64,000 nucleotides of DNA from Candidatus Zixiibacteriota bacterium (GTDB lineage: Bacteria > Zixibacteria > MSB-5A5 > JAABVY01). The position numbers were made by a program, and so were the translations under genes. The notes under the pieces were generated by a model. The model saw nothing but the letters and a program-made list of their open reading frames with translations, was not told where the DNA came from and did not search any database. Location: contig DSEQ01000034.1 in the NCBI GenBank assembly GCA_011056555.1, positions 11-64,010 of the forward strand. Reading direction: 5' to 3'. Positions 1 to 64,000 of the stretch are shown here, piece by piece. Positions within the stretch are counted from its first letter, which is position 1. Every line of letters starts with the position of its first letter.

Positions 1-65
1 AATACAGTGTAACAAATATTTCGTTTAAACTTGCCAAATCCATTTAAAAATCCATTTTTGAATAT

Positions 66-2168
66 ATGCAAGATAAAAATGGAAATCTTGAGACGCCATT
101 GCAGTTCCTCAAGGGCGTGGGCCCAAAAAAAGCGGAGCTTCTAAAAAAAGAGGGGATCAATACTATACCGGATCTGCTCTACTATTTTCCGCGCAAATAT
201 CTCGACCGCACCAATGTAAAAAAAATCAGCAGCCTTAAAATTGGAGACAGGGCTACAGTACTGGGCAAGGTGCTGACCTCAGGATCAATTCCCGGCCGGA
301 AAAAAGTGTTCGAGGCGATTATAACCGATGGTTCGGGAAATCTCGCGCTGGTCTGGTTTCAGGGACATAACTATCTAAAGAACATAATCAAAAAGAATGT
401 GGTGCTTTCGGTCACAGGAGAAGTTGGGGAATTCCGGGGTCTGAACATGGTTCATCCGGAGTATGAAATCCTGCAGGAAATCGGCGACACAGAAAACCTT
501 CTGCATACAGTGGGAATAGTACCGTTGTACAGCTCGAATGCCGCCTGGATGAGAGCAGGATTGAACAGCCGCGGTCTGCGCAGGATTATCAATAATGCCA
601 TGGGATTGTGTGCCGATAAACTCGATGATGTGCTGCCGGAGATGATCAGGTCAGAGCTGGATCTGCCCCCGATCGACCGGGCCCTGAAGCAGGTGCACTT
701 CCCGGAATCAGAAAAAGGTTTGAAGGATGCCCGCAACCGCTTTGCATTCGAGGAGCTTTTTTTGCTCCAGACAGCAATTGCGATTATTCATCACAGATAC
801 CAAAAGCAGAAGAAAGAACACGAGTACAAAATACCCGGGCTGTTGCTGAAGGAGTTTAAGCATAATCTGCCGTTTAAATTAACCTCTGCGCAAGCCAGAG
901 TGCTGGGTGAAATTTTCGATGATATGAAATCAACCGCGCCCATGAACCGCCTGCTGCTGGGGGATGTTGGTTCGGGCAAGACCGTAGTCGCTGTCGCCTC
1001 GATTTTATACGCGGTTGAGAATGGTTATCAGGCGGCTTTTATGGCGCCAACCGAACTGCTTGCCGAGCAGCACCTTTCCACGATTTCACGCATGCTTGAG
1101 AAAGCGGGTGTAAGAATTTGCCTGCTGCTCGGCTCCCAGAAACCGGCACAGAAAAACCGGCTGCGGAAAATGATAAAGGCCGGTGAAGTGGATATTATTA
1201 TCGGCACTCACGCCCTGATTTCGGAAAATGTTGAATATCATAAACTGTCGCTGGTGGTAATCGATGAGCAGCACAGGTTCGGTGTCGCTCAGCGGGCACG
1301 GCTGCGGGGTAAGGGCGATAATCCCGACCTGCTGGTCATGACCGCCACCCCGATCCCGAGAAGCCTGGCATTGACAGTTTACGGCGATCTGGATCTTTCA
1401 GTCATAGATACAATGCCCCCGGGCCGAAAGCCGATCAAGACCGCTGTGCGTCAGGATAATGCCAGAAATAAAGTATACGACTTCCTCAAAAATGAGCTCG
1501 ATAAAGGCAGACAGGCATATATTGTATATCCTTTGATCGAGGAATCCGAGAAGGTGCAGCTGAAGGCCGCCACTGATGAATATGAAAGGCTATCGGCAGA
1601 GATTTTTCCAGATTACAGGCTGGCTCTTATGCATGGCCGCCTGTCTCCTGAGGAGCGGGACAGGATCACACGGGATTTTCGCGCCGGAAAAATTGACATT
1701 CTGGTAGCCACCACCGTCATAGAAGTGGGTGTTGATGTTCCTGATGCGACCGTCATGGTAATCGAAAATGCCGAAAGGTTCGGACTTTCCCAGCTACATC
1801 AGCTGCGCGGTCGTGTCGGGCGGGGAGCGGATCAGTCCTACTGCATTATGATAACCGGCTCGAAATCAACGGATATCGCCGCGGAGCGACTGGCCGCCAT
1901 CGCCTCGACGCAGGATGGATTCAAGATAGCAGAATTTGATCTGCGCCTGCGCGGCCCGGGTGAATTTCTGGGCGAGAAACAACACGGGCTTCCGGATTTC
2001 AGGATGGCCGATATTATAAGGGACCTTGATTTATTGAATGTTGCCCGTAAATATGCCTTTGACATAGTGTCAAAAAAAATTAAATTATCCAGCGAGGAGC
2101 TGTCATCCTTAAAAAACGAGGTCATGAAAAGATATTCCGGCATGTTTGATAATCTCGCCGCCGGTTAA
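66..2168 (+). CDS. recG: ATP-dependent DNA helicase RecG
   Basis: 700 aa; N-terminal wedge/OB region, Walker A GDVGSGKT, DEQHRFG (DEAH-type) box, helicase C motifs, conserved TRG-like C-terminus; ATG at 66. Confidence 0.95.
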   Translation: MQDKNGNLETPLQFLKGVGPKKAELLKKEGINTIPDLLYYFPRKYLDRTNVKKISSLKIGDRATVLGKVLTSGSIPGRKKVFEAIITDGSGNLALVWFQGHNYLKNIIKKNVVLSVTGEVGEFRGLNMVHPEYEILQEIGDTENLLHTVGIVPLYSSNAAWMRAGLNSRGLRRIINNAMGLCADKLDDVLPEMIRSELDLPPIDRALKQVHFPESEKGLKDARNRFAFEELFLLQTAIAIIHHRYQKQKKEHEYKIPGLLLKEFKHNLPFKLTSAQARVLGEIFDDMKSTAPMNRLLLGDVGSGKTVVAVASILYAVENGYQAAFMAPTELLAEQHLSTISRMLEKAGVRICLLLGSQKPAQKNRLRKMIKAGEVDIIIGTHALISENVEYHKLSLVVIDEQHRFGVAQRARLRGKGDNPDLLVMTATPIPRSLALTVYGDLDLSVIDTMPPGRKPIKTAVRQDNARNKVYDFLKNELDKGRQAYIVYPLIEESEKVQLKAATDEYERLSAEIFPDYRLALMHGRLSPEERDRITRDFRAGKIDILVATTVIEVGVDVPDATVMVIENAERFGLSQLHQLRGRVGRGADQSYCIMITGSKSTDIAAERLAAIASTQDGFKIAEFDLRLRGPGEFLGEKQHGLPDFRMADIIRDLDLLNVARKYAFDIVSKKIKLSSEELSSLKNEVMKRYSGMFDNLAAG

Positions 2169-2180
2169 GATGGAGGAAAA

Positions 2181-2366
2181 ATGTCCAAGCATGAAAAGCT
2201 GACCGAGGCCGCAGAATTGGCCCAGAAGATCGGCGAATATATGAAAGAAATACAACAGGACATTAGCGACTATGATCTCAGCCGTATGCTGAAAAAAGTG
2301 GAAGCGGAAGTTATCGATCTTCAGCACAATCTCTCTATCGCGGTTAGATTGATGCGGAAAGGATAA
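2181..2366 (+). CDS. small hypothetical protein (61 aa), coiled-coil-like
   Basis: ORF directly after recG stop with an AGGAGG-like RBS (gatggagg); no recognisable domain. Confidence 0.35.
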   Translation: MSKHEKLTEAAELAQKIGEYMKEIQQDISDYDLSRMLKKVEAEVIDLQHNLSIAVRLMRKG

Positions 2367-2368
2367 CG

Positions 2369-2755
2369 ATGGCGGAAGAAGGCAAGGAACAGAATATCAG
2401 TTCTCTCTATCTCGGCCTGGTGATGTCTCTGGAGGCCTCGGCCATGCAGAGCATGGGTAAGATGATGAACCCTTTGACCGGCAAGACCGAGAAGAATCTC
2501 CAGCAGGCCCAGATGACTATCGATATGCTGGATATGATCGAGAAAAAGACTACCGGGAATCTAACCCCGGATGAGGAGAAGTTGACCAAAAGAATCCTTT
2601 ATCAGCTCAGAATGAATTATCTGGATGAAATAAATGCCGAAAAAGCTAGTAAAGCCGAACATAAACAAGAAGAAAGTACTACAGCAAAAGAAGATACAAA
2701 AAAAGATGATAAGAGCGCTGAAAAAGAAAGTCCCGATAATCCTCAAAATCAATAA
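2369..2755 (+). CDS. DUF1844-family protein
   Basis: 128 aa; motif LGLVMSLEASAMQSMGKMMNPLTGKTEKNLQQAQMTIDMLDMIEKKTTGNLTPDEE typical of DUF1844; K/E-rich tail. Confidence 0.6.
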   Translation: MAEEGKEQNISSLYLGLVMSLEASAMQSMGKMMNPLTGKTEKNLQQAQMTIDMLDMIEKKTTGNLTPDEEKLTKRILYQLRMNYLDEINAEKASKAEHKQEESTTAKEDTKKDDKSAEKESPDNPQNQ

Positions 2756-2823
2756 AATCCAGAACTTTCAAGCATTTTTTTGTATAAACTAATTGGGTAA
2801 ATGTACTTATAGTCGGGAATCCC

Positions 2824-3768
2824 ATGCAAAATTTACAGGCAGCCGAAATCAACAATATTGTCTCGATTTTCAAGAAGCGTTTCGGGGACAATTTTCGCGA
2901 AAATCACACCCTTGCGGACTACACGACGTTCAAAATCGGCGGACCCGCCAGAATGTTCATAAAGTGCGAGAGCCGTGAGGATATTATCGATTCTGTCAGT
3001 ATGGCTCATGACAACAAACTGGAATTCTTTATAGTCGGGGGCGGATCGAACCTGCTGATCTCCGATAACGGCTATCCCGGTCTGATAATTCATATCGCTA
3101 ACACAGATTTGAAGGTCACAGGTGAATATATCGAGGTCGATGCCGGATATGACTGGGAGGAGCTGGTGGATTACAGTTGCCGCAAAGGTTTGGGCGGATT
3201 GGTCGGCATGGCCGGGATCAAGGGACAGGTTGGCGGGGCGGTTTACGGCAACGCCGGAGCCTTCGGGACCTCGGTGGCCGATATACTGCTTGAAGCGGAA
3301 ATACTGAGGACGGGCCAGGGACCGCGCTGGGAAGGCAATAAATACTTTGCCTTTTCATACAGAAATAGTATATTGAAAAAAACCCATGAAATAGTGCTGA
3401 GGGCGCGTTTTAGATATGTGCCAGAGAAGCCTGCGGTTTTATTGAAAAAACAGGACGAGATTCTTGAATTGCGCAACCAGAGACATCCCCGGACGGATTG
3501 CTCGGCAGGTTGCTTTTTTAAAAATATCGAAAAAGCGGACGAGCCGTACGGAAAACTGGCGGCTGGATTTTTACTCGAAAAAGTAGGAGCAAAACGAATG
3601 CACATTGGCGGTGCCGGAGTATTCGACAAGCACGCGAATATTTTGATAAATGCTTCCGGAAAGGCCCGAGCCGAGGATGTACGCAAACTGGCGGAGGCGT
3701 TGAAGAAGAAAGTAAAAGATGAATACGGATATAATCTGGAAGAAGAAATAACTTTTTTGGGCGATTGA
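2824..3768 (+). CDS. murB: UDP-N-acetylenolpyruvoylglucosamine reductase MurB
   Basis: 314 aa; FAD-binding PCMH-type N-terminal region (FKIGGPARMF..IVGGGSNLL) and MurB C-terminal domain. Confidence 0.9.
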   Translation: MQNLQAAEINNIVSIFKKRFGDNFRENHTLADYTTFKIGGPARMFIKCESREDIIDSVSMAHDNKLEFFIVGGGSNLLISDNGYPGLIIHIANTDLKVTGEYIEVDAGYDWEELVDYSCRKGLGGLVGMAGIKGQVGGAVYGNAGAFGTSVADILLEAEILRTGQGPRWEGNKYFAFSYRNSILKKTHEIVLRARFRYVPEKPAVLLKKQDEILELRNQRHPRTDCSAGCFFKNIEKADEPYGKLAAGFLLEKVGAKRMHIGGAGVFDKHANILINASGKARAEDVRKLAEALKKKVKDEYGYNLEEEITFLGD

Positions 3769-3830
3769 TAAAAAGGAGTGTCTTATAGCGTATTAATACA
3801 GGTTAAGGAATTTAAATATAAGGTCTGTTT

Positions 3831-6800
3831 GTGAATTTAAGGAATAGATTCCATTTTATTAGCCTGATCGGCGTTCTTGTTATTCTGCTGGGTGCAAGTC
3901 CGGGACTGATTGCGCAGGATAATGGAGAATCCGAAGAAGAATCGCCCGAAGCGGGTTTCAGCCGGCTTAATATCCCACTGGACTACGAGACCCCGTATAT
4001 CACCCCCTTCCCCCAAAAACCCCTGGATCCGGGAATATCATTTGCCGGAGAAGCGCCGGGGCTCCTGAATAACAGGAGAACCCAGTATAATGTCGTTGCC
4101 GGATGGGATAAAAAGACCAGAAATTTATACTATTCGCGCACCATCAACGAGCATAAGGTCGAGACCGATCGATACGCTGATTACCTTGAGAACGCCAGGG
4201 TTTACGGAAGTGCCGAAGTAGCCAATTATTGGCGTCAAAATCTGTACCAGAGCACAAAGAAGGCCGAGAGAGACAAGGGCGCGGGGCTTTTGAATGTCAA
4301 GGTGGATCTTGGTGATCAGGTAGGCGGGGTCATCAAGGCGATCGCGGGCGAAGGAACTGCCGGACTGGATGTTACCGGATACCAGAAGATATCTTTCTCC
4401 GGACGAAGCCAATGGACTGATAAGGAATCGGATGCCTTGAACCGGATCAATAAATTTCCTTCTCTGGATATGGAGCAGGTTTCACGTTACAGCATCAAGG
4501 GCACGATCGGAACCAAAATATCGGTTGAGGTGGATCAAAACTCGGAAAGAAAAACAGACCTTGCCAATACCATCAGGATCAGATACAAAGGCTCCGAAGA
4601 CGAAATTATTCAGTCGATAGAAGCCGGGAATACGAATCTGTCGCTTGCCAATACCCAGTTTGTAGGTTATTCCCAGAGGGTACAGGGGCTGTTCGGCATA
4701 AAGGCCACGGCCAAAATCGGAGCGCTTGATCTAACGGCAATCGTCTCGCAGGAAAAGGGTTCGACCGAAAGTTCGAGCTTCGAGGCAGGAGCCGCCAAAT
4801 CAACCAACTATAAGCGCGACTACGATTATCTGGAGCGGACATTCTTCTGGCTCTTCTTCCCGGAAGACGACATTGACACAATCATTGAATCAGAAATATA
4901 TGTATATCACAATATCCAGAGCGGCGCCAACACCGAAATAAACGAGCAATGGAATTACGCCAATGTGGCCGTTGATCCGGAAAACTTCGGCCAGTATCCA
5001 CAGGAGGACCGAACCACCACGGTAAAGCGTCTCGATTACGACGATTACTATGTTTACAACAAGTCGCTGTATCTGGAAATGTTTACCTATGATCGCACGC
5101 GTATGATCGCCGGATGGTTCCGTGTCCGCATGAACAACGGGGAAATAGTCGAAATCGGCAATCGCCTTGGAGATACGCTATCGTTGAAATTAATCGCCCT
5201 GGAACAGAATGTGGCTGACAGCACTTACCAGACCTGGCGCAATGAGTGGCGCAATGTTTACAGCCTGGGCGCCCGCGATATTGACGCGGAAGGGATCGAT
5301 GTCCAGGTATATCTCGGGGCTCCCGGAACGGAGACGCAGGCGGACAAAAACCTGCCTCATCAAAATGGCACACCCTACATCCAGATCATGGGACTGGACC
5401 AGAGGGATGTAACCGGGGCGGATAATCCCGATGGAATAATCGACTCCAAAAACAGCAATATATTGCTGAGGGATCGGGGCTATCTCATTTTCCCGGAACC
5501 CAATCCCTTTGCCTCCACAGTATCTTATGCTCCCGACGGTGAGACGTTGAACGTAACTGTGCCCGAAATATATAATACCAGGCGCAGTACGATAACCGGC
5601 AATCCCTCACAATATACCGAATACTATATCCAGTTCGAGACCTCTCAACGCCAGACCGAATATTACCTGGGGCGGGTAAATATTATTGAAAACTCCGAGA
5701 GGGTGATCCTCAACGGTGAGGAGCTGAAAAAAGACAGAGATTACAAAATTTACTATGAAATCGGGAGAATAACATTTTTAACCGATGCTGTCTCCGATCC
5801 GAATGCCGATCTGCAGATTGACTTCGAATACGAGCCCTTTATCACATCGGAAAAGAAGAACCTTTTCGGAGTGCGCGGCGAATATGAGTTTAATCCCAAT
5901 TTCAAGATCGGGTCGACGGTGCTTTACAAAGGGGAGAAATCGACCGACCGCAAACCGCGTGTCGGCCAGGAGACCTCGAAATCGCTGGTCTGGGATGCCG
6001 ACTTCGCATATTCGACCGACCTGCCGTTCCTGACATCGCTTACCGATGCTCTGCCGCTGGTTGAGGCCACGGCTGATTCTCGTATCGCCATTTCGGGTGA
6101 GGTCGCGCAATCCCGGCCAAATCCGAACACCGCGGGCGAGGCTTTCGTTGATGACTTTGAAAGCGCCAAGGAGACCTTCTCGCTGGGAATTACACGTTAC
6201 CAGTGGACCAAATCATCCGCGCCGGATCTGGTTGATCGCGAGCTCAGGGGACGACTGATCTGGTTCAATCCTTACGACCCCTATTCAGTGACCGACATTT
6301 ATAATCGCGATGTGCGCGGGAATGATAGAAAGACTACAATGAGCATTCTTTTTGATCCGCTGGAATTTGTCCCCGATCCTGGTTCTGAGGATGAATGTAA
6401 TCCGGATTCGATCGCAGTCACCCCAGCCGAAAGCTGGGCCGGAATTATGCGCGCTTATTCCACCGGCAGCCAGGATCAGACACGTGCGCAATTGCTCGAA
6501 GTAAGGATGAAGATCAATAATGGGCGGATTCCGTCCGATGGGAAGATATACATCGACCTGGGCGACATTTCTGAAGATATAAATGGAAACGGGACCCTTG
6601 ATACAGAGGATAAAAACGGGAATGGCATTCTTGAGCAGTTCGAGGATGTTGGCCTTGACGGTCTGGCCGACACGGCTGAGGCCTGCTATGATTCAGTTAC
6701 AAATCCTGATCCAGCAGGCGACAACTATTCCTATGAAAACAAAAACGACTATTCACAGATAAACGGCACCGAGGGAAATAGGTTTGATGCCAGCGGCGCT

Positions 6801-9800
6801 CGTCCGGATACGGAGGATCTTGACGGCAAGGGTTCCCTGAACACGGTAGAAAAATTCTTCCGGCTTGTGATTGATCTGGCGGACAATAAATATCGCGTGG
6901 ATGGATCGAATCTCAATAACTGGATAACCTATCAGATTCCTCTGCGGGATTCATTGAACTATGAGGCCATCAATAATCCCGACTGGGGCAGGATCGCTTA
7001 CAGCCGAATCTGGCTGACCGGCTTCGATTCCACCGTCGTGGTTGAAATAGCCGATATTAATCTGGTGACCACGCGCTGGGAAGAGGACTCGATTCGTCCC
7101 CTGAACATCGATCGAACCATTGCAACGGATTTTCCGGAATTCAATGTGTCGGCTATCAATACTGAAGAGAATCTTGATTATACCCCTCCCCCGGGTGTGA
7201 GCGGATATTATGACAGAACCACGGAAACCTACGAGAAAGAGCAGTCGCTGCTGCTGCGTTTCAGCAACCTGCAATTCTACCCTGTCGACACGCAGATCAC
7301 TGTCGATTCTACGGTAATCGATACCTTTGTCATGGTGCCCGACACCGCCATAGCCGCACGCGAGCTTTTCCGTTCCGAGGATTATGCGGGCTATAAAAAG
7401 ATTAGAATGTATGTACATGGCCCGGATTCTCTTCCCGAGGGACCATCACCTATCCATTTTATCTTCCGCCTGGGCAACAATGCCGAGAATTATTATCAAT
7501 TTCAGACCAATATCTACCCCGGCTGGAGTGATTCCAATGAAGTTGTGATGGATTTCAGCGAAGCCACGCTGGTCAAGGACTCGCTTATCAGATTGCAGGC
7601 GGAGGATCCCGGTATCAGGGAATTGAAGGTCGGCAAATACGCTGTCAGGGGAAGTCCATCCTTGACTTCAGTCTTGTATTTCGGGTTGGCGGTAACCAAC
7701 ACCGATACGGTCAATTATGAGCCCATATCGGGGGAAATCTGGCTCGATGAACTGCGGGTTTCGGATGTGCGCAATGATCCGGGAACCGCCATGCGGCTCT
7801 CCGTTTCCGGCGGGCTCTCTGATTTCGTCACCTACACTTTCAATTACCGGAACCAAGATGAATATTTCCGGAATCTGACCGCCTCGAACAGCTCCAATCT
7901 CGGCTCCGGCAATTCCGAAACCAACTACAGTTATTCGGCCAAGGTCAATATCCACAAGATCCTTCCGCCCAGCTGGGGAGCCTCGCTGCCTTTTACCTAT
8001 AGCGTGAGTGAAAGGACCTCCGTTCCAAGGCTGAAGCCGGGATCGGATATTATCGTTCCCCCCGAGCAGGAGGAGGAACAGACAAGCCGATCAACCAATA
8101 CACGTTTTTCGATATCGCAGTCATTCAGGAAGCAGGGCGGCAATCTTCTCTTCGGGCTCCTGTTGAACCGGCTTAATACTTCATATTCATACAGTGAGTC
8201 TGACAGCAAGTCTCCTACTGTACCATTCTCGCACTCAGAATCGTATCAGGCCAGAGCAACTTACGATATGACTCCCAAGGCCTCCCTGAATATCCCGATC
8301 CTGTTCTGGCTCCGGCCTATACCTCTCATTCCACAGTCGCTCAAGGATACTCAGCTTGGTCTTCTACCGTCCAGACTCAACCTCTCCGGAACGGTCAAGA
8401 AGAACTATTCGAAGAGCATCAATAACCGGAATTACAAATCGGAAACATATAATCGGACGCTTGACGGCACTCTGGACCTGAGCTGGAACATCTTCAAGTC
8501 ATTGAGCGCGGATTACAATTTGCGCACGACCCGGGATATCAGGCATACGGATGACATAAATATCTCTTTCAATCCCAGCAAGTTCAAGCTTGGAATCGAA
8601 CTGGACAACACCCAATCGTTGCGTATGGAGTACGGTCCAAACCTTTTCAAGTGGCTCTCTCACAAATTCTCATACAGGGCCACATACCGCGAGAATGCGG
8701 ATCCTGCCAGAAATGAACTGGGCACACGTAATGTCAATGCCGGCAATACATTCTCGATCAGCTCGACCTTCTCGCCCCAGACATTCTTTGGACGCGGCAA
8801 TAAGGGCAGTGCTCCCGCATCGGATTCATCCAGCGGCGGAGGATTTTCGCTGCACAAGCCCTTTTTGAAGTTAATAAGGTTTTTCACCAACCGAATCGAC
8901 GACATCAACGGCACATATTCGATCGATAAGCAGTCCTCCATCTGGGGCCTCGTGAGCAGGCCACAATGGAAATATATCTTCGGCTTTACCAGCGACCCGG
9001 CTGCTGCAATTAACCCCGATGCGGTCTCACGAACCGCCCGGGATGTGAGCACTGAATCCAGAAGCTATTCCGCTCGAACCGGCGTGAAATTCATACTGGG
9101 AACGAAGATCAATACGCGCTATGCTCGCAACGAAAGAGAATCGAGCGCCAATTCCAACAAGAGCATCTCGACGACATGGCCCGATTTATCATTTACTCTC
9201 AGTAATCTGGAGAGATATGGTATTATAAGGTTCTTCTTCAATAGTCTTTCCCTGGATACGAAATACTCGAAAAAAACTGACGAGACATTCAGAACGGCCG
9301 GACGCCAGTATCTCTCTGACAGGAGCACAACCGACAGTTATACGCCGCTCTTAAAATTGAATTTCACGTGGTTCCAGAAACTGCAATGCTCTTTCCAGTA
9401 TGATAAGTCCTCGACCTTGAGAGAGCAGTTTGACAATTCCCAGGAAATCAATGGGGTCGATACATTCTTTATAGCGAAATTGAGTAACGCTGTGCGTACA
9501 TCCTCAAACAGCTGGCAATTTTCCGCCCGGGCTACACTGTCGCCGGCCCAGGGCATTAAATTCCCGATATTCGGCAAACTTCAATCGACCCTGACCTTCA
9601 ACCTGAGCATCTCCCAGAAATACACCAAATCCGAGAATAATCAGGTCCAGACAGGTGAATGGTCAACCACCTCGGAGAGAACCGATTTCACGGTCATGCC
9701 GCGGATTTCATATTCTTTCTCTTCCAATATCAATGGCGGTCTGCAGGCGCGCTGGCAGGACAGCAACGACAAGACACGGTATCAAAAATCGCATGTACGG

Positions 9801-9833
9801 GAGCTGGGCATCTGGGTCGAAATCAGATTCTAA
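3831..9833 (+). CDS. giant (2000 aa) SprA-like cell-surface / outer-membrane beta-barrel protein (T9SS translocon family)
   Basis: GTG start; N-terminal signal peptide; Asp-rich calcium-binding-like repeats (DISEDINGNGTLDTEDKNGNGILE); long Ser/Thr/Asn/Tyr-rich beta-rich C-terminal half ending in aromatic residue (..WVEIRF) typical of OM barrels; size and composition resemble SprA. Confidence 0.55.
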   Translation: MNLRNRFHFISLIGVLVILLGASPGLIAQDNGESEEESPEAGFSRLNIPLDYETPYITPFPQKPLDPGISFAGEAPGLLNNRRTQYNVVAGWDKKTRNLYYSRTINEHKVETDRYADYLENARVYGSAEVANYWRQNLYQSTKKAERDKGAGLLNVKVDLGDQVGGVIKAIAGEGTAGLDVTGYQKISFSGRSQWTDKESDALNRINKFPSLDMEQVSRYSIKGTIGTKISVEVDQNSERKTDLANTIRIRYKGSEDEIIQSIEAGNTNLSLANTQFVGYSQRVQGLFGIKATAKIGALDLTAIVSQEKGSTESSSFEAGAAKSTNYKRDYDYLERTFFWLFFPEDDIDTIIESEIYVYHNIQSGANTEINEQWNYANVAVDPENFGQYPQEDRTTTVKRLDYDDYYVYNKSLYLEMFTYDRTRMIAGWFRVRMNNGEIVEIGNRLGDTLSLKLIALEQNVADSTYQTWRNEWRNVYSLGARDIDAEGIDVQVYLGAPGTETQADKNLPHQNGTPYIQIMGLDQRDVTGADNPDGIIDSKNSNILLRDRGYLIFPEPNPFASTVSYAPDGETLNVTVPEIYNTRRSTITGNPSQYTEYYIQFETSQRQTEYYLGRVNIIENSERVILNGEELKKDRDYKIYYEIGRITFLTDAVSDPNADLQIDFEYEPFITSEKKNLFGVRGEYEFNPNFKIGSTVLYKGEKSTDRKPRVGQETSKSLVWDADFAYSTDLPFLTSLTDALPLVEATADSRIAISGEVAQSRPNPNTAGEAFVDDFESAKETFSLGITRYQWTKSSAPDLVDRELRGRLIWFNPYDPYSVTDIYNRDVRGNDRKTTMSILFDPLEFVPDPGSEDECNPDSIAVTPAESWAGIMRAYSTGSQDQTRAQLLEVRMKINNGRIPSDGKIYIDLGDISEDINGNGTLDTEDKNGNGILEQFEDVGLDGLADTAEACYDSVTNPDPAGDNYSYENKNDYSQINGTEGNRFDASGARPDTEDLDGKGSLNTVEKFFRLVIDLADNKYRVDGSNLNNWITYQIPLRDSLNYEAINNPDWGRIAYSRIWLTGFDSTVVVEIADINLVTTRWEEDSIRPLNIDRTIATDFPEFNVSAINTEENLDYTPPPGVSGYYDRTTETYEKEQSLLLRFSNLQFYPVDTQITVDSTVIDTFVMVPDTAIAARELFRSEDYAGYKKIRMYVHGPDSLPEGPSPIHFIFRLGNNAENYYQFQTNIYPGWSDSNEVVMDFSEATLVKDSLIRLQAEDPGIRELKVGKYAVRGSPSLTSVLYFGLAVTNTDTVNYEPISGEIWLDELRVSDVRNDPGTAMRLSVSGGLSDFVTYTFNYRNQDEYFRNLTASNSSNLGSGNSETNYSYSAKVNIHKILPPSWGASLPFTYSVSERTSVPRLKPGSDIIVPPEQEEEQTSRSTNTRFSISQSFRKQGGNLLFGLLLNRLNTSYSYSESDSKSPTVPFSHSESYQARATYDMTPKASLNIPILFWLRPIPLIPQSLKDTQLGLLPSRLNLSGTVKKNYSKSINNRNYKSETYNRTLDGTLDLSWNIFKSLSADYNLRTTRDIRHTDDINISFNPSKFKLGIELDNTQSLRMEYGPNLFKWLSHKFSYRATYRENADPARNELGTRNVNAGNTFSISSTFSPQTFFGRGNKGSAPASDSSSGGGFSLHKPFLKLIRFFTNRIDDINGTYSIDKQSSIWGLVSRPQWKYIFGFTSDPAAAINPDAVSRTARDVSTESRSYSARTGVKFILGTKINTRYARNERESSANSNKSISTTWPDLSFTLSNLERYGIIRFFFNSLSLDTKYSKKTDETFRTAGRQYLSDRSTTDSYTPLLKLNFTWFQKLQCSFQYDKSSTLREQFDNSQEINGVDTFFIAKLSNAVRTSSNSWQFSARATLSPAQGIKFPIFGKLQSTLTFNLSISQKYTKSENNQVQTGEWSTTSERTDFTVMPRISYSFSSNINGGLQARWQDSNDKTRYQKSHVRELGIWVEIRF

Positions 9834-9908
9834 TACGGGAAACCTGTCGCCCGGTATCCGAAAATTTTTTTGTTGCCCATCAAACCGGGCCACTATATCT
9901 TTTTTATC

Positions 9909-10313
9909 ATGACTGAAAAAAAGAACATATTTTCAAGGGGAGATATCTGGGCCATACTATTCCTGCTGGCCTGTATGTTAGTTGGTGGAGCGATAATGAT
10001 TTATCAGAAATCCAACCGCAACCATCCGCCGGAACTGATAATCGAAACTGTCGGAAAATCCGAGCTGCCCCGACAACCATCACAGGCATCGATGATCGCT
10101 TCCGATGGGCCCGATATGCTGAAAATAAACATAAATTCAGCTCCCGCAGATTCATTTGAACTTCTGTCCGGAATCGGTCCTGTTTATGCCGAAAGAATCG
10201 TAGAATATCGGCAAAATGTGGGCAATTTTCAATCTCTCGAACAATTGATGGAGGTGCAGGGCATCGGACCAGGCACTTTTGAAAATATCAAGAATTATTT
10301 AACATTGGAGTAG
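9909..10313 (+). CDS. comEA: ComEA-like helix-hairpin-helix DNA-binding protein
   Basis: N-terminal TM helix, C-terminal tandem HhH (INSAPADSFELLSGIGPVYAERIVEYRQNVGNFQSLEQLMEVQGIGPGTFENIKNYL); the track ORF begins at a TTG (9870), internal ATG at 9909 preferred. Confidence 0.7.
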   Translation: MTEKKNIFSRGDIWAILFLLACMLVGGAIMIYQKSNRNHPPELIIETVGKSELPRQPSQASMIASDGPDMLKININSAPADSFELLSGIGPVYAERIVEYRQNVGNFQSLEQLMEVQGIGPGTFENIKNYLTLE

Positions 10314-10327
10314 TTCTGCTCAAGGTA

Positions 10328-11239
10328 TTGCAGGATTTCCTGATTCTGGAACTCAAGTCTTTTAACCTCAAGTATCTTTACAGCGGTTTTGATGGCATCA
10401 GGCCGGAGGTGCTGGACTTCGGCAGTTATGATTTTGAGCGTGCTGACTGGAAAGATCTCTTCTTCTCTTTTTCAGAGAACCTGCGGGAATTAGTCAAGCA
10501 GAAGCTGCCCGCCTACAGCCAGCTGGAAACATATCTGGTCCTGCCCCACGAGATCTCTGTGGGAGCGCGGATCAGAACATTCGAAAACCTTGATGGAGAT
10601 ATAAGCGGATGGGAGTATTGGGAAGTGAGGCAGTCACTGGTTGACGATGACAGCGGCTACCAGGTCCAATTTGAATCAGAACAGAGGCCGAGCCGTACCG
10701 GGATAATAGAGAAAAACGCACTGGCTGTAAGAAACAGGCACCTGGCCAGAATCAACAGTATATTGAAGGATCGATCCCTCTTTCTCTCAGGGATGTATCT
10801 GCCGCAGACATTATGGAAGGGGATCTTTGATACGACCGAACAGGACTCCTCCCACAAGATGATAATATACAAAGAGAATAATTCTTTCCTGTGTATCTTC
10901 TGGAATGCGGATAGTCCGCTCCAGATGAAATGGTACCATGAAAGAAGGGCCAGACGAGATTCGGAAGAGGGGCCGGAAATACCTTTGATTGAGAGCATTG
11001 CTGACAATGTGGCAAATTCGATTTCATCTGCCCCCGGCTTTGTCGATATGCCCGTGCTCATTTTCGACAGCAACATGGACCAGGAAGAGATCTCTGTCCT
11101 GAAGGAAAAAATAGGAGCTAATCTGGGATTCTTTCCGCAGGAGCTGTTGCAGGAAAGTTCATATTCCCCTGGACAGATTGAGTACCTTATGGCATATTGT
11201 GCCCATAAAAAAGCAAGCGAACTGTATGTAAAATCGTAG
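10328..11239 (+). CDS. hypothetical protein (303 aa)
   Basis: long ORF with TTG start, no recognised motifs; coding-like composition; co-oriented with neighbours. Confidence 0.4.
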   Translation: MQDFLILELKSFNLKYLYSGFDGIRPEVLDFGSYDFERADWKDLFFSFSENLRELVKQKLPAYSQLETYLVLPHEISVGARIRTFENLDGDISGWEYWEVRQSLVDDDSGYQVQFESEQRPSRTGIIEKNALAVRNRHLARINSILKDRSLFLSGMYLPQTLWKGIFDTTEQDSSHKMIIYKENNSFLCIFWNADSPLQMKWYHERRARRDSEEGPEIPLIESIADNVANSISSAPGFVDMPVLIFDSNMDQEEISVLKEKIGANLGFFPQELLQESSYSPGQIEYLMAYCAHKKASELYVKS

Positions 11240-11258
11240 AAAAGAGAACAGGGATAAA

Positions 11259-11756
11259 ATGACAGACAAAAAGAGGATAGCAATTTACCCGGGCAGTTTC
11301 GATCCGGTTACAAACGGACATGTCGATATCGCGCAGCGTGCGACTAACATTTTTGACCAGGTCATCGTGGCGGTCTCCCACAATCCCAACAAAGACTATC
11401 TCTTCACTGACGAAGAAAGGTTGATGATGACCAGGGAAGCTTTCCGGGACAATGGAAAAATAAGCGTTATAAATTTTTCAGGCCTGGTGGCTAATCTGGC
11501 CCGTGAAAAAAATGCGGTTGCAATCGTGAGAGGACTGCGGGCAGTATCTGATTTCGAGGCGGAATTCCAGCTGGCTTTGATGAATAGAAAAATGAATCGC
11601 GACGTGGAAACGGTTTTCCTGATGACATCATTCAGGTATGTCTATTTATCCAGCAGCATCATCAAGGATGCCGCCCAGCATCACGGAAAATATGAGGATC
11701 TTGTTCCACCAATTGTCATTAAAATGCTGAAACAAAAGTATCAGACTCAGGATTAA
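11259..11756 (+). CDS. coaD: phosphopantetheine adenylyltransferase
   Basis: 165 aa; IAIYPGSFDPVTNGHVDI (HxGH nucleotidyltransferase motif), conserved CoaD length. Confidence 0.9.
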   Translation: MTDKKRIAIYPGSFDPVTNGHVDIAQRATNIFDQVIVAVSHNPNKDYLFTDEERLMMTREAFRDNGKISVINFSGLVANLAREKNAVAIVRGLRAVSDFEAEFQLALMNRKMNRDVETVFLMTSFRYVYLSSSIIKDAAQHHGKYEDLVPPIVIKMLKQKYQTQD

Positions 11757-11782
11757 ACAGCTAAATATGCGGAGTTTATAAT

Positions 11783-13264
11783 ATGGCTGATGAAACCAGA
11801 ACGGAAATGAACGAAGACATGTATGTACAGGCGCGGAGAACCAAGCTCGAGAAAATCCGGGAGATGGGTGTAAATCCCTTTCCATATAGATTCGAGAAGG
11901 ATACAGAAGCCCGATATGTCTTTGCGAATTTCGATCAACTTGATAATACTGATAGAGAATTATCCCTGGCGGGAAGAGTAATGACCATGCGTGTGATGGG
12001 AAAAGCCTCTTTCTGCCATATTCAGGACGAGAGCGCACAGATTCAGCTTTATGTCAGGAAGGATGATGTCGGTGAGGATCAATACAAGTTGTTTAAACTC
12101 CTGGACATAGGCGATATAATAGGCGTGACCGGCCCGGCATTCCGCACCAAGAAAGGCGAAATCAGCATCAAGGCGCATAAAATCATGTTACTCTCCAAAG
12201 CGCTGCGCCCTCTTCCCGAAAAGTGGCACGGCTTGAAGGATGTGGAGACAAGATTCCGTCAGAGATATCTGGATCTAATCGCCAATCCTGAGGTCAGGGA
12301 GCTGTTTGTCAAAAGGAGCCGTTTGATCAATGCCATGCGCTCATTTCTGGATGGCGAAGGTTTTGTAGAGATGGAGACCCCGGTCTTGCAACCGCTCTAT
12401 GGCGGGGCTTCGGCACGTCCCTTCGTAACACATCACAACGCCCTGGATGTCGATCTCTTCTTGAGGATAGCCGATGAGCTCTATCTCAAGAGGCTGATAA
12501 TCGGCGGCTATGAGAGGGTTTACGAGGTCTGTAAGGATTTTCGCAATGAAGGTATCGACCGTTATCACAATCCCGAGTTTACCATGATCGAATTCTACAT
12601 GGCTTTTGCGGATTATCATGATATCATGGAGCTTGTCAAGCGGATGCTTCTGGATATCGCCACCAGGGTCTTCGCTACCACAGAATTCGAATTCGCCGGA
12701 AATAAATTCGATCTCAATGCCGAATGGGAAATCCTGCCGATCCTCGAGTCGATCAAGCAGTATGCGGGAATTGATGCTGCCAACCTGGATGATCAGGCTT
12801 TGGCCGCCGAATGTGAGCGGCTGGGGATCGAAATAGAAAAGACCAGAGGACGTCCAAAAATTCTTGACGATATATTCACGGAGAAAGTTCAACCTAATTT
12901 GATCCAGCCGACATTTATCACCGATCATCCTCTGGAGATGTCTCCCCTGGCCAAGGTTCATCGGGAAAATCCGAAACTGACCGAAAGATTCGAGCTCTAC
13001 ATAGCCGGGTCCGAGGTCTGCAATGCTTTTTCTGAGCTCAATGATCCCGATGATCAGAGGGAAAGATTCAGGATGCAGCAGAAGTTCTCCAAGCTCGGGG
13101 ATGAAGAAGCGCAGCAGCTGGACGAGGATTTCCTCAAAGCCATGGAATACGGCATGCCGCCCACCGGGGGTTTGGGAATCGGAGTGGATCGGCTGTTTAT
13201 GATTCTCACGGGCAAAACCAATATAAGGGAAGTGATATTGTTCCCCCAATTAAAGCCGGAATAG
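11783..13264 (+). CDS. lysS: lysyl-tRNA synthetase, class II
   Basis: 493 aa; N-terminal OB anticodon-binding domain; class II motifs 1-3 (FxEVETP-like, ..RNEG.., GxGxGxDR: GGLGIGVDRLFM). Confidence 0.95.
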   Translation: MADETRTEMNEDMYVQARRTKLEKIREMGVNPFPYRFEKDTEARYVFANFDQLDNTDRELSLAGRVMTMRVMGKASFCHIQDESAQIQLYVRKDDVGEDQYKLFKLLDIGDIIGVTGPAFRTKKGEISIKAHKIMLLSKALRPLPEKWHGLKDVETRFRQRYLDLIANPEVRELFVKRSRLINAMRSFLDGEGFVEMETPVLQPLYGGASARPFVTHHNALDVDLFLRIADELYLKRLIIGGYERVYEVCKDFRNEGIDRYHNPEFTMIEFYMAFADYHDIMELVKRMLLDIATRVFATTEFEFAGNKFDLNAEWEILPILESIKQYAGIDAANLDDQALAAECERLGIEIEKTRGRPKILDDIFTEKVQPNLIQPTFITDHPLEMSPLAKVHRENPKLTERFELYIAGSEVCNAFSELNDPDDQRERFRMQQKFSKLGDEEAQQLDEDFLKAMEYGMPPTGGLGIGVDRLFMILTGKTNIREVILFPQLKPE

Positions 13265-13265
13265 G

Positions 13266-14597
13266 ATGAGCTTTGAATTTTTTATAGCGCTCCGCTACTT
13301 GAAGTCACGCAAGAGGGAGCGTTTCATATCTGTACTTACTTTTCTCTCCATTGCCGGAGTCGCTCTGGGAGTGGCTGTGGTATTTTTTGTCAACTCCATG
13401 ATGAACGGTTTCGAAACCGAGGTCAAATCCAGAATCGGCGGAACCATCTCCCACATAACAGTCTATGGCTACAGCGATACCGGGATCAAGAATTATCAGG
13501 AGTTGATGGGTGAGATTAATGCTGTAGACGGGATCTCGGGAGCCGCACCGGTGGTACTTGGCAAAGCTGTAGTCGGCTCAGAATCCGATAATGATGGTGT
13601 TCTGGTACGCGGGGTCAATCCGGACGACATTTCTAATGTATCCAATATAAAGAATCATATGTTTCGCGGCAGCTTCGGATTTGAGCCGGACAACGGGCTT
13701 CCCGGGGCTGTTTTGGGCAGAGGTCTGGCCAGGAGGCTGCAGGTCACTATCGGGGATACTGTCTATATCGCCAGTTTGAAGGGCCGGAGTTTGAGCCTGG
13801 GGATGAGTGATGTTAAAATCACTCGCTTCCGGCTAAATGGAATATTCGAAACCGGCATGTATGATTACGACGATTATTTCATGTTTATTTCGATTCCTAT
13901 GGCTCAGCAGATTTTCAAACTGCGAGACAGCCATACGAGAAGCAAAAATAAACTACTTTCAATCGGCAACCCCTTGATAGAGCCGTTCGCCATGAATTAC
14001 ATGCTGCCTGCCGAAAACTATCATCCCCAGGACCCGGTCAGTGCGATCCAGGTCAAAGTGGATGATCCTACCAATGTTCAGCCGATAACAAAGCGGTTGG
14101 ATGACCGCATAGGCATGTTCTACCTGGTCAGGAACTGGGTCGATTCGCATGCCAATCTGTTTTACTGGATGAAATGGGAAAAAATATTATTGACCCTGGC
14201 GATGCTCCTGATTGTGGCTGTTGCAACATTCAACATTATTTCGACACTTGTGATGGTCGTTCTGGAGAAACAGGCAGAGGTGGCGATTCTAAAAAGCATG
14301 GGCGCCGATCCCGGGTCGATAGTGAAGATATTCATGACGATCGGTCTTATTTCCGGGGTAATCGGCACAATCCTCGGCGCCATTCTGGGTCTGGGATTAT
14401 GCTGGCTGCAGATACAGTTTAAAATCATATCGTTACCGGGAGATATATACTTCCTCAGTTTCCTTCCAATCGAGATGAGATTGGTGGATTTTATAGTGAT
14501 CAGTGTTGTTGCCGTCATACTAACATTTTTGGCAACAATTTATCCGGCTTTCAGAGCGGGCCGTCTGTATCCCTTAGAAATTATTCGCTATCAATAG
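13266..14597 (+). CDS. lipoprotein-releasing system permease (LolC/LolE family, FtsX-like)
   Basis: 443 aa; N-terminal TM + MacB-like periplasmic domain + C-terminal FtsX 3-TM domain; characteristic N-terminus FEFFIALRYLKSRKRERFIS. Confidence 0.8.
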   Translation: MSFEFFIALRYLKSRKRERFISVLTFLSIAGVALGVAVVFFVNSMMNGFETEVKSRIGGTISHITVYGYSDTGIKNYQELMGEINAVDGISGAAPVVLGKAVVGSESDNDGVLVRGVNPDDISNVSNIKNHMFRGSFGFEPDNGLPGAVLGRGLARRLQVTIGDTVYIASLKGRSLSLGMSDVKITRFRLNGIFETGMYDYDDYFMFISIPMAQQIFKLRDSHTRSKNKLLSIGNPLIEPFAMNYMLPAENYHPQDPVSAIQVKVDDPTNVQPITKRLDDRIGMFYLVRNWVDSHANLFYWMKWEKILLTLAMLLIVAVATFNIISTLVMVVLEKQAEVAILKSMGADPGSIVKIFMTIGLISGVIGTILGAILGLGLCWLQIQFKIISLPGDIYFLSFLPIEMRLVDFIVISVVAVILTFLATIYPAFRAGRLYPLEIIRYQ

Positions 14598-14614
14598 GTT
14601 TTGCTAAAAAAAAT

Positions 14615-15364
14615 ATGGAATCTGGCGACAATAAATATAACAGGAAGGCCCTGAATAAGGGCGAACTTGCAGGCAATACCCAGGGCAATGAGGTGCTGTT
14701 AAAAGCGTCGGGAATTTCTAAAACCTTTCTAACATCTGAAGGCGAAATCAAGATTCTGAGGGGAATCGACTTGGAAATCAGAATGGGTGAAATGACTTCA
14801 ATAGTGGGGGCATCAGGCGCCGGCAAAAGTACCCTTTTATACCTTTTGAGCGGCCTGGATCACCCCACCGACGGCACTGTTTCCTATGGCCCCGAAAATC
14901 TCTCTTCCATGAGCGAAAAAAAACTGGCCCGGTTCAGGAATATTAATATTGGCTTTATTTTCCAGTTCCATTATCTTTTATCAGAGTTCAGTGCCCTGGA
15001 GAATGTCATGATGCCCTTATTAATATCAGGTAAAAGCAAGAAACAGGCCTCGGAACTTGCGTATAATATATTAGAAAAGGTAGACCTGAAGGAAAGGGTA
15101 AGTCATCGGCCGGGCAAGCTCTCGGGCGGAGAGCAGCAGAGGGTCGCGGTGGCCCGCGCGCTTGTAACCAATCCGAGGATTGTATTCGCTGACGAACCGT
15201 CAGGGAACCTGGACGAGAGAACGGCCGATAATTTACATGAACTGATGGCAGAGATAAACAAATCGACAGGAGTCACATTTTTAATCGCTACACATAATCA
15301 GAGGCTGGCAAATATGGCCGAAAAAACATATGAACTTTCCTCGGGCCAGTTGCATTTACAGTAG
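14615..15364 (+). CDS. lolD: lipoprotein-releasing system ATP-binding protein LolD
   Basis: ABC ATPase: Walker A GASGAGKST, signature LSGGEQQRVAVARAL, Walker B IVFADEPSGNLD; immediately after permease. Confidence 0.85.
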   Translation: MESGDNKYNRKALNKGELAGNTQGNEVLLKASGISKTFLTSEGEIKILRGIDLEIRMGEMTSIVGASGAGKSTLLYLLSGLDHPTDGTVSYGPENLSSMSEKKLARFRNINIGFIFQFHYLLSEFSALENVMMPLLISGKSKKQASELAYNILEKVDLKERVSHRPGKLSGGEQQRVAVARALVTNPRIVFADEPSGNLDERTADNLHELMAEINKSTGVTFLIATHNQRLANMAEKTYELSSGQLHLQ

Positions 15365-15380
15365 CGGAGGTTTCGGAGTT

Positions 15381-15881
15381 ATGCTTTGTGACAATTGCAA
15401 AAAAAATGAAGCAACCATAAATTTCACCCAGGTGGCGAACGACAAGAAAATCGAATATCACCTCTGCGAAAGCTGCGCTGCCAAGCTCGGATTCAAAAAT
15501 CCTCTCAAGGCCGTGCCCTTCCCGCTGGGTGATTTTTTGTCATCTATGGTTGATAAAGATATAAAGGAGAAGACCGGCTCACTGGTGCAGATTAACTGCC
15601 CCCGCTGCGGTCTGACCTTTGCCGAGTTTTCCAAGACAGGCAAATTCGGCTGTGGTAAATGCTATCGGGCTTTCAAGACTCAGCTTGACGACCTGCTGAG
15701 GAAGATCCACGGTTCCAACCGCCATGAGGGCAAACTTCCCCGGGGAAGCTCTGAATCCATGGAACCTTTGCGCAAAGAGCGCGAATTGCAGGAAAAACTC
15801 CGAGATGCTATCAAGAACGAAGAGTTTGAAAAGGCTGCCGAGTTGCGCGACCAACTCAGGTTTTTGATGGAGAACAAGTAG
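15381..15881 (+). CDS. mcsA: McsA-like protein-arginine kinase activator (zinc fingers + UVR domain)
   Basis: two CxxC...CxxC zinc-finger pairs (CDNCKK..CESC; CPRCG..CGKC) and C-terminal UVR motif EEFEKAAELRDQLRFL; internal ATG at 15381 with GGAGG RBS preferred over the track start 15330, which overlaps lolD. Confidence 0.7.
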   Translation: MLCDNCKKNEATINFTQVANDKKIEYHLCESCAAKLGFKNPLKAVPFPLGDFLSSMVDKDIKEKTGSLVQINCPRCGLTFAEFSKTGKFGCGKCYRAFKTQLDDLLRKIHGSNRHEGKLPRGSSESMEPLRKERELQEKLRDAIKNEEFEKAAELRDQLRFLMENK

Positions 15882-15890
15882 GAGCAGGCT

Positions 15891-16943
15891 ATGTTCGAAG
15901 ATATTATACACAAGACGGCCGCCTGGCTTAGAGGTGACGGTACTGAACCTGCGGTAGTGGTCTCAAGCAGGGTCCGCCTGGCAAGAAATATTCAGAATAT
16001 TCTTTATCCTAATAAAGGTAGCGCCCAGGAAATGGAGGATGCCCGGGAGTTTGTGCATTCCGCTTTGCGCAAGGAAAACATGCTCGCGAAAGGCATTTAT
16101 GTTCAATCGGAAGATATGACCGAATTGGATCGCAGATTCCTGATCGAGAGACATCTGATCTCCCCCGAGTTCCGGGCCACCAAGCCCTCAAGGGGGATAT
16201 ATCTGTCAAATGACGAAGATATCAGCATAATGATAAATGAAGAGGATCACATCAGAATCCAGTCGCTTACTTCCGGTTTGAATATTCACAGGGCGATGGA
16301 AATCGCCGAAGAAGTTGACGATACTCTGGGAAATACGCTGGCCTATGATTATGACACTGACTACGGATTCCTGACCTCCTGCCCCACGAATTGCGGCACC
16401 GGTATGCGCGCTTCGGTGCTGATTCATCTTCCCGGGCTGGTCCTGACCCACGAAATCGATAAAGTGATCGAGGAAATTACGAAAGTGGGGCTGGCTGTGC
16501 GCGGATTCTACGGAGAAGGAACAGAAGTGCTTGGAAATTTGTTTCAAATATCGAACCAGACGACACTGGGGCGCAGGGAGAAGGATATAACTGATTCTCT
16601 GGAACAAATTACGCGACAGTTAATAGAACATGAGGAGAATGCACGCCGTATCCTTGTTCGAGACGCCCCTGATGAGATAAAGGATAAGATATGGCGCGCT
16701 TACGGAATTTTAAAATACGCTCGGGTATTGACATCAGAGGAGACTATGAATTTATTGTCAGCTGTGCGACTTGGAATGGCGCTGGGCGTTCTGGATATGA
16801 TACCTCTGACGCTTTTGAACGAAATCCTGGTTCAGGCTCAGCCTGCGCATATACAGAAAGTGGCCGGGAAAAATGTTTCCCCATCGGAACGGGATGCGAA
16901 GCGGGCCGAGTTGATAAGGGCAAGGCTGTCCGAGCTTAAATAG
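15891..16943 (+). CDS. mcsB: protein arginine kinase McsB (ATP:guanido phosphotransferase)
   Basis: 350 aa; phosphagen-kinase active-site signature CPTNCGTGMRASV; gene order mcsA-mcsB-clpC. Confidence 0.85.
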   Translation: MFEDIIHKTAAWLRGDGTEPAVVVSSRVRLARNIQNILYPNKGSAQEMEDAREFVHSALRKENMLAKGIYVQSEDMTELDRRFLIERHLISPEFRATKPSRGIYLSNDEDISIMINEEDHIRIQSLTSGLNIHRAMEIAEEVDDTLGNTLAYDYDTDYGFLTSCPTNCGTGMRASVLIHLPGLVLTHEIDKVIEEITKVGLAVRGFYGEGTEVLGNLFQISNQTTLGRREKDITDSLEQITRQLIEHEENARRILVRDAPDEIKDKIWRAYGILKYARVLTSEETMNLLSAVRLGMALGVLDMIPLTLLNEILVQAQPAHIQKVAGKNVSPSERDAKRAELIRARLSELK

Positions 16944-16966
16944 CTTACACATGGAGGATTTTTATT

Positions 16967-19426
16967 ATGAATGAGATGTTCACCGAATTGGCCCGCAAGG
17001 CAATTGAATACGCGCGGGATGAGGCAACACGTTTGCGGCACGATTACATCGGTACGGAACATCTTCTATTGGGACTAATCCGTCTGGGTGAGGGACGATC
17101 TGTCGACATCATCACAAACATCGGATTAGAACTTCAGGATCTAAAGCAGTCCATCGAGGATGTAGTCCAGCCCTCAGGCGGAACTATGACTATGGGCCAG
17201 CTTCCTTTGACCGCCAGGGCCAAGAAGACCCTGGAAGTTGCGGGACAGGAGGCACGCGCCCTGAAGTCGAAAGACATCGATACCGAGCATATACTGCTCG
17301 CGCTCTTGAAAGATGAAGAGGGCGTGGCCGCTCAGGTCTTATCGATGTATGACATTTCCTATCAGGAAGCCTATGAAGAGTTGAAGAATATACAGGCCGG
17401 CAAGCCCTCGAATTTTGCCAAGAAGCGCAAAAAGTCGAAGACCCCGGCGCTGGATCATTTCGGACGCGACCTGACCGAACTTGCCCGCCGCGGCAAGCTC
17501 GATCCGATCATAGGCAGAGTCGATGAGATAGAGCGGGTGACACAGATTCTTTCTCGGCGCAAGAAGAACAACCCTGTGCTGATTGGTGAGCCGGGTGTCG
17601 GAAAAACGGCAATTGCCGAAGGGCTGGCGCAGAGAATCGTGGCGGGCAAGGTCCCCCAGACACTGGAAAACAAGCGTCTGGTTACTCTCGATATGGCTTC
17701 ACTTGTGGCCGGAACCAAGTATCGCGGGCAGTTTGAAGAGAGGCTCAAATCAGTCATGAATGAGATTGTCAATTCCCAGGAAGTGATAATCTTTATCGAC
17801 GAGCTGCATACGATTGTCGGAGCCGGCGGAGCCGAGGGTTCACTGGATGCCTCGAACATATTCAAGCCTGCTCTCTCCCGAGGAGAGCTGCAATGCATCG
17901 GCGCAACCACCCTTAACGAATACCGCAAGTACATAGAGAAGGACGGCGCTCTGGACCGTCGTTTCCAGACTGTCATGGTGGAGGCTCCGACGACCGACGA
18001 ATCAATTCAGATTCTGAAAGGCTTGCGCCTGAAATACGAGGAGCATCACAAGATCACCATATCGGATGATGCCATCGAACAGTCGGTCAGGCTTTCAGAT
18101 CGCTATATCACCGGAAAATTCCAGCCTGATAAGGCCCTGGATATTATCGATGAGGCCGGAAGCCGCGCTCATCTGTCCTCATACACCAAGCCGAATGAAT
18201 TCGGCGAGATTGAGGCGCAGATCGAAGAAATCGCCAAGCGCAAGGAAGACGCTGTCAAGAATCAGGAATTTGAAAAGGCGGCGCACTTGCGTGACGAGCT
18301 CAAATCGAAGCGCGAGGAACTGGCCCAGATGAAAGCCAAATGGGAAGAGGAACGCGAAAAGCAGAAGATCGTTCTTTCCGGAGAAGACGTGGCTCAGGTT
18401 GTAGCCAAGATCACCGGAATTCCGCTCTTCCGTCTGGAGGAGAAAGAATCGAAGCGCCTTCTGCGCATGGAGGATGAAGTCAAAAAGTCTATCGTTGGAC
18501 AGGACGAGGCCATCGGCGCTATCGCCAAATCTATACGGCGGGCTCGCGCCGGTCTGGGAGATCCCAGGCGTCCGATAGGATCCTTCGTATTTCTCGGCCC
18601 GACCGGTGTGGGAAAAACAGAACTTTCGCGTGCGCTGGCGGAATTCATGTTCGAGGATCCCAATTCTCTGGTCCGTATAGACATGTCCGAGTACATGGAG
18701 AAGTTTGCGGTTTCACGCTTAATCGGCGCCCCTCCGGGGTATGTCGGCTATGAAGAAGGCGGTCAATTAACCGAAAAAGTCCGCAGGCATCCATATTCGG
18801 TGGTACTTTTGGACGAAATCGAGAAGGCGCATCCGGATGTATTCAATATCCTGCTTCAGCTTTTTGATGACGGTTCGCTTACCGATGCGTTCGGCAGAAG
18901 GGTCGATTTCAGAAACACCATTATAATCATGACCTCAAATATCGGTACTCGGCGGATTGGCGAGGGCAAATCAATGGGCTTTGCCAAAGAGAAAGTCGAA
19001 AGCGATTTCGAGATCATGAAGAAGAATGTTCTGGAAGAGCTGAGAAAGATATTCAATCCGGAGCTTCTGAATAGAATAGATGAAACCATTATCTTCCATT
19101 CACTTACGAGAGAGCACATTAAAGAGATCGTGGAAATCAGGCTGCTCGAGGTTTCGCAGCGTCTGGCCGAGAAGGGCATCTCCTTCTACCTGACTGAGAA
19201 AGCCAAGGACTTTCTGGCCGATAAGGGCTATGACAAGACTTTCGGCGCCCGTCCGTTGAATCGCGCCATCCAGAAGTTCCTCGAGGATCCTCTGGCGGAA
19301 GAGATTCTGCGCGGCCAGTATGCCGGTGATTGTGAGGTCGAGGTCGATTATGAGGATGGCGATGCGCTGACCTTCAAGATCACGACCAAAATTGAATCGG
19401 AAGATAAAAAACCGGTTTCACAGTAA
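16967..19426 (+). CDS. clpC: ATP-dependent Clp protease ATP-binding subunit ClpC
   Basis: 819 aa; double Clp-N repeat, two AAA+ modules (GEPGVGKT; GPTGVGKT), UVR linker motif ([13 protein letters not shown]), ClpB/C D2-small domain. Confidence 0.9.
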
Positions 19427-19512
19427 TTTTGACTTGCCAGAGTTATGGTAATTGATTATAATCTAAGACCCAAATACATGATATTCGGGTTTTGGGTTTC
19501 AGGAGGAAAAAA

Positions 19513-19767
19513 ATGGCTCATAAAAAAGGTGTCGGTTCATCCAGAAATGGCCGCGATTCACACGGACAGAGACGTGGTGTTAAGGCTTTCGCCGGACAGA
19601 ATGTAACCGCTGGATCGATTATCGTGCGTCAGTGCGGCACCAGAATACATCCCGGTGAGAACGTCGGCATGGGCAAAGATTACACTTTGTTTTCCAAAAT
19701 TGACGGGATTGTTCATTTCGACCGCAAAGGCAAAGACAAAAAAGTCTGCAGTGTAGCGGCCAATTAA
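19513..19767 (+). CDS. rpmA: 50S ribosomal protein L27
   Basis: [16 protein letters not shown]... canonical L27 N-terminus; AGGAGG RBS at 19501; the track ORF starts 7 codons upstream at 19492. Confidence 0.9.
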
Positions 19768-19798
19768 GATAGATATTGGGAGATTATCTCCTCTTTTC

Positions 19799-19827
19799 GA
19801 CACCCCGTCTACGGGGTGTTTTTTTTG
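19799..19827 (+). terminator. rho-independent terminator downstream of rpmA
   Basis: GC hairpin CACCCCGTctacGGGGTG followed by T8 run. Confidence 0.6.
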
Positions 19828-19950
19828 GAGAGATCCTTACCACGGTCAATTCTCTAAGACGCTTCTGTAAGAGGTGCAGACTCTCAAAGCTGAAAAGATA
19901 TCAGAATAAACTGCTATAAATCAAGTCTGTCCGTTGCAGATTCCGCAGTA

Positions 19951-21120
19951 TTACAAGAAAAGATTCTCTATCCTGTCGAAAGCCTTGTTTATTTCTTCAT
20001 CGGAAACGCAGAACGATAGCCTTAGATGGCTCTCCCCTGTCGGCCCGAAGGCGATTCCGGGGGTCGTTGACACTTTCCCCCTTTCCAATAGATCCTTGCA
20101 GAAAGTCATGGAATCCCTGCCTTCCTCCAGAAGGATTTTGGGAAACATCAGATACGAACCGCCCGGCTTGTGATAAGAAAAAATCGAATCCAGCTGATCC
20201 AGACGCTGGCACATAAGATCACGTGCGGCGAGGTAATGCGCCTTGAATTCGGAAATGCAGTCCTGTGGGCCTTCCAGGGCGGCAAGAGCAGCATACTGTG
20301 ATACAACCGGGGCGCAGATCGCAAACGGAATATGTGCCTTTGTGATTTGAGGAATTAAAGACTCATCCGCATGCAAATAGCCGATACGCCATCCGGTCAT
20401 GGCATAAGTTTTGGTGAACGTATAGCAGCTTATAACATGTCTCTTCATTTCAGGTATCGAAGCCAGCGAGAAATGTTCCAGGCCATCATAGACAAAGTAC
20501 TCGTAAGCTTCGTCCGTTATTATCATGAGGTTATGCTGCAAAGCAATTTCTGCTAATTTTTGCAGATCCTCTTTGGAAAAAACAGTTCCGGTCGGGTTGT
20601 TGGGTGAGCAGCAGAAAATTGCTTTCGTTTTTGGCGTAATCGCCTTCTTTATCGCGTCAAAGTCAAGTGCGAAACCCTTTTCCTCGATAGTGGGAACTAA
20701 TACCGGTGTACCCGAGGCAATCACAACCTGGCGGATGTGGGTAGAATATGTTGGTGTGAACAGGAGCACTTCATCCCCGGGATCAATTATCGCCATGACA
20801 GCGGCGGAAAGACCCTCGATAGCGCCCACTGTCACCAGAATCTGGGAAATCTCCGCTTCGACCTGGTTGTCTCTTTTAAGCTTTTCTACGATCGCCTCAC
20901 GCAACCTGACAAGTCCAGCGTTTTCGGAATAACCGCCGACAGAACCGTCTATGATTGCCTTGATCGCCGCCTCCCCGATGTGCTTTGGAGTTCCTGCGGT
21001 CGGCCTGGCCCAGGAGAGAAATGCAACGTCTTCTACTTCTTTTGATAACCGCGTCATCTCATGGATGGCCGATTTTGGTATTTGTGACACCCTGTTAGAT
21101 ATTCTTGGTTTTGTGCTCAC
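19951..21120 (-). CDS. PLP-dependent aminotransferase, class I/II (aspartate/LL-DAP aminotransferase-like)
   Basis: 389 aa; fold-type I aminotransferase with PLP-lysine context KTYAMTGWRIGY; GTG start. Confidence 0.8.
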   Translation of the reverse strand: MSTKPRISNRVSQIPKSAIHEMTRLSKEVEDVAFLSWARPTAGTPKHIGEAAIKAIIDGSVGGYSENAGLVRLREAIVEKLKRDNQVEAEISQILVTVGAIEGLSAAVMAIIDPGDEVLLFTPTYSTHIRQVVIASGTPVLVPTIEEKGFALDFDAIKKAITPKTKAIFCCSPNNPTGTVFSKEDLQKLAEIALQHNLMIITDEAYEYFVYDGLEHFSLASIPEMKRHVISCYTFTKTYAMTGWRIGYLHADESLIPQITKAHIPFAICAPVVSQYAALAALEGPQDCISEFKAHYLAARDLMCQRLDQLDSIFSYHKPGGSYLMFPKILLEEGRDSMTFCKDLLERGKVSTTPGIAFGPTGESHLRLSFCVSDEEINKAFDRIENLFL

Positions 21121-21368
21121 TTCGCGACCTTCCTTTATTTAATTTTCAAAGTAGCTACATTAAATCCGGACAGTTTTGTCCGCTTCCAGTTTGAAACTTA
21201 AGCAAGATATCCAGCTTTTGCAAGTAGTTTGAAATGATACCGCAAATGGGTTTAATATCCGTGCCTCAATATTCATCCGTATTAAATGATAATCTTATCT
21301 TCAATCCATTGACAAATTCCGTTTTTGTAATCATATTCCAAAAAACCGAAACAGAGAGGATGGCATAA

Positions 21369-22211
21369 ATGAGAGAGCTACATGTTTCTGAGATTACCCC
21401 TGCGGTCAGGAAACTCTGCATGGAAGCCAATTATGATCTGGGAGATGATGTTTATAACAGGCTTAAAAGTGCAATCGATACAGAGAAATCGCCACTGGGG
21501 AAATCGATCTTAAACGACATCGTAAAAAATGCAGAAATAGCCAGAGAAGAGCAGGTACCGATCTGCCAGGATACCGGTTTCTCGGTGTTCTTCATCAAGA
21601 TGGGACAGGACCTGCATATAACCGGCGGAGACTTCAATGAGGCCATAAACGAGGGGGTTCGCCAGGGTTATAAAGAAGGCTATTTGCGTAAATCGATTGT
21701 GACCGATCCGCTTGAACGAAAAAACAGCGGTGACAACACCCCGGCCTCAATAATTGTGGAGATAGTCCCGGGTGACAAGCTTGAAATCATTTTCGCCCCC
21801 AAAGGCGGCGGAGCGGAAAATATGAGCGAGGTCAAGATGCTCAAACCTTCTGACGGTGTTGAGGGGCTGAAGGATTTTGTAGTCGAGCGTGTGGCCAAAT
21901 CCGGAGGCAATCCCTGTCCGCCAGTTGTCGTAGGAGTCGGTATCGGCGGCACATTCGACCTGTGCGCCCAGCTGGCCAAAAAGGCGCTGATGCGCGAAAT
22001 CGGCAGCAAACATCCCCAGGAGTTTTACGCCAAACTGGAAGAGGAGCTGCTGGAGCTGGTTAATAAAACAGGTGTTGGCCCTCAGGGCCTCGGTGGTCGT
22101 ACAACCGCGCTGGCTGTACATGTGGAGGTACATCCCTGCCACATCGCCAGTTTCCCCGTAGCCGTCAATATGCAGTGCCATGCCGCCCGTCACAAAAAAG
22201 TCGTTTTATAA
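21369..22211 (+). CDS. fumA: class I fumarate hydratase / Fe-S hydro-lyase, alpha (N-terminal-type) subunit
   Basis: 280 aa; tartrate/fumarate-family Fe-S hydro-lyase alpha subunit motifs (CQDTG.., ..PCHIASFPVAVNMQCHAARH). Confidence 0.85.
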   Translation: MRELHVSEITPAVRKLCMEANYDLGDDVYNRLKSAIDTEKSPLGKSILNDIVKNAEIAREEQVPICQDTGFSVFFIKMGQDLHITGGDFNEAINEGVRQGYKEGYLRKSIVTDPLERKNSGDNTPASIIVEIVPGDKLEIIFAPKGGGAENMSEVKMLKPSDGVEGLKDFVVERVAKSGGNPCPPVVVGVGIGGTFDLCAQLAKKALMREIGSKHPQEFYAKLEEELLELVNKTGVGPQGLGGRTTALAVHVEVHPCHIASFPVAVNMQCHAARHKKVVL

Positions 22212-22223
22212 GGAGAATTGACA

Positions 22224-22784
22224 ATGAGCAATGGAAAAAGAACTATAGAGACTCCTCTGACCGATGAGCTGGTCAGGGAACTCACGATCGGGACTGAGGT
22301 ACTGATCAGAGGCACTATATACACAGGCCGTGATTCGGCCCATAAACGTATGACCGAGTCCCTCGCCAAAGGTGAGGAGCTGCCATTCGATCCTAAGGGG
22401 CAGATTATTTATTTCGCCGGACCTACGCCGCCCAAACCGGGCAAGGTTATCGGATCGGCCGGCCCCACCACCTCCTACAGGATGAACAAGTATGCTCCCG
22501 ATATGCTGGATGCCGGTCTTAAGGGCATGATCGGGAAAGGCGAGATGTCGCCTGAGGTGGCCGGCAAGCTGAAAGAGCATACCGCCGTATATTTCCTTGC
22601 AATAGGCGGAGCAGGGGCATTGATATCAAAATCGATCCAGGCGGCTGAGGTGATAGCCTACGAGGATCTTGGCCCGGAGGCTGTCAGGAAATTGACCGTC
22701 AGTGAATTCCCGGCTATCGTTGTCATGGATTGCTTTGGCGGCAATCTCTTCAGAGAAGGCGTCGAGAAGTACAAAATAGCATAA
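22224..22784 (+). CDS. fumB: class I fumarate hydratase, beta (C-terminal-type) subunit
   Basis: 186 aa; Fe-S hydro-lyase beta subunit; ATG at 22224 with AGGAG RBS (track ORF starts at a TTG at 22218); follows the alpha subunit with an 11-nt gap. Confidence 0.85.
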   Translation: MSNGKRTIETPLTDELVRELTIGTEVLIRGTIYTGRDSAHKRMTESLAKGEELPFDPKGQIIYFAGPTPPKPGKVIGSAGPTTSYRMNKYAPDMLDAGLKGMIGKGEMSPEVAGKLKEHTAVYFLAIGGAGALISKSIQAAEVIAYEDLGPEAVRKLTVSEFPAIVVMDCFGGNLFREGVEKYKIA

Positions 22785-22874
22785 TCTGACATATTTGTCA
22801 GCCAGAGGCTTGATCTCGTCTTTGACGATATTGTGACTTTGCGAGGATTGAAGAATAATTAAATTATTGATTGA

Positions 22875-22899
22875 CCCCGCATCGAAAGCGGGGTTTTTT
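22875..22899 (+). terminator. rho-independent terminator after fumB
   Basis: CCCCGCatcgaaaGCGGGG followed by T6; sits 5 nt before the next ATG so it may act as partial terminator/attenuator. Confidence 0.55.
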
Positions 22900-22904
22900 A
22901 CAAT

Positions 22905-24656
22905 ATGCCCGGTTTATTTGGAATAGTCGAATTTGAGAAGAGACCTGATGGATCGTTGTTCAATAATCTCGCCTCAAAGATCACACCCTACAAAAACGCC
23001 TATCTCCAATCGGAAGCCGAAAACTGCCTTCTGGGTTTCAAGTCGCTGGCGATAGTCGATCCGAAAGGCCAGCCTTTTTATGATCGCCAAAACTCTCTTG
23101 CTCTCTTCTTCTGGGGAGAGGTGTTTGAGAGGGATAATAAGACGCCTCGAATACCGGAATATATATTTGAATTATATCTGGAAGATCGCTTGGAAGAGCT
23201 GAAAGAGATAAACGGCTTTTTCAGTTTGGCCCTCTGGGATGACAGGAACAGGATATTGATACTTGCGACTGACATTCATGGCAGCCGTCCCCTGTACTGC
23301 TATCCAAATAAGAACTCGATCATCTTTGCCCCCAATCCGTTTGCATTGGCCGGAACTCTGGGTTTAAGCAAAGTGAATCGTGATGCTATGCTGCAGTTTT
23401 TGACCTTTTCAAAGATGTTTTATAATCACACCTGGATTGGCGGCATAATGAAACTGAGATATGGTCAAATTCTGCGCCTGGACAAATCGGAACTTCGTAC
23501 GACCCAATATTTCTTTCCCTGTTATGACCCGGTAAAAATGAGCATCGATGATGCCGCGGACGGAATACTGGAAAGACTGGAAAAAGCGGTAATCCGGATG
23601 TCTGAAGGAAAGGCGGCCCTGTCGCTGTCAGGCGGAGGCGATTCACGGCTTCTGGCGGCGCTGCTTAAGAAAAATAAAATCCTGATACCCGCCTTCACAT
23701 TTGGAGGCAATGAAAGCGAGGACATCAGGATTGCTGAAGAAGTATGCGCTCATCTTAATATGCCCCACCATAAGCTATTGATCTCCCAGGATTTCCTCGA
23801 GCATCATCTCGAGGAAGCGGTTTACAATACCGGCGGATATACTTCAGCTTTGAATTTCCACGGTATATCGACCAGGTATGAGGTTAAAAAGATTTGCGAT
23901 GTATGTATTTCGGGATTGTATGGGAACAATTACCTCGGGTACATCTCCTGGTTTCTGTACAAACTATATCAAAACAACCGATCGGGGGGACTCAAAGATA
24001 TTCATGATAAATTCTTTGCCAAGGGGCAGGTGCTTGACAGCCTGGAACGGCTGACAGCATTTGCTATTGACCGCAGCGAGTTAATAAATGGAATCTCTAC
24101 AATTCTTGACATTTATACTTTCCAAACTATGCTGGCCACATGGATGATGTTAGATCATTTTGAAATTAATTCGCAAAGCTCGCTGGCCGGATTCTGGCTC
24201 GAAAATGACCTGCTCGAATTTCGCAGCCCTTATGGTGACCGGGACCTCCTGGAATTTAATTTCAAGATTCCGGTTGAATATAAATTGATGATGAACCTCG
24301 GCAGGCATATCTGGAGCAAATATTTCCCCGGCCTGGGTGAGATTGATCACCAGCGTACCGGCCTGCCCATAAATTCATCGTTAAAAAAACTGATTATCCA
24401 GAAGGTAGCCTCGCGTGTATTCAAGATAAGGCCTCGCGCCGGAATAATGGAATATTCTGCGGTATTTGAGCATAATTTAAAGGATTGGCTGAAGGATTTC
24501 CTATTGTCAGAAAAAGCCCGCATTCGTGAGTATCTTAATATGGACACGGTTGCCATAAGGGTCGGCACCCATACCGAATCTGACACTGAAAACGCGTCAC
24601 AAATTGGATTATTGCTGACCCTCGAGCAGGTGCTCAGGATACTTGAACCGGATTAA
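22905..24656 (+). CDS. asparagine synthetase-like amidotransferase lacking the N-terminal Cys nucleophile
   Basis: 583 aa; N-terminal Ntn-type GATase-like fold but starts MPGLFG (no Cys2); PP-loop SLSGGGDSRLLAALL of AsnB-type synthetase domain. Confidence 0.75.
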   Translation: MPGLFGIVEFEKRPDGSLFNNLASKITPYKNAYLQSEAENCLLGFKSLAIVDPKGQPFYDRQNSLALFFWGEVFERDNKTPRIPEYIFELYLEDRLEELKEINGFFSLALWDDRNRILILATDIHGSRPLYCYPNKNSIIFAPNPFALAGTLGLSKVNRDAMLQFLTFSKMFYNHTWIGGIMKLRYGQILRLDKSELRTTQYFFPCYDPVKMSIDDAADGILERLEKAVIRMSEGKAALSLSGGGDSRLLAALLKKNKILIPAFTFGGNESEDIRIAEEVCAHLNMPHHKLLISQDFLEHHLEEAVYNTGGYTSALNFHGISTRYEVKKICDVCISGLYGNNYLGYISWFLYKLYQNNRSGGLKDIHDKFFAKGQVLDSLERLTAFAIDRSELINGISTILDIYTFQTMLATWMMLDHFEINSQSSLAGFWLENDLLEFRSPYGDRDLLEFNFKIPVEYKLMMNLGRHIWSKYFPGLGEIDHQRTGLPINSSLKKLIIQKVASRVFKIRPRAGIMEYSAVFEHNLKDWLKDFLLSEKARIREYLNMDTVAIRVGTHTESDTENASQIGLLLTLEQVLRILEPD

Positions 24657-24777
24657 TATTTAGTACTCTGATAATGATAGAGCGGAAACAACCATTAAGA
24701 TAGATATTTTCATCTTTATTTTTCGATAAGTGTGTACATCTCGTGTAATTGAGCGTATAATGTAAATGGAGGTGCCG

Positions 24778-25170
24778 ATGGACACGAAGAAGATTGCAAT
24801 TGCTACAGACGATAAAGAGACCATTTCGCAACATCTGGGGCGCGCCAATTATTTCGCGATATATACGATTACCCCGGATGAGGTAATCGACCGTCAATAT
24901 ATAAAAAATGAAGCTGCCCATCATAGAAAACACCGTTCTCATGATGACCATAAGAGAGTGCATCGCGAGATGATCAGTCAGCTTTCCGGCTGCCAGGTCA
25001 TTCTGGCGGCAGGCATGGGAGATCCTATCCGCAAGGACTTTGAAGAAGCCGGTATGAAGGGTTATGTTGTGGTTGAAGGGGGGTCCATAGAGGAAGCTGT
25101 ACAACAGTATCTAGATGGTGAGCTGATGATAAATCGCGACGGCGGTTGCGAGCATAACCGTCGTGAATAG
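24778..25170 (+). CDS. dinitrogenase FeMo-cofactor biosynthesis (NifX/NifB-C-terminal-like) domain protein
   Basis: ~130 aa; KIAIATDDKETISQHLGRANYFAIY...VILAAGMGDPIRKDFEEAGMKGYVV typical of PF02579; the second ATG (24778) has the better RBS. Confidence 0.7.
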   Translation: MDTKKIAIATDDKETISQHLGRANYFAIYTITPDEVIDRQYIKNEAAHHRKHRSHDDHKRVHREMISQLSGCQVILAAGMGDPIRKDFEEAGMKGYVVVEGGSIEEAVQQYLDGELMINRDGGCEHNRRE

Positions 25171-25171
25171 A

Positions 25172-26191
25172 CTATTCCAGATCCTTCAAGCGTTTTTCGA
25201 TTTCACGAATCCTTTTTACATAATCCGGGAGGCGGTTCAGAATCGCTTCAATCCGCTTTTGATGCATCATGTCGTGGGCAGGCGATCCGAGAACCCTGGT
25301 TTTATCTTCCAGGTCATGAGCGACTCCTGATTGCGCCGCAACGATAACATCATTACCTATATTAAGATGTCCTATCAGCCCGGCCTGGCCGGCCAGGATC
25401 ACATTATCACCCAGCTTTGTCGAGCCGGAAATTCCAACCTGTGAAATTATGATGCAGTTTTCACCCATCTTAACGTTATGCGCGATCTGCACCAGGTTGT
25501 CGATCTTGGTACCTTTACCGATTCGTGTTTCACCCAGCGTTGCGCGGTCAATTGCGCAGTTGGCTCCGATTTCGACATCATCTTCTACTACCACAACACC
25601 GACCTGCGGAATTTTGTGGCTTTTACCTTCATGCTGCACATATCCGAATCCATCCGAACCGATTGTGGTGCCGCTGTGAATTATCACCCTGTCACCAATT
25701 CGAGTTCCCTCCCGTATCGTCACATTGGGATAGATGAGGCAGTCTTTGCCGATCTTGCTGTCACTGCCGATAAACGCTCCGGGCAGGATTTTTGTATTTT
25801 CGCCGATACTGACGTTATCCTCCAGAACGGCATACGCACCTATATGGACGCTGGTGTGAATGGAGCAGTTATCGCCGGTGATCGCACGGTCGTTCACTCC
25901 GTCGGAGTATTTTTTCTGCTGCGGGTAGAATAGCTTTAGCGCCTGTGAAAAAGCAAAGTAGGGCTGGGGATGGATCAGGAGCGTCTTTTTCGACTCCCTG
26001 ATCTCGGGAGGCACAATGACTGCGCTGGCTTTCGTACTTTCCAGGAACTTAAAATACTTGTGATTGGAAAGAAAGGCCAGTTCCCCCTCCTGTGCATCCT
26101 TAACAGGGGCCAGCCCATAAAGCATAAGCTGGGCATCTCCGACAAGCTCGGCGCCCAGCTTCTTCGCTAATTCAGCAGTACTGATCTGCAT
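25172..26191 (-). CDS. lpxD: UDP-3-O-(3-hydroxyacyl)glucosamine N-acyltransferase LpxD
   Basis: 339 aa; N-terminal LpxD domain plus long left-handed beta-helix hexapeptide repeats; location downstream of skp. Confidence 0.9.
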   Translation of the reverse strand: MQISTAELAKKLGAELVGDAQLMLYGLAPVKDAQEGELAFLSNHKYFKFLESTKASAVIVPPEIRESKKTLLIHPQPYFAFSQALKLFYPQQKKYSDGVNDRAITGDNCSIHTSVHIGAYAVLEDNVSIGENTKILPGAFIGSDSKIGKDCLIYPNVTIREGTRIGDRVIIHSGTTIGSDGFGYVQHEGKSHKIPQVGVVVVEDDVEIGANCAIDRATLGETRIGKGTKIDNLVQIAHNVKMGENCIIISQVGISGSTKLGDNVILAGQAGLIGHLNIGNDVIVAAQSGVAHDLEDKTRVLGSPAHDMMHQKRIEAILNRLPDYVKRIREIEKRLKDLE

Positions 26192-26196
26192 GCCGG

Positions 26197-26736
26197 TTAT
26201 TGCATCTTCTGGAGTTCTTCCAGGACCTTATCGGTGATATCGAGGCTTTTCTTGGCATAGGCGATATTGCCGTTCACCGCATCGAATACATAATCGTAAT
26301 TCTGCTCCTGGGCAATTCTTTCCAGCACAGCGGTTATTTTATCGAGAAGCGGTCTGGTGAGTTCCCGATTGCGCTGTTCCGCCTTTCCGCTCTGCCCGAA
26401 AACATCGACCATGTATTTCTGCAATGCCGCTTCCTTGGCATCGATCACTTCCTGCCTTTTGGCACGGGCTTCTTCCGAGAGCAGAAGCGCCTTCTCGCTG
26501 AGATCCTTCTTGAGGCTGTCCACTTCCTTCTCCATCTCCATAGCTTCCTGCTGCCAATCATCAAGTTCCTTATCGAATTGCTCCTGGGCCTCCAGGAATT
26601 CGCTGTATTCGCTTCGGATGCGGTAGGAATCGACATATACAATCTTGCCGCTTTGTGCCAAACCCGGATTTGTGAAAACCAGGCTCACAAGAAAAGCCGT
26701 AATCACTGTCCATAAGAGGTTTTTCATAATATTCAT
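26197..26736 (-). CDS. skp: OmpH/Skp periplasmic chaperone
   Basis: ~179 aa; signal peptide then long coiled-coil K/E/Q-rich body; classic bamA-skp-lpxD synteny. Confidence 0.75.
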   Translation of the reverse strand: MNIMKNLLWTVITAFLVSLVFTNPGLAQSGKIVYVDSYRIRSEYSEFLEAQEQFDKELDDWQQEAMEMEKEVDSLKKDLSEKALLLSEEARAKRQEVIDAKEAALQKYMVDVFGQSGKAEQRNRELTRPLLDKITAVLERIAQEQNYDYVFDAVNGNIAYAKKSLDITDKVLEELQKMQ

Positions 26737-26765
26737 CACTTCCCCTATCTTAAATTAACTATCAT

Positions 26766-29075
26766 CTAAAAAGTTGTGCCAACCTGGAAGTGGGGCTTCC
26801 AGCCTGGATCATCTGCATTAATACCATAACCAAAATCAAAACCGATCACACCTACGCCGGGCACCACAATTCTGAATCCGGCGCCATATGACTTATACAA
26901 TTCATCTTTATTAAAAGGCGAAATTTGATATCCCGCCAGCCAGGAATTTCCGGCATCGGCGAAAAGTAAAGCATAAATCTGCTGCTCCACGATCGGCACC
27001 TGAAGCTCAGCATTGTAAACCAGCATCGCCCGTCCACGAATGCTCTGCCCCAGGGAATTCTTGGGAGTCACTCGACCATCATCATACCCCCGGATAGTAC
27101 CGTCGGGATCGGTTCCGCCGGGAGAAAATCTCTCTGTAAACGGCACACCATCTTCGCCGTCCGGGGAGTCAACCACGCCGACCTTCATCTTGCCCGCCAG
27201 CACAAACTTCCAGAATAACGGAATAAATTTGGAGGCCTCAAAAGTGTGTCTATGAAATTCGTAATAGCCGCCCAATGGCCCGCCCGCGTATTCGGTGGTA
27301 AATCTATATACCGAGCCCCTGGTCGGAAAGAGCGGCAGATCCCTGGAATCACGCACAATCGACATATTGACCGATGATGTGCGCAGCCAGTCTTCATTCA
27401 ATGCCTGCAAATCGGGATAGCTGGTTGTATCTTCGAAGTCATAATAGCGGACATCCTCGAGCCTGTAACCGCCGTAAAGACGGAAATAATCATCAGGCCA
27501 ACTCAGCCGCCTTCCGAATCTAATCGATCCGCCCCGCCGGCCTTCCCAGAAATCATCGTACCACCGACGATTCAAATTGTAAATATTGCTGGAAAATGAA
27601 GTCGGCGTCCCGAACAGCCACGGCTCGGAAAAACTGATCGAAACGGAATTTCTGTTGGCCCCGAATTCAACCGCCAGGGAAAGATTCTGCCCGTTACCGC
27701 GGAAATTGGGCATACCCAGGGAAACAGTACCCACCAAGCCGTCCTGCCCGGAATAACCGGCACCCGCATTAAACTGGCCGGTCGGCTTCTCCTTCATCTC
27801 CATAACCAGGTCCACATCACCGTTTGGCAGAACCCTGAAATCCGGTATAGCGCTCTCAAAATAATTCAGGAGCATGACATTACGTACCGAACGTTCCAGA
27901 AGCGAACGGCGGAAAATCTGTCCGGGACGCGAAAACATCTCCCGCCGAATTACCTTCTCTTTGGTCCTGGTATTGCCGACAATTTCAATCTTGTTAATTT
28001 TGGCCGGGACACCTTCGCTGATCTCGAATTCAACATTTATCATCGAATCGACAGTCGTGAGATTTTCGAAGATGCGGGCATGTATGTAGCCCTGTTCTTG
28101 ATAAAGGGAATATAGCTGACCAATGGACTCTTCAAACTTTTCGGGATTATAAACATCATATTCCTCATAAGTCAACTGATCGTAAAGCGCATTTTCTCCG
28201 TAAACCTTGTGACCATAGAAGCTGGTTTCGCCGAAGTAATAGCGGGGGCCCTCATAGACTTCGATTTGAACCGTCATCCATCGTGGATCATTTTCGTCAA
28301 TTATGACAGAGTCCGATAAAACTGCCGCGTCTATATAGCCCTCCTCGCGATAGAACCGGACTATCTTTTCCTTATCTTCCTCGTGTTTTTCAGGATCAAA
28401 ATTTCCTGAGCGCAGAAATCCCTTGGGCTTGTTACCCATTTTACCGCGCAATTTATCGTCAGTGAAAATCTCGTTTCCGACAAATTCGATCTCCCGGATT
28501 CTGATTTTTGGCCCTTCATCGATTTCAAAAACCAGCACATGCTCATTGGTAAGCGGATCATCGGTAACTTCCTTCAGCTCCGATTCAATCTTTACCCTGT
28601 AGTAGCCCTTTTCCTGATATTTCGCCTTGATCTGTTTAACAGAGGAGAGGACCTGGTTGGGCGATATCATCTGCCCTATCCTGATGGAGTCTATTTCCCT
28701 CAGATCTTTATCGCTTATCTCATCATTGCCCTTGTATTGAACCTCAGTTACGACAGGGTATTCCTCCACCTTAATGATCAGGTCGATATACTTGCCGTCC
28801 TGGATTTCCCCCAGCAACTGGACATCGGAAAAGAGCCCCAGTTCATAGATCTGCCTGACCGCATCCTGGGTGGCAGTAGAGGTCAAAACCGACCCTATGG
28901 TAAAATCGGAAACGGACAGGATCAGGCTCTTGTCAGCCAGCTTATTTCCTTCGACCTCAATCGATGAGATCGTCAGGTTCTGGGCCGACAGGCCTGCCGC
29001 AAAAAGAACTGTTAAGAGAAGAGTGAGTGAAAATAAAAGCCTGCTGAATTTCATCCTTCTTGAACCCTGAATCAC
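26766..29075 (-). CDS. bamA: outer membrane protein assembly factor BamA
   Basis: 769 aa; signal peptide, five POTRA-like repeats, C-terminal Omp85 beta-barrel ending ..HFQVGTTF. Confidence 0.9.
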   Translation of the reverse strand: MIQGSRRMKFSRLLFSLTLLLTVLFAAGLSAQNLTISSIEVEGNKLADKSLILSVSDFTIGSVLTSTATQDAVRQIYELGLFSDVQLLGEIQDGKYIDLIIKVEEYPVVTEVQYKGNDEISDKDLREIDSIRIGQMISPNQVLSSVKQIKAKYQEKGYYRVKIESELKEVTDDPLTNEHVLVFEIDEGPKIRIREIEFVGNEIFTDDKLRGKMGNKPKGFLRSGNFDPEKHEEDKEKIVRFYREEGYIDAAVLSDSVIIDENDPRWMTVQIEVYEGPRYYFGETSFYGHKVYGENALYDQLTYEEYDVYNPEKFEESIGQLYSLYQEQGYIHARIFENLTTVDSMINVEFEISEGVPAKINKIEIVGNTRTKEKVIRREMFSRPGQIFRRSLLERSVRNVMLLNYFESAIPDFRVLPNGDVDLVMEMKEKPTGQFNAGAGYSGQDGLVGTVSLGMPNFRGNGQNLSLAVEFGANRNSVSISFSEPWLFGTPTSFSSNIYNLNRRWYDDFWEGRRGGSIRFGRRLSWPDDYFRLYGGYRLEDVRYYDFEDTTSYPDLQALNEDWLRTSSVNMSIVRDSRDLPLFPTRGSVYRFTTEYAGGPLGGYYEFHRHTFEASKFIPLFWKFVLAGKMKVGVVDSPDGEDGVPFTERFSPGGTDPDGTIRGYDDGRVTPKNSLGQSIRGRAMLVYNAELQVPIVEQQIYALLFADAGNSWLAGYQISPFNKDELYKSYGAGFRIVVPGVGVIGFDFGYGINADDPGWKPHFQVGTTF

Positions 29076-29386
29076 GGTACGGATATTTTGTTTATTTTGA
29101 TTTCCGTATAGGGTTGACGATGGCCGGCTTTGCGGCGATATTTAGTGCGTCTCTTGTAAGTCGAAACTATTATTTTTTCAGCTTTACCTTGATTAACGAC
29201 CTCGGCTTCCACCGCCGCATTTTCAATGTATGGTTTTCCAACCAACGGGTCGCTGTCGCCTTTGATAAGGAGAATCCTGTCAAATTTGACCGTATCTCCC
29301 GGGGATATGGGAAGCCTGGGAATATTGAGGCTGTCACCCTCGGCCACTTCAAACTGCAACCCACCAGTTTCAAAAACTGCGTACAT
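29072..29386 (-). CDS. rplU: 50S ribosomal protein L21
   Basis: MYAVFETGGLQFEV... canonical L21; start codon at 29386 (track start 29389 is a TTG one codon upstream); 4-nt overlap with the bamA start. Confidence 0.9.
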   Translation of the reverse strand: MYAVFETGGLQFEVAEGDSLNIPRLPISPGDTVKFDRILLIKGDSDPLVGKPYIENAAVEAEVVNQGKAEKIIVSTYKRRTKYRRKAGHRQPYTEIKINKISVP

Positions 29387-29543
29387 CAAGTCTCCTTTCG
29401 AGATTCCAAAAAACTAAGCCGGAATTATACGAAAATCAAACCTTATGTCAAGGCCATTTTGCATTCTCAATGTTTTAAACATCAGTGCCTATAAATGTTC
29501 CAGATATATGAAACTGACAGGCTTGCCAAGCGTTTAAATCATC

Positions 29544-29572
29544 TTGACCGGGTGCAATAATTTCAGCATAAT
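29544..29572 (+). promoter_or_regulatory. candidate sigma70-like promoter of uvrB (TTGACC-17 nt-CATAAT), would give a near-leaderless transcript
   Basis: TTGACC at 29544-29549 and CATAAT at 29567-29572 with 17-nt spacer; ATG of uvrB at 29581. Confidence 0.3.
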
Positions 29573-29580
29573 AGAGTATC

Positions 29581-31584
29581 ATGGCAGAATTCAAACTGGT
29601 GTCGACATACAAGCCCACAGGCGATCAGCCCCGGGCAATCGAGGAACTGGCAGACGGGCTGAAGAGAAATCGGCGTTTCCAGACACTCCTGGGTGTAACC
29701 GGTTCCGGGAAGACTTTCACGATGGCCAACGTGATCCAGAAGTACGGGCGGCCCACTCTCATTATCTCCCATAACAAAACTCTGGCGGCCCAGCTTTACG
29801 GCGAATTCAAAGCATACTTTCCCAACAATGCGGTGGAATTCTTTATCTCCTACTACGATTACTATCAACCCGAAGCCTATATCCCTGTGACGGATACATA
29901 TATTGAAAAAGACACCTCCATAAACGATGATATCGATCGGCTCAGGCTTCGGGCTACAGCGTCCTTGTTGCAGCGTGAGGATGTCATCATTATCGCATCG
30001 GTTTCCTGCATTTACGGAATAGGATCGCCCCAAAACTACAAAGAGCAGATGGCTTTCGTAAAAAAGGGAGAGACCCGTGATCGCGATGAACTCCTGCGCG
30101 ATCTGATCAGCATCCATTATTCACGCAATGATATCGATTTCAGCCGCGGGACCTTCCGCGTACGCGGTGACAGCGTGGAAATCTTCCCCGCCTATGAGGT
30201 CTTTCCATACCGGGTTGAGTTTTTTGGAGATGAGGTCGAGAGGATTGTCGAAATCGACCATGTCAGCGGTAAAATACGCGGGGAACAGCCCGGCCTGGCA
30301 GTCTATCCCGCCAAGCATTTCATAACCAGCCCCCGGCAGCTGGAGGCTGCAATAGAAAATATCGAAAAAGAGCTGGACGAGAGACTGTACGAGCTGCGCA
30401 GCCAGAACAAACTGCTGGAGGCCCAGCGCCTGGAATCACGAACCAATTTTGATATCGAAATGATGCGGGAGATAGGCTATTGCAGCGGGATCGAAAATTA
30501 TTCCCGGCATCTGAGCGGCAGAGCCGCCGGAGAACCGCCCTACACATTGATCGACTTCTTTCCTGATGATTTCCTGCTGATAATCGACGAATCGCACCAG
30601 ACAATTCCCCAGATTCGGGGTATGTATGCAGGCGACAGGTCGCGCAAGACAGTTCTGGTCGAGTATGGTTTCAGGCTTCCCTCAGCGCTGGACAATCGCC
30701 CCCTGGTTTTCGATGAATTCGAAGGGCATATCAACAAATGCATATTCATTTCGGCGACTCCCGACGAGTATGAGCTAGAGAGGTCAGAAGGGGTCGTGAC
30801 GGAGCAAATTATTCGTCCAACAGGACTGGTCGATCCGGAAATTGTCGTCAAACCGCTGGCCACTCAGGTGGACGATCTGATTGAGGAAATCCGCAAGCGG
30901 GTGACAAAAAAGGAACGCATTCTGGTCACCACTCTGACCAAACGGATGGCCGAGGACCTGACCGATTATCTGAAGAGCTTGAATATAAAGGTCAGATATC
31001 TGCATTCGGAGATAGATGCGATTGACAGGGTCGAGATAATCCGCGACTTACGGCTGGCGGAATTCGATGTCCTGGTCGGAATCAACCTCCTCCGTGAGGG
31101 CCTGGATCTGCCGGAGGTGTCACTGGTGGCCATTCTGGATGCCGACAAAGAAGGCTTCCTGCGGTCTGAGAAGTCTTTAATTCAAACCGCGGGACGCGCG
31201 GCCAGAAATGTCTCCGGACAGGTTATCCTGTATGCGGACAAGATCACGGGATCGATGCAGCGCGCCATTGACGAAACCAATCGAAGAAGGGCTAAGCAAT
31301 TGGAATACAATGAGAAACATGACATCACCCCGGCCACGATTTTTAAATCGAGGGACGACATAATGAGGACCACCCTGTTTGCAGACTCCCGCACCAAAGA
31401 GGAAGAGCAAATTCTTCTGCCGGAATTCTTCAAGCATCTCGAACATTCGGCTAAAATCAATTTCCTCAAGCAGTCCATGAAGAAGGCGGCCGACAATCTA
31501 AATTTTGAGGAGGCCACATTCTATCGTGACAAATTGCGGGAACTGGAAAAGGACCATCGAACTAAATCCGGTCAAAGACGTTAA
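29581..31584 (+). CDS. uvrB: excinuclease ABC subunit B
   Basis: 667 aa; Walker [11 protein letters not shown], beta-hairpin region, helicase motifs, C-terminal UVR domain ([12 protein letters not shown]). Confidence 0.95.
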
Positions 31585-31600
31585 ATATACAGGAGTTAGC

Positions 31601-32476
31601 ATGAAGAGCTTTATATTCCCGATAGCATTAATCGCACTGGCATTTCTGATCGCATTTGGATGTGATCGTTCTGTGGACCCGCCCTACACTAATCCGGCCG
31701 CGATTATAGATTTGCTAAAAGTGGATGACATCGCCCAGGAAGTCGAGGATTTCGATTTTATTGATACGGGGTCATATACTACTCTGGCCGATGCTCAATC
31801 CGGAGATTTCGGGACAGTTCAATACAAACTTGAAATTGATTCGGCTCTATTGACATATCGCGTCGATATGGGAGATACTGTGATTATAGATGCGATCAGG
31901 GCACAGGAAGCAAATGCTTACTCCCAGTATCAAATATTCTACAGGTTGACACTTAAAAATGAAACCGGGGACTCTGTTGTAAAACATCTGGTCACAGATT
32001 CGACCAGGGCAAGAAAAAGACATTACACCCTCAAACTCGGAGAATCCACACAGCCCTTTAGGGGATGGGTTTACTGGGGTACGAATATGATCTTCAACCT
32101 GTCCCAGACACAGCCGAATATTAAATGGTTCTCAGCAGAACAGGGGGAATTGCCCAATTCAAGTGAAATTATCAGGAAAAACGAGATTCCGGCGCTCAAG
32201 CCCGGCGACCGTATCACAGTGCAGTACCAGGGACTGCCGAGCGATATAGGTTACCTTCACATCAATGAAACCGGAACCCCCAGGAGGATTAAGTTCAACA
32301 GGATCAATGACGTAATCAAGGAAGCCGAATGGACGGTTTCCAGCAATTATCAGGGCAGGGATTACTTTTATTATGCCGGGATCGAGATCTACCGCAGGAA
32401 TACCCTGGCGTCTGCGGATACCTCTGAGACGGACTTTTTGTTCATGGGCTTGATGTATCCTATCAGCGATCAATAA
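31601..32476 (+). CDS. hypothetical lipoprotein/secreted protein
   Basis: MKSFIFPIALIALAFLIAFGCDRS lipoprotein-type signal with Cys; AGGAG RBS; the track ORF (31505) overlaps the uvrB 3' end, internal start preferred. Confidence 0.5.
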   Translation: MKSFIFPIALIALAFLIAFGCDRSVDPPYTNPAAIIDLLKVDDIAQEVEDFDFIDTGSYTTLADAQSGDFGTVQYKLEIDSALLTYRVDMGDTVIIDAIRAQEANAYSQYQIFYRLTLKNETGDSVVKHLVTDSTRARKRHYTLKLGESTQPFRGWVYWGTNMIFNLSQTQPNIKWFSAEQGELPNSSEIIRKNEIPALKPGDRITVQYQGLPSDIGYLHINETGTPRRIKFNRINDVIKEAEWTVSSNYQGRDYFYYAGIEIYRRNTLASADTSETDFLFMGLMYPISDQ

Positions 32477-32569
32477 AATTGTGGGAACTTTCCGGATTAT
32501 TTCGTATATTATAAGGCTTGACATAACCGTGAAATTGATTATATAAATATCTTATTACGGAGGAATAGT

Positions 32570-32764
32570 ATGGCCAAGAAACAGACTTTTGCAGATAAGT
32601 TAAAAAAGAAACAGGCTACAGGTAAGACCTGCCCGGTATGCAATGAGCCGATCGAATACGTTCTTATGGTTAAATCGGTGGAGCGTGAAGATGGCAATGG
32701 TTATAAATTTAATCAGGAACATATCGGCATTTGCAAATGCAACGAGAAAGAAGTTTTTGCTTAA
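32570..32764 (+). CDS. small zinc-ribbon protein (64 aa)
   Basis: GGAGG RBS; CPVC...CKC four-Cys pattern; K-rich N-terminus. Confidence 0.4.
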   Translation: MAKKQTFADKLKKKQATGKTCPVCNEPIEYVLMVKSVEREDGNGYKFNQEHIGICKCNEKEVFA

Positions 32765-32833
32765 TAGCCTCGGATTTATCTGAAATTTCAAACCAAGGGC
32801 TTAATCTCTCTTGGTTTTCTTTTTTGCAGAAAA

Positions 32834-35401
32834 TTGAATAATATAAGAGAATCGATCATAAAGGAACTGCTCCCCTTCGTCACCAAGCCGGGGCGCTTTA
32901 TTGGAAATGAAATCGGGTCTGTCAGGAGATCGTGGGAGGGGCGGGTGCGTGTCGCCCTTGCATTTCCGGATCTTTATGACCTCGGCATGTCCAATCTGGG
33001 GCTTTCCATTTTGTATCACATAATCAATACTTCGGAAATTGGTCATGCTGAAAGGGTCTTCGCTGTCTCCGACGATACCGCAGACAGGATGCGCGAGAAG
33101 CAAATTCCGCTTTTCTCACTGGAGTCCAAGGAACCGCTTAAGGAGTTCGATATTGTGGGCTTCAACTCGGCCACTGAATTGAATTATACCAATATACTCT
33201 CGATGATCGATCTGGCCGGTATTCCCCTGCTGGCGAAGGACCGCGCCGATAGTGATCCCCTGGTGGCGATAGGCGGAGGATGCGCCTTTAATCCCGAACC
33301 ATTGGCCCAGTTTGCCGATTTCTTCTTCCTCGGTGACGCAGAAGAGGGGATTCTGAAAATACTGGAGGTTTTAAAGTCCGGAAGCGATAAGCCGCGCGAG
33401 GAAAAACTCAGAGCTCTGGCGCAGATACAGGGTGTCTATGTGCCCTCATTTTATAGAGATCAATATGCGGAGGATGGAAAGTTCAGGTCGTTGACTCCGA
33501 CAGAGGAGTCCATACCTCACAAAATAAAAGCTCGCGTTGTCCGCGAGCTGAAGAATTCATATTACCCTGCAACTCCCATGCTTCCTGCAGTCGAAACTGT
33601 ACACGATCGCCTGGCGGTGGAAATTATGCGTGGCTGCGGGCATGCCTGCCGTTTCTGCCAGGCAACCGTAATCTACAAGCCTGCCCGCAAGCGTTCGGTT
33701 GATGACATAGTATCCCAGGTTACCACCAGCCTGGAGAAAAGCGGTTATGACGAGGTGACCCTGCTGTCGTTATCCTCCGGCGATTATCCTGAAATTGAAT
33801 TGCTGGTCAGAAGACTGGTTGACAAATTAAAAGACAGGCATGTGGCAGTCTCTCTGCCGTCGCTGCGTATTTCGGGATTGTCCCTCGAACTGGCGAAGCT
33901 GATAACTGAGAACAAACGGACCGGCCTGACTTTCGCCCCGGAGGCCGGAACAGAACGTCTGCGGCAGGTGATGAATAAGCCGGTCGATGAGGATACTCTG
34001 GTGGAGGTTCTGACAGAGGCGTTCAAGCAGGGCTGGCAGACTATCAAACTCTACTTTATGGTCGGACTGCCCACAGAAACAGAGGAAGATCTACGGGGGA
34101 TAGCGGATTTGATAACCAGACTCAACCGGATTTCCGAAAAGTACAGGGGACGTAGAAGCTTCAATATCACCATCTCCCCTTTCTCACCCAAGGCGCATAC
34201 TCCCTGGCAATGGGAAAAACAGATCGGTATCGAGGAGACCTACCAAAAAATAGATTTCCTGAAGAGAACAATCAGGAAGCGCAATGTGCATCTGAAATTT
34301 CACGATCCCAGGACCACCTGGCTGGAAGGTCTGCTGGGACGCGGCGATCGCAGAATTGGTGATGTTATTCTCAGGGCCTATCGGATGGGTGCGCATATGG
34401 ACGGCTGGAGCGAAAATTTTGATTTCGAAACCTGGCAGGAGGCTTGCCGGGAGGAGCGAATCGATCCCGACAGATATCTGGCTGAAAGGTCCACCGGAAG
34501 TCCTCTCCCCTGGGATCATATTGAAAAAGGTTTGTCAAAAGAGTCTCTGTTGAAAGAACTGGCAAAATCGCGGGGTCTTACTGACTTGGTCAAATCGCTG
34601 GATAAAGAAGAGAAGCCTGAAAAAGAACCGCCTGAGAGGAAAAGAAAAGACGATAATGAGAGGATTATGTATGGGCGCGCGCCAAAAGTCCAAAAAGCGC
34701 AGGCTGCAGGTATAGTACCCCAGAGCCGCCTGCGGATTAAATGGGGACGGAGCGGACTGTCGCGATTCCTCTCGCATCTGGATAATATGAAGGCAATGGA
34801 ACGTGCTCTCCGAAGGGCCAATCTGCCAATCAGCTTCAGCCACGGCTTCAGGCCCAAACCAAAAATCAGCTATGGCCCGCCCCTGTCGCTGGGATTCACT
34901 TCAGAAGCCGAGTACTTTGACATACAGCTGGATGTCCCGGTTCATGACTACATGCTCGGCCGCTTGAGCAGGGAGTTCCCCCCTGATTTCAGTCTGCTCG
35001 GTACGAAACCACTCCTGGGTAAGACACAATCGCTTGCCTCACAATTGAACCTGGCGGTGTATGAGGTTTATTTGCCCATGGATATAGAAAAGGCTCGACA
35101 GAAATGCGCGGAGATACTTGAAGCCGAGGAACTTCATTTCCAGCGTGAAACTAAATCAGGCCCCGTTGAGGTTGAGGGACGCAAAGCGATAATCGATCTG
35201 GCTTGCGAGAAATCGGATGATGGCAAGACCAGGTTGACCATGAAGACCGGTATGGCGGATCTGGGCTTTATAAAGCCCCTGGAGCTCCTCGAGCATGGAT
35301 TTGAGATTTCATCCGAGGTCCTGCCCGCTTTGGAAATTCACCGAAAAGCCCTGTATCGTCTGGAGAATGGCAATCTGATAGACCCCTTCGACTTAATCTG
35401 A
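32834..35401 (+). CDS. B12-binding radical SAM protein fused to a C-terminal DUF2344-like domain
   Basis: 855 aa; radical SAM CxxxCxxC (MRGCGHACRFC), upstream B12-binding-like region, C-terminal ~230-aa domain of the radical-SAM-linked family; TTG start. Confidence 0.8.
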   Translation: MNNIRESIIKELLPFVTKPGRFIGNEIGSVRRSWEGRVRVALAFPDLYDLGMSNLGLSILYHIINTSEIGHAERVFAVSDDTADRMREKQIPLFSLESKEPLKEFDIVGFNSATELNYTNILSMIDLAGIPLLAKDRADSDPLVAIGGGCAFNPEPLAQFADFFFLGDAEEGILKILEVLKSGSDKPREEKLRALAQIQGVYVPSFYRDQYAEDGKFRSLTPTEESIPHKIKARVVRELKNSYYPATPMLPAVETVHDRLAVEIMRGCGHACRFCQATVIYKPARKRSVDDIVSQVTTSLEKSGYDEVTLLSLSSGDYPEIELLVRRLVDKLKDRHVAVSLPSLRISGLSLELAKLITENKRTGLTFAPEAGTERLRQVMNKPVDEDTLVEVLTEAFKQGWQTIKLYFMVGLPTETEEDLRGIADLITRLNRISEKYRGRRSFNITISPFSPKAHTPWQWEKQIGIEETYQKIDFLKRTIRKRNVHLKFHDPRTTWLEGLLGRGDRRIGDVILRAYRMGAHMDGWSENFDFETWQEACREERIDPDRYLAERSTGSPLPWDHIEKGLSKESLLKELAKSRGLTDLVKSLDKEEKPEKEPPERKRKDDNERIMYGRAPKVQKAQAAGIVPQSRLRIKWGRSGLSRFLSHLDNMKAMERALRRANLPISFSHGFRPKPKISYGPPLSLGFTSEAEYFDIQLDVPVHDYMLGRLSREFPPDFSLLGTKPLLGKTQSLASQLNLAVYEVYLPMDIEKARQKCAEILEAEELHFQRETKSGPVEVEGRKAIIDLACEKSDDGKTRLTMKTGMADLGFIKPLELLEHGFEISSEVLPALEIHRKALYRLENGNLIDPFDLI

Positions 35402-35489
35402 TGCCGATTAATTTTTCCGCAAAAATTAAAATAGTTGAAATATTTTTGTCTCAGGGGTATAATGGTTAGAATTATGCAACTGGATTTAT

Positions 35490-36266
35490 ATGCCATCGGA
35501 TAAGATAAAAATACCGGATTTTAAGAGACTGATAAAGCCATCCGTGAAGGTTCTGAAATATCTCGGGCTGGTATTGGCTGTGCTAATTGTTCTTTTCCTG
35601 CTTTTCGATATCGTCATAATGCCTGCCTACACGCGTCACGGGACAGAGTACCCCCTTCCCAGCATCGTCAACAAGTCCTTTGACGAGGCTGAAAAAATAG
35701 CCGAACGTTATGATTTTGAGATAGTTATACAGGGCCGGCAGGCTTCTCCGAGTATACCGGAAGGGACAGTTCTGTCCCAGGTTCCGGCTCCCGGGACGCA
35801 GATCAAGGAAAACCGCACTGTCAAAGTCATTATTTCTGCCGGGGAGCAAATGGTTGAGGTTCCTGAGCTTGTCAGGTATTCTGTCAGGCAGGCAGAGCTG
35901 CAACTGCCCGAATCCGGGCTGAAAGTAGGAAACTACTACTGGACCGAAACAGATACGCTGGCCAGCGATGTAATTGCCTACACAGTACCGCCTTCAGGTT
36001 CTCTGGTGCCCCGCGGCTCAGGCATCGATCTTTACATAAATCGCGGGCTGGAATCGGACGAGGGCTATATGCCCAAGGTACTGGGAAAACCTCTGGCTGA
36101 AGCCCTGGCCCTTCTGGATTCTCTGGGATTCCCGGAACCTCGGGTGGAATATGTAACCAACCCCTTACTTCTGCCCCAGATAGTTACCTATCAGCATCCA
36201 TCGGCAGGAACAAAGTCCATAATCGATTCGACCAAAATACTTCTGGTTGTACCGGTGGGAGAATGA
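35490..36266 (+). CDS. membrane-anchored PASTA-domain protein (3 PASTA repeats, no kinase domain)
   Basis: 258 aa; short cytoplasmic N-terminus, one TM (LGLVLAVLIVLFLLFDIVIM), three ~65-aa PASTA repeats (VP.L.G....A...L...GL...). Confidence 0.75.
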   Translation: MPSDKIKIPDFKRLIKPSVKVLKYLGLVLAVLIVLFLLFDIVIMPAYTRHGTEYPLPSIVNKSFDEAEKIAERYDFEIVIQGRQASPSIPEGTVLSQVPAPGTQIKENRTVKVIISAGEQMVEVPELVRYSVRQAELQLPESGLKVGNYYWTETDTLASDVIAYTVPPSGSLVPRGSGIDLYINRGLESDEGYMPKVLGKPLAEALALLDSLGFPEPRVEYVTNPLLLPQIVTYQHPSAGTKSIIDSTKILLVVPVGE

Positions 36267-36925
36267 TGATTAAGCTTGCACCCTCGATATTGGGAGCCGA
36301 TTTCGGCCATTTGGAAGAGGAGATTATTAAAACAAATGAGTCCGGATGCGACTGGATTCATCTGGATATTATGGATGGCCATCTGGTGCCGAATATCAGT
36401 TTCGGCCCGGCTATAGTGAAATATGTGAAATCCCGGTCGGATCTTTTCCTGGACTCGCATCTGATGATTTCAAATCCGGAGAAATATCTGGAAGTCTATG
36501 CCGAGGCCGGGAGCGACCTGATAGTTATTCATTACGAGATTGAACATGATAAGATTCCGCTCCTGGAAAAGATCAGAAAACTGGGAAAGAAAGCGGGTAT
36601 CAGCATAAATCCGCATACTCCTCTCGAGGCCGTCACGGAAATTTTGGAACATTGCGACCTGATCCTGATCATGACGGTACATCCGGGTTTCTCAGGACAG
36701 AAATTCATGAACCAGGTACTGCCAAAAATCCGTCAGGCCCGAGAATATATAGATTCTAATAACCTGAATATTGAAATCGAGGTGGACGGCGGTGTAGGCC
36801 TGGAAACGGCAAAAAAAGTGATAGATGCCGGGGCCGATATCCTGGTGGCCGGATCGGCTTTCTATAAATCAGGCGATTATCGTGAATTTAACCGAAAAAT
36901 AAAGGATTTGGCCGAAAAATCCTGA
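36263..36925 (+). CDS. rpe: ribulose-phosphate 3-epimerase
   Basis: 220 aa; KLAPSILGADFGHL...HLDIMDGHLVPN...HPGFSGQKF motifs; 4-nt overlap with upstream PASTA gene. Confidence 0.9.
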   Translation: MMIKLAPSILGADFGHLEEEIIKTNESGCDWIHLDIMDGHLVPNISFGPAIVKYVKSRSDLFLDSHLMISNPEKYLEVYAEAGSDLIVIHYEIEHDKIPLLEKIRKLGKKAGISINPHTPLEAVTEILEHCDLILIMTVHPGFSGQKFMNQVLPKIRQAREYIDSNNLNIEIEVDGGVGLETAKKVIDAGADILVAGSAFYKSGDYREFNRKIKDLAEKS

Positions 36926-37011
36926 ATTCCAACTTTTTATCTCCCCTTTAAAAATCGCTTGCAATATCAGGATTATATAATATATTTCCGGTTTGTCTAA
37001 GAAGGATTTTT

Positions 37012-38328
37012 ATGTTTGATGAACTTACAGATAAATTAGAAGGCGTATTTAAGAAGCTGCGCGGACATGGCAAGCTGACCGAAACCAACATCAGGGACGC
37101 CATGAAAGAGGTGCGCCTGGCGCTTTTAGAGGCCGACGTAAACTACCGTGTAGTCAAGCGCTTTATCAAGGATGTTACTGAAAAATCGCTCGGTACCGAA
37201 GTCCTGCAGTCAATTTCTCCCGGCCAGCAGATAGTCAAAATTGTACATGATCAGCTGGTTGAGGTGTTGGGAGGTGAAGCTGAGGAGATGACTGTGGCCC
37301 CCTCCCCGCCCACCAAAATCGTTCTGGTCGGCCTTCAGGGTTCCGGTAAAACCACCATGTGCGGTAAGCTGGCAAAATTTTACCGTAAGAAAAACAAATC
37401 GCCTCTGCTGGTTGCAGCCGATATATATCGTCCGGCAGCAGTGGATCAGTTGAAGACACTCGGCAAAAATACCGATATTCCTGTGTTTCATATCGACAAG
37501 GATCCGCCCAAAATAAGCAAGAAGGCGCTAGATTATGCTTACGATAACAACAATGATGTGGTCATCATCGATACGGCAGGGCGTTTACATATTGACAACA
37601 CTTTGATGGAAGAGCTGGAAAAGATCAGGCAGAATGTCGAGCCTCATGAGATACTCTTGATCGCAGATGCTATGACCGGGCAGGACGCTGTCAATATCGC
37701 GCAGGAATTTAATAAACGTCTGGATTTAACCGGAGTGATATTGACCAAGATGGACGGTGATGCGCGCGGCGGCGCGGCGCTGTCTATAAAGAGCGTAACC
37801 GGCAAACCGATTAAGCTTGTGGGTACCGGTGAGAAGCTGGATGATATCGAGGTCTTCCATCCCGACCGGATGGCCTCGCGCATACTCGGCATGGGAGATG
37901 TCGTTTCGCTGGTCGAGAGAGCCCAGGAGACAATCGATACCAAAGAGGCTGAAAAGCTGGAGAAGAAGCTGCGCAAGGAGGCATTCACTCTGGAGGACTT
38001 TTACGGCCAGATGCAGCAGCTCAAGAAGATGGGGCCGCTGGAATCACTGGTTTCGATGCTTCCGGGAGTCGGAGGAGCATTGAAGGGGCTCAAAATCGAT
38101 GATTCCGCCATGGGCAAGGTGGAGGCCATAATTCAGTCCATGACGCCGGAAGAGAGAACGAAGCCCAATATCATCGACGGTTCCCGCCGCAGGAGAATTG
38201 CGGCAGGCTCCGGCAATTCAGTCGCTGACGTAAACAGATTACTAAAACAATTCAATATGATGCAGAAAATGATAAAGAAGATTTCCCGCGGGCAGATGAA
38301 GGATTTTGCCAAAGGTTTATTTTCATGA
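37012..38328 (+). CDS. ffh: signal recognition particle protein Ffh
   Basis: 438 aa; N domain, SRP GTPase (GLQGSGKTT, DTAGR, TKMDG) and Met-rich M domain. Confidence 0.95.
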   Translation: MFDELTDKLEGVFKKLRGHGKLTETNIRDAMKEVRLALLEADVNYRVVKRFIKDVTEKSLGTEVLQSISPGQQIVKIVHDQLVEVLGGEAEEMTVAPSPPTKIVLVGLQGSGKTTMCGKLAKFYRKKNKSPLLVAADIYRPAAVDQLKTLGKNTDIPVFHIDKDPPKISKKALDYAYDNNNDVVIIDTAGRLHIDNTLMEELEKIRQNVEPHEILLIADAMTGQDAVNIAQEFNKRLDLTGVILTKMDGDARGGAALSIKSVTGKPIKLVGTGEKLDDIEVFHPDRMASRILGMGDVVSLVERAQETIDTKEAEKLEKKLRKEAFTLEDFYGQMQQLKKMGPLESLVSMLPGVGGALKGLKIDDSAMGKVEAIIQSMTPEERTKPNIIDGSRRRRIAAGSGNSVADVNRLLKQFNMMQKMIKKISRGQMKDFAKGLFS

Positions 38329-38345
38329 TGAAGGAGGTTTGATTT

Positions 38346-38771
38346 TTGGCAGTACGCATACGCTTAAGGAGAATGGGTGCCAAGAAGAAGGCATTTTACA
38401 GGTTTGTTGCCGCTGACAGCAGGTCGCCCAGAGATGGAAGATTCATCGAGGTATTAGGATACTACAATCCTATTGAGAAACCTGCTAAAGTGGTCGTCCA
38501 CCAGGATAAGGTATTCAAGTGGCTCAAAAACGGTGCTGAGATGTCGGAGACTGTGGAATCACTGTTCAGGCAAATCTCCATCCTGGAGAAATGGGAGAAG
38601 ATGAAAGCCGGCGAAACCGGAGAGGATATCACCATAAAGGACACTATCAGCGAGCGGAAAAAGAAAACCAAACGCACTAAGAAAGCACAGGCAACTGAGG
38701 AAGCAGAAACGACAACCGGAAAAGAAGAGGAAAAACCCAAAGAGGAAGAGGCTAAAACTGAGGAAAGCTAA
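38346..38771 (+). CDS. rpsP: 30S ribosomal protein S16 with K/E-rich C-terminal extension
   Basis: [42 protein letters not shown] canonical S16; TTG start supported by homology and a GAAGGAGG RBS. Confidence 0.85.
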
Positions 38772-38801
38772 TCTGGAGATTCTATTTCAAAGGAGTGTAA
38801 C

Positions 38802-39032
38802 GTGAAAGAGTTCATCGAAACCATTGTACAGCATCTCGTCGATCAGCCGGATTTGGTCCGCTTAACCGAAGTTCAGGGCGCCAAGACAACTGTTTATGAA
38901 TTGAGAGTAGGTCCCGGAGATCTCGGAAAGGTAATCGGTAAAAAAGGTCAAACTGCCAAGTCGATTAGAACACTTATTGCGGCGATAAGCGCTAAAAAAG
39001 GCAAACGCGCGGTCCTGGAGATTCTGGAATAG
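38802..39032 (+). CDS. KH-domain RNA-binding protein (UPF0109/YlqC family)
   Basis: 76 aa; GxxG KH loop (VIGKKGQTAKSIRTL); conserved rpsP-KH-rimM-trmD-rplS context; GTG start with AGGAG RBS. Confidence 0.7.
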   Translation: MKEFIETIVQHLVDQPDLVRLTEVQGAKTTVYELRVGPGDLGKVIGKKGQTAKSIRTLIAAISAKKGKRAVLEILE

Positions 39033-39035
39033 CAA

Positions 39036-39554
39036 GTGTCTGATGACAGGGTTGCCATCGCTTATATAAATAAGGCCTGGGGGGTCAAAGGTGAGGTCAT
39101 AGCCGAACCTCTTACGGAATTTCCCCAGCGCTTCAAGCAGCTTAAAAACGTGACAGTATCAACTGCGCGGCTGGATCTTGAGCTGAAAGTTGAATGGACA
39201 AAAAAGCATAGCGGCAAAATAGTTTTCAAGTTTGAGGAGATAAATGACAGAGACGAAGCCCAGAGGCTTCGCAACTCATATATAGAAGTTGAAAAATCAG
39301 AAGTATTCAAGCTCCCCGAGGGAAATTATTATCAGTTCGAGCTGATCGGCCTGGAGGTGGAAGACTCAGTGCAGGGTTATCTCGGCAGGATAGATGATGT
39401 GTGGGAATATCCAACCAATGACATATTGGTAATACGTTCCGACCGGGGAAGGCTTCTGATTCCGGCAATAAAAGAGATAGTCAGGAAAGTAGATCTTAAA
39501 AACAACAAACTGGAGGTAACGCTTCTACCCGGGATGGAATTTGAGGCTGAATGA
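39036..39554 (+). CDS. rimM: 16S rRNA processing protein RimM
   Basis: 172 aa; RimM N-terminal beta-barrel and PRC-barrel C-terminal domain; synteny. Confidence 0.85.
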   Translation: MSDDRVAIAYINKAWGVKGEVIAEPLTEFPQRFKQLKNVTVSTARLDLELKVEWTKKHSGKIVFKFEEINDRDEAQRLRNSYIEVEKSEVFKLPEGNYYQFELIGLEVEDSVQGYLGRIDDVWEYPTNDILVIRSDRGRLLIPAIKEIVRKVDLKNNKLEVTLLPGMEFEAE

Positions 39555-40276
39555 GAATCGAGGTCTTGACCATTTTTCCGGAAATCTTCGACAGTCCGAT
39601 TAAATCAAGTCTGCTGGGAAAGGCCCGGGATGCCGGTCTTCTGGAAATCAATGTGAGCGACATTCGGGATTTTTCCACAGACAAACACAGGACAGTCGAT
39701 GATACTCCCTTCGGCGGGGGAGCGGGAATGGTCATGAAGGCCGAACCGATCGACAGAGCGCTGCAACAGATCAGGGAAAATCTCACGGACCCGCGGCTGC
39801 TTTTGACCTCGGCCTCAGGAAAAAAATTTGATCAGAAAATGGCCAATGAATTGTCCCGGGAAGAGAGTATTATAATAATCTGCGGAAGATATAAAGGCGT
39901 GGATGAGCGCATTCTCGAGCTGCACCCGATTGAAGAGGTCTCCATCGGCGACTATGTCCTTTCCGGCGGGGAGGCCGCTGCGCTGGTCATGATCGAGGCG
40001 GTCGCGAGGCTGGTACCGGGATATATGGGCAAGATAGAAGCGGGCGAGGATGATGCCTTCGCCTGGGGAATTCTGGGTTTTCCAAATTATACTCATCCGC
40101 AGGAATACAAGGGCTTGAAAGTTCCGGATGTCCTGGTCTCGGGGCATCATGCGAAAATCGAGAGATACAGGAGATACAGCGCCCTTAAAAAGACTTTGCA
40201 AAATCGGCCGGAACTTTTGGAAACAATCGAACTTAGTGATATAGATAAAAAGCTTTTGGATGAAATAAAAAAATGA
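39551..40276 (+). CDS. trmD: tRNA (guanine37-N1)-methyltransferase
   Basis: 241 aa; SPOUT fold motifs (RIEVLTIFPE..; ..IICGRYKGVDERI; YVLSGGE). Confidence 0.9.
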   Translation: MRIEVLTIFPEIFDSPIKSSLLGKARDAGLLEINVSDIRDFSTDKHRTVDDTPFGGGAGMVMKAEPIDRALQQIRENLTDPRLLLTSASGKKFDQKMANELSREESIIIICGRYKGVDERILELHPIEEVSIGDYVLSGGEAAALVMIEAVARLVPGYMGKIEAGEDDAFAWGILGFPNYTHPQEYKGLKVPDVLVSGHHAKIERYRRYSALKKTLQNRPELLETIELSDIDKKLLDEIKK

Positions 40277-40315
40277 GGAAAAATAACTCTGCAAATAGAT
40301 TTCTGGAGGTCTGAA

Positions 40316-40696
40316 ATGGACTTGATGTCGAAACTCGAAGGTGAGTACAGGAAGAAAGATGTGCCGAAATTCTCCCCCGGAGATACTGTTAAGGTCCACG
40401 TCCGCATTAAGGAAGGCGATAAGGAGAGAATTCAGGTGTTTCAGGGCACGGTAATCAAGAAACGCGGTTCCGGCCTGGGAGCATCATTTACGGTCAGAAA
40501 AGTTTCGTCCGGTATTCCGGTGGAACGAGTATTCCCCATTCATTCGCCGAATGTTACCAGGATTGAGAGGCTTCGGATGGGTAAGGTTAGACGTGCAAAA
40601 CTCTATTACCTTCGCAACCTTTCCGGAAAACAATCCCGGATAGTCGAGAAGAAGGAAGACAAAAAGACAAACAATAAAAGAGCGAACGAGAAGTAA
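40316..40696 (+). CDS. rplS: 50S ribosomal protein L19
   Basis: 126 aa; [29 protein letters not shown] canonical L19. Confidence 0.9.
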
Positions 40697-40723
40697 TTAC
40701 CGCCGTTCGCAAAATAGTCAAAT

Positions 40724-40748
40724 AAAAAGCCCGCTCGCGGGCTTTTTT
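40724..40748. terminator. bidirectional rho-independent terminator shared by the convergent rplS operon and the CIS/kinase operon
   Basis: AAAAAGCCCGCtcGCGGGCTTTTTT: A-run/GC stem-loop/T-run symmetric on both strands; the TAA stop of the minus-strand PP2C gene lies inside the T-run. Confidence 0.65.
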
Positions 40749-42105
40749 ATTCCTGTTTGAAATTATCGAGGTCGAGCAGGAGATTGCCGACCCGGAAAGT
40801 CTGGTTCATCCTGGCATACACCAGCCCCTCATCATCGCGCAATTCCAGTATATGATAACCCGGTTCCAGTCCCAGCTGGTCTTTCATAAACTGCGAGACA
40901 GTACCCTGCGGTATCATATCCACATATAAGGTGTGATCGAAGATGGAATCGGGAAAATTATGAAATTTAATGAATACCGTGCCCACAGCCTCGGCTTGAG
41001 CACCGACATTTTCATTATTAGAACCGGTCACCCGGCTCATAAATTCATCCACCGGCGGCCTGACCCCGCCGATATTATAGGCATATGCGAGGTAAGCCAG
41101 GATTGCAATCAATACAATAAATGAAAGCACATACCAGGCAAAGGCGCCCTTGCTTTCGGGTTTGTCCCGATAAACGGGAACCGGTCCTGTTATCTGCTCA
41201 CCGGGAGATTTGCTGTCTTCGGTTTCCTGCCTGGAGGCGAATGCCTTTCGCAGGATATCGTCTTCAATCTTTAGCTCCTGGCTCGTTTCCTCGTCCACAG
41301 TCTGCTGTACCAGATCCTTGGAAAAATCGTCCGGGCTCTTGATATCCAGAACCTTAACTACAGCAACAGTAATATTGTCTTCGCCCCCGCTGGCATTGGC
41401 GCGTTCTATCAGCTCTTTGCAGATTTTGTCGAGGCTGGCATTTTCCCTGGATAGCGTCTGGAGAATATTCGCATCGGAAACAAATCCGCTCAGGCCGTCC
41501 GAGCACAGCAGGTACAGATCGCCATCTGCAATCCGATCCTTGCGGATATCCACTTTGACATTCTCCCTTGTTCCCAGAGCCCGGGTAATCACATTTTTAT
41601 TTACAAAGTTTTCGGACTCTTCCTCTGTAAGCTGATTGCTGCTGATAAGCTCATTGACCCAGGAGTGATCGACAGTCAGCTGCTCCAGATTGCCGTTTCG
41701 CAAACGGTATACCCTGCTGTCGCCGACATGGCAGATAATCACATGATCACCGGCCATCTGCACCGTAACGACAGTGGTACCCATGCCGCGCATCTCTTTA
41801 TTGCGTACCGATTGATTGAAAATCCTGCGGCTGGCCAGCCGAATAGCATGTACAAGTATTCTGCTTTCTTCCCCGAAGCCTTTCTCGAGCTGGAGAGTTT
41901 CCGGTATAGGACCGAAATCAGCGGGGGATGCTACCGCGGCCGCAATGGTTTCAGCCGCGAGCTCAGAGGCCACCTCGCCGGCGGCATGACCGCCCATGCC
42001 GTCGCAAACCACCGCCAGATTTTTTTCCTTGAGGAGTTTATAATTATCCTCATTCAGCTCTCGGACCAATCCCACATCAGTGCGGGCTGCAATTTCTAAT
42101 TTCAC
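40747..42105 (-). CDS. membrane-anchored PP2C-family Ser/Thr phosphatase with C-terminal extracytoplasmic domain
   Basis: 452 aa; PP2C motifs (TDVGLVRELNEDNY; VCDGMGGHAAGEVAS; VGDSRVYRL; CSDGLSGFV; GGEDNITVAVV), then TM (AFAWYVLSFIVLIAILAYLAYAY), then ~110-aa C-terminal domain; GTG start. Confidence 0.85.
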   Translation of the reverse strand: MKLEIAARTDVGLVRELNEDNYKLLKEKNLAVVCDGMGGHAAGEVASELAAETIAAAVASPADFGPIPETLQLEKGFGEESRILVHAIRLASRRIFNQSVRNKEMRGMGTTVVTVQMAGDHVIICHVGDSRVYRLRNGNLEQLTVDHSWVNELISSNQLTEEESENFVNKNVITRALGTRENVKVDIRKDRIADGDLYLLCSDGLSGFVSDANILQTLSRENASLDKICKELIERANASGGEDNITVAVVKVLDIKSPDDFSKDLVQQTVDEETSQELKIEDDILRKAFASRQETEDSKSPGEQITGPVPVYRDKPESKGAFAWYVLSFIVLIAILAYLAYAYNIGGVRPPVDEFMSRVTGSNNENVGAQAEAVGTVFIKFHNFPDSIFDHTLYVDMIPQGTVSQFMKDQLGLEPGYHILELRDDEGLVYARMNQTFRVGNLLLDLDNFKQE

Positions 42106-42111
42106 AAATTC

Positions 42112-43422
42112 CTACTTAAAAATGATAATTAGTACAATAATAATCAGCAATATTCCAATAGCGCCCAGAAGATAAGGCAAATACAAATTTTTTCCAATGC
42201 TTGTAACGGCACCTTTACCGGCATCCGGCGGTGAAAAATCGAAATGGCCTTCCTCGGCCACACGAAAAATCGTGCTCTCCTTAACCGACGATATTTCCAC
42301 GACATCGCCGATATTCACAGGCAGCACTTCATCGGTCGAAATAGTCCGGCCATTGAGCCTGGTACGCATCTGGCTGGCCCTGTCAGATAAATAAAACCGG
42401 CCATCCTTAAACTCTATTTCTGCGTGTTTTCGGGATATACTCTTATCAATCTCGCCTTTACTGTCGCTCCTGATGACTATATCGTTTTGCTTGCGATCCC
42501 GGCCGATGCGGTTTATATCTTTTTTCAGCCTGAATTTTTCCCCTTTCAAGGGCCCGCTGATCGACAGAAGATAAATATCGAGTTCACGTTGGGGTGATAT
42601 CTGCTCGGGCTCTGAGGGCTGTTCCCGGGTAGATGGCAGAATTTTTGTCTTATGCACATCATCACTTTTTCTCTGGCTCTGAGGAGGTTCAGGCGTATCT
42701 GCCGGTTTCGGCACTTCCTTTCGAGGAGGAGGCGCGGGCGGTTCCGGCTCGGTTTTTCTATCTGGCGGTCCTGGTGATTCGGGCTCTGGTTTTGCCTCCG
42801 CGCCTTTCTGCGGAGGTGCAGGCTCGGGCGCAGGTGCGGGAGGTTCCGGTTCCTTTTCGACTTTTTCAGGGGCGGAATCCTCCAGATCAGGATCTATCGT
42901 AATCTCTTCTGTCTTCATATGATGAATATCTTCTCCGGACGACTCTTCAGTAAGCTTTGCAGGCTCGGGAGATTCGGGCTCCGGCGGCTTTGCCGGAACC
43001 TCCGGCGGCTTTTCATCCGGCAGCTCAGGCTTTTTCTCAGCCGGCAGATCTTCCTCTGTCTTGGCCGGGGGCCCCGATTTTTCTTCCGGCTTGAAGTCAG
43101 GTGCTTTTCCTTTCGCCGGCATTTCATCAGGCAGAACATTCAGGATCAGGTAATAGTCCTCGATCCTTATAGTATCGCCGTCCTCGAGCTTCACATCACC
43201 CTCCACCCTTTCTTCTGTAACAAACACAGGAGGCAGGTGAGTCATGAGCTGCAGGTGGAAACCGTCGTCTCTCAAGACCAGCCTGGCCAGTTCGGGGGCA
43301 ATGGAGGGGTCCTCTATCGGCACATCGCATCCAGTTGAACAGCCGATGGTAATTTCATCCTTGTAAGGCAGATTATAGGTCTTGATAATCTCAGGGCCCT
43401 TCTGTACAATTATTTTAGGCAT
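42112..43422 (-). CDS. FHA-domain protein with Pro/Glu-rich repeat linker and C-terminal tail anchor
   Basis: 436 aa; degenerate FHA-like N-terminus (ITIGCSTGCDVPIED..), long PEP/PAP-rich low-complexity region, canonical FHA (RIGRDRKQNDIVIRSD..ISRKHAEIEFKDGRFYLSD..S.NGT), terminal TM (LLGAIGILLIIIVLIIIF). Confidence 0.75.
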   Translation of the reverse strand: MPKIIVQKGPEIIKTYNLPYKDEITIGCSTGCDVPIEDPSIAPELARLVLRDDGFHLQLMTHLPPVFVTEERVEGDVKLEDGDTIRIEDYYLILNVLPDEMPAKGKAPDFKPEEKSGPPAKTEEDLPAEKKPELPDEKPPEVPAKPPEPESPEPAKLTEESSGEDIHHMKTEEITIDPDLEDSAPEKVEKEPEPPAPAPEPAPPQKGAEAKPEPESPGPPDRKTEPEPPAPPPRKEVPKPADTPEPPQSQRKSDDVHKTKILPSTREQPSEPEQISPQRELDIYLLSISGPLKGEKFRLKKDINRIGRDRKQNDIVIRSDSKGEIDKSISRKHAEIEFKDGRFYLSDRASQMRTRLNGRTISTDEVLPVNIGDVVEISSVKESTIFRVAEEGHFDFSPPDAGKGAVTSIGKNLYLPYLLGAIGILLIIIVLIIIFK

Positions 43423-46056
43423 CTACTCCCTCTTCAGCTCTTCCTCAATTTTATATTCATTATTTTCCTTAATGCTCTTGCCGTCATCCCAGCCCTTATA
43501 ACCGTCCTTGTCGGCAATTAGCTTATATTTTCCGGCCTCGAGCTGAACTGCAAGCTGGCCGAATTCATTCGTCGTGCCCAGGTATATTCTCTTTCTATCA
43601 TCTTTTCTTTCGGCAAGAATGTTGACACCCTCCAGCGGCTCATCGCTATCATCATCCTTGAAAACGAAAATGAGCATGGCCTTTTCCATAACCTCCTCGG
43701 GCTCTTCGACCGGCTCTCCCTCATCCTCCTCCTCTCCGACCTTACGCATAACAGCCTTCAACTCCGTCTGATTTACACCGATCACAAAACTGGTATCAAT
43801 ATAATCCCGCTTACTGAGATATATTCTGTGCTCCACACCTGTCAAAAGCAAATTTATCGGCGTCTTGTCGGCCGATTCGGAAAGACGTCCCTCACTTTCA
43901 ATTTTGGTGATTCGCGCTCCAATATCTCCGCCTTTCGGATTGGAGGCTGCAACCGCGGTGACAGCGACCTCGCGATACAATTCATAAAATAGCGAACCCT
44001 GGAAATTCTCGTCGATATCAACCAACCTGACCTTGTCTTCAAATCCGGACTTTACCAGCCTGATTCTGGCTTGACCAAAAGGTATCATGACATTATCGGG
44101 CGTCTGGCCCACAGGTTCATCCTGGTCCTCCAGATAAATATCGGCTCCCTGGGGTTTACTGGAAATTTTTATATTCTTCCGAAATCTCCCGGTGATCTCC
44201 GGAAGTTCATTCTCTTTATTGTAACTATAATCCCAGAGGCCTTCATTATCAGTCTTGAAATCTCCCGAGGAGACATTGAAGCCGGCAAGTCTCAGGGCGC
44301 CTGAAGCCTTTTCATGCTCGAGCCGAATATCAACGCTATCAGTTAAAGGTATCGGAACCAGAGCAGGGGTAACCGCGGGGTAAAGATTGTTATCCACAAA
44401 TATTGATGCTCCCTGCGGGATGGAATTGATACGTGCCTCTCGCTTCAAAACGAAATTAGGAAAGGTAATTTGATCGCCCTCTTTCAGGACGAACTGGGTA
44501 TCAATCGGGCTGGCCTTGTCCATTTCGATACGGAGATTGTACTGTCCTGCGTCGAGCTGATTGATCTGCAACGGAGTTTTTCCCGACTTTTCTCCATTAA
44601 GAAAAACAACCGCACCTTCCGGAACAGAATTTATCCATACCGCATATTCCCCGGAAGGGCCGCTGCTTCCACCTGCGCCCCCGATCAAAGTGCCGATTAT
44701 AAGAAGCAGAATTAAAATTATTATTGCACCGCCGCCATACACCCAGATTCTTTTGTCGGCGCGCTTGAGGGCGGCCAGGGATGACTGAAAGTCGAAAGCG
44801 GGCTTCTTCCTCTTGAATGACGGAACTTCCCTGACTACCGTTTTAGCATCGGCGCTCTCGCTTGAATATATTGATGTTCTGGCTTCGTCTCCTGAGGTGT
44901 CATGGATAACAGTCCGGGCCTCTTCCGACGTACTATCATAGATTACCGTTTTGGCTTCTTCCGGTTCAGCTGCCGGTTCTCTTTTCGGCTTCTGCTCCCC
45001 TGTCTTCCGTTCTTCAGGCGGCCCGGGTTTCGGCCCCACAGGTTCAGGTTCCGGCGGAGTACTCAGGATTTGTGTTTTGATTTTCTGCTGGCTGTTCTGC
45101 CGGGTTGCTTTTTCCTCAGCTTCCACAGGCTCCTTAACATACATGGAATGCACCAATCGTGACAGATCCGAGGTGGGCTCACCCGGAAAATATTTTCGCG
45201 AGAGATGGTACAGGTCGACATACATTTCATTGGCTGACTTATACCTCTCAGACCTGTCTTTCTTCAGGGCCTGACGGATCACATCAGAACAACCCTCGGG
45301 CAGATCGACAGTTTCCAGGGGTGCAAAATCAATTTGCCCCGAGGTAATCTTTTTCATAACCGTGAAATCCGAATCGCCCGAAAAGAGTTCTTCACCGGTG
45401 CACATCTCGTAAAAAACCGAACCAAGCGAGAAAATATCGCTCTGGCGTGTAGCTTCTTTACCCTCCAGCTGCTCGGGAGACATGTAGGCCACCTTACCTT
45501 TGACGAAACCGGTTTGGGTCTTCTGCACTATACGGTTGCGGGCCTTGGCAATGCCGAAATCAATCAGCTTGACCGAGCCCTCCACGGTGAGCATGATATT
45601 CGAGGGCGAGATATCCCTGTGCACGATATTCAATGGCTGCCCGGATTTTCTATCCTTGAGGTTATGCGCATATTCGAGCGCTTTGCAGATTTCGCTAATA
45701 ATGTGCATGGCCATGTTTTTCGGCATGGTCTCGTTGCGATCGTTATAGTAATCGATCACCTCGCGCAGATCGACGCCTTCGATAAACTGCATGATTATAA
45801 AGACGCGATCATCGGGAGTTTTCCTGAGACTGTAAACCTGTACTATATTGGGATGGTTAAGGCGGGCTGTATTGACGGCCTCGTCGATGAACATATCGAC
45901 ATACTGCTTCTCACCCAGCAGAGATTTAACAACTTCCTTTATCGCAACGGGACGATCGAGAGTCAAATCCCAACCGTAATATATAGTGCCGAAACCTCCC
46001 GCTTTGATCTCGCGGATGATTTCATACTGCTCATCTATAATCCTGCGCGCGCTCAT
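43423..46056 (-). CDS. Hanks-type Ser/Thr protein kinase with TM segment and extracytoplasmic PEGA repeats
   Basis: 877 aa; kinase subdomains (GGFGTIY..VAIK; HRDISPSNIML; DFGIAK; SPE), Pro-rich linker, TM (IWVYGGGAIIILILLLIIGTLIGG), then at least 3 PEGA-like repeats (INSVPEGAVVFLNGEKSGKTP; INSIPQGASIFVDN; SSKPQGADIYLEDQ). Confidence 0.9.
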   Translation of the reverse strand: MSARRIIDEQYEIIREIKAGGFGTIYYGWDLTLDRPVAIKEVVKSLLGEKQYVDMFIDEAVNTARLNHPNIVQVYSLRKTPDDRVFIIMQFIEGVDLREVIDYYNDRNETMPKNMAMHIISEICKALEYAHNLKDRKSGQPLNIVHRDISPSNIMLTVEGSVKLIDFGIAKARNRIVQKTQTGFVKGKVAYMSPEQLEGKEATRQSDIFSLGSVFYEMCTGEELFSGDSDFTVMKKITSGQIDFAPLETVDLPEGCSDVIRQALKKDRSERYKSANEMYVDLYHLSRKYFPGEPTSDLSRLVHSMYVKEPVEAEEKATRQNSQQKIKTQILSTPPEPEPVGPKPGPPEERKTGEQKPKREPAAEPEEAKTVIYDSTSEEARTVIHDTSGDEARTSIYSSESADAKTVVREVPSFKRKKPAFDFQSSLAALKRADKRIWVYGGGAIIILILLLIIGTLIGGAGGSSGPSGEYAVWINSVPEGAVVFLNGEKSGKTPLQINQLDAGQYNLRIEMDKASPIDTQFVLKEGDQITFPNFVLKREARINSIPQGASIFVDNNLYPAVTPALVPIPLTDSVDIRLEHEKASGALRLAGFNVSSGDFKTDNEGLWDYSYNKENELPEITGRFRKNIKISSKPQGADIYLEDQDEPVGQTPDNVMIPFGQARIRLVKSGFEDKVRLVDIDENFQGSLFYELYREVAVTAVAASNPKGGDIGARITKIESEGRLSESADKTPINLLLTGVEHRIYLSKRDYIDTSFVIGVNQTELKAVMRKVGEEEDEGEPVEEPEEVMEKAMLIFVFKDDDSDEPLEGVNILAERKDDRKRIYLGTTNEFGQLAVQLEAGKYKLIADKDGYKGWDDGKSIKENNEYKIEEELKRE

Positions 46057-47480
46057 TTTTTCTCCGGCGCCTCCGAAAATCCAAATTTAACCGGATCGGT
46101 GGCAATAATCATCGCCGCCATTATCTTGGGAACATACTCCACCGTCTCATTGTGCAACATGTCATTTTTCACAAGATACCAGAATCTATTTTGCTCGATC
46201 ACATCCATCCTCATCAGGGCATTCCTGATTCTCCCCAGGCCTGTGTTGTAGGATGCCATAGCCAGCATATAAGAGTTATACAAATTATATAATTGTTTAA
46301 TATATTTACAAGCAGCTTCGGTGGATTTTTTCGCATTAACTCGTTCATCCATATCATTATTCACGGTCAGGCCGAAATCTCGTGCGGTTGCCGGCATAAA
46401 CTGCCAGAGCCCGCGGGCGCCGGCGGGGGATGTGGCTGTGCTGTCGTAGCCGGATTCCACGAATGCCAGATAAGCGAACTCTTCGGGCAAACCCGCACCC
46501 CTCAACATGCGCCGCACCATGCCCATATGCATCTCCGACCTTTCCAGCGAGCGTTCAAACCAGCCGCGCAAATTGCCTGTGAACTTATCCACATATTTTA
46601 CGGTATTCTCGACGAATATCAAGGGTATTTCATTCTGCGGATCGCCCAGATCCTTCGAAAGCCTTATCAAGCGGTAGCTGACATATTCCTGCAGGGTCTG
46701 CCGCGCGAGGCTTCTTTTCTCTTCCCATGGTTGATAGACATAACGGTATCCGGCCCCTGCCAAAAGAACGACAAATATGATCGGCAGCAGTACCTTCAGC
46801 AGCCTGGTGAATAGAGGACGGCGGAATTTGGCCCCCTCACCGATTCCAATTTGCGGCCCCTTTTCTCCGATCATGATGCTGTCGCCGAATTTCAAAGCGG
46901 CGGTGGTAATTCTCTCGCCATTTACATAAGTGCCATTGGTAGAATCCAGATCCTTTATGGATATTGTCGGCGGAATATAATTTATTTCGGCATGTATCCG
47001 CGAGACCATGGGCATATCCAGAGTTAGATCGCAGGCTGAATCCCGCCCGATCTCTATTCTACCGGGCAGAAACTCATAAGATTCCCCGCCGTCAACCTTC
47101 AGAAGCAGTTTTTTGGAAACTGCCTGAACCATCTGCGTCCTGTCAGCAGAACTTCTTTTTCGCGGTTTCTCGGATCGCCCGCTTTCACTGAATGTGACTT
47201 CAATCTCCGGACCGCCCTGGCCGAAGCTTACATGATCGCCAGATGATACAAATCCGGAATTATGATGATTGCCGTTTACAAAAGTGCCGTTGGAAGAACC
47301 CAGGTCGGAAAGATAGAGGCCCTCCGCCTTGACAGTGAACCTGCAGTGCTCGTAAGATACTATATCAGAATTAATGGACAGGTCGGCATCCTCCGACCTG
47401 CCAACTAATACACTGGATTGATTAAATTTAAGTCGTTTTCCTGTATTTTCACCGGATATAAATTCAAATGCTATCTCCAA
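46053..47480 (-). CDS. tandem-FHA protein fused through a TM segment to a periplasmic SLT lytic transglycosylase domain
   Basis: 475 aa; two FHA domains (VLVGRSEDADLSI..SYEHCRF..LSDLGSSNGTFVNG; IEIGRDSACDLTL..VSRIHAEI..IKDLDSTNGTYVNG), TM (LLKVLLPIIFVVLLAGAGY), SLT motifs (AFVESGYD...GARGLWQFMPATARDFGL); ATGA overlap with the kinase gene; TTG start. Confidence 0.85.
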   Translation of the reverse strand: MEIAFEFISGENTGKRLKFNQSSVLVGRSEDADLSINSDIVSYEHCRFTVKAEGLYLSDLGSSNGTFVNGNHHNSGFVSSGDHVSFGQGGPEIEVTFSESGRSEKPRKRSSADRTQMVQAVSKKLLLKVDGGESYEFLPGRIEIGRDSACDLTLDMPMVSRIHAEINYIPPTISIKDLDSTNGTYVNGERITTAALKFGDSIMIGEKGPQIGIGEGAKFRRPLFTRLLKVLLPIIFVVLLAGAGYRYVYQPWEEKRSLARQTLQEYVSYRLIRLSKDLGDPQNEIPLIFVENTVKYVDKFTGNLRGWFERSLERSEMHMGMVRRMLRGAGLPEEFAYLAFVESGYDSTATSPAGARGLWQFMPATARDFGLTVNNDMDERVNAKKSTEAACKYIKQLYNLYNSYMLAMASYNTGLGRIRNALMRMDVIEQNRFWYLVKNDMLHNETVEYVPKIMAAMIIATDPVKFGFSEAPEKK

Positions 47481-47490
47481 CTCAATTCAC

Positions 47491-49707
47491 CTATCCAGTC
47501 TTAAAAATTAAGTCGATTTGACCTATAGAAATCACATCGTTATTGATCAGAACCCTTCGAGTTATCCTGTTCTTGTTAACCATCGTGCCATTGGTGGAAC
47601 CCTGGTCGATCAGCTCGTACTTGCCTCCAGAGTATTCGATGGTTGCATGATTGCGCGATACCCCCTCGGAAGGCAGGTGAATGTCATTTGCTTTGTCGGC
47701 TCCGATTTTATTGGTTCCTTTCATAAGGTGAAATTCATGCTGGGGAGCATCGCCGGATTTGACCTCCAGCATGGCTTCCCCTATCTGAGCCTTCTTGCCC
47801 TTCTTCGACGCGGCCACAATTATTATAATGATAATCAGCAGAATAACCACGATAAGGACTATCAGCAGGATCAGGCCGTACTTCTCAAGGAAGCTCTCAC
47901 CTTTTATAGCCACTTCCTCACCGCTGGGTTCGCTGTACTCGTGGCTGCTGGTAATGAGATTGCCGTCCATATCAACATCGACGCTGACACTAATTTCACC
48001 CTCTACAGGAAGGCCGGATACCGCCAGCGCATACTGGCCGCGGATAAGGGCTATCGATCTCCTGAAGAGAAAATAGATCATATCGTCTTTATCAGCAGAG
48101 TAGAAGAAACCGCCGCTGAGATCGGCAATCTTCCTTATCTCCTCCAAAAATTCGGGCGATTTTTCATTGTCATACCCCAGCGTATATATCTGCGGGAGAT
48201 CATGCGACCGCTTATAATCTTCAAGGGTCTTAAAATTGTTGCGGCTCGACTCACCTTTGCTATTAGTGACCACCACAAAGATCGGGTATTTTTCCGCGCC
48301 GGAGGTGTCATAATAATTCAAAGCCTCTAAAACCGCATCATAAAGCGGGGCCTTCTGACCGTTAAACTGGAGATTATTTATTGCCGTCTTCTGCGTCGAA
48401 AAAGATTTTTCCAGAGGCATGGCAAGTTCGATATTATCGGCAAATTTGAAAAAGGCAACCCGATGGCGGGATTCGTCCAGCTTGGCCAGAAATTCTGTGG
48501 TCAGCTTTTCCTTTATTAGATTGATCTCATTCTCTTTCAACCCCACAGTGCCGAGCAGGAAGATAAAGTCAATTTCATCCTCCCGAAACTGTGGATGCGC
48601 CTTCTGGATTTCCAACTCCTGTTCCCCGACCTTGATCCCGGGGAAATTTTCAGCTATCAGCCCGCTGACAATATTTCGGTTATCCTCGAAGACAGACAGC
48701 ACAACCAGATTTTGACTGGGAATCACCCGGTTAATGGTTATATTTTCAGTGGAATCAACATTGGACGATATAACCGCCTTTTTGATGATTGTCTCTTTTA
48801 CTGTTTTTTCGGCCACCAGAGAGGGAAGCTCGGTCAGGGCAAATTTCCAGATTGTCTCATTCTTATTATCGAGAACATAACAGACATCCCGCCCGGCAAC
48901 ATCAACAGATATCGGTTCATCAAGCATACCGCCGCTGAACGGCGCCTCCCATTGACCTGACTCGAAATCTGCGGTGAAAAAGACCACCTTTTCCTTCTTA
49001 TCCAGAACAAAGAGCTCACCGTGCTGGTTGACGCACAGGTCAACCGGCTCCCCGATTTCCTTGCCTCCGAATTGCACCGGAATTTCTATAATCAGCGAGC
49101 CTTCACTATTGAAAACCTGCACTGTCTTTTTCTTCTCATCAAGAACGAAGACCCGTCCCTGATGATCGACATCGACAGCAATTGGATCCTCGAAGCCGGC
49201 CCCCTGCAAAGTACCAAGATCCTGTCCGTCTTCATCGAAAATACGGACATTATCTTTGTCCTTATCGGCAACGTAAACGCGGCCGTCACGGGCAACCGTA
49301 ACCGACATGGGCCGACCGAACGTCTTTTCGCCGCCTATCGTGCCCTGCCGCATACCCTCCTGGGTAAAGCGCGAGAGCTCATCACGGTCGCGATCCACCA
49401 CGTACACCAACCCATCGATGCCGATATCGATATCCTGGGGAACCTCGATGTCGTCATCACCAATTGGAATAGACCTCAAATACTGGCCGTTACCTGAAAA
49501 TACCTGCACAAGATTATTGCGGGCCGAGCCGATATATATTTCACCTCCCGGGCCGACATAGATAGCCTTGACATTGGAGACCTCGCTATCACCTGTCCCG
49601 CCGGGCAGTTTTATACGCGGCAGGCTTTCTACTTTAATTGCAAAGGCATTGGAAACAAGAAACAGTGCGGCAACTATGCCCCATAAAATCAAATTCCTTT
49701 TCGACAT
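47491..49707 (-). CDS. signal-peptide NHL-repeat beta-propeller + vWA-like domain, TM, C-terminal cytoplasmic FHA domain
   Basis: 738 aa; signal peptide; at least 5 NHL-like blades (YVVDRDRD..; RVYVADKDKD..; RVFVLDEKKK..; ELFVLDKKEK..; VCYVLDNKNE..); vWA-like segment (FLLGTVGL..VVVTNSKGESS..IYTLGYD); TM (LILLIVLIVVILLIIIIIIV); FHA (KIGADKANDIHL..VSRNHATIEY..LIDQGSTNGTMVN). Confidence 0.75.
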   Translation of the reverse strand: MSKRNLILWGIVAALFLVSNAFAIKVESLPRIKLPGGTGDSEVSNVKAIYVGPGGEIYIGSARNNLVQVFSGNGQYLRSIPIGDDDIEVPQDIDIGIDGLVYVVDRDRDELSRFTQEGMRQGTIGGEKTFGRPMSVTVARDGRVYVADKDKDNVRIFDEDGQDLGTLQGAGFEDPIAVDVDHQGRVFVLDEKKKTVQVFNSEGSLIIEIPVQFGGKEIGEPVDLCVNQHGELFVLDKKEKVVFFTADFESGQWEAPFSGGMLDEPISVDVAGRDVCYVLDNKNETIWKFALTELPSLVAEKTVKETIIKKAVISSNVDSTENITINRVIPSQNLVVLSVFEDNRNIVSGLIAENFPGIKVGEQELEIQKAHPQFREDEIDFIFLLGTVGLKENEINLIKEKLTTEFLAKLDESRHRVAFFKFADNIELAMPLEKSFSTQKTAINNLQFNGQKAPLYDAVLEALNYYDTSGAEKYPIFVVVTNSKGESSRNNFKTLEDYKRSHDLPQIYTLGYDNEKSPEFLEEIRKIADLSGGFFYSADKDDMIYFLFRRSIALIRGQYALAVSGLPVEGEISVSVDVDMDGNLITSSHEYSEPSGEEVAIKGESFLEKYGLILLIVLIVVILLIIIIIIVAASKKGKKAQIGEAMLEVKSGDAPQHEFHLMKGTNKIGADKANDIHLPSEGVSRNHATIEYSGGKYELIDQGSTNGTMVNKNRITRRVLINNDVISIGQIDLIFKTG

Positions 49708-49719
49708 ATCCCCTCCAGC

Positions 49720-50178
49720 TTAGAGGCACTTGAACATCATCTCGGTCTGTCCGATTTTGATGTGATCGTTATCAATCAACTCCCACTCAGTCTGCGGCTC
49801 GCCGTTAACAAAGGTCTTGTTCTTGGAGCCGAGATCATTGATATAAAACGAACCGCCCTCATAGCGGATGGCGCAATGAGGTGAGGAAAGATAATCATCG
49901 TGTACGACTATATCCTCGTTCTGGGTGGGGCCGATCGTATATTTGCGATCATCCAAACGGTAATCCTGTCCTTTGTAGGTACCGTTGATTATAACCAGCC
50001 AGGCCACGACCGGAAGATCCTGCTGGGTTTGTCCGACTCCGACAACCCTGGTCTTTCCTCTTCCGCCTCGAGCATCCACAACCCGGGTTGCCTGAGATTT
50101 CTTCTTATCTCTCTTAGGCATCTTGGGCACATCCTTTCGTGATAATCTAAAAAATCTTCCGAAGATATTGAATCTCAT
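49720..50178 (-). CDS. small FHA-domain protein
   Basis: 152 aa; basic N-terminus then FHA (YTIGPTQNEDIVVHDDYLSSPHCAIRYEGGSFYINDLGSKNKTFVNG). Confidence 0.8.
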   Translation of the reverse strand: MRFNIFGRFFRLSRKDVPKMPKRDKKKSQATRVVDARGGRGKTRVVGVGQTQQDLPVVAWLVIINGTYKGQDYRLDDRKYTIGPTQNEDIVVHDDYLSSPHCAIRYEGGSFYINDLGSKNKTFVNGEPQTEWELIDNDHIKIGQTEMMFKCL

Positions 50179-50205
50179 CAGATCATCCTATTTGAAATTT
50201 TTGGT

Positions 50206-51747
50206 TTACACGACTGTCTGGTAGAACCAGTATCCAAACATATTTACGTCTCTCTCGGCCGAGATTGCAATCTGTTTGACATTCACCTCTTCCTTCTTGA
50301 TAAACTTGCCATTGATGATGTAAGGCATATTCCGCCAGCGATACTTGCGGTCATTGCCGGTAATCTCCCAAACCCCCACTTTTTCGCCATCGACCTCAAT
50401 CTCAGTCTTAAGCCCGCCATAGGCATAATCGATTCTCCGTATCACCAAGACATCCAGCTCCGGCTTCAGATTCTTGATCTTGAACTGCGCGAAGCCCTCC
50501 CAGTGCAGACGGCCGCGGTCGGAAATCCGGGTGCCGTCAGGGAAGAAGAAATTCTGCTTCTGCCTCAGCTCTTCCTTCACTCCTCCCAGCTTGAACTCAT
50601 GTTCCTTCTCGGAAGCATCATCCAGTATATCTATCTTATCAACTAATTTATAGCGCACATTGTCAACCATAATTTCTTCCGGAAATTCCTTGGGCCAGAT
50701 TTTGATCTCATCCATCGACAGGCGTTCGCCTTTAAATTCCTCCAGCTCGCCCTCGACCTCAGCCCTGATTTCTGCCACCCTGGGCGCCAGGAGCTTTTTC
50801 AATGCTCCGGAGGCCTTGGCCTGGTAGATTATCAGGTTATTCAAATCCTCCGAGGTTATATCGGTTGCCGAGGTCAGATTCAGAAGCGCCTGAAGATTAT
50901 CTTTGTATTCGCCGACCTCTTTGCGCTGTGAGAGGTTGGGGGTATTCTCGAGCTCATTGGAAATCTCTTTCTCCAGATCGACGATTATTTTCAGCAGTTT
51001 AAAGGCGTTACGGTAATCGAGCTTCCCGGCAATACTGACCATCTCGGCAGTAATTGCCGACTGGTAGGCCTCCAGAGAGTACTTTAGATCATAAAGTTTG
51101 TTGAGCTGCATAAAGACCAGCTTCATATCATTGTAGACCGCAAAGATGCGGGAGACCACCTCGGGCGAGAGAATCCATCCGAAGGTACCGGCTATGGGCA
51201 CAAAGCGGGCATCGATTTCACCGGTTTCGGGATGTGACGGATCTGCCGGATTTTTGACATCCTTAAGTTCCTCCTCCAGCCGAACTCTGGCGAGTTCGAT
51301 TCCCTCATCAAGCTCGGGCGGATTGGGAAGAATTTCGACCTTGGCTCTTTCGGCAATGCGCTTATGCCCCTTGTATTGCGGATTAGCCTTGTTGGTGATA
51401 AAATCTACCGGTTCATCATAGTATTTCAGGACAACATAGACAACCATGGGAAGCTTATATTTGGACACATCAATAGCAAGGACCTTCGTTTCCCAGAGCA
51501 TGATATCGTTCCCCTGTCCATCGGTAGCATACCCCGGCGCAACTTCAATCGAAAAATCGCCCTTCTCCCTTGCGGTTACTTTCAGCTCGCCCGAAAAGTT
51601 GAGCACAACTCCCGGCGAATGAAAGAGCTGATTGTGCAGCTTATCCTTCTCCCGGGAATAATCGACAAGCAGGTTAAAATCCTCCTCCGAGGCAAAGAAG
51701 CCGCGGAAAAATGATACCCTTTTATATTCCTTACTCTCCTCGGTCAT
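50206..51747 (-). CDS. uncharacterized CIS-associated protein (513 aa) in the tail-fibre/baseplate-wedge position
   Basis: follows the gpI-like gene with a 17-nt overlap; no recognisable motifs; P2-like order V-W-J-I-(H) suggests a fibre or distal baseplate role. Confidence 0.4.
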   Translation of the reverse strand: MTEESKEYKRVSFFRGFFASEEDFNLLVDYSREKDKLHNQLFHSPGVVLNFSGELKVTAREKGDFSIEVAPGYATDGQGNDIMLWETKVLAIDVSKYKLPMVVYVVLKYYDEPVDFITNKANPQYKGHKRIAERAKVEILPNPPELDEGIELARVRLEEELKDVKNPADPSHPETGEIDARFVPIAGTFGWILSPEVVSRIFAVYNDMKLVFMQLNKLYDLKYSLEAYQSAITAEMVSIAGKLDYRNAFKLLKIIVDLEKEISNELENTPNLSQRKEVGEYKDNLQALLNLTSATDITSEDLNNLIIYQAKASGALKKLLAPRVAEIRAEVEGELEEFKGERLSMDEIKIWPKEFPEEIMVDNVRYKLVDKIDILDDASEKEHEFKLGGVKEELRQKQNFFFPDGTRISDRGRLHWEGFAQFKIKNLKPELDVLVIRRIDYAYGGLKTEIEVDGEKVGVWEITGNDRKYRWRNMPYIINGKFIKKEEVNVKQIAISAERDVNMFGYWFYQTVV

Positions 51748-52627
51748 CTTGTTTCCCTTCCTCTATTTCTTCATGAACATTATCCGTTTCACCAACCCAT
51801 GATTCCACGCCGATCATGGAGGCCACACCGACCTGCATGAAGTCGGCCTCCTCGAGCTCGGGCTCGGCGAAGATCATGTAGTAATTTGTATGCGCGGGTT
51901 TTTCCGCCTGTACAATCGCATGAATTTTGCGAATCATCTCAACCGGCGTATCATCGATTGTCTGCGGAATCCTGACTGTAAAGCAATGCGAACGATCTAT
52001 ATAGCCGATTATAATTGAATCTACTCCAATGGTCGAGGACACCCCCACCTGAAAACCGTTAAAGGGCCAGTAATTCTCAATAATCTCCGGGGTGCTTTCA
52101 GTATAAATTTTCAGATATAATGCCAAGCCCCGCGAGGTTCCCCGCAGCTTATATATCTTTACGATATTGGCAATCAATTCGCGTTTCTTGGCCTCATCCC
52201 AGTTTTCATCGAGAACCAGCGCCAGAACCGATGCCAGATAGGGCAGGAATTTATCCGGGGTATTAAACGGCTCGAAATATGTGTGTATATCCCTGATTGT
52301 ACGGTCGATCGGGATTTGCGGATGTTTCAATAACCACAGGAACCGCTTCAGGAACGAGCCCTCGCGCATATCGTATTGACGGTATATATTCGGCAGGAAG
52401 TTGAGATAGCTTTTGCCCGATATCACCAGTCTGATACCCTCCGCCGGCACAGGCTGATCGGCCTGTGGATTCTGGATAATTATCCGGCCCTCGGGCTCCA
52501 GCGATTCCTCAAACTCGATTGTGCGGATTTTTATGCCATCCAGGCGGCACATCTTCTCCGCTTTTTCAATATCGAGCCCGATAAAATTCGGAACTGTCTT
52601 TTCAGCTACTGCGGCTTCAGTAACCAT
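51731..52627 (-). CDS. phage tail protein I (P2 gpI-like) baseplate component with N-terminal PASTA-like domain
   Basis: 298 aa; N-terminal PASTA-like fold (VPNFIGLDIEKAEKMCRLDGIKI..GRIIIQNPQADQPVPAEGIRLVISG); gpI-family core (FLPYLASVLALVLDENWDEAKKRELIANIVKIYKLRGTSRGLALYL). Confidence 0.7.
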   Translation of the reverse strand: MVTEAAVAEKTVPNFIGLDIEKAEKMCRLDGIKIRTIEFEESLEPEGRIIIQNPQADQPVPAEGIRLVISGKSYLNFLPNIYRQYDMREGSFLKRFLWLLKHPQIPIDRTIRDIHTYFEPFNTPDKFLPYLASVLALVLDENWDEAKKRELIANIVKIYKLRGTSRGLALYLKIYTESTPEIIENYWPFNGFQVGVSSTIGVDSIIIGYIDRSHCFTVRIPQTIDDTPVEMIRKIHAIVQAEKPAHTNYYMIFAEPELEEADFMQVGVASMIGVESWVGETDNVHEEIEEGKQDDRGE

Positions 52628-55600
52628 TTAGTAATCTCTTCTCACCTGATAGCTGTTAACGTCAACAACATAAAACAGCTGGTCCGCTTTGGCCGGCACC
52701 TTATCGACAAACAGCTTGCGCTGTTCATCAAAAATTTCCAGACGGTCTATGTATTCAACTCCGTCAGTATCCTCGACTACACGATACAAATCCGTTTTAA
52801 TAAGCGCCTTTCCGAAAGGCCAGCCTCTGCCGTCGCTCCCTCCCCTGAGGGGATGCAGGTAATTTCTGATATTATTCTCAAGATCGCGTTTAACGCGTTC
52901 CGGGTCGGCGCCGGTGGCCTTGGTCTGGTAGCTGACCTCGAACGAAACCTCCAGATAGGTGGGCCGATTGACGTGCAATTTTGTGGTCAGCAGGCGCCGC
53001 GGCTCCAGATAATCGGTCACCATATTCAAAAGCTGAGTGGTGGGCATAATTTTGGAGCCTTCTTTTTCCTGCGAGGCGGATTCATTGGGAACTATCACCA
53101 AGGTTACTTCGCCCTCGGTGGGGCAGTTGGAGATACAATGCACCCGGGCGATATTCGATGAGGCCCTCTGGGCCAGCCATTCATAATCCTCGGAGGTTAC
53201 TGCACGGAACCTGTTTCTGAATATTTGCGGAGCCCGCAGTTTGGCGTCGGAAACTGATTCCAGATCAGAACCGCCTACAGCCGGGAAATAATTAACCACC
53301 GACTGCACCGAAGGATTGGATCGCCTCAATATTGTTAAAGACTTTGCGCCGACATTGCCCTCGCTCCCTCCACCAGTACGGTAATTGCGGGCAACGATTG
53401 AATTCGAGCCTGACGGCGGACGCATCCCCTTGCGGCCGTCCCCGAATTTGATCCGGCCGGTTATGTGGTCAAGCACATAATGTCTCGAGGTACCATTCGA
53501 ATTGTAGAAATTATCGACTTCATGCCAGCGCACCCATATCTTTGAGGGATTTCCCGTGCTGTCGGCTTCGATTTCAACGGCATCCTCGCCTTCCTCGGCT
53601 TTTATGGTCTCTATCTCTTCCTTATTTGGAGGGGTCAATTCGCGGACATATATCATCTGCCCCTCAAGGACAGGCGGATTTGAGAATTTGAAAACCTGGT
53701 CAGGAGTACCGTCGGATGATCCCAGTACCTCATTTATTATAGTAGAATGATTGCGCGCCATAACGCTGTTGGTCAGAACAGCACGCATCTCCGGCGGCGC
53801 GGCATATCCGCCGTCTCTGAAACGGCAGCGTATCCAGTAGAGCTCATGTCCGAATTTTTCGGTCTTTGAAAATCCCCGGGGGAACTCAAAGCGCACTATT
53901 CCGCTATTCTTGAAGTTATTGGTATTATCATAAGGCAGAAGATCGGCCCAATCCTTGCCGTTAAAATATTCCCACCAGATTTTCTGCTCCACGCGGGTAT
54001 CGCGGAATATTTCCTCTCCGAAATATTTGGTCGTAACCTCATCCATTGGCAGCCTCTGATCCTCTTTCATATTGAAGCAAAGCGCATAGGTCTCCTTGGG
54101 CAGCACCGCTTCAAATCCAAGATAGAGTGAGGGCGAGCGGTCGCGTTCCTCCTCGAAAAGCTGGAAGGGCTTGTATTCCTCGCTCACATTGCTCGAAAAA
54201 TCGCGGTACGTGAAATCGGCATAAGATTTCAGGCTGGACAGGAAAACCGCCTTCTGGTTATACCTGAGGGTCAGAGAACGGATACATGGCGGCCGCAGCG
54301 GATTGTCATCTTTCCAGACCCAGTTTTTACCCACCTGCTCATAATGACCCGCCTGGCCATAATTACCCTTCGTCAAACGGCAGCGAATCCAGAATCCGTC
54401 CAGGCCGTTGACCTGAGTCGGCTTCATGTCCTCGGGACGATCGAATTTTATCTCCCCTGAGTGAGTGAATGCAAGGGTCGAATCAATAAAGTTAAATTTA
54501 CCCGCGGGCCTTGAGACTCCCGACGGCAAAGTTGTCCCGAGCTCGATCCATTTCTTACCGTTGAAGTATTCCCAGATTAGTTCCAGATCGGAGGACGGCA
54601 CCGGATTTTCGACCACAGATGGGTCGGCCAGCCCGACATCGATTATAATCTCCGAATCTTCTTTGCTGAAAATATCGGGAGATGAGAGGTATAACGTGTA
54701 ATCATATTTCGGCTCTTCCGAAAATGGATAAACGCTCTTGGAAAAATCAAGCGGCAGAAAGATTGATCCGGCAATGTTTGAGAATCCAGCGTCGGGATGG
54801 GGCCCGTCCTCAACAATTTTCGCCTCGAGCGAAATAGTGTCCATTTCAGTAACCTCAGGCGAGGCCGGTATTGCAGCCAGGATCGCCTTGAACCAATATG
54901 TCTCCACGCCGTCTATTTCGGTTTTCTCCAGATCTGAAAGCGGGCCGGAAATTTCCAGCAGAGTTTCATTTTCACCCAATGCTTCAGTATAGACCATGCG
55001 GGTCTTCAATTCTTTGAATCGCTTGCCGTTGAAATATTCCATTCGCAGCATGGTCATCAACGCCTTGCCCTCCTCCGAGGCGGCCTTGAACCTCAGGAAA
55101 AGGCTGGCAGATTCCGTGAGCGCGGATAATTTTTCATCCCCCATGAAAATGGCGCGTTCTATCTGCGATACTCCCCCGAATACCGGAAAGCCCTCATCGG
55201 AGGGATTATTTATATATCCGCTGTTGTCCGATATAGCATCCCCTGCAGTCGAGAAAACTCTGGCCAGCTTTACAGGTGAAAGATTTAAATCTTCGGCTGT
55301 TTCAAAAACTACGCTCTCAACCGCCTCTGTCTGGCTGGTGGCAACCTGGGTACCCTTCGGCACTGTGGTGGTCTTCTCCAGACCCTTATTTGGTTTGAAT
55401 GTCAGGTATGTCTCCGCCGGCTGCGGCAGCAGTAATGACATGCCGATAAGATCAAGTAGAGCGACATAGGTTTTATCCGAGACTTTGTTTAGCTTATAGA
55501 TCGTCATCTCGGTGAGCCAGGAAAACAACTCCAGAAGGGTAATTCCCGGGTCTGAGGGATTATGATCTGTCCACTCCGGGCAGTACTTTGGAATCAGCCT

Positions 55601-55663
55601 CCGGAGTTCATCCATTATATCCCTGTGCGTCCGATCATCAAGATTTGGGGGATTTATTGGCAT
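52628..55663 (-). CDS. baseplate J-like protein (gp6/Afp11-like putative baseplate assembly protein)
   Basis: 1011 aa; N-terminus PNLDDRTHRDIMDELRRLIPKYCPEWTDHNPSDPGITLLELFSWLTEMTIYKLNKV matches the conserved start of CIS/phage baseplate-J proteins. Confidence 0.85.
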   Translation of the reverse strand: MPINPPNLDDRTHRDIMDELRRLIPKYCPEWTDHNPSDPGITLLELFSWLTEMTIYKLNKVSDKTYVALLDLIGMSLLLPQPAETYLTFKPNKGLEKTTTVPKGTQVATSQTEAVESVVFETAEDLNLSPVKLARVFSTAGDAISDNSGYINNPSDEGFPVFGGVSQIERAIFMGDEKLSALTESASLFLRFKAASEEGKALMTMLRMEYFNGKRFKELKTRMVYTEALGENETLLEISGPLSDLEKTEIDGVETYWFKAILAAIPASPEVTEMDTISLEAKIVEDGPHPDAGFSNIAGSIFLPLDFSKSVYPFSEEPKYDYTLYLSSPDIFSKEDSEIIIDVGLADPSVVENPVPSSDLELIWEYFNGKKWIELGTTLPSGVSRPAGKFNFIDSTLAFTHSGEIKFDRPEDMKPTQVNGLDGFWIRCRLTKGNYGQAGHYEQVGKNWVWKDDNPLRPPCIRSLTLRYNQKAVFLSSLKSYADFTYRDFSSNVSEEYKPFQLFEEERDRSPSLYLGFEAVLPKETYALCFNMKEDQRLPMDEVTTKYFGEEIFRDTRVEQKIWWEYFNGKDWADLLPYDNTNNFKNSGIVRFEFPRGFSKTEKFGHELYWIRCRFRDGGYAAPPEMRAVLTNSVMARNHSTIINEVLGSSDGTPDQVFKFSNPPVLEGQMIYVRELTPPNKEEIETIKAEEGEDAVEIEADSTGNPSKIWVRWHEVDNFYNSNGTSRHYVLDHITGRIKFGDGRKGMRPPSGSNSIVARNYRTGGGSEGNVGAKSLTILRRSNPSVQSVVNYFPAVGGSDLESVSDAKLRAPQIFRNRFRAVTSEDYEWLAQRASSNIARVHCISNCPTEGEVTLVIVPNESASQEKEGSKIMPTTQLLNMVTDYLEPRRLLTTKLHVNRPTYLEVSFEVSYQTKATGADPERVKRDLENNIRNYLHPLRGGSDGRGWPFGKALIKTDLYRVVEDTDGVEYIDRLEIFDEQRKLFVDKVPAKADQLFYVVDVNSYQVRRDY

Positions 55664-56064
55664 CAGGCCTCACTTTTTTGCAGATAAAATGGATATACCA
55701 AATTAAAAACATTATTCGTGGTTCTAACTTTATAATCAATTGAAATATTTACTATATGCGGTTGTGCCGGATCGGTCAGTGCTTTAACCTCGATATCGAC
55801 AATTCTCGGCTCCCATTTGACCAGCGCCTCCTCCACATGGTAAACCGCCAGGCTTCTTGTATTGGCATTGTTGGGCGCGAAAACCAGGTCATGAATTCCG
55901 CAGCCGAAGTCGGGACGCATTTGCCTCTCGCCAAATGCGGTACCAACAATCAGGATTATCGCTTCCTCGATATCCTCCTCGTAGCGGGACATCGCCACTC
56001 CGCCGCGCTGATTTACAGAAACTGGAAATTTGTATCCTACTCCCAGAAAATTGCGCCGGGGCAT
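55663..56064 (-). CDS. gp25/GPW-like baseplate wedge protein (lysozyme-like fold)
   Basis: 133 aa; FLGVGYKFPV...AIILIVGTAFGERQMRPDFGCGIHDLVFAPNN...EALVKWEPRI, the GPW_gp25 signature. Confidence 0.85.
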   Translation of the reverse strand: MPRRNFLGVGYKFPVSVNQRGGVAMSRYEEDIEEAIILIVGTAFGERQMRPDFGCGIHDLVFAPNNANTRSLAVYHVEEALVKWEPRIVDIEVKALTDPAQPHIVNISIDYKVRTTNNVFNLVYPFYLQKSEA

Positions 56065-56460
56065 TTATCCTCCAATCATCACAGTTCCGACCGCGACCAC
56101 AGTTCCGACCGGCAGGTCCGCCGGATCGTTACAGGTCATCGCAGTATCACCCATCCTGGCTGCAGGCTTGCCGTTAATCATTACAGTTGCCGATCCGCGT
56201 ATAATCTTGCCTTTATTTGTCGGGGGCTTTTGGAAAGGTCCGCCCTGGGGGATATGCGGAGGCGTATTCGTGGCTTCGCTCCCCATAACCGCAGCTCCCA
56301 TGTTCATGATGTTCACATCCGTGGAACATCCGCTGTTTATTAGGCCATTGAATGGATGCGGCAAAGGAGTGGGCACTGGCCCTCCCGGGGTAGATATCAA
56401 GATAATATGAATATCCACCGCAACAATCTGATCTCCCATTTTTGCCGCAGGCATTCCCAT
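56065..56460 (-). CDS. PAAR-repeat spike-tip protein
   Basis: 131 aa; PAAR-like motifs (AAKMGD.., GKPAARMGDTAMTCN), Gly/Pro-rich beta-rich small protein immediately downstream of the spike gene. Confidence 0.8.
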   Translation of the reverse strand: MGMPAAKMGDQIVAVDIHIILISTPGGPVPTPLPHPFNGLINSGCSTDVNIMNMGAAVMGSEATNTPPHIPQGGPFQKPPTNKGKIIRGSATVMINGKPAARMGDTAMTCNDPADLPVGTVVAVGTVMIGG

Positions 56461-56479
56461 ATCATATCTCCATTCTTAC

Positions 56480-57148
56480 TCAGTTAATATTAACTAATGA
56501 GCCCTTGAGATTCAGGATTCCACTGGCCTTAACATCAATACTGGCACCTTCTATTTTGACTGAGGTTGAACCTTTTAGATTCAAAGTACCGGCATCAACC
56601 GTTACTGATGGGGCTTCCAGTATGATTTCCTGGTTTCCTTTTATATGCACTTTATTTCCCTCAATTGAGACCAGTCCCTCACCGTTCAGGTAGATAGTCG
56701 TCTCGACATCCTCGTTGACCTTGGCCATTATAAAATTAGTCTGAACCGTGTCGTTCTTGTCCACCATCACTATGTATGACCTGTTTTTAGATTTTATCAT
56801 CTTATAAGTATTCTTTTCCATTTCACTCTTCGGCTCGGGCGGATCATCCTGGCCATTCCAGAGCTGACCCAGGACATACGGAAATCGCACATCACCATGT
56901 TCAAAAGCTACCAGCACCTCGGTTCCAACCTCAGGCATAAACCAGGTACCATAGTCCTTACCGGTCTGCAATGTGGCAACTCGCGCCCAATAGCTTTCCT
57001 GGTCATCACCCATCCACGGAAAACTGACTTTTATCCGGCCAAGATCATTGGGATCATCTATATTGGTAACAATTCCAACCACCACCCCGTAAAATTTCGT
57101 ATCCCTTTCTTCTTCCCTGTCTCCTCGCATTTTCGACATCAAAGTCAT
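56480..57148 (-). CDS. gpV/VgrG-like baseplate spike protein (Afp8-like)
   Basis: 222 aa; phage_base_V signature YGVVVGIVTNIDDPNDLGRIKVSFPWM...WARVATLQTGKDYGTWFMPEVGTEVLVAFEHGDVRFPYVLGQLWN. Confidence 0.85.
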   Translation of the reverse strand: MTLMSKMRGDREEERDTKFYGVVVGIVTNIDDPNDLGRIKVSFPWMGDDQESYWARVATLQTGKDYGTWFMPEVGTEVLVAFEHGDVRFPYVLGQLWNGQDDPPEPKSEMEKNTYKMIKSKNRSYIVMVDKNDTVQTNFIMAKVNEDVETTIYLNGEGLVSIEGNKVHIKGNQEIILEAPSVTVDAGTLNLKGSTSVKIEGASIDVKASGILNLKGSLVNIN

Positions 57149-57160
57149 ATCGTTAACTCC

Positions 57161-57781
57161 TTATGTAATGGGTGGTATAACAAGTTCGGTACCCGGCTCG
57201 AGCTTTAGGGGATCCTCGATCCGGTTGTAATCGGCGATCCTGCGCCATTGGCTGGCGTCATTGTATTCCCTGTGAGCAATCAGGCTGAGCGTATCACCCT
57301 TGCGCACAATCCTACGCTTGGCACGGTCGGCCGACTGACGCGGCTGACGCTGCAATTGCTCAAAGGTAGTGGTATATTCCTTGAAGGTAACATCCAGTTT
57401 TGCGCGCACAGGAGTGCCGTCCTCAAGGAACATAATATAGCGTTGGTCAAGTTTTTCAAGCACACCCTTGAACTGGAACTGACCCCACGTGAATAAGCAC
57501 AGGGGCGGGCGATGCTTATCAGGATCGACCATCAATAATGTTTCCACTTTTTGCGTATGTGTTCGCACATCCTCTTTTTGCTCAAACGTATCGAAGAAGA
57601 GTTCCATCGACAGTTCCATCCGCTGACCGGTTGTGAAAGATGCCGCCGGGGCATCAAGGCCCAGTACTCGCTGTTCAGCCCAGGGTGTCCTCTTTTTCAA
57701 TGTGTACTCAGTCGGATTGAAGAGAACATTGAAGGTCTCATTCTTATCGACATTTGTGATTGTAGCCTTCTCAAGAGGCAT
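57161..57781 (-). CDS. LysM-containing tube-initiator/baseplate hub protein (Afp7 / P2 gpX-D-like)
   Basis: 206 aa; N-terminal tube-like domain, C-terminal LysM (RKGDTLSLIAHREYNDASQWRRIADYNRIEDPLKLEPGTELVIP). Confidence 0.8.
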   Translation of the reverse strand: MPLEKATITNVDKNETFNVLFNPTEYTLKKRTPWAEQRVLGLDAPAASFTTGQRMELSMELFFDTFEQKEDVRTHTQKVETLLMVDPDKHRPPLCLFTWGQFQFKGVLEKLDQRYIMFLEDGTPVRAKLDVTFKEYTTTFEQLQRQPRQSADRAKRRIVRKGDTLSLIAHREYNDASQWRRIADYNRIEDPLKLEPGTELVIPPIT

Positions 57782-60324
57782 TAAGCTTCACCTCCCATAC
57801 GCTCCCCTTCGGTTTCCAGAATTCTCTTCAGACGGAAATATATCGATTCTATCGTATCCTCATCCAGCTCCACTTCTTCTTCATCCTGTACCGCTTCCAA
57901 TGGCGAACGCACCTGCTCCGATCTTTCATCATCCAGATCAATCAATGAAAGGCCGTAATCCTGAAGCCTGGAGGAAGTTCTTTGAGTCGTGCTTCCGACC
58001 TGATCCGGAAGCCCTTCGCCGGCATGACGCTGTATTGCGTCACCAACCTCAAATGGCGGACGATCCCATCCCCTCGGCATACGGCGCTGCAGTTGGGGAA
58101 GGTTGAACGGCAGGCTGCCGCTGCCCAGAGCAGGGGAAATATCCTGCATCGAACCGCCCGGAGCAGCGCCTCCTGAAGCTTCCTCTTGTACTCCACCTCC
58201 TCGTCCTATAAGATCTCCGATATCTCCCATCAGTCCTTCTGCTCCTTGAGCCAACCGCCCCAGGCGGCCGCCGACAAGTGAGCCGATGCGGCCGGCAGCG
58301 CCGGAAGTTGCTCTTTGCAAAAAGCCGCCCGCGATTGAACTTAGCCCCCCCGCGAAGCTGGAAGCTCTTTCCACGAGCCCCCGGGACAAATCTGCCGCGC
58401 GAGAAGCCGCGGAACCCGGGCCTCCTGCCGCACCGGGGACGCTCGATATAAACGAGCTGGCACGGGAGAGTCCTCTGCTCAATAGATCGCCGACACTTCC
58501 CGCCGCCCTTCCAGGGCCCGCGCCAGAATCTGACCTCGGAGATCCTTCAGGAGTAGCTGACAGTGCTGATTCTTCGCCAGTTCCGATTCCCAATGCGCTC
58601 GCTATGCCGGAAAGACCGCCTGCGAGTCCTCTTGCTCCGGAAACGAGAGCTGAAACCGAGGGCAGTGCGGTTGTCCCGGAAGTACCTCGCGCCAGTTGAC
58701 CTGGAAGCCGGGAGTCGGCCTGGCCGGTTCCCCCCGATCCTGACGGCCGGAGCAGCTGCCCTAGCCTCTCCCCAATTTGACCGGCAAAGCCGCGTGTGAG
58801 TCTGCCGATGACATCCCCTGCAAGTAAGGACTGTCCGGACGCGGCTGGTCCTGGAATCGCTTCGTGACTTTCAGAGGCCGAGGACAATCTCTCAGAAGAT
58901 ACATGGCTCATCCTGCCGAGAATAACTGCGGACGGCGTTTCACGCCCGATGGTTTCAGCTCGATACCTGGCAATAACGCCCAGTGGATCCTGGGTCGGCG
59001 ATTCAAGCACACGTTCGATCCTGCCCTCACGCAGGACAGGCGAAATTCGGGAAGGCGCTGTCGATCCTGCGGCAATCTTGAACGGCTTGATGTGCCTCTC
59101 GACCATCGAGTCGAAATCCCGTTCAATAGCCAGGATCGCCTCCTCGACGGCTCCCTGCTCCCGGGACTTTGTGATAATCTCTTCCATTTTTGGAAGCAGG
59201 GATTCCACAGCCTTCCGTGCAGGTTCCGACCTGGGAAGCTGCATCCGGCTCCTGAGAGCTCTCGCGAAAGATCTGGCCCGGTCGATTTTTTTGCCGGCAG
59301 CAAAAATGTATGCCGGGCTTATTTCCTCAATCGGATGCCCGCTGCTCTCCGCCTTAAGACAGACATCTTCAGCAAATTCCCGGCTGCCCATAACAGGAAG
59401 AGCGGGCAAATCTTCTGCGGCCCCTTTTGTTTTTCCCACTCGTCGGCCGGGCAGGAAATAACCGAGGCCGAGGTCGGATTGTGCTGATCCTACCGGTTGG
59501 GCCATCTCATCGCTAATCAGATCGGCAGCCTCTGTCATCTCGATCTCCCGGAACGGTTCAATAAGCGTAAACCGTCTCCTGGATATGGCCGCTGACACCG
59601 GGGCTTCCATGAAATAATCTTTTTGGGCCAGGACTGTTGTCCTGAGTGTTGCCCATTTGCCCCTGCGAGAGAGATAAACAAAATCCCCCTCATAAATATA
59701 AAAACCCTCAAATTCAGGACCCGCAGGAGGCTCCGGCATATATTTGCCGACGATTTCATCAATATATTTATCAACCACGGATACTTTTGCGATGAAGTGA
59801 TCAATCCGGCTTTCCGCAATAAACGGATGAATAGTCATTATTCTCTTTTCATCCAGGATAGAAAATATAGGCCGATCATATTTCTGGCCGATCTCATCCG
59901 AGAATCCCACCGATCCCGGCTGAAAATCAGCCCCGGGTCCGGCCCCCGTGACAGATGCTTGCTGAGCCGCTTCCTCCCTCTTCTCTTCACCGCCAAGGAG
60001 AATGCGCGTATTGAAGTTGACATATGGATGCTCCTCGATCAGCGCGGGCGGTCCAAAGATCAGTTTGCCGTCGGCGGCTGTCTCATAAGGAGATTGTATA
60101 TCCAGGCTGAAATCGAATCTGTCAGCCGGCAGGCCGGTGGCAAATTCAGCCAGCTGGGCAAAATGGTTGCAGATCTGCTCCCCGTTACGTTTGAGCCTCT
60201 GGCCCTCCCGCAATGCGGCGAGGCTGGTACGTTCCGGGAGCGATTCAAAAATCCGCTTTTCGGCAAGATGCTCTTCCATCCTGCGCTTGAGCTCACGTAA
60301 TTTGTTTATCCAGAGCTTATCCAT
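57781..60324 (-). CDS. large protein in tape-measure position with Gly/Ser/Ala-rich degenerate repeats (candidate tail tape measure protein)
   Basis: 847 aa; C-terminal half is low-complexity with recurring S-R-G-L..A-S-S-F / G-G-L-S-x-I-A-x-G units; sits between tube and hub genes as TMP does in P2-like tails; 1-nt TAATG overlaps on both sides. Confidence 0.45.
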   Translation of the reverse strand: MDKLWINKLRELKRRMEEHLAEKRIFESLPERTSLAALREGQRLKRNGEQICNHFAQLAEFATGLPADRFDFSLDIQSPYETAADGKLIFGPPALIEEHPYVNFNTRILLGGEEKREEAAQQASVTGAGPGADFQPGSVGFSDEIGQKYDRPIFSILDEKRIMTIHPFIAESRIDHFIAKVSVVDKYIDEIVGKYMPEPPAGPEFEGFYIYEGDFVYLSRRGKWATLRTTVLAQKDYFMEAPVSAAISRRRFTLIEPFREIEMTEAADLISDEMAQPVGSAQSDLGLGYFLPGRRVGKTKGAAEDLPALPVMGSREFAEDVCLKAESSGHPIEEISPAYIFAAGKKIDRARSFARALRSRMQLPRSEPARKAVESLLPKMEEIITKSREQGAVEEAILAIERDFDSMVERHIKPFKIAAGSTAPSRISPVLREGRIERVLESPTQDPLGVIARYRAETIGRETPSAVILGRMSHVSSERLSSASESHEAIPGPAASGQSLLAGDVIGRLTRGFAGQIGERLGQLLRPSGSGGTGQADSRLPGQLARGTSGTTALPSVSALVSGARGLAGGLSGIASALGIGTGEESALSATPEGSPRSDSGAGPGRAAGSVGDLLSRGLSRASSFISSVPGAAGGPGSAASRAADLSRGLVERASSFAGGLSSIAGGFLQRATSGAAGRIGSLVGGRLGRLAQGAEGLMGDIGDLIGRGGGVQEEASGGAAPGGSMQDISPALGSGSLPFNLPQLQRRMPRGWDRPPFEVGDAIQRHAGEGLPDQVGSTTQRTSSRLQDYGLSLIDLDDERSEQVRSPLEAVQDEEEVELDEDTIESIYFRLKRILETEGERMGGEA

Positions 60325-60767
60325 TATGCTGTCGCAAGTTCCAGTCCTTCGTGCGCCAAAGTCAAGGATTCTATTAATGTTGTCGTCTTATCCGACCGCA
60401 GCTCCGGAATATTCCAGCTGATCGGAAAAGCGCGCTGGAAATTCCATCTTTTGATTTCGGTTCCATCGGTCGCCAGAAGAATTATTGAGCCCGACTTCCG
60501 TTCCAGGGGCTCGTTCTTCTCGATCGAATCCGCCAGCCATTTAAAAAGGGAATCGCTGTCGACATAGCCTCGCTTGAGTGTAATATTGGTCTGTATGGAA
60601 TGCCCCGGAAATTTCAAGGTGCGCGTGTTCTCTCCACCTTCATGATACTCGAAGACATCCCTTTTCTGTTCGAGTCCCTGTACGCTGGTGAAATGAGCCT
60701 CGGCGATACCGTCAATCTCGATCTTGAAATTCAGGTTTACCCTGTGATCTTTCCTCTCAATCGGCAT
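60324..60767 (-). CDS. contractile tail tube protein (T4 gp19 / Afp1/5-like)
   Basis: 147 aa; FKIEIDGIAEAHFTSVQGLEQKRDVFEYHEGGENTRTLKFPGHSIQTNITLKRGY, the gp19-family signature. Confidence 0.85.
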   Translation of the reverse strand: MPIERKDHRVNLNFKIEIDGIAEAHFTSVQGLEQKRDVFEYHEGGENTRTLKFPGHSIQTNITLKRGYVDSDSLFKWLADSIEKNEPLERKSGSIILLATDGTEIKRWNFQRAFPISWNIPELRSDKTTTLIESLTLAHEGLELATA

Positions 60768-60770
60768 ATG

Positions 60771-62519
60771 CTATTCTTCCTGGGTCTCCATCGTCTTTTG
60801 CGATACCCTGACAATGATGAATTCAGCCGGGCGCACGATGGCCACTCCGACTTCGATTATCAGTTCTCCCCTGTCACGCACCTCCGGTGGATTGGTCTCC
60901 TCATCAACCTTGATATAGAATGCTTCTTCGACATTTTCTCCCTGAAGGTACCCTTTCTTCCAGAGGCTCTTCAGAAAGAAAAAGACCAGGCGTTTGACGC
61001 TTTCCCACAGCTCGGGCCGATTCGGCTCAAAGGTCACCCATTGAGTGCCCTGTTCGATTGACTCCGAGATCATATTGAACGTGCGCCGTACATTTATATA
61101 CCTGAATGCGGCGTCGGAAGAAAGCGTACGCGCCCCCCAGACGCGAATTCCGCGTCCCGGAAACGCCAGCACCGTGTTGATACCGTCGGGATTCAGAATC
61201 TCCGTATCAGATTGCATCAGGGGGTATTCGGTGTCGACAATGCCCTCTATTTCACGGTTTGCAAATGAGTGATGCGTGCCTGAGGCGAGGTCCAGAGCAG
61301 CCATCATTCCCGCCACATACCCGGAAGGAGGCACCAGCTTCATCGGCAGCATCTGCTCTACTTGAGAAACTTTGGCCTTAAGCCAGGGATAGGCCACTGC
61401 CGCACAGGAAGAATCGAACTCCTCGCGCCAGATCTGCACATTCTTTATGTCCTGCAGGGGAGGAGAATCAATCAGCAGAAAGCGGTATTTGGAATTTTCG
61501 ACATAGTCGATGGCCGCCCGCAAGACCGCGCTCACACCTTTTTTCCCGCCGAATGCGGTGCTTTCCTGATGAGTATACAGGTCGGGCAACGCAATGATGC
61601 GCCCCTCCTCCAGCTCAACCAGAAGGCGCAGGCCGAATCTATTTCCGGATTTTTCCGACAGGCCGATATAATCGTCCGGAATAATGGTCGAAATGCCGTC
61701 CCTTCCTCCCTTCAAGATCAGCTTGCCGGGTTTTGGAAAGGCCCTTATCCTGTCTCCGACAAATTGCATCCTTACAAAACGGGATCCCTTATTCACAGAA
61801 TCCACAATGAACCTTTTCGAGTTGGTACCTGGAGAAAGATTGCCAAGACTTTCCTTCTGGCCGCCATAGCGGATTTGCAGGTCAAACCTTATCGGGCTGA
61901 TTTCAGTTCGTTCGCCTGAGGGATAGCGCCTTCGCAAGCCGGCCTCGGCCAGCTCGATTGTCTGTCCTCTAACCTGCGCAATCTCCACGTGTTCGACATT
62001 TCCACCTGATTTAATCCGAACTATATCCCCTCTGACGAAATGCCTGGCATTGGCCAGCCGGATGCTTTTGCTGGAACGGTCCAGATTCTGCTCAGGATAG
62101 GTTTTAATTTTCTGGCGTGAAGGCTGAATTTCCAGCGTGACCTTATTGCCCCAGGTACCGCCGGATGAGGCCCGCACCTTATAAAGCGGCGTTTGTTCAA
62201 GCGACTTAAAACTTCCCGAGGCGGTCTCGACCACTTCTTCGTTGCGGCGGCGGACCACATGCGCAATCCTGATAATGTAGCACTCCCTGCCTCCATTCAA
62301 AAAGAAGCCGTAAACCGCGTAGGGCAGGTAGCTGCCCGGCAGAAAACTGCCGAAATAATTCTTGAAATCATTGAAGGAACTTATGCGCAATGCTTTCCCC
62401 ACCGGCCCGCGTTCTGCGAGGCCCAGGAAAACCGCACAATCGGTCTTGACTACTTCGAGGTAGCGTTCCCCGCGACTCTCTTTTTCAATATGTACGCCGG
62501 GTGCATAGTATTCAGGCAT
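60771..62519 (-). CDS. contractile tail sheath protein (gp18 / Afp2-4-like)
   Basis: 582 aa; N-terminal YAPGVHIEKES and C-terminal ..AFPGRGIRVWGARTLSSD, the sheath signatures. Confidence 0.9.
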   Translation of the reverse strand: MPEYYAPGVHIEKESRGERYLEVVKTDCAVFLGLAERGPVGKALRISSFNDFKNYFGSFLPGSYLPYAVYGFFLNGGRECYIIRIAHVVRRRNEEVVETASGSFKSLEQTPLYKVRASSGGTWGNKVTLEIQPSRQKIKTYPEQNLDRSSKSIRLANARHFVRGDIVRIKSGGNVEHVEIAQVRGQTIELAEAGLRRRYPSGERTEISPIRFDLQIRYGGQKESLGNLSPGTNSKRFIVDSVNKGSRFVRMQFVGDRIRAFPKPGKLILKGGRDGISTIIPDDYIGLSEKSGNRFGLRLLVELEEGRIIALPDLYTHQESTAFGGKKGVSAVLRAAIDYVENSKYRFLLIDSPPLQDIKNVQIWREEFDSSCAAVAYPWLKAKVSQVEQMLPMKLVPPSGYVAGMMAALDLASGTHHSFANREIEGIVDTEYPLMQSDTEILNPDGINTVLAFPGRGIRVWGARTLSSDAAFRYINVRRTFNMISESIEQGTQWVTFEPNRPELWESVKRLVFFFLKSLWKKGYLQGENVEEAFYIKVDEETNPPEVRDRGELIIEVGVAIVRPAEFIIVRVSQKTMETQEE

Positions 62520-62575
62520 TAATGTTCTTCCATGAACTTCGATGCGGCCGAACCTTCACACAAAAGAACGGCCGT

Positions 62576-63481
62576 CTATTTCATTAAATTTAACAAGTCA
62601 ACTGTCTCTGTTTCAAATCCATCCGGTGCCTCAAACACAGACTCTGAAATCTTGTCGAAAGTCATGTCGACCAGTACGGAATTGAATCTGATATTGAACG
62701 CCATCGAGGGCACATCCATATTCTCAGACCACAATTCAACTGTCACATTGAAGGCCATTTCTACATAAAGATATTGCCAGAGATCAAGATAGCTGTCCAT
62801 ATATGAACCGCTGATCCCAAACCTGCCGACAATCCTCTTAAATAGGTTCCACACTTCCGGAGTCAGATAAATTTCCATCATACTCGTAATCGCATTCCGG
62901 TATTCATCATAATTGGGAAAATCGTCTGTCATCCATGAGGTGCCGTTCACACTGAATCTTATCTCGCCCGGGAGCTGCGGTAGGGGAGGATTGGCGCTCC
63001 CCTCCAGAGTGAAAACGACCTCATTGCAATCATAACCTGAGATCTTCCGGCTGTTCCCGGTCTCATTCATCTCGGCCTTATCAATACTGACATATTGCGT
63101 GGCTATCTCAAGGAAGTGATCCAATGTGTCCATGAGCATTGTGAAAGTGTCCGATGAGAAAAACCGATCCAGGCCCGACAGGTTTATCAGCTTGCAGGTT
63201 GAATCGGTCCAGTTGCAGAAACGAATCAGCTCGTTCACAGTATTCATATAGGTGCTTGACCTGAACGAGATGGCAGTATCCCCAACATCCATCTGCCCTT
63301 CGGTCGCAGTGATAACATCATTTCCGCGAATGCCTGTTATCTGGTTAATCTCGAATACTCTCAGAAACGGGATTCCGGACACAGAGGATTTCATCTCTAC
63401 CGTGATGTCGGCGTTCGCGCCGGGGCATGCAAAAATACTGAGCGCCAGAGTAATACATACCGCATTTAATATCTTTTTCAT
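62576..63481 (-). CDS. secreted hypothetical protein (paralog A), signal peptide
   Basis: 301 aa; MKKILNAVCITLALSIFACPGANA signal; paralogous to the next upstream ORF (GTSWMTDDFPNYDEY vs NEWISTDFPVADTY; SMAFNIRFNSVLVDMTFDKISESVFEAPDGFE vs AMSWTMKFETSCLNISFDKVLDEEFEIPRGFR). Confidence 0.5.
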   Translation of the reverse strand: MKKILNAVCITLALSIFACPGANADITVEMKSSVSGIPFLRVFEINQITGIRGNDVITATEGQMDVGDTAISFRSSTYMNTVNELIRFCNWTDSTCKLINLSGLDRFFSSDTFTMLMDTLDHFLEIATQYVSIDKAEMNETGNSRKISGYDCNEVVFTLEGSANPPLPQLPGEIRFSVNGTSWMTDDFPNYDEYRNAITSMMEIYLTPEVWNLFKRIVGRFGISGSYMDSYLDLWQYLYVEMAFNVTVELWSENMDVPSMAFNIRFNSVLVDMTFDKISESVFEAPDGFETETVDLLNLMK

Positions 63482-63505
63482 CTCTCGTCCTGTTGTTTAT
63501 TTTTA

Positions 63506-64000
63506 TTATACATCTTTATCCAGGGCAAACCATTTCTCAAGTCCGGGTATAACAAAAGTCCCGATTTTGCTAAAGGCATTGTGGACCTTTCGAAATCCTC
63601 TGGGGATCTCGAATTCCTCATCCAGTACTTTATCAAACGAGATATTGAGGCAGCTTGTTTCAAACTTCATGGTCCAGGACATCGCGGGCACAGGCTCGCC
63701 CTTGAGGTCACTCTGACCGGACGCTCCCATCTCTATTGTCAGATACAAGCTGCCTTCCAGCACAAGATAAGTGAAAATATCAAACACATGGTCAATTACG
63801 CTGTCCGAAGCATCCATACTGCGAAGAATTTCAGAATAATCACCGAAGAGATTTCTTGTCATAGAGGAGGGCATCCCGCTGAGAAATCGCCGGGAGTGAG
63901 AATATGTATCGGCCACAGGAAAATCGGTCGAAATCCATTCATTCCCCCTGATGACAATTCGAAGCGGCATGATGCTCTCATCAAGAAGCGGGGCTTTGGC
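63506..64000 (-). CDS. secreted hypothetical protein (paralog B), 5' end outside the window
   Basis: reading frame stays open to the window edge (..AKAPLLDESIMPLRIVIRGNEW..); aligns to the C-terminal ~130 residues of paralog A, so about 170 N-terminal residues lie beyond position 64000. Confidence 0.45.
   Translation of the reverse strand, partial: AKAPLLDESIMPLRIVIRGNEWISTDFPVADTYSHSRRFLSGMPSSMTRNLFGDYSEILRSMDASDSVIDHVFDIFTYLVLEGSLYLTIEMGASGQSDLKGEPVPAMSWTMKFETSCLNISFDKVLDEEFEIPRGFRKVHNAFSKIGTFVIPGLEKWFALDKDV

What the first reader, a model, noticed from the sequence alone, without database searches (positions are those of the whole stretch)
47491..49707. Periplasmic NHL beta-propeller plus vWA-like domain tethered to a cytoplasmic FHA domain
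Signal peptide, at least five NHL-type blades with repeated hydrophobic-x-V/L-D-x-K/D-x-D/E-x-V motifs, and a vWA-like segment, followed by a poly-Ile/Leu TM helix and a C-terminal FHA. NHL propellers and vWA domains are ligand- or partner-binding scaffolds. Coupled to an FHA domain, this reads as a trans-membrane adaptor that converts periplasmic binding into recruitment of a phosphorylated cytoplasmic partner, or the reverse. It could be a structural analogue of T6SS TagL/TssL-type anchors.
Basis: partly seen in the sequence, partly recalled or inferred. Interest (0 to 1): 0.6.

Follow-up and report, generated by a model that had tools for sequence, protein, structure and literature searches.

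The report
Membrane FHA adaptor of an injection system
This gene encodes a membrane-spanning protein with a propeller and a metal-site-less vWA domain outside the cell membrane and an atypical phosphothreonine-reader (FHA) domain inside. It belongs to a kinase/phosphatase/cell-wall-cutting gene set that other bacteria embed in type VI secretion clusters, and here that set follows a phage-tail-like injection system of an uncultured Zixibacterium.

Summary
ORF 47491-49707 (-) encodes 738 aa: signal peptide, six-bladed NHL propeller, beta-sandwich plus vWA-fold module, one TM helix and a C-terminal FHA domain.

Two refinements:
- The vWA has no MIDAS site.
- The FHA keeps Ser-x-x-His and Asn-Gly but has Ala instead of the canonical Gly-Arg arginine. 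All relatives found share this.

The gene is not isolated. It lies in a tightly packed run: Afp/PVC-type contractile injection system (CIS) genes, small FHA, this gene, FHA-FHA-TM-lytic transglycosylase, Ser/Thr kinase-TM-PEGA, FHA-FHA-TM, PP2C.

Residues 325-738 are homologous (hhalign 99.8%, E 9e-30) to a 434-436 aa vWA-TM-FHA protein. That protein is one gene of a five-gene module: small FHA, FHA-FHA-SLT, vWA-TM-FHA, PP2C, kinase-PEGA. In other bacteria this module sits inside canonical T6SS clusters.

A second, high-GC lineage with a related CIS also carries a kinase and a small FHA gene in the CIS operon.

Best reading: a bitopic scaffold or sensor of a T6SS-style threonine-phosphorylation and wall-opening module that an eCIS-type machine has recruited. 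The mechanism is inferred, not shown. I found no published description. I rate it a new variant of a known kind, interest about 0.6.

The parts
47491..49707 (-). Target gene, 738 aa: signal peptide, NHL propeller, beta-sandwich/vWA, TM, FHA.
   Evidence: ORF list and translation. Pfam. AF2 model with mean pLDDT 81. 14 full-length homologues at 49-100% identity; the named ones are Zixibacteria.
49639..49707 (-). Signal peptide, residues 1-23 (MSKRNLILWGIVAALFLVSNAFA|IK).
   Evidence: Read from the sequence. Hydropathy segment 5-29. Helix 3-21 in the model. No dedicated predictor was run.
48817..49635 (-). Six-bladed NHL beta-propeller, residues 25-297, predicted periplasmic.
   Evidence: Pfam NHL E 5.9e-16. 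Six blade motifs. pLDDT of about 90. Foldseek PDB hits to TRIM2/3/71, Brat and PknD NHL domains, target TM 0.80-0.89 among these hits.
47932..48771 (-). Beta-sandwich plus vWA-fold module without MIDAS, residues 313-592. The vWA alpha/beta core is residues 379-556, that is 48040-48573.
   Evidence: Domain model with pLDDT 90.4. Foldseek hits to ArnB/vWA2, vWF A1/A3 and integrin I domains. hhalign 97.6% to TIGR03436-type VWA proteins. MIDAS positions replaced.
47809..47877 (-). Single transmembrane helix, residues 611-633, followed by a basic KKGKK stretch (cytoplasmic side).
   Evidence: Hydropathy peak of 4.25. Helix 606-635 in the model.
47494..47781 (-). Cytoplasmic FHA domain, residues 643-738. 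Gly669-Ala670 replaces Gly-Arg. Ser684, His687 and Asn706-Gly707 are kept.
   Evidence: Pfam FHA E 3.7e-19. Alignment to GarA/OdhI/Rv1747 structures. Residue table. Family alignments.
49720..50178 (-). Small FHA protein (152 aa) with a basic N-terminus carrying two TRVV motifs. It starts 27 nt after the last CIS gene and ends 12 nt before the target.
   Evidence: Pfam FHA E 4e-17. Best window match of the small FHA gene of the T6SS-embedded module. An orthologous gene follows the c513 gene in the high-GC CIS locus L036.
46053..47480 (-). FHA-FHA-TM-lytic transglycosylase (475 aa). It has two fully canonical cytoplasmic FHA domains and a periplasmic SLT domain. It starts 10 nt after the target.
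   Evidence: Pfam. TM at 221-249. Residue table. More than 1700 homologues. It sits in T6SS clusters in L010, L093 and L094, and next to T6SS genes in L005 and L008.
43423..46056 (-). Hanks-type Ser/Thr kinase, TM, periplasmic PEGA repeats and a CarboxypepD_reg-like domain (877 aa).
   Evidence: Pfam Pkinase E 2.7e-45 and PEGA E 1.6e-30. TM at 435-466.
42112..43422 (-). FHA (degenerate), Pro-rich linker, FHA, C-terminal TM anchor (436 aa). The N-terminal part resembles T6SS TagH/Fha.
   Evidence: Pfam. NCBIfam VI_FHA E 3.8e-17, 63 bits, below the 120-bit cut-off. TM at 411-436. Residue table.
40747..42105 (-). PP2C phosphatase, TM, C-terminal extracytoplasmic domain (452 aa). This is the last gene of the run.
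   Evidence: Pfam PP2C_2. NCBIfam Stp1_PP2C_phos 262 bits, above the cut-off. TM at 318-348.
40724..40747 (.). Strong bidirectional terminator-like hairpin (AAAAAGCCCGCTCGCGGGCTTTTT) between the PP2C gene and the convergent rplS gene. It is the only intergenic one in 40.3-52.7 kb.
   Evidence: All minus-strand terminator-like sites upstream of it lie inside ORFs.
50206..62519 (-). Afp/PVC-type contractile injection system genes on the same strand: sheath (60771-62519), tube (60324-60767), 847-aa unknown (57781-60324), CIS_tube+LysM (57161-57781), VgrG-like spike (56480-57148), PAAR (56065-56460), gp25 (55663-56064), Baseplate_J (52628-55663), PASTA+Tail_P2_I (51731-52627), 513-aa unknown (50206-51747). 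The locus continues beyond the window with a Pvc16_N cap and a second sheath/tube pair.
   Evidence: Pfam. NCBIfam. Upstream extension in L002. No TssJ/K/L/M or long VgrG in the window.

Best explanation
The protein is the NHL-extended member of a small family of bitopic inner-membrane proteins: signal peptide, beta-sandwich/vWA, TM, FHA. That family is one gene of a conserved module made of a small FHA protein, an FHA-FHA-TM-lytic transglycosylase, the vWA-TM-FHA protein, a PP2C phosphatase and a Ser/Thr kinase-TM-PEGA. In other bacteria this module is embedded in canonical T6SS clusters. There it takes the place of the PpkA/PppA/Fha threonine-phosphorylation pathway and adds a wall-cutting enzyme.

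In this Zixibacterium the module is co-transcribed with an Afp/PVC-type contractile injection system that has no TssJLM membrane complex.

Proposed working (inferred):
1. The exported propeller plus MIDAS-less vWA reach into the periplasm. There they bind a wall or outer-membrane feature, or the periplasmic PEGA or SLT domains of the partner proteins.
2. The cytoplasmic FHA joins the membrane-proximal cluster of kinase, phosphatase and other FHA proteins.
3. Together they mark a membrane site, switch it on or off by threonine phosphorylation, open the peptidoglycan locally, and so license docking, assembly or firing of the injection machine.

What is shown: the architecture, the fold, the homology to the T6SS-linked family, and the gene linkage in several lineages. 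What is inferred: topology, binding partners, phospho-dependence and the effect on the CIS.
For: Architecture and folds.

Operon-like packing. Gaps or overlaps between consecutive genes from the last CIS gene to the PP2C gene are 27, 12, 10, -4, 0 and 6 nt, all on one strand. No intergenic terminator occurs until 40724-40747.

Synteny. The same gene order is present in the most distant close homologue, at 51% identity (L001).

Homology to the module gene. Target residues 325-738 match the third gene of the module: hhalign 99.8%, E 8.6e-30, 386 columns; BLASTP E 1e-8 to 3e-17. The same non-Arg FHA feature is present.

Position of the module elsewhere. It lies between TssG/ClpV/VgrG and TssJ/K/L/M in L010, L093 and L094, and next to TssJ/TssK in L005. 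The FHA-FHA-SLT gene lies next to TssK/L/M in L008. In total 5 of 10 sampled non-Zixibacterial contexts are T6SS-linked, and 4 of the 5 with the full module.

Independent replicate. A related CIS (Baseplate_J 42% identical, GC 68%) has a one-TM Ser/Thr kinase directly upstream of gp25 and a small FHA gene directly after the 513-aa gene's homologue. The gene order differs from the window (L036 and L088).

Published precedents:
- PpkA carries a periplasmic vWA domain (PMC3224232).
- TagR/TagQ and TssW act in the periplasm on PpkA to position and start T6SS assembly (PMC13584744, PMC12607579).
- Peptidoglycan-remodelling enzymes, the lytic transglycosylase MltE and the endopeptidase TagX, are needed for T6SS activity; MltE is recruited to the membrane complex to facilitate its assembly (PMC13584744).
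- eCIS-like machines have repeatedly gained lineage-specific membrane anchors (PMC8894136, PMC11566945, PMC12237407).

The cell is diderm: BamA and SprA are in the window.
Against: No experiment and no interaction prediction links this protein to the CIS. All linkage is by gene order.

Within Zixibacteria the locus sits at the same chromosomal place next to rplS. Conservation there may therefore be simple vertical inheritance.

The closest full-length relative outside Zixibacteria (P0247, 23% identity, E 9e-58) is paired with FHA-FHA-SLT and a TPR kinase, with no CIS or T6SS gene within 10 kb (L006). One full module also stands alone (L007).

The FHA lacks the Gly-Arg arginine, and the AF2 model of it is of low confidence (pLDDT 50-65), so phosphothreonine reading is uncertain.

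The vWA has no MIDAS, so the usual ligand-binding mode is excluded.

The high-GC CIS loci end before a target homologue could be seen, so the NHL-vWA-FHA gene itself is tied to a CIS only in Zixibacteria.
Confidence: 0.55

Rival explanations
1. The FHA/kinase/PP2C/SLT genes, including this one, form a general cell-envelope signalling module. It controls peptidoglycan turnover through the FHA-regulated lytic transglycosylase, much like the actinobacterial FhaA/FhaB/PstP/PknB cluster. Its position after the CIS genes would then be incidental, or only reflect shared expression.
For: - The target's nearest non-Zixibacterial homologue is paired with FHA-FHA-SLT and a kinase with no CIS or T6SS within 10 kb (L006).
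- The full module stands alone in L007.
- Single-FHA SLT relatives stand alone in L009, L091 and L092.
- The small FHA protein resembles FhaB/FipA (NCBIfam 68.9 bits, below cut-off), the kinase resembles PknB-type kinases, and the phosphatase passes the Stp1/IreP model.
- PEGA is regarded as a wall-associating domain (PMC7159879).
Against: - 4 of 5 full modules sampled are inside or beside T6SS clusters, which is far more than chance for loci that occupy well under 1% of a genome.
- Kinase and FHA genes are also interleaved with CIS genes in a second lineage with a different order.
- No rodA/pbpA-type wall-synthesis genes are present in the run.
- Spacing is tight and there is no terminator between the CIS genes and the module.
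Confidence: 0.22
2. The protein is mainly a static structural anchor. Several copies would form a ring or set of legs in the inner membrane. The atypical FHA domains would serve as phospho-independent protein-protein modules, as in T3SS YscD/PrgH, that hold the CIS baseplate. The periplasmic propeller/vWA stalk would brace the machine against the wall or outer membrane. In effect this replaces TssJLM/TagL.
For: - The FHA lacks the phosphate-contacting Arg in every family member.
- Pfam Yop-YscD_cpl scores above its cut-off (51.6 vs 33.2 bits).
- No TssJ/K/L/M is present in the window.
- Five bitopic membrane proteins are encoded in a row.
- Other eCIS-like systems gained lineage-specific anchors (PMC8894136, PMC11566945, PMC12237407).
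Against: - In T6SS loci the homologous vWA-TM-FHA protein coexists with a complete TssJLM complex, so it is not a replacement for that complex there.
- Ser-x-x-His and Asn-Gly of the phosphopeptide site are strictly conserved, which argues for retained ligand binding.
- A kinase and a phosphatase are always present alongside.
- The orientation is opposite to YscD, which has FHA at the N-terminus and its periplasmic part at the C-terminus.
Confidence: 0.18
3. The gene is unrelated to the injection system and acts as a periplasmic enzyme, an adhesin, or part of an anti-phage kinase defence system.
For: - NHL propellers include enzymes; PAL appears among the Foldseek hits.
- The neighbouring kinase matches PADLOC kinase models such as PD-T4-6 over its catalytic domain.
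Against: - The target and four other module proteins have no PADLOC hit, and the kinase hits cover only the generic Hanks domain.
- There are no PHROG hits.
- No catalytic motif was identified, and the best propeller matches are binding scaffolds.
- The family is conserved with T6SS/CIS genes.
Confidence: 0.04

Closest known systems
T6SS threonine-phosphorylation pathway (PpkA/TagE, PppA/TagG, Fha1/TagH, with periplasmic activators TagR/TagQ or TssW)
   Same: Both have a membrane Hanks kinase, a PP2C phosphatase and FHA protein(s) encoded with a contractile machine. Both include a periplasmic vWA domain: PpkA has one (PMC3224232). In both, periplasmic partners are thought to set where and when the machine assembles (PMC13584744, PMC12607579). 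Homologous modules lie inside canonical T6SS clusters.
   Different: Here the vWA is fused to an FHA domain rather than to the kinase, and the kinase carries PEGA repeats. There are five FHA-bearing proteins, four of them membrane-anchored. A lytic transglycosylase is built into the module. In the window the associated machine is an Afp/PVC-type CIS without TssJLM or ClpV. The target's FHA lacks the Gly-Arg arginine.
ArnA/ArnB (zinc-ribbon-FHA protein and vWA protein) of Sulfolobus acidocaldarius
   Same: ArnB and vWA2 are the best structural matches of the middle module: a vWA with a beta-sandwich built from strands on both sides of it (PMC6509490). Both pair FHA with vWA under kinase and phosphatase control. 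Distant homologues of the target even carry a zinc ribbon just before the FHA.
   Different: ArnA and ArnB are two soluble cytoplasmic proteins, with an intact MIDAS and a phosphorylated four-helix bundle (PMC6509490). The target is one polypeptide with vWA and FHA on opposite sides of the membrane, no MIDAS, no helix bundle and only 11-14% identity. ArnA/ArnB regulate archaellum expression, not a secretion machine.
TIGR03436 'acidobacterial VWFA-related' proteins
   Same: Profile-profile homology covers the beta-sandwich, vWA and C-terminal strands (97.6%, E 3e-12). These proteins are also exported.
   Different: Those proteins are about 330 aa, keep a canonical MIDAS (DxSxS, TDG) and have no TM-FHA or NHL part. 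The target does not reach the NCBIfam model at E 0.01.
T6SS TagL / TssL membrane anchors
   Same: All are inner-membrane proteins with a periplasmic part, encoded with a contractile machine.
   Different: TagL has three TM helices and an OmpA/MotB-type peptidoglycan-binding domain, and TssL has a DotU fold (PMC13584744). Neither feature is present in the target.
Lineage-specific anchors of eCIS-like systems (Anabaena Cis12/Cis13 extensions, haloarchaeal Hbor_38620, Streptomyces CisA)
   Same: These are accessory membrane proteins or baseplate extensions that convert an eCIS-type particle to a membrane-associated mode (PMC8894136, PMC11566945, PMC12237407).
   Different: None of them contains FHA, vWA or NHL domains or comes with a kinase and phosphatase. 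No FHA or kinase term occurs in those papers.
PknD-type sensor kinases (NHL propeller outside, kinase inside)
   Same: Both have an extracytoplasmic six-bladed NHL propeller tethered by one TM helix to a Ser/Thr-signalling domain. 1rwi is among the Foldseek hits.
   Different: The cytoplasmic part here is a reader-type FHA domain, not a kinase. A vWA module is inserted between the propeller and the membrane.

Membership tests
FHA domain (PF00498) | Profile match above the Pfam gathering score. | tested here: met
   69.4 bits against a 20.7-bit cut-off, E 3.7e-19, residues 667-729.
FHA domain (PF00498) | Gly-Arg in the beta3-beta4 loop (the arginine contacts the phosphate). | tested here: not met
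   The sequence is Gly669-Ala670. This position is A/S/T in all 14 close homologues and A/S/T/K in distant relatives and in the T6SS-linked homologues.
FHA domain (PF00498) | Ser-x-x-His in the beta4-beta5 loop and Asn-Gly in the beta6-beta7 loop. | tested here: met
   Ser684, His687 and Asn706 are invariant, including in relatives at 21-30% identity. Gly707 is invariant in the 14 close homologues but becomes His or Cys in the distant ones.
FHA domain (PF00498) | Binds phosphothreonine peptides. | not testable with these tools
   This needs ITC or peptide arrays with the purified domain.
NHL-repeat six-bladed beta-propeller | NHL repeat profile match, and six blades closing into a propeller. 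| tested here: met
   Pfam NHL 58.1 bits against a 20-bit cut-off. Six blade motifs. Model pLDDT of about 90. Target TM 0.80-0.89 to solved six-bladed NHL domains.
von Willebrand factor A domain | Rossmann-like alpha/beta vWA fold. | tested here: met
   Model pLDDT 90.4. Foldseek probability 1.0 and target TM 0.70-0.75 to vWF A1/A3 and integrin I domains. hhalign 97.6% to VWA proteins. Pfam VWA hits are precomputed for homologues P0003, P0007 and P0008.
von Willebrand factor A domain | Pfam profile match above the gathering score. | tested here: not met
   VWA_2 scores 17.8 bits against a 27-bit cut-off, E 0.0054, on the isolated segment. Nothing is found on the full protein at E 0.01.
von Willebrand factor A domain | MIDAS (DxSxS plus a distal Thr and Asp). 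| tested here: not met
   No DxSxS is present in any register after beta-A (IDFIFLLGTVGLKENE). The MIDAS Thr position is Lys452 and the MIDAS Asp position is Asn482; Asn482 is invariant and Lys452 nearly invariant (at least 90%) in the family.
TIGR03436 acidobact_VWFA | NCBIfam model match above its cut-off. | tested here: not met
   There is no hit at E 0.01 for the target, whereas P0123 scores 240 bits. Only profile-profile homology is seen.
vWA-TM-FHA gene of the T6SS-embedded five-gene module (unnamed family defined here) | N-terminal export signal, vWA-like domain, one TM, C-terminal FHA lacking the Gly-Arg arginine. | tested here: met
   hhalign of A4 against A5 gives 99.8%, E 8.6e-30, aligning target residues 325-738 with residues 37-434. 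TM positions. FHA motif. The NHL propeller is an extra.
vWA-TM-FHA gene of the T6SS-embedded five-gene module (unnamed family defined here) | Encoded next to FHA-FHA-TM-SLT, a small FHA protein, a PP2C and a kinase-TM-PEGA. | tested here: met
   All four partners are in the same run of genes, in a different order and with one additional FHA-FHA-TM gene.
T6SS threonine-phosphorylation pathway (PpkA/PppA/Fha) | Membrane Hanks kinase, PP2C phosphatase and FHA protein encoded together. | tested here: met
   The TagH model (TIGR03354) matches four FHA proteins of the run only below its cut-off, at 35-63 bits against 120.
T6SS threonine-phosphorylation pathway (PpkA/PppA/Fha) | Located in a T6SS cluster with TssJ/K/L/M, ClpV and so on. 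| tested here: not met
   tblastn finds no TssJ, K, L, M or long VgrG in the window, and the only ClpV-like hit is a housekeeping Clp ATPase at 16967-19426. The feature is met by homologous modules in L010, L093 and L094.
T6SS threonine-phosphorylation pathway (PpkA/PppA/Fha) | Phosphorylation of the FHA protein switches the machine on. | not testable with these tools
   This needs genetics and phosphoproteomics.
T6SS TagL / TssL anchors | OmpA/MotB-type peptidoglycan-binding domain (TagL), or a DotU cytoplasmic domain (TssL). | tested here: not met
   There is no PF00691 or PF09850 hit and only a single TM.
Afp/PVC-type (eCIS-like) contractile injection system locus | Sheath, tube, gp25, Baseplate_J, Tail_P2_I, spike, PAAR, LysM tube-initiator and Pvc16_N cap. 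| tested here: met
Afp/PVC-type (eCIS-like) contractile injection system locus | AAA+ ATPase (Afp15/Pvc15-like) in the locus. | tested here: inconclusive
   None was seen between the Pvc16_N cap and the PP2C gene, or in the 4.7 kb upstream of the cap. The remainder of the 927-kb contig was not examined.
T3SS YscD/PrgH cytoplasmic domain | Yop-YscD_cpl profile match, with an N-terminal cytoplasmic FHA-like domain followed by a TM and periplasmic ring-building domains. | tested here: not met
   The profile match passes (51.6 bits against 33.2). The domain order is reversed, with the exported part N-terminal and the FHA C-terminal, and there are no T3SS genes nearby.

The most novel reading that the evidence does not exclude
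The Zixibacterial machine is a new, cell-anchored class of contractile injection system. It would be an Afp/PVC-type particle that fires from inside a diderm cell. In this reading the TssJLM complex is functionally replaced by a set of bitopic FHA proteins: this NHL-vWA-TM-FHA protein, FHA-FHA-TM-SLT, FHA-FHA-TM, plus kinase-PEGA and PP2C. Docking, wall opening and firing would be gated by threonine phosphorylation. The target would be the periplasm-spanning sensor or leg that selects the firing site.
Probability: 0.3. Interest if true: 0.8.

Novelty: new variant of a known kind. Interest (0 to 1): 0.6.

Why it matters
Contractile injection systems are sorted by how the baseplate meets a membrane: free eCIS particles, TssJLM-anchored T6SS, and a few lineage-specific anchors. 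How eCIS-type machines are controlled after translation is largely unknown.

This locus suggests that the T6SS threonine-phosphorylation logic (kinase, phosphatase, FHA readers), plus a built-in wall-cutting enzyme, has been moved onto an eCIS-type machine in an uncultured FCB-group phylum.

It also brings to light a five-gene set inside T6SS clusters of other, mostly high-GC bacteria; homologues of its transglycosylase gene that carry names are from Acidobacteria. I could not find that set described.

If the linkage is functional, three things follow:
- a testable route by which eCIS-like systems become cell-anchored and signal-gated;
- a new family of T6SS-associated genes;
- an FHA subfamily without the canonical arginine, whose ligand is unknown.

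Tried and rejected
- A sequence-profile search of the middle module against PDB chains found nothing meaningful.
- The GTDB genome scan with the family alignment returned only one locus, a close Zixibacterial relative on a short contig.
- The metagenome scan used only an FHA peptide pattern and returned 80 generic FHA loci. None encoded the NHL or vWA parts. Two of them happened to carry a related CIS (L036, L088), which turned out to be useful.
- A profile search with the middle module in the 5.8-billion-protein set found only weak VWA proteins. An exhaustive search of 1.84 billion representatives found only about a dozen clusters matching vWA+TM+FHA. Their genomic context could not be fetched.
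- Cluster look-ups gave no organism names for the T6SS-bearing loci.
- PADLOC and PHROGs gave nothing for the target, so the anti-phage defence and prophage readings were dropped.
- Literature searches for FHA or kinase with eCIS-type systems, for Zixibacteria with CIS, and for the T6SS five-gene module found no description.
- I considered the weak NCBIfam CIS12_fam hit on the NHL region (34 bits) as evidence that the propeller is a detached baseplate domain. I rejected this as too weak, because it looks like generic NHL repeat similarity. The C-terminal part of that model does match the window's Tail_P2_I protein.

Full report
**1. What is there**

An identical protein is on record from a candidate division Zixibacteria metagenome-assembled genome, on a 927-kb contig. 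Only 14 full-length homologues (49-100% identity) turned up among 5.8 billion protein clusters.

Pfam finds NHL repeats (E 5.9e-16) and a C-terminal FHA domain (E 3.7e-19).

An AlphaFold2 model built on the 14-sequence alignment has mean pLDDT 81 and resolves these parts:
- an N-terminal helix (the signal peptide);
- a propeller at residues 25-297, pLDDT about 90;
- a disordered linker at 298-311;
- a beta-rich segment at 313-372;
- an alpha/beta domain at 379-556;
- further strands at 559-592;
- a long helix at 606-635;
- a low-confidence FHA domain.

The propeller matches solved six-bladed NHL domains (TRIM2/3/71, Brat, the designed Pizza6 proteins and the PknD sensor domain) with target TM-scores of 0.80-0.89 among these hits. 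Six blade motifs can be read directly in the sequence.

**2. The vWA question**

By sequence the middle part is only marginally vWA: VWA_2 scores 17.8 bits, below the 27-bit cut-off. A separate model of residues 305-600 is confident (pLDDT 90.4, pTM 0.89).

Its best PDB matches are the archaeal ArnB/vWA2 proteins. These are followed by a Catenulispora vWA protein, vWF A1/A3 domains and integrin I domains, at probability 1.0 and target TM 0.70-0.75 over about 190 residues.

A profile-profile comparison with exported acidobacterial VWA proteins of the TIGR03436 type gives 97.6% probability, E 3e-12 over 243 columns. The match includes the beta-strands that flank the vWA on both sides. This is the same 'vWA plus split beta-sandwich' arrangement described for ArnB/vWA2 (PMC6509490).

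- no DxSxS follows strand beta-A;
- the MIDAS Thr position is Lys452 (nearly invariant in the family);
- the MIDAS Asp (the 'TDG' motif) is an invariant Asn482.

**3. The FHA question**

The domain aligns without gaps to GarA/OdhI and Rv1747 FHA structures. Ser684-x-x-His687 and Asn706-Gly707 are kept. The Gly-Arg arginine that contacts the phosphate is Ala670.

This is not a one-off:
- the position is A/S/T in all 14 close homologues;
- it is A/S in relatives at 21-30% identity;
- it is A/S/K in shorter vWA-TM-FHA proteins;
- it is S/A/T in the T6SS-linked homologues.

The domain is a genuine FHA with a non-canonical phosphate pocket. Of the six other FHA domains in the run, only the two on the transglycosylase protein are fully canonical.

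**4. Topology**

The signal peptide (KR, hydrophobic core, AFA|IK), a single very hydrophobic helix at 611-633 and a following KKGKK stretch place NHL and vWA outside and the FHA inside. BamA and a SprA-type T9SS translocon in the same window show the cell is diderm, so 'periplasmic' is appropriate. Topology is inferred, not measured.

**5. Surroundings**

The gene is the twelfth of sixteen consecutive minus-strand genes in the window.

Upstream lie the genes of an Afp/PVC-type contractile injection system: sheath, tube, an 847-aa unknown, CIS_tube+LysM, a VgrG-like spike, PAAR, gp25, Baseplate_J, PASTA+Tail_P2_I and a 513-aa unknown. Beyond the window end the locus continues with a second sheath/tube pair and a Pvc16_N cap.

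Downstream of the CIS genes, in order:
- a 152-aa FHA protein;
- the target;
- FHA-FHA-TM-SLT lytic transglycosylase;
- Ser/Thr kinase-TM-PEGA;
- FHA-Pro-rich-FHA-TM;
- PP2C-TM.

Gaps or overlaps between these genes are 27, 12, 10, -4, 0 and 6 nt. The only intergenic terminator-like hairpin is a strong bidirectional one at 40724-40747, after the PP2C gene. No TssJ/K/L/M or long VgrG is present in the window. The most distant close homologue (51% identity) has the same gene order and the same flank, rplS. Within Zixibacteria, conservation alone therefore cannot separate function from vertical inheritance.

**6. Evidence from other lineages**

*(a) The neighbouring FHA-FHA-TM-SLT protein.* It has more than 1700 homologues. 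I sampled ten non-Zixibacterial contexts, chosen by alignment coverage or contig length and not by content.
- In L010, L093 and L094 a five-gene set lies between TssG/ClpV/(VgrG) and TssJ/TssK/TssL/TssM of a canonical T6SS cluster. The set is: small FHA, FHA-FHA-SLT, a 424-451 aa 'FHA' protein, PP2C, kinase-PEGA.
- In L005 the set is followed by TssJ and TssK.
- In L008 the SLT gene abuts TssK/L/M.
- In L007 the set stands alone within 10 kb.
- Three single-FHA SLT relatives also stand alone.

*(b) The 434-436 aa 'FHA' protein of that set.* It has an N-terminal hydrophobic segment, a TM helix at about residue 320 and a C-terminal FHA. It is homologous to target residues 325-738: hhalign 99.8%, E 8.6e-30, 386 aligned columns covering the beta-sandwich, vWA, TM and FHA, with BLASTP E 1e-8 to 3e-17. 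The target is therefore the NHL-extended Zixibacterial representative of a module gene that elsewhere is a T6SS-associated gene.

*(c) A second CIS lineage.* Two metagenomic contigs of 68% GC (L036, L088) were picked up only through their FHA domains. They carry a related CIS: gp25 55-57%, Baseplate_J 42%, and the 513-aa protein 39-49% identical. In both, a one-TM Ser/Thr kinase lies directly upstream of gp25. In L036 a small zinc-ribbon-FHA gene lies directly after the 513-aa gene's homologue. It resembles the window's 152-aa FHA and also lacks the Arg. The gene order differs from the window, so this is an independent arrangement of CIS with kinase and FHA.

*(d) Counter-evidence.* The nearest full-length relative of the target outside Zixibacteria (P0247, 762 aa, 23% identity over 736 residues, E 9e-58) lies immediately upstream of an FHA-FHA-SLT gene and near a TPR-kinase. 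No CIS or T6SS gene is within 10 kb.

**7. Family picture**

An exhaustive HMMER search of 1.84 billion representatives with residues 305-738 found about a dozen clusters matching beyond the FHA. They fall into two groups:
- NHL-containing proteins of 750-870 aa, which have lost the MIDAS and often carry a zinc ribbon before the FHA;
- shorter proteins of 415-530 aa without NHL, which keep a DxSxT/SDG MIDAS-like site.

The core is vWA-TM-(zinc ribbon)-FHA. The propeller is an add-on, and MIDAS loss accompanies it. The zinc-ribbon-FHA plus vWA combination echoes ArnA/ArnB (PMC6509490), but here the two halves sit on opposite sides of a membrane.

**8. How it most likely works**

*Shown:* the architecture, the folds, the homology to a T6SS-embedded gene family, and co-linear packing with a CIS, a kinase, a phosphatase, four other FHA proteins and a lytic transglycosylase.

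*Established background:*
- In T6SS, PpkA (kinase-TM-periplasmic vWA; PMC3224232) is activated through periplasmic partners such as TagR/TagQ or TssW.
- PpkA phosphorylates Fha/TagH, which triggers assembly at chosen sites, and PppA reverses this (PMC13584744, PMC12607579).
- Peptidoglycan-remodelling enzymes, the lytic transglycosylase MltE and the endopeptidase TagX, are needed for T6SS activity; MltE is recruited to the membrane complex to facilitate its assembly (PMC13584744).

*Inferred:* the target combines in one chain a periplasmic vWA, as in PpkA, and a cytoplasmic FHA, as in Fha. Its propeller/vWA stalk would bind an envelope feature or the periplasmic PEGA or SLT domains of its neighbours. 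Its FHA would join the kinase/phosphatase/FHA cluster under the membrane. The assembly would mark and open a site and license the injection machine. I put 0.55 on this general model. I am much more confident in module membership (about 0.85) than in any particular binding step.

**9. Rivals**

- A wall-remodelling signalling module unrelated to the CIS (0.22). This is supported by L006 and L007. It is weakened by the T6SS embedding in 4 of 5 full modules and by the second CIS lineage.
- A static, phospho-independent anchor in the manner of YscD/PrgH that replaces TssJLM (0.18). The missing Arg and the lack of TssJLM fit this. Against it, the homologue coexists with TssJLM in T6SS loci, and the remaining phosphopeptide-site residues are invariant.
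- An enzyme, an adhesin or a defence system (0.04). There are no PADLOC or PHROG hits and no catalytic motif.

**10. Comparison and novelty**

The protein is not a TagL/TssL anchor, because the defining domains are absent. It is not a TIGR03436 member, being below the model threshold and without MIDAS. It is not an ArnA/ArnB pair, since it has different topology, no MIDAS and no helix bundle.

It works most like a fused, membrane-split version of the PpkA-vWA/Fha part of the T6SS threonine-phosphorylation pathway.

Searches of 8 million papers found no report of the following:
- FHA, kinase or PP2C genes in eCIS-type loci;
- CIS in Zixibacteria;
- the five-gene T6SS module.

I rate it a new variant of a known kind. 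The regulatory logic is known, while the components, the fusion and the host machine are new. The main limits are that everything rests on gene order and structure prediction in uncultured organisms, and that the NHL-vWA-FHA gene itself is tied to a CIS only in Zixibacteria.

Noticed in passing
window 51731-52627 (-); also L001 7078-7974: The Cis12-like baseplate protein (Tail_P2_I, NCBIfam CIS12_fam C-terminal part) starts with a PASTA domain. PASTA is normally an extracytoplasmic peptidoglycan or muropeptide-binding module of PBPs and PknB kinases. A wall-binding domain on a CIS baseplate is unusual, and it fits a machine that meets peptidoglycan.
   Followed up: partly
L010 9153-16235; L093 9123-16290; L094 9090-16325; L005 9524-16415; L007 9733-16254: A five-gene set lies inside canonical T6SS clusters, between ClpV/VgrG and TssJKLM. 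The set is: small FHA, FHA-FHA-TM-SLT, vWA-TM-FHA, PP2C, kinase-TM-PEGA. I found no description of it, and it looks like an uncatalogued group of T6SS-associated genes.
   Followed up: partly
L036 1240-10210; L088 2-10120: Contigs of 68% GC carry a related CIS with a one-TM Ser/Thr kinase directly upstream of gp25. L036 has a zinc-ribbon-FHA gene right after the homologue of the 513-aa gene. L088 has a divergently transcribed 821-aa FHA-coiled-coil protein. The contigs end before more can be seen.
   Followed up: partly
window 57781-60324 (-): This 847-aa ORF has no Pfam, NCBIfam or PHROG match. It lies in a stretch of 57% GC against about 48% around it, and its C-terminal half is rich in Gly/Ser/Ala/Arg. 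It sits between the tube and tube-initiator genes, where a tape-measure-like protein would be expected.
   Followed up: no
window 62576-63481 and 63506-63970 (-); L002 7119-9944: Three paralogous proteins of about 300 aa with signal peptides (faint DUF4412) lie between the two sheath-tube gene pairs of the CIS locus. Exported proteins in the middle of a CIS structural operon are unexplained.
   Followed up: no
window 49720-50178 (-): The small FHA protein has a strongly basic N-terminus with two TRVV motifs (a pT-x-x-V-type FHA ligand consensus). Its own FHA has Gly-Pro instead of Gly-Arg and Asn-Lys instead of Asn-Gly. It is a plausible kinase substrate.
   Followed up: no
P0247, P0250, P0280, P0293 (distant homologues; L006 7711-9999): Distant relatives carry a CxxC...CxxC zinc ribbon between the TM helix and the FHA. 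This gives the same zinc-ribbon-FHA arrangement as archaeal ArnA, while their exported vWA resembles ArnB. The Zixibacterial proteins have lost the ribbon.
   Followed up: partly
target residues 91-241 (window about 48985-49437) and window 51731-52627: The NCBIfam model CIS12_fam (NF053768, 715 positions) matches the window's Tail_P2_I protein with its C-terminal part (81 bits). Its N-terminal positions 47-190 match the target's NHL blades (34 bits). Some Cis12 baseplate proteins may therefore carry an NHL-like propeller.
   Followed up: no
L010 5349-9083; L093 6249-9065; L094 5453-9049: The T6SS clusters that hold the module also encode a 940-1240 aa protein with FlgD_ig and a Por_Secre_tail (T9SS C-terminal sorting) domain, just upstream of the small FHA gene. 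A T9SS-sorted surface protein inside a T6SS cluster is odd.
   Followed up: no
window 3831-9833 (+) and 26766-29075 (-): A 2000-aa SprA-type T9SS translocon and a BamA (Omp85+POTRA) gene are present. They confirm an outer membrane in this Zixibacterium.
   Followed up: no

What the first reader, a model, noticed from the sequence alone, without database searches (positions are those of the whole stretch)
51731..52627. Baseplate gpI-like protein carrying an N-terminal PASTA-like domain, a peptidoglycan-recognising baseplate
The first ~65 residues (VPNFIGLDIEKAEKMCRLDGIKIRTIEFEESLEPEGRIIIQNPQADQPVPAEGIRLVISG) follow the PASTA consensus seen three times in the protein at 35490-36266. PASTA domains bind peptidoglycan fragments and beta-lactams and are normally found on PBPs and PknB-type kinases, not on phage or CIS baseplate proteins. 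Fused to the gpI core, it suggests the baseplate docks on or senses the cell wall. This fits an intracellular or envelope-anchored CIS and the co-encoded SLT enzyme.
Basis: seen in the sequence. Interest (0 to 1): 0.65.

Follow-up and report, generated by a model that had tools for sequence, protein, structure and literature searches.

The report
PASTA domain on a CIS baseplate adaptor
A phage-tail-like injection machine in a Zixibacteria genome carries a genuine PASTA (cell-wall-sensor type) domain on its baseplate adaptor protein. The fusion is conserved across at least 80 related loci (mostly Myxococcota) and I found no paper describing it, but what the domain binds is still unknown.

Summary
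The gene is on the minus strand (51731-52627, 298 aa). Residues 11-71 are a true PASTA domain: Pfam 34.6 bits against a cut-off of 23.2, and the AF2 model matches PknB PASTA3 with TM 0.80 and rmsd 1.8 Å. The rest is a Tail_P2_I/TIGR02242 baseplate adaptor.

The fusion is specific to one clade, not general to gpI. It occurs in 79 of the 80 best genomic loci (4 Zixibacteria-type, the rest mostly Myxococcota; 200 candidates encoded a relative). It is absent from Streptomyces Cis12, from phage matches and from sister gpI proteins.

The adaptor looks like TssG. It has two repeated, low-confidence loops and is followed by a 513-aa TssK-like protein with a CBM-like head. Relatives without PASTA keep both loops, so PASTA is not the fibre-docking element. 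It occupies an exchangeable N-terminal slot that holds nothing, 2×PASTA, FHA or a β-rich domain in relatives.

The "peptidoglycan-recognising baseplate" reading is untested. Docking on the producer's own wall is topologically unlikely, because the protein has no signal peptide or TM segment and the host is diderm. PASTA folds do not bind muropeptide by default.

Best reading: an accessory binding module of unknown ligand. It is a new variant of a known kind, of moderate interest. The conserved FHA/kinase/PP2C/SLT membrane genes downstream may matter more.

The parts
51731..52627 (-). Whole gene: PASTA + Tail_P2_I/TssG-like baseplate adaptor, 298 aa
   Evidence: ORF; Pfam PASTA + Tail_P2_I; TIGR02242; 46 homologous clusters
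52415..52597 (-). PASTA domain, residues 11-71
   Evidence: Pfam 34.6 bits, above the cut-off. AF2 pLDDT 84-90. Foldseek match to 3ouv TM 0.80, rmsd 1.8 Å. P13, G17, A23, G31, Q52, P54 near-invariant, plus lineage-specific E41, S42, Q58
51860..52414 (-). Adaptor core, residues 72-256: conserved LxFLPxIY motif, helical N-terminal region and beta-sheet C-terminal region
   Evidence: TIGR02242 residues 75-184; Tail_P2_I residues 113-206. Foldseek hits to Streptomyces CIS baseplate 9gtp (E 3.8e-7) and to diffocin, phi812 and A-1(L) baseplate chains. phmmer hit to 9gtp_E residues 94-249
52004..52066 (-). Loop 1 (residues 188-208, PFNGFQVGVSSTIGVDSIIIG): candidate TssG-type fibre-binding loop
   Evidence: pLDDT below 50 over residues 191-206. 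10 of 17 residues identical to loop 2. Family consensus PFkGFRiGv.stiGiDSVILP. TssG loop mechanism from PMC6300606
51788..51850 (-). Loop 2 (residues 260-280, EADFMQVGVASMIGVESWVGE): second candidate fibre-binding loop
   Evidence: pLDDT below 50 from residue 259. Internal repeat of loop 1. Conserved as LREFf.IG.rSGIGiGaEVV. Also present in the PASTA-less relatives P0212 and P0221
51734..51787 (-). Acidic disordered C-terminal tail, residues 281-298; replaced by long low-complexity tails in some relatives
   Evidence: pLDDT about 30; variable tails in P0014-18, P0024 and several Myxococcota loci
50206..51747 (-). TssK-like fibre / receptor-binding protein, 513 aa: shoulder (1-190), helical neck (195-332), CBM6/35-like beta-sandwich head (340-513). 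Overlaps the adaptor gene by 17 nt
   Evidence: AF2 pLDDT 81.7. Foldseek hits to TssK 5y0e (E 4e-6), 6n38 and 5mwn, and to CBM6/35 modules. Present in 54 of 54 loci with enough flank. N-terminal 16 residues highly conserved. eBAP3/TssK parallel in PMC12923769
52628..55663 (-). gpJ/TssF-like baseplate wedge protein, 1011 aa
   Evidence: Baseplate_J 86 bits and a T6SS_TssF N-terminal hit at 31 bits; TIGR02243 349 bits
55663..56064 (-). gp25/TssE-like sheath initiator
   Evidence: GPW_gp25 85.6 bits
56065..62519 (-). Rest of the visible CIS structural operon: PAAR (56065-56460), gpV spike (56480-57148), tube-initiator+LysM (57161-57781), 847-aa protein in the tape-measure position (57781-60324), tube (60324-60767), sheath (60771-62519)
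   Evidence: Pfam; collinear in relatives
40747..50178 (-). Downstream phospho-signalling and envelope module: FHA protein (49720-50178); SP-NHL/(weak VWA)-TM-FHA (47491-49707); FHA-FHA-TM-SLT (46053-47480); Ser/Thr kinase-TM-PEGA (43423-46056); FHA-FHA-TM (42112-43422); PP2C-TM (40747-42105)
   Evidence: Pfam; hydropathy topology; collinear in Zixibacteria-type relatives; FHA genes downstream in 38 of 54 loci

Best explanation
The gene encodes the TssG/gpI-type adaptor of a contractile-injection-system baseplate. A single genuine PASTA domain has been added to its N-terminus, five residues ahead of the conserved LxFLPxIY motif that opens the adaptor core.

Shown here:
- The PASTA sequence and fold.
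- The adaptor family assignment.
- Conservation of the fusion in a Zixibacteria/Myxococcota CIS clade, and its absence outside that clade.
- A cytoplasmic topology (no signal peptide or TM segment).
- Two repeated loops in the C-terminal half.
- A TssK-like gene immediately downstream.

Inferred:
- The adaptor forms the wedge together with the gpJ/TssF-like protein.
- Its two repeated loops each hold a trimer of the TssK-like protein, as TssG loops hold TssK.
- The PASTA domain is not needed for that attachment. It is an accessory binding module in an exchangeable N-terminal slot, displayed six-fold on the baseplate.

My preferred function, held with low confidence: it binds a peptidoglycan-derived ligand (stem peptide, muropeptide or lipid-II-type). 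This would happen only where such a ligand is accessible. That means either the exposed wall of a target cell after particle release, or the cytoplasmic face of the membrane, where precursors and recycled muropeptides occur. It would not bind the intact sacculus of the producer. Binding would supply a second contact that helps position or license the baseplate after the CBM-headed fibres have engaged.
For: - PASTA sequence and fold.
- Adaptor identity: Tail_P2_I and TIGR02242 above cut-off. Best solved relative is the Streptomyces CIS baseplate protein.
- Clade-wide conservation: Pfam PASTA in 79 of the 80 aligned sequences, i.e. the window gene plus 79 of the 80 best genomic loci, out of 200 candidates encoding a relative. 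About 50 of the top 150 representative clusters are full-length single-stretch matches.
- TssG-like design: helical N-terminal half, beta-sheet C-terminal half and two low-pLDDT loops with a shared VGxxSxIGV motif. This matches the published TssG loop-TssK mechanism (PMC6300606).
- Downstream protein folds like TssK plus a CBM-type head. It co-occurs in 54 of 54 loci. Its N-terminal 16 residues are near-invariant.
- An independent paper describes Tail_P2_I adaptors as TssG-like and eBAP3 fibres as TssK-like, attached through loops (PMC12923769).
- PASTA is dispensable for fibre docking: P0212 and P0221 lack PASTA yet keep both loops.
- Slot modularity: 2×PASTA in P0085, FHA plus a Pro-rich linker in P0041-43, and an approximately 85-aa beta-rich domain in P0179. 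All are binding-type modules.
- PASTA Pfam hits also occur at the distal ends of some eCIS fibre genes (Supplementary file 20 of PMC12923769).
- The PASTA domain evolves faster than the core (37% against 48-54% mean pairwise identity), as expected for a peripheral module.
Against: - No binding data exist.
- Muropeptide binding is not intrinsic to PASTA domains (PMC3601408). PBP2B PASTA domains act through protein-protein contacts (PMC7654742).
- The position tentatively equivalent to the binder/non-binder residue (Gly+2, residue 19) is variable: Pro in 24 of 80, Ser in 19 of 80, Asp in the window gene. There is no conserved Arg or Glu. I could not verify that mapping.
- In T6SS the N-terminal stem of TssF2-TssG points toward TssE and the sheath. 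An N-terminal domain may therefore sit on the sheath-proximal rim, away from any target surface.
- AF2 pTM is 0.49, so the placement of PASTA relative to the core is not reliable.
- LysM in baseplate hub proteins is a precedent for a peptidoglycan-binding fold reused structurally (my own knowledge).
- The TssK-like assignment rests on Foldseek alone (TM about 0.3-0.4). There is no sequence-level hit to TssK.
Confidence: 0.4

Rival explanations
1. Structural co-option. The PASTA fold is simply a small alpha/beta brick making protein-protein contacts inside the baseplate, with gpJ, gp25, the first sheath ring, a neighbouring wedge or the TssK-like trimers. It has no peptidoglycan-related ligand.
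For: - A very short linker (SGKSY) ties it to the conserved core motif.
- Copy number and position are fixed in 79 of the 80 aligned sequences.
- Lineage-specific near-invariant residues E41, S42, R/K56 and Q58 suggest a conserved partner surface.
- PASTA domains of PBP2B work through protein-protein interaction.
- The T6SS N-terminal stem contacts TssE and sheath.
- The PASTA, two-loop and TssK-like package is absent together from the closest PASTA-less sisters I could inspect (L081, L082).
Against: - Relatives with the same core and loops do without it (P0212, P0221).
- Others put FHA or a different beta-rich domain, or two PASTAs, in the same place. That is atypical for a load-bearing structural element.
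- It evolves faster than the core.
Confidence: 0.3
2. Intracellular docking and licensing. The CIS is not (only) released. It is tethered at the cytoplasmic face of the inner membrane by the co-encoded FHA-bearing membrane proteins, under Ser/Thr kinase and PP2C control, with the membrane-anchored SLT opening the wall. The N-terminal slot of the adaptor is the tethering point. FHA fills it in some lineages. In this lineage PASTA fills it, binding either a membrane partner or a cytoplasm-accessible peptidoglycan precursor or recycled muropeptide.
For: - The operon continues into FHA, SP-NHL-TM-FHA, FHA-FHA-TM-SLT, STK-TM-PEGA, FHA-FHA-TM and PP2C-TM genes, with predicted cytoplasmic FHA and kinase domains and periplasmic sensor and enzyme domains.
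- This block is collinear in relatives down to 55% identity.
- FHA genes lie downstream in 38 of 54 loci and in more distant members.
- FHA is fused directly to the adaptor in P0041-43.
- The adaptor and wedge are TssG/TssF/TssK-like.
- The nearest solved relative is a cytoplasmic CIS that needs a membrane protein to fire (PMC12237407).
- The tCIS uses an extension of the baseplate protein named Cis12 in that system for membrane contact (PMC8894136).
Against: - The TssK-like protein has a CBM-type head typical of receptor-binding proteins, not a TssL/M-binding head.
- The published catalogue treats such systems as extracellular.
- Kinase genes were detected in only 8 of 54 loci, and no separate SLT hit was detected outside the Zixibacteria-type group.
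- FHA and kinase genes are very abundant in Myxococcota anyway (my own knowledge).
- No cytoplasmic PASTA function is known (my own knowledge).
Confidence: 0.2
3. One reading: the baseplate docks on or senses the producer's own cell wall through the PASTA domain.
For: PASTA domains of PknB and PrkC bind muropeptides (PMC3601408). An SLT is co-encoded.
Against: - The adaptor has no signal peptide or TM segment.
- CIS baseplates assemble in the cytoplasm (established knowledge).
- The host has an outer membrane and a periplasmic wall (BamA, Skp, LpxD). The sacculus is therefore on the other side of the inner membrane.
Confidence: 0.05

Closest known systems
T6SS baseplate adaptor TssG with TssK (E. 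coli EAEC; PDB 6n38; PMC6300606)
   Same: - Small adaptor encoded after the gpJ/TssF-like wedge gene.
- Helical N-terminal region plus a beta-sheet C-terminal domain carrying two protruding hydrophobic loops.
- A shoulder+neck TssK-like trimer-forming protein encoded next to it.
   Different: - No sequence-level TssG or TssK family hit.
- The sheath is a single phage-type protein, and no TssB/C, ClpV, TssA or TssJLM is seen in the window.
- The fibre head is CBM-like.
- TssG has no PASTA domain.
Tail_P2_I-type eCIS adaptors with eBAP3/eBAP4 'shoulder' fibres (PMC12923769, Nat Commun 2026)
   Same: - A Tail_P2_I gene directly upstream of a TssK-like, shoulder-bearing fibre.
- Loop-mediated attachment was proposed there, and a TssG/TssK analogy is noted explicitly.
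- A weak N-terminal match of the 513-aa family to the tCIS crown protein All3314 (E 0.46, not significant).
   Different: - That paper does not mention a PASTA domain on the adaptor. 'PASTA' occurs 0 times in the main text and only as weak Pfam hits on fibre genes in a supplementary table.
- It reports eBAP3 mainly in Bacillota and Actinomycetota. This clade is Zixibacteria/Myxococcota with FHA genes downstream.
Streptomyces coelicolor CIS baseplate protein Cis12 (PDB 9gtp; PMC12237407)
   Same: Best solved sequence and fold relative of the core (E 5.6e-6 by phmmer, E 3.8e-7 by Foldseek). The wedge is built from two Cis11 and one Cis12.
   Different: - 190 aa, with no PASTA domain. The alignment starts at residue 94 of the window protein.
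- No tail-fibre-like component in that system.
- The NCBIfam CIS12 equivalog is not reached (81 against 860 bits).
PASTA domains of PknB/PrkC/StkP kinases and PBP2x/PonA2
   Same: Pfam family membership and fold (TM 0.66-0.80, rmsd 1.7-2.7 Å).
   Different: - Those are extracytoplasmic, follow a TM segment or a transpeptidase domain, and usually come in arrays.
- This one is a single copy at the N-terminus of a cytoplasmically made structural protein with no TM segment or signal peptide.
- Ligand binding is untested.
LysM domains in contractile-tail baseplate hub proteins (P2 gpX, T4 gp53, Afp7; here 57161-57781)
   Same: A fold best known for peptidoglycan binding, built into a baseplate protein. 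The same operon has a CIS_tube+LysM gene.
   Different: LysM is near-universal in contractile baseplates and sits at the hub (my own knowledge). The PASTA domain is clade-specific and sits on the peripheral adaptor.

Membership tests
PASTA domain (PF03793) | Sequence profile match above the curated cut-off | tested here: met
   34.6 bits against 23.2, E 1.9e-8, residues 11-70. 79 of 80 clade members match at E<=0.01
PASTA domain (PF03793) | Small alpha/beta fold: one helix packed on a three-stranded sheet | tested here: met
   AF2 pLDDT 84-90. Foldseek to 3ouv TM 0.80, rmsd 1.8 Å; 2mgv TM 0.78; 5nod TM 0.66
PASTA domain (PF03793) | Usual context: extracytoplasmic, C-terminal to a PBP transpeptidase domain or to the TM segment of a Ser/Thr kinase | tested here: not met
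   N-terminal position on a Tail_P2_I protein; no hydrophobic segment or signal peptide. The kinase in the operon carries PEGA, not PASTA
PASTA domain (PF03793) | Binding of muropeptide, lipid II or beta-lactam | not testable with these tools
   Not an intrinsic property of the fold (PMC3601408). The published binder (Arg/Glu) versus non-binder (Pro) rule (cited in PMC7654742) could not be mapped with certainty. The tentative position (residue 19) is variable
Tail_P2_I / TIGR02242 baseplate adaptor (gpI, TssG-like) | Profile match above the curated cut-offs | tested here: met
   PF09684 41.6 bits against 20.6; TIGR02242 83.1 bits against 51.85
Tail_P2_I / TIGR02242 baseplate adaptor (gpI, TssG-like) | Gene order gp25 - gpJ - adaptor - fibre | tested here: met
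   conserved in related loci
Tail_P2_I / TIGR02242 baseplate adaptor (gpI, TssG-like) | Two extended loops that each bind a TssK-like trimer | tested here: inconclusive
   Two repeated hydrophobic loops with low pLDDT are present and conserved, and a TssK-like partner is encoded next door. Binding itself was not tested
CIS12 family (NCBIfam NF053768, Afp12/Cis12 equivalog) | Full-length equivalog score | tested here: not met
   81.4 bits against a cut-off of 860. Only profile positions 470-573 of 715 are matched
TssK (T6SS baseplate) for the 513-aa neighbour | Shoulder beta-sandwich plus helical neck fold | tested here: met
   Foldseek hits to 5y0e (E 4e-6), 6n38_E and 5mwn, about 350 aligned columns, probability 1.00
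TssK (T6SS baseplate) for the 513-aa neighbour | Sequence-family membership | tested here: not met
   No Pfam, NCBIfam or PDB-profile hit to TssK
Type VI secretion system | TssB/TssC two-protein sheath, ClpV, TssA and the TssJLM membrane complex | tested here: not met
   The sheath is a single 582-aa phage-type protein. None of the others was found among the window ORFs scanned. The operon's upstream end is cut by the window
Extracellular CIS (Afp/PVC-like) | Sheath, tube, spike, PAAR, gp25, gpJ-type wedge and fibre | tested here: met
Extracellular CIS (Afp/PVC-like) | Afp15-type AAA ATPase and Afp16-type cap | tested here: inconclusive
   Not seen in the window, and the region upstream of the sheath runs off the window. 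An AAA gene lies downstream in one distant relative
T6SS-type threonine phosphorylation pathway (PpkA/PppA/Fha) | Ser/Thr kinase, PP2C phosphatase and FHA protein encoded with the contractile apparatus | tested here: met
   Pkinase 155 bits, PP2C_2 55.5 bits, five FHA-bearing ORFs; TagH-type FHA model hit at E 9e-9, below cut-off. The functional link is untested

The most novel reading that the evidence does not exclude
This Zixibacteria/Myxococcota CIS clade could be a phospho-regulated, envelope-coupled contractile system. It would be distinct from both T6SS and free eCIS.

In this reading, membrane proteins with cytoplasmic FHA domains, a Ser/Thr kinase, a PP2C and a membrane-anchored lytic transglycosylase control where and when a TssF/TssG/TssK-like baseplate fires.

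The adaptor's cytoplasmic PASTA domain would act as the sensor or tether. It would read peptidoglycan precursors, or the anhydro-muropeptides that the SLT itself generates. That would be the first PASTA domain working on the cytoplasmic side, and the first direct cell-wall-status input to a CIS baseplate.
Probability: 0.12. Interest if true: 0.85.

Novelty: new variant of a known kind. Interest (0 to 1): 0.5.

Why it matters
Baseplate adaptors decide what a contractile injection system attaches to and when it fires. That makes them the parts people re-engineer for targeted delivery.

This work points to three things:
- A conserved, exchangeable N-terminal slot on the TssG-like adaptor (PASTA, 2×PASTA, FHA, a β-rich domain, or nothing). 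This is a second, unexplored site of specificity besides the fibres.
- If the PASTA domain binds peptidoglycan-type ligands, these machines would have a built-in cell-wall contact or sensor.
- The conserved FHA/kinase/phosphatase/SLT membrane genes would extend T6SS-style post-translational control to a phage-type CIS in little-studied diderm phyla.

If the domain is merely structural, the result is a modest annotation refinement.

Tried and rejected
- Plus-strand reading of the given coordinates: full of stops.
- Recent duplication from the 3×PASTA gene in the same window: rejected (31% identity over 49 aa, E 0.05).
- PASTA as the fibre-docking element: rejected, because PASTA-less relatives keep both loops.
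- PASTA common to all gpI proteins: rejected.
- Phage origin of the fusion: tblastn against 50,697 phage records found only one weak core-only hit. BFVD shows phage gpI-like cores and separate phage PASTA proteins, but no fusion among the top 50.
- Literature: no paper combined 'PASTA domain' with 'contractile injection system' or 'eCIS'. Two papers combining 'PASTA domain' with 'baseplate' were found; one mentions an unrelated PASTA ORF in a Salmonella T6SS island and the other was not opened.
- Sequence test for muropeptide binding: the Calvanese 2017 paper is not held, so the binder/non-binder position could only be guessed. Left as inconclusive.
- Looking upstream of the sheath: the window's own 154-aa protein is not on record, and related loci all start inside the sheath gene. 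The presence of Afp15/16-type genes therefore stays open.
- Representative-library search: the counts are inflated by giant multi-PASTA proteins, so only the single-stretch full-length hits were used.
- Profile search of the 513-aa family against PDB and Pfam: no significant sequence hit.


Full report
**1. The observation**

The coordinates hold a 298-aa ORF, but on the minus strand. The plus strand is closed.

The start is secure. The stop TAA of the preceding gpJ gene abuts the ATG, an AGGTGA lies about 12 nt upstream, and the N-terminus is conserved in homologues.

Pfam places a PASTA domain at residues 11-70 (34.6 bits, cut-off 23.2, E 1.9e-8) and Tail_P2_I at residues 113-206 (41.6 bits). 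NCBIfam adds TIGR02242 at residues 75-184 (83 bits, cut-off 51.85). The 69-residue N-terminal segment alone finds PknB and PrkC PASTA regions in the PDB sequences (E 1.3e-5 and 3e-5).

A template-free AF2 model built on 37 homologues predicts residues 11-71 at pLDDT 84-90. Foldseek superposes that domain on PknB PASTA3 (3ouv: TM 0.80, rmsd 1.8 Å), PonA2, StkP and PrkC PASTA domains. The C-terminal part matches contractile baseplate proteins, with Streptomyces CIS 9gtp best at E 3.8e-7.

The 3×PASTA protein at 35490-36266 is real but only distantly similar.

**2. Distribution**

The protein search found 46 clusters. The closest are Zixibacteria MAG proteins at 94-95% identity, and one partial protein is 100% identical. 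Most carry PF03793 together with PF09684.

A scan of one genome per GTDB species found 200 candidates encoding a relative. The 80 best are four Zixibacteria-type MAGs (two of them labelled Ignavibacteria) and, for the rest, mostly Myxococcota (Polyangia, Kofleriaceae, Haliangium, Nannocystaceae). Their matches begin at query residues 1-12 in nearly all cases, so they include the PASTA domain. Translating those loci and scanning them gave PASTA in 79 of the 80 aligned sequences and Tail_P2_I in 80 of 80.

The fusion is therefore a hallmark of a CIS clade, not a one-off. It is not general to the family:
- The solved Streptomyces Cis12 (190 aa) aligns only from residue 94.
- P0044-46, P0212 and P0221 have no PASTA.
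- Phage collections gave no such fusion.

I found no paper describing it. The 2026 eCIS fibre catalogue never mentions PASTA in its text. NCBI's automatic annotation does call one homologue a 'PASTA domain-containing protein'.

**3. Surroundings**

The gene lies in a minus-strand operon with this order:
- sheath
- tube
- an 847-aa protein in the tape-measure position
- tube-initiator+LysM
- gpV spike
- PAAR
- gp25
- a 1011-aa gpJ with a TssF-like N-terminus
- the PASTA adaptor
- a 513-aa protein with no Pfam hit

The 513-aa protein overlaps the adaptor gene by 17 nt. Its AF2 model (pLDDT 81.7) has an N-terminal beta domain, a helical neck and a C-terminal beta-sandwich. Foldseek matches TssK (5y0e E 4e-6; 6n38; 5mwn) and, for the head, CBM6/35 modules. 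It follows the adaptor in 54 of 54 loci with enough flank, and its first 16 residues are near-invariant.

The adaptor has two low-confidence loops that repeat each other: FQVGVSSTIGVDSIIIG and MQVGVASMIGVESWVGE. Both are conserved across the clade. This is the TssG design. In T6SS, two loops protruding from the C-terminal sheet each insert hydrophobic residues into the N-terminal cavity of a TssK trimer (PMC6300606). The 2026 catalogue independently describes Tail_P2_I adaptors as TssG-like and eBAP3 fibres as TssK-like, attached through loops (PMC12923769).

**4. What the PASTA domain is for**

Three facts constrain it.

(a) It is not the fibre dock. P0212 and P0221 keep both loops without PASTA.

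(b) The N-terminus of this adaptor family is an exchangeable slot. Relatives have nothing there, two PASTA domains (P0085), an FHA domain on a Pro-rich linker (P0041-43), or an unrelated beta-rich domain of about 85 aa (P0179). These are binding modules rather than load-bearing parts. The PASTA domain also evolves faster than the core (37% against 48-54% identity).

(c) Topology. The protein has no signal peptide or TM segment, and the host is diderm (BamA, Skp, LpxD). The assembled baseplate therefore cannot touch the producer's sacculus.

A peptidoglycan-type ligand is reachable only in two places. One is a target cell after release. The other is the cytoplasmic side, as precursors or recycled muropeptides.

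Whether this PASTA binds such ligands cannot be read from sequence. Binding depends on local composition (PMC3601408), and some PASTA domains serve protein-protein contacts (PMC7654742). The tentatively mapped binder position is variable in this clade.

I therefore commit, at about 0.4, to 'accessory binding module, probably for a peptidoglycan-derived ligand, not the own wall'. A purely structural role is the main rival (0.3). Intracellular tethering or licensing is next (0.2).

**5. The downstream module**

After the TssK-like gene come six genes:
- a small FHA protein
- a signal-peptide-NHL-(weak VWA)-TM-FHA protein
- an FHA-FHA-TM-SLT protein
- a Ser/Thr kinase-TM-PEGA protein
- an FHA-FHA-TM protein
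- a PP2C-TM protein

The block is collinear in Zixibacteria-type relatives at 55-80% adaptor identity. FHA membrane proteins also follow the fibre gene in more distant members and in 38 of 54 loci overall.

With FHA fused to the adaptor itself in another lineage, this resembles the T6SS PpkA/PppA/Fha pathway. It suggests the baseplate is coupled to phospho-signalling at the inner membrane. This is unproven and is the basis of the novel case.

**6. Comparison and verdict**

Functionally the protein works like TssG or gpI. By membership:
- It is a Tail_P2_I/TIGR02242 protein.
- It is not a CIS12/Afp12 equivalog (81 against 860 bits).
- The system is not a canonical T6SS (single phage-type sheath, no TssJLM or ClpV seen).

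The PASTA domain is a bona fide family member by sequence and fold, but it sits in an atypical, cytoplasmically synthesised context.

Novelty: a new variant of a known kind. Interest is moderate at 0.5. The architecture is solid and appears undescribed, the mechanism is open, and the surrounding FHA/kinase/SLT coupling could be the more important lead.

Noticed in passing
window 50206-51747 (-): A 513-aa protein with no Pfam hit folds as a TssK-like shoulder+neck with a CBM6/35-like head. It follows the adaptor in 54 of 54 related loci.
   Followed up: yes
window 40747-50178 (-): Six genes with FHA, Ser/Thr kinase, PP2C and SLT domains, five with a predicted TM segment. Predicted topologies put FHA and kinase in the cytoplasm and NHL, SLT and PEGA in the periplasm. 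The block is collinear with the CIS operon in relatives and resembles the T6SS threonine-phosphorylation pathway.
   Followed up: partly
relatives P0041-43 (L082:311-1336), P0085, P0179, P0212, P0221: The N-terminus of this adaptor family is a swap site. It holds FHA plus a Pro-rich linker, two PASTA domains, an unrelated beta-rich domain of about 85 aa, or nothing.
   Followed up: partly
window 56480-57148 (-) versus L001, L003, L004: The gpV spike is only about 50% identical in relatives whose flanking genes are 82-98% identical, yet 97% identical in L002. This looks like a spike cassette exchange.
   Followed up: no
window 57781-60324 (-): The 847-aa protein in the tape-measure position has no family hit. 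It varies from 847 to 1165 aa among relatives, which implies different tube lengths.
   Followed up: no
window 35490-36266 (+): A stand-alone membrane protein with an N-terminal TM segment and three PASTA repeats, but no kinase or PBP domain, directly upstream of ribulose-phosphate 3-epimerase. It matches only the PASTA part of Stk1-type kinases.
   Followed up: partly
window 15330-19426 (+): A UVR-motif protein (McsA-like position), an ATP:guanido phosphotransferase (McsB-like) and a ClpC-type AAA+ protein lie in a row. This is a Firmicutes-style arginine-phosphorylation degradation module in a diderm genome.
   Followed up: no
window 3831-9833 (+): A 2000-aa protein with a SprA_N match (type IX secretion translocon family), fitting an FCB-group organism.
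   Followed up: no
window 62576-63970 (-): Two ORFs just upstream of the sheath have no family hit: a 301-aa putative lipoprotein and a 154-aa protein. The window ends before the operon's start can be seen, so Afp15/16-type genes could not be checked.
   Followed up: partly
representative library hits P0077, P0079, P0087 etc.: Giant proteins of 800-3400 aa with 10-32 tandem PASTA repeats exist in metagenomes. They swamp profile searches seeded with any PASTA-containing query.
   Followed up: no
L006, L008, L010, L018, L019 adaptor ORFs: In several Myxococcota loci the adaptor ORF runs to 570-700 aa, with a long extension after loop 2. P0014-18 and P0024 carry Lys/Glu/Pro/Ala-rich tails. The function is unknown.
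   Followed up: no
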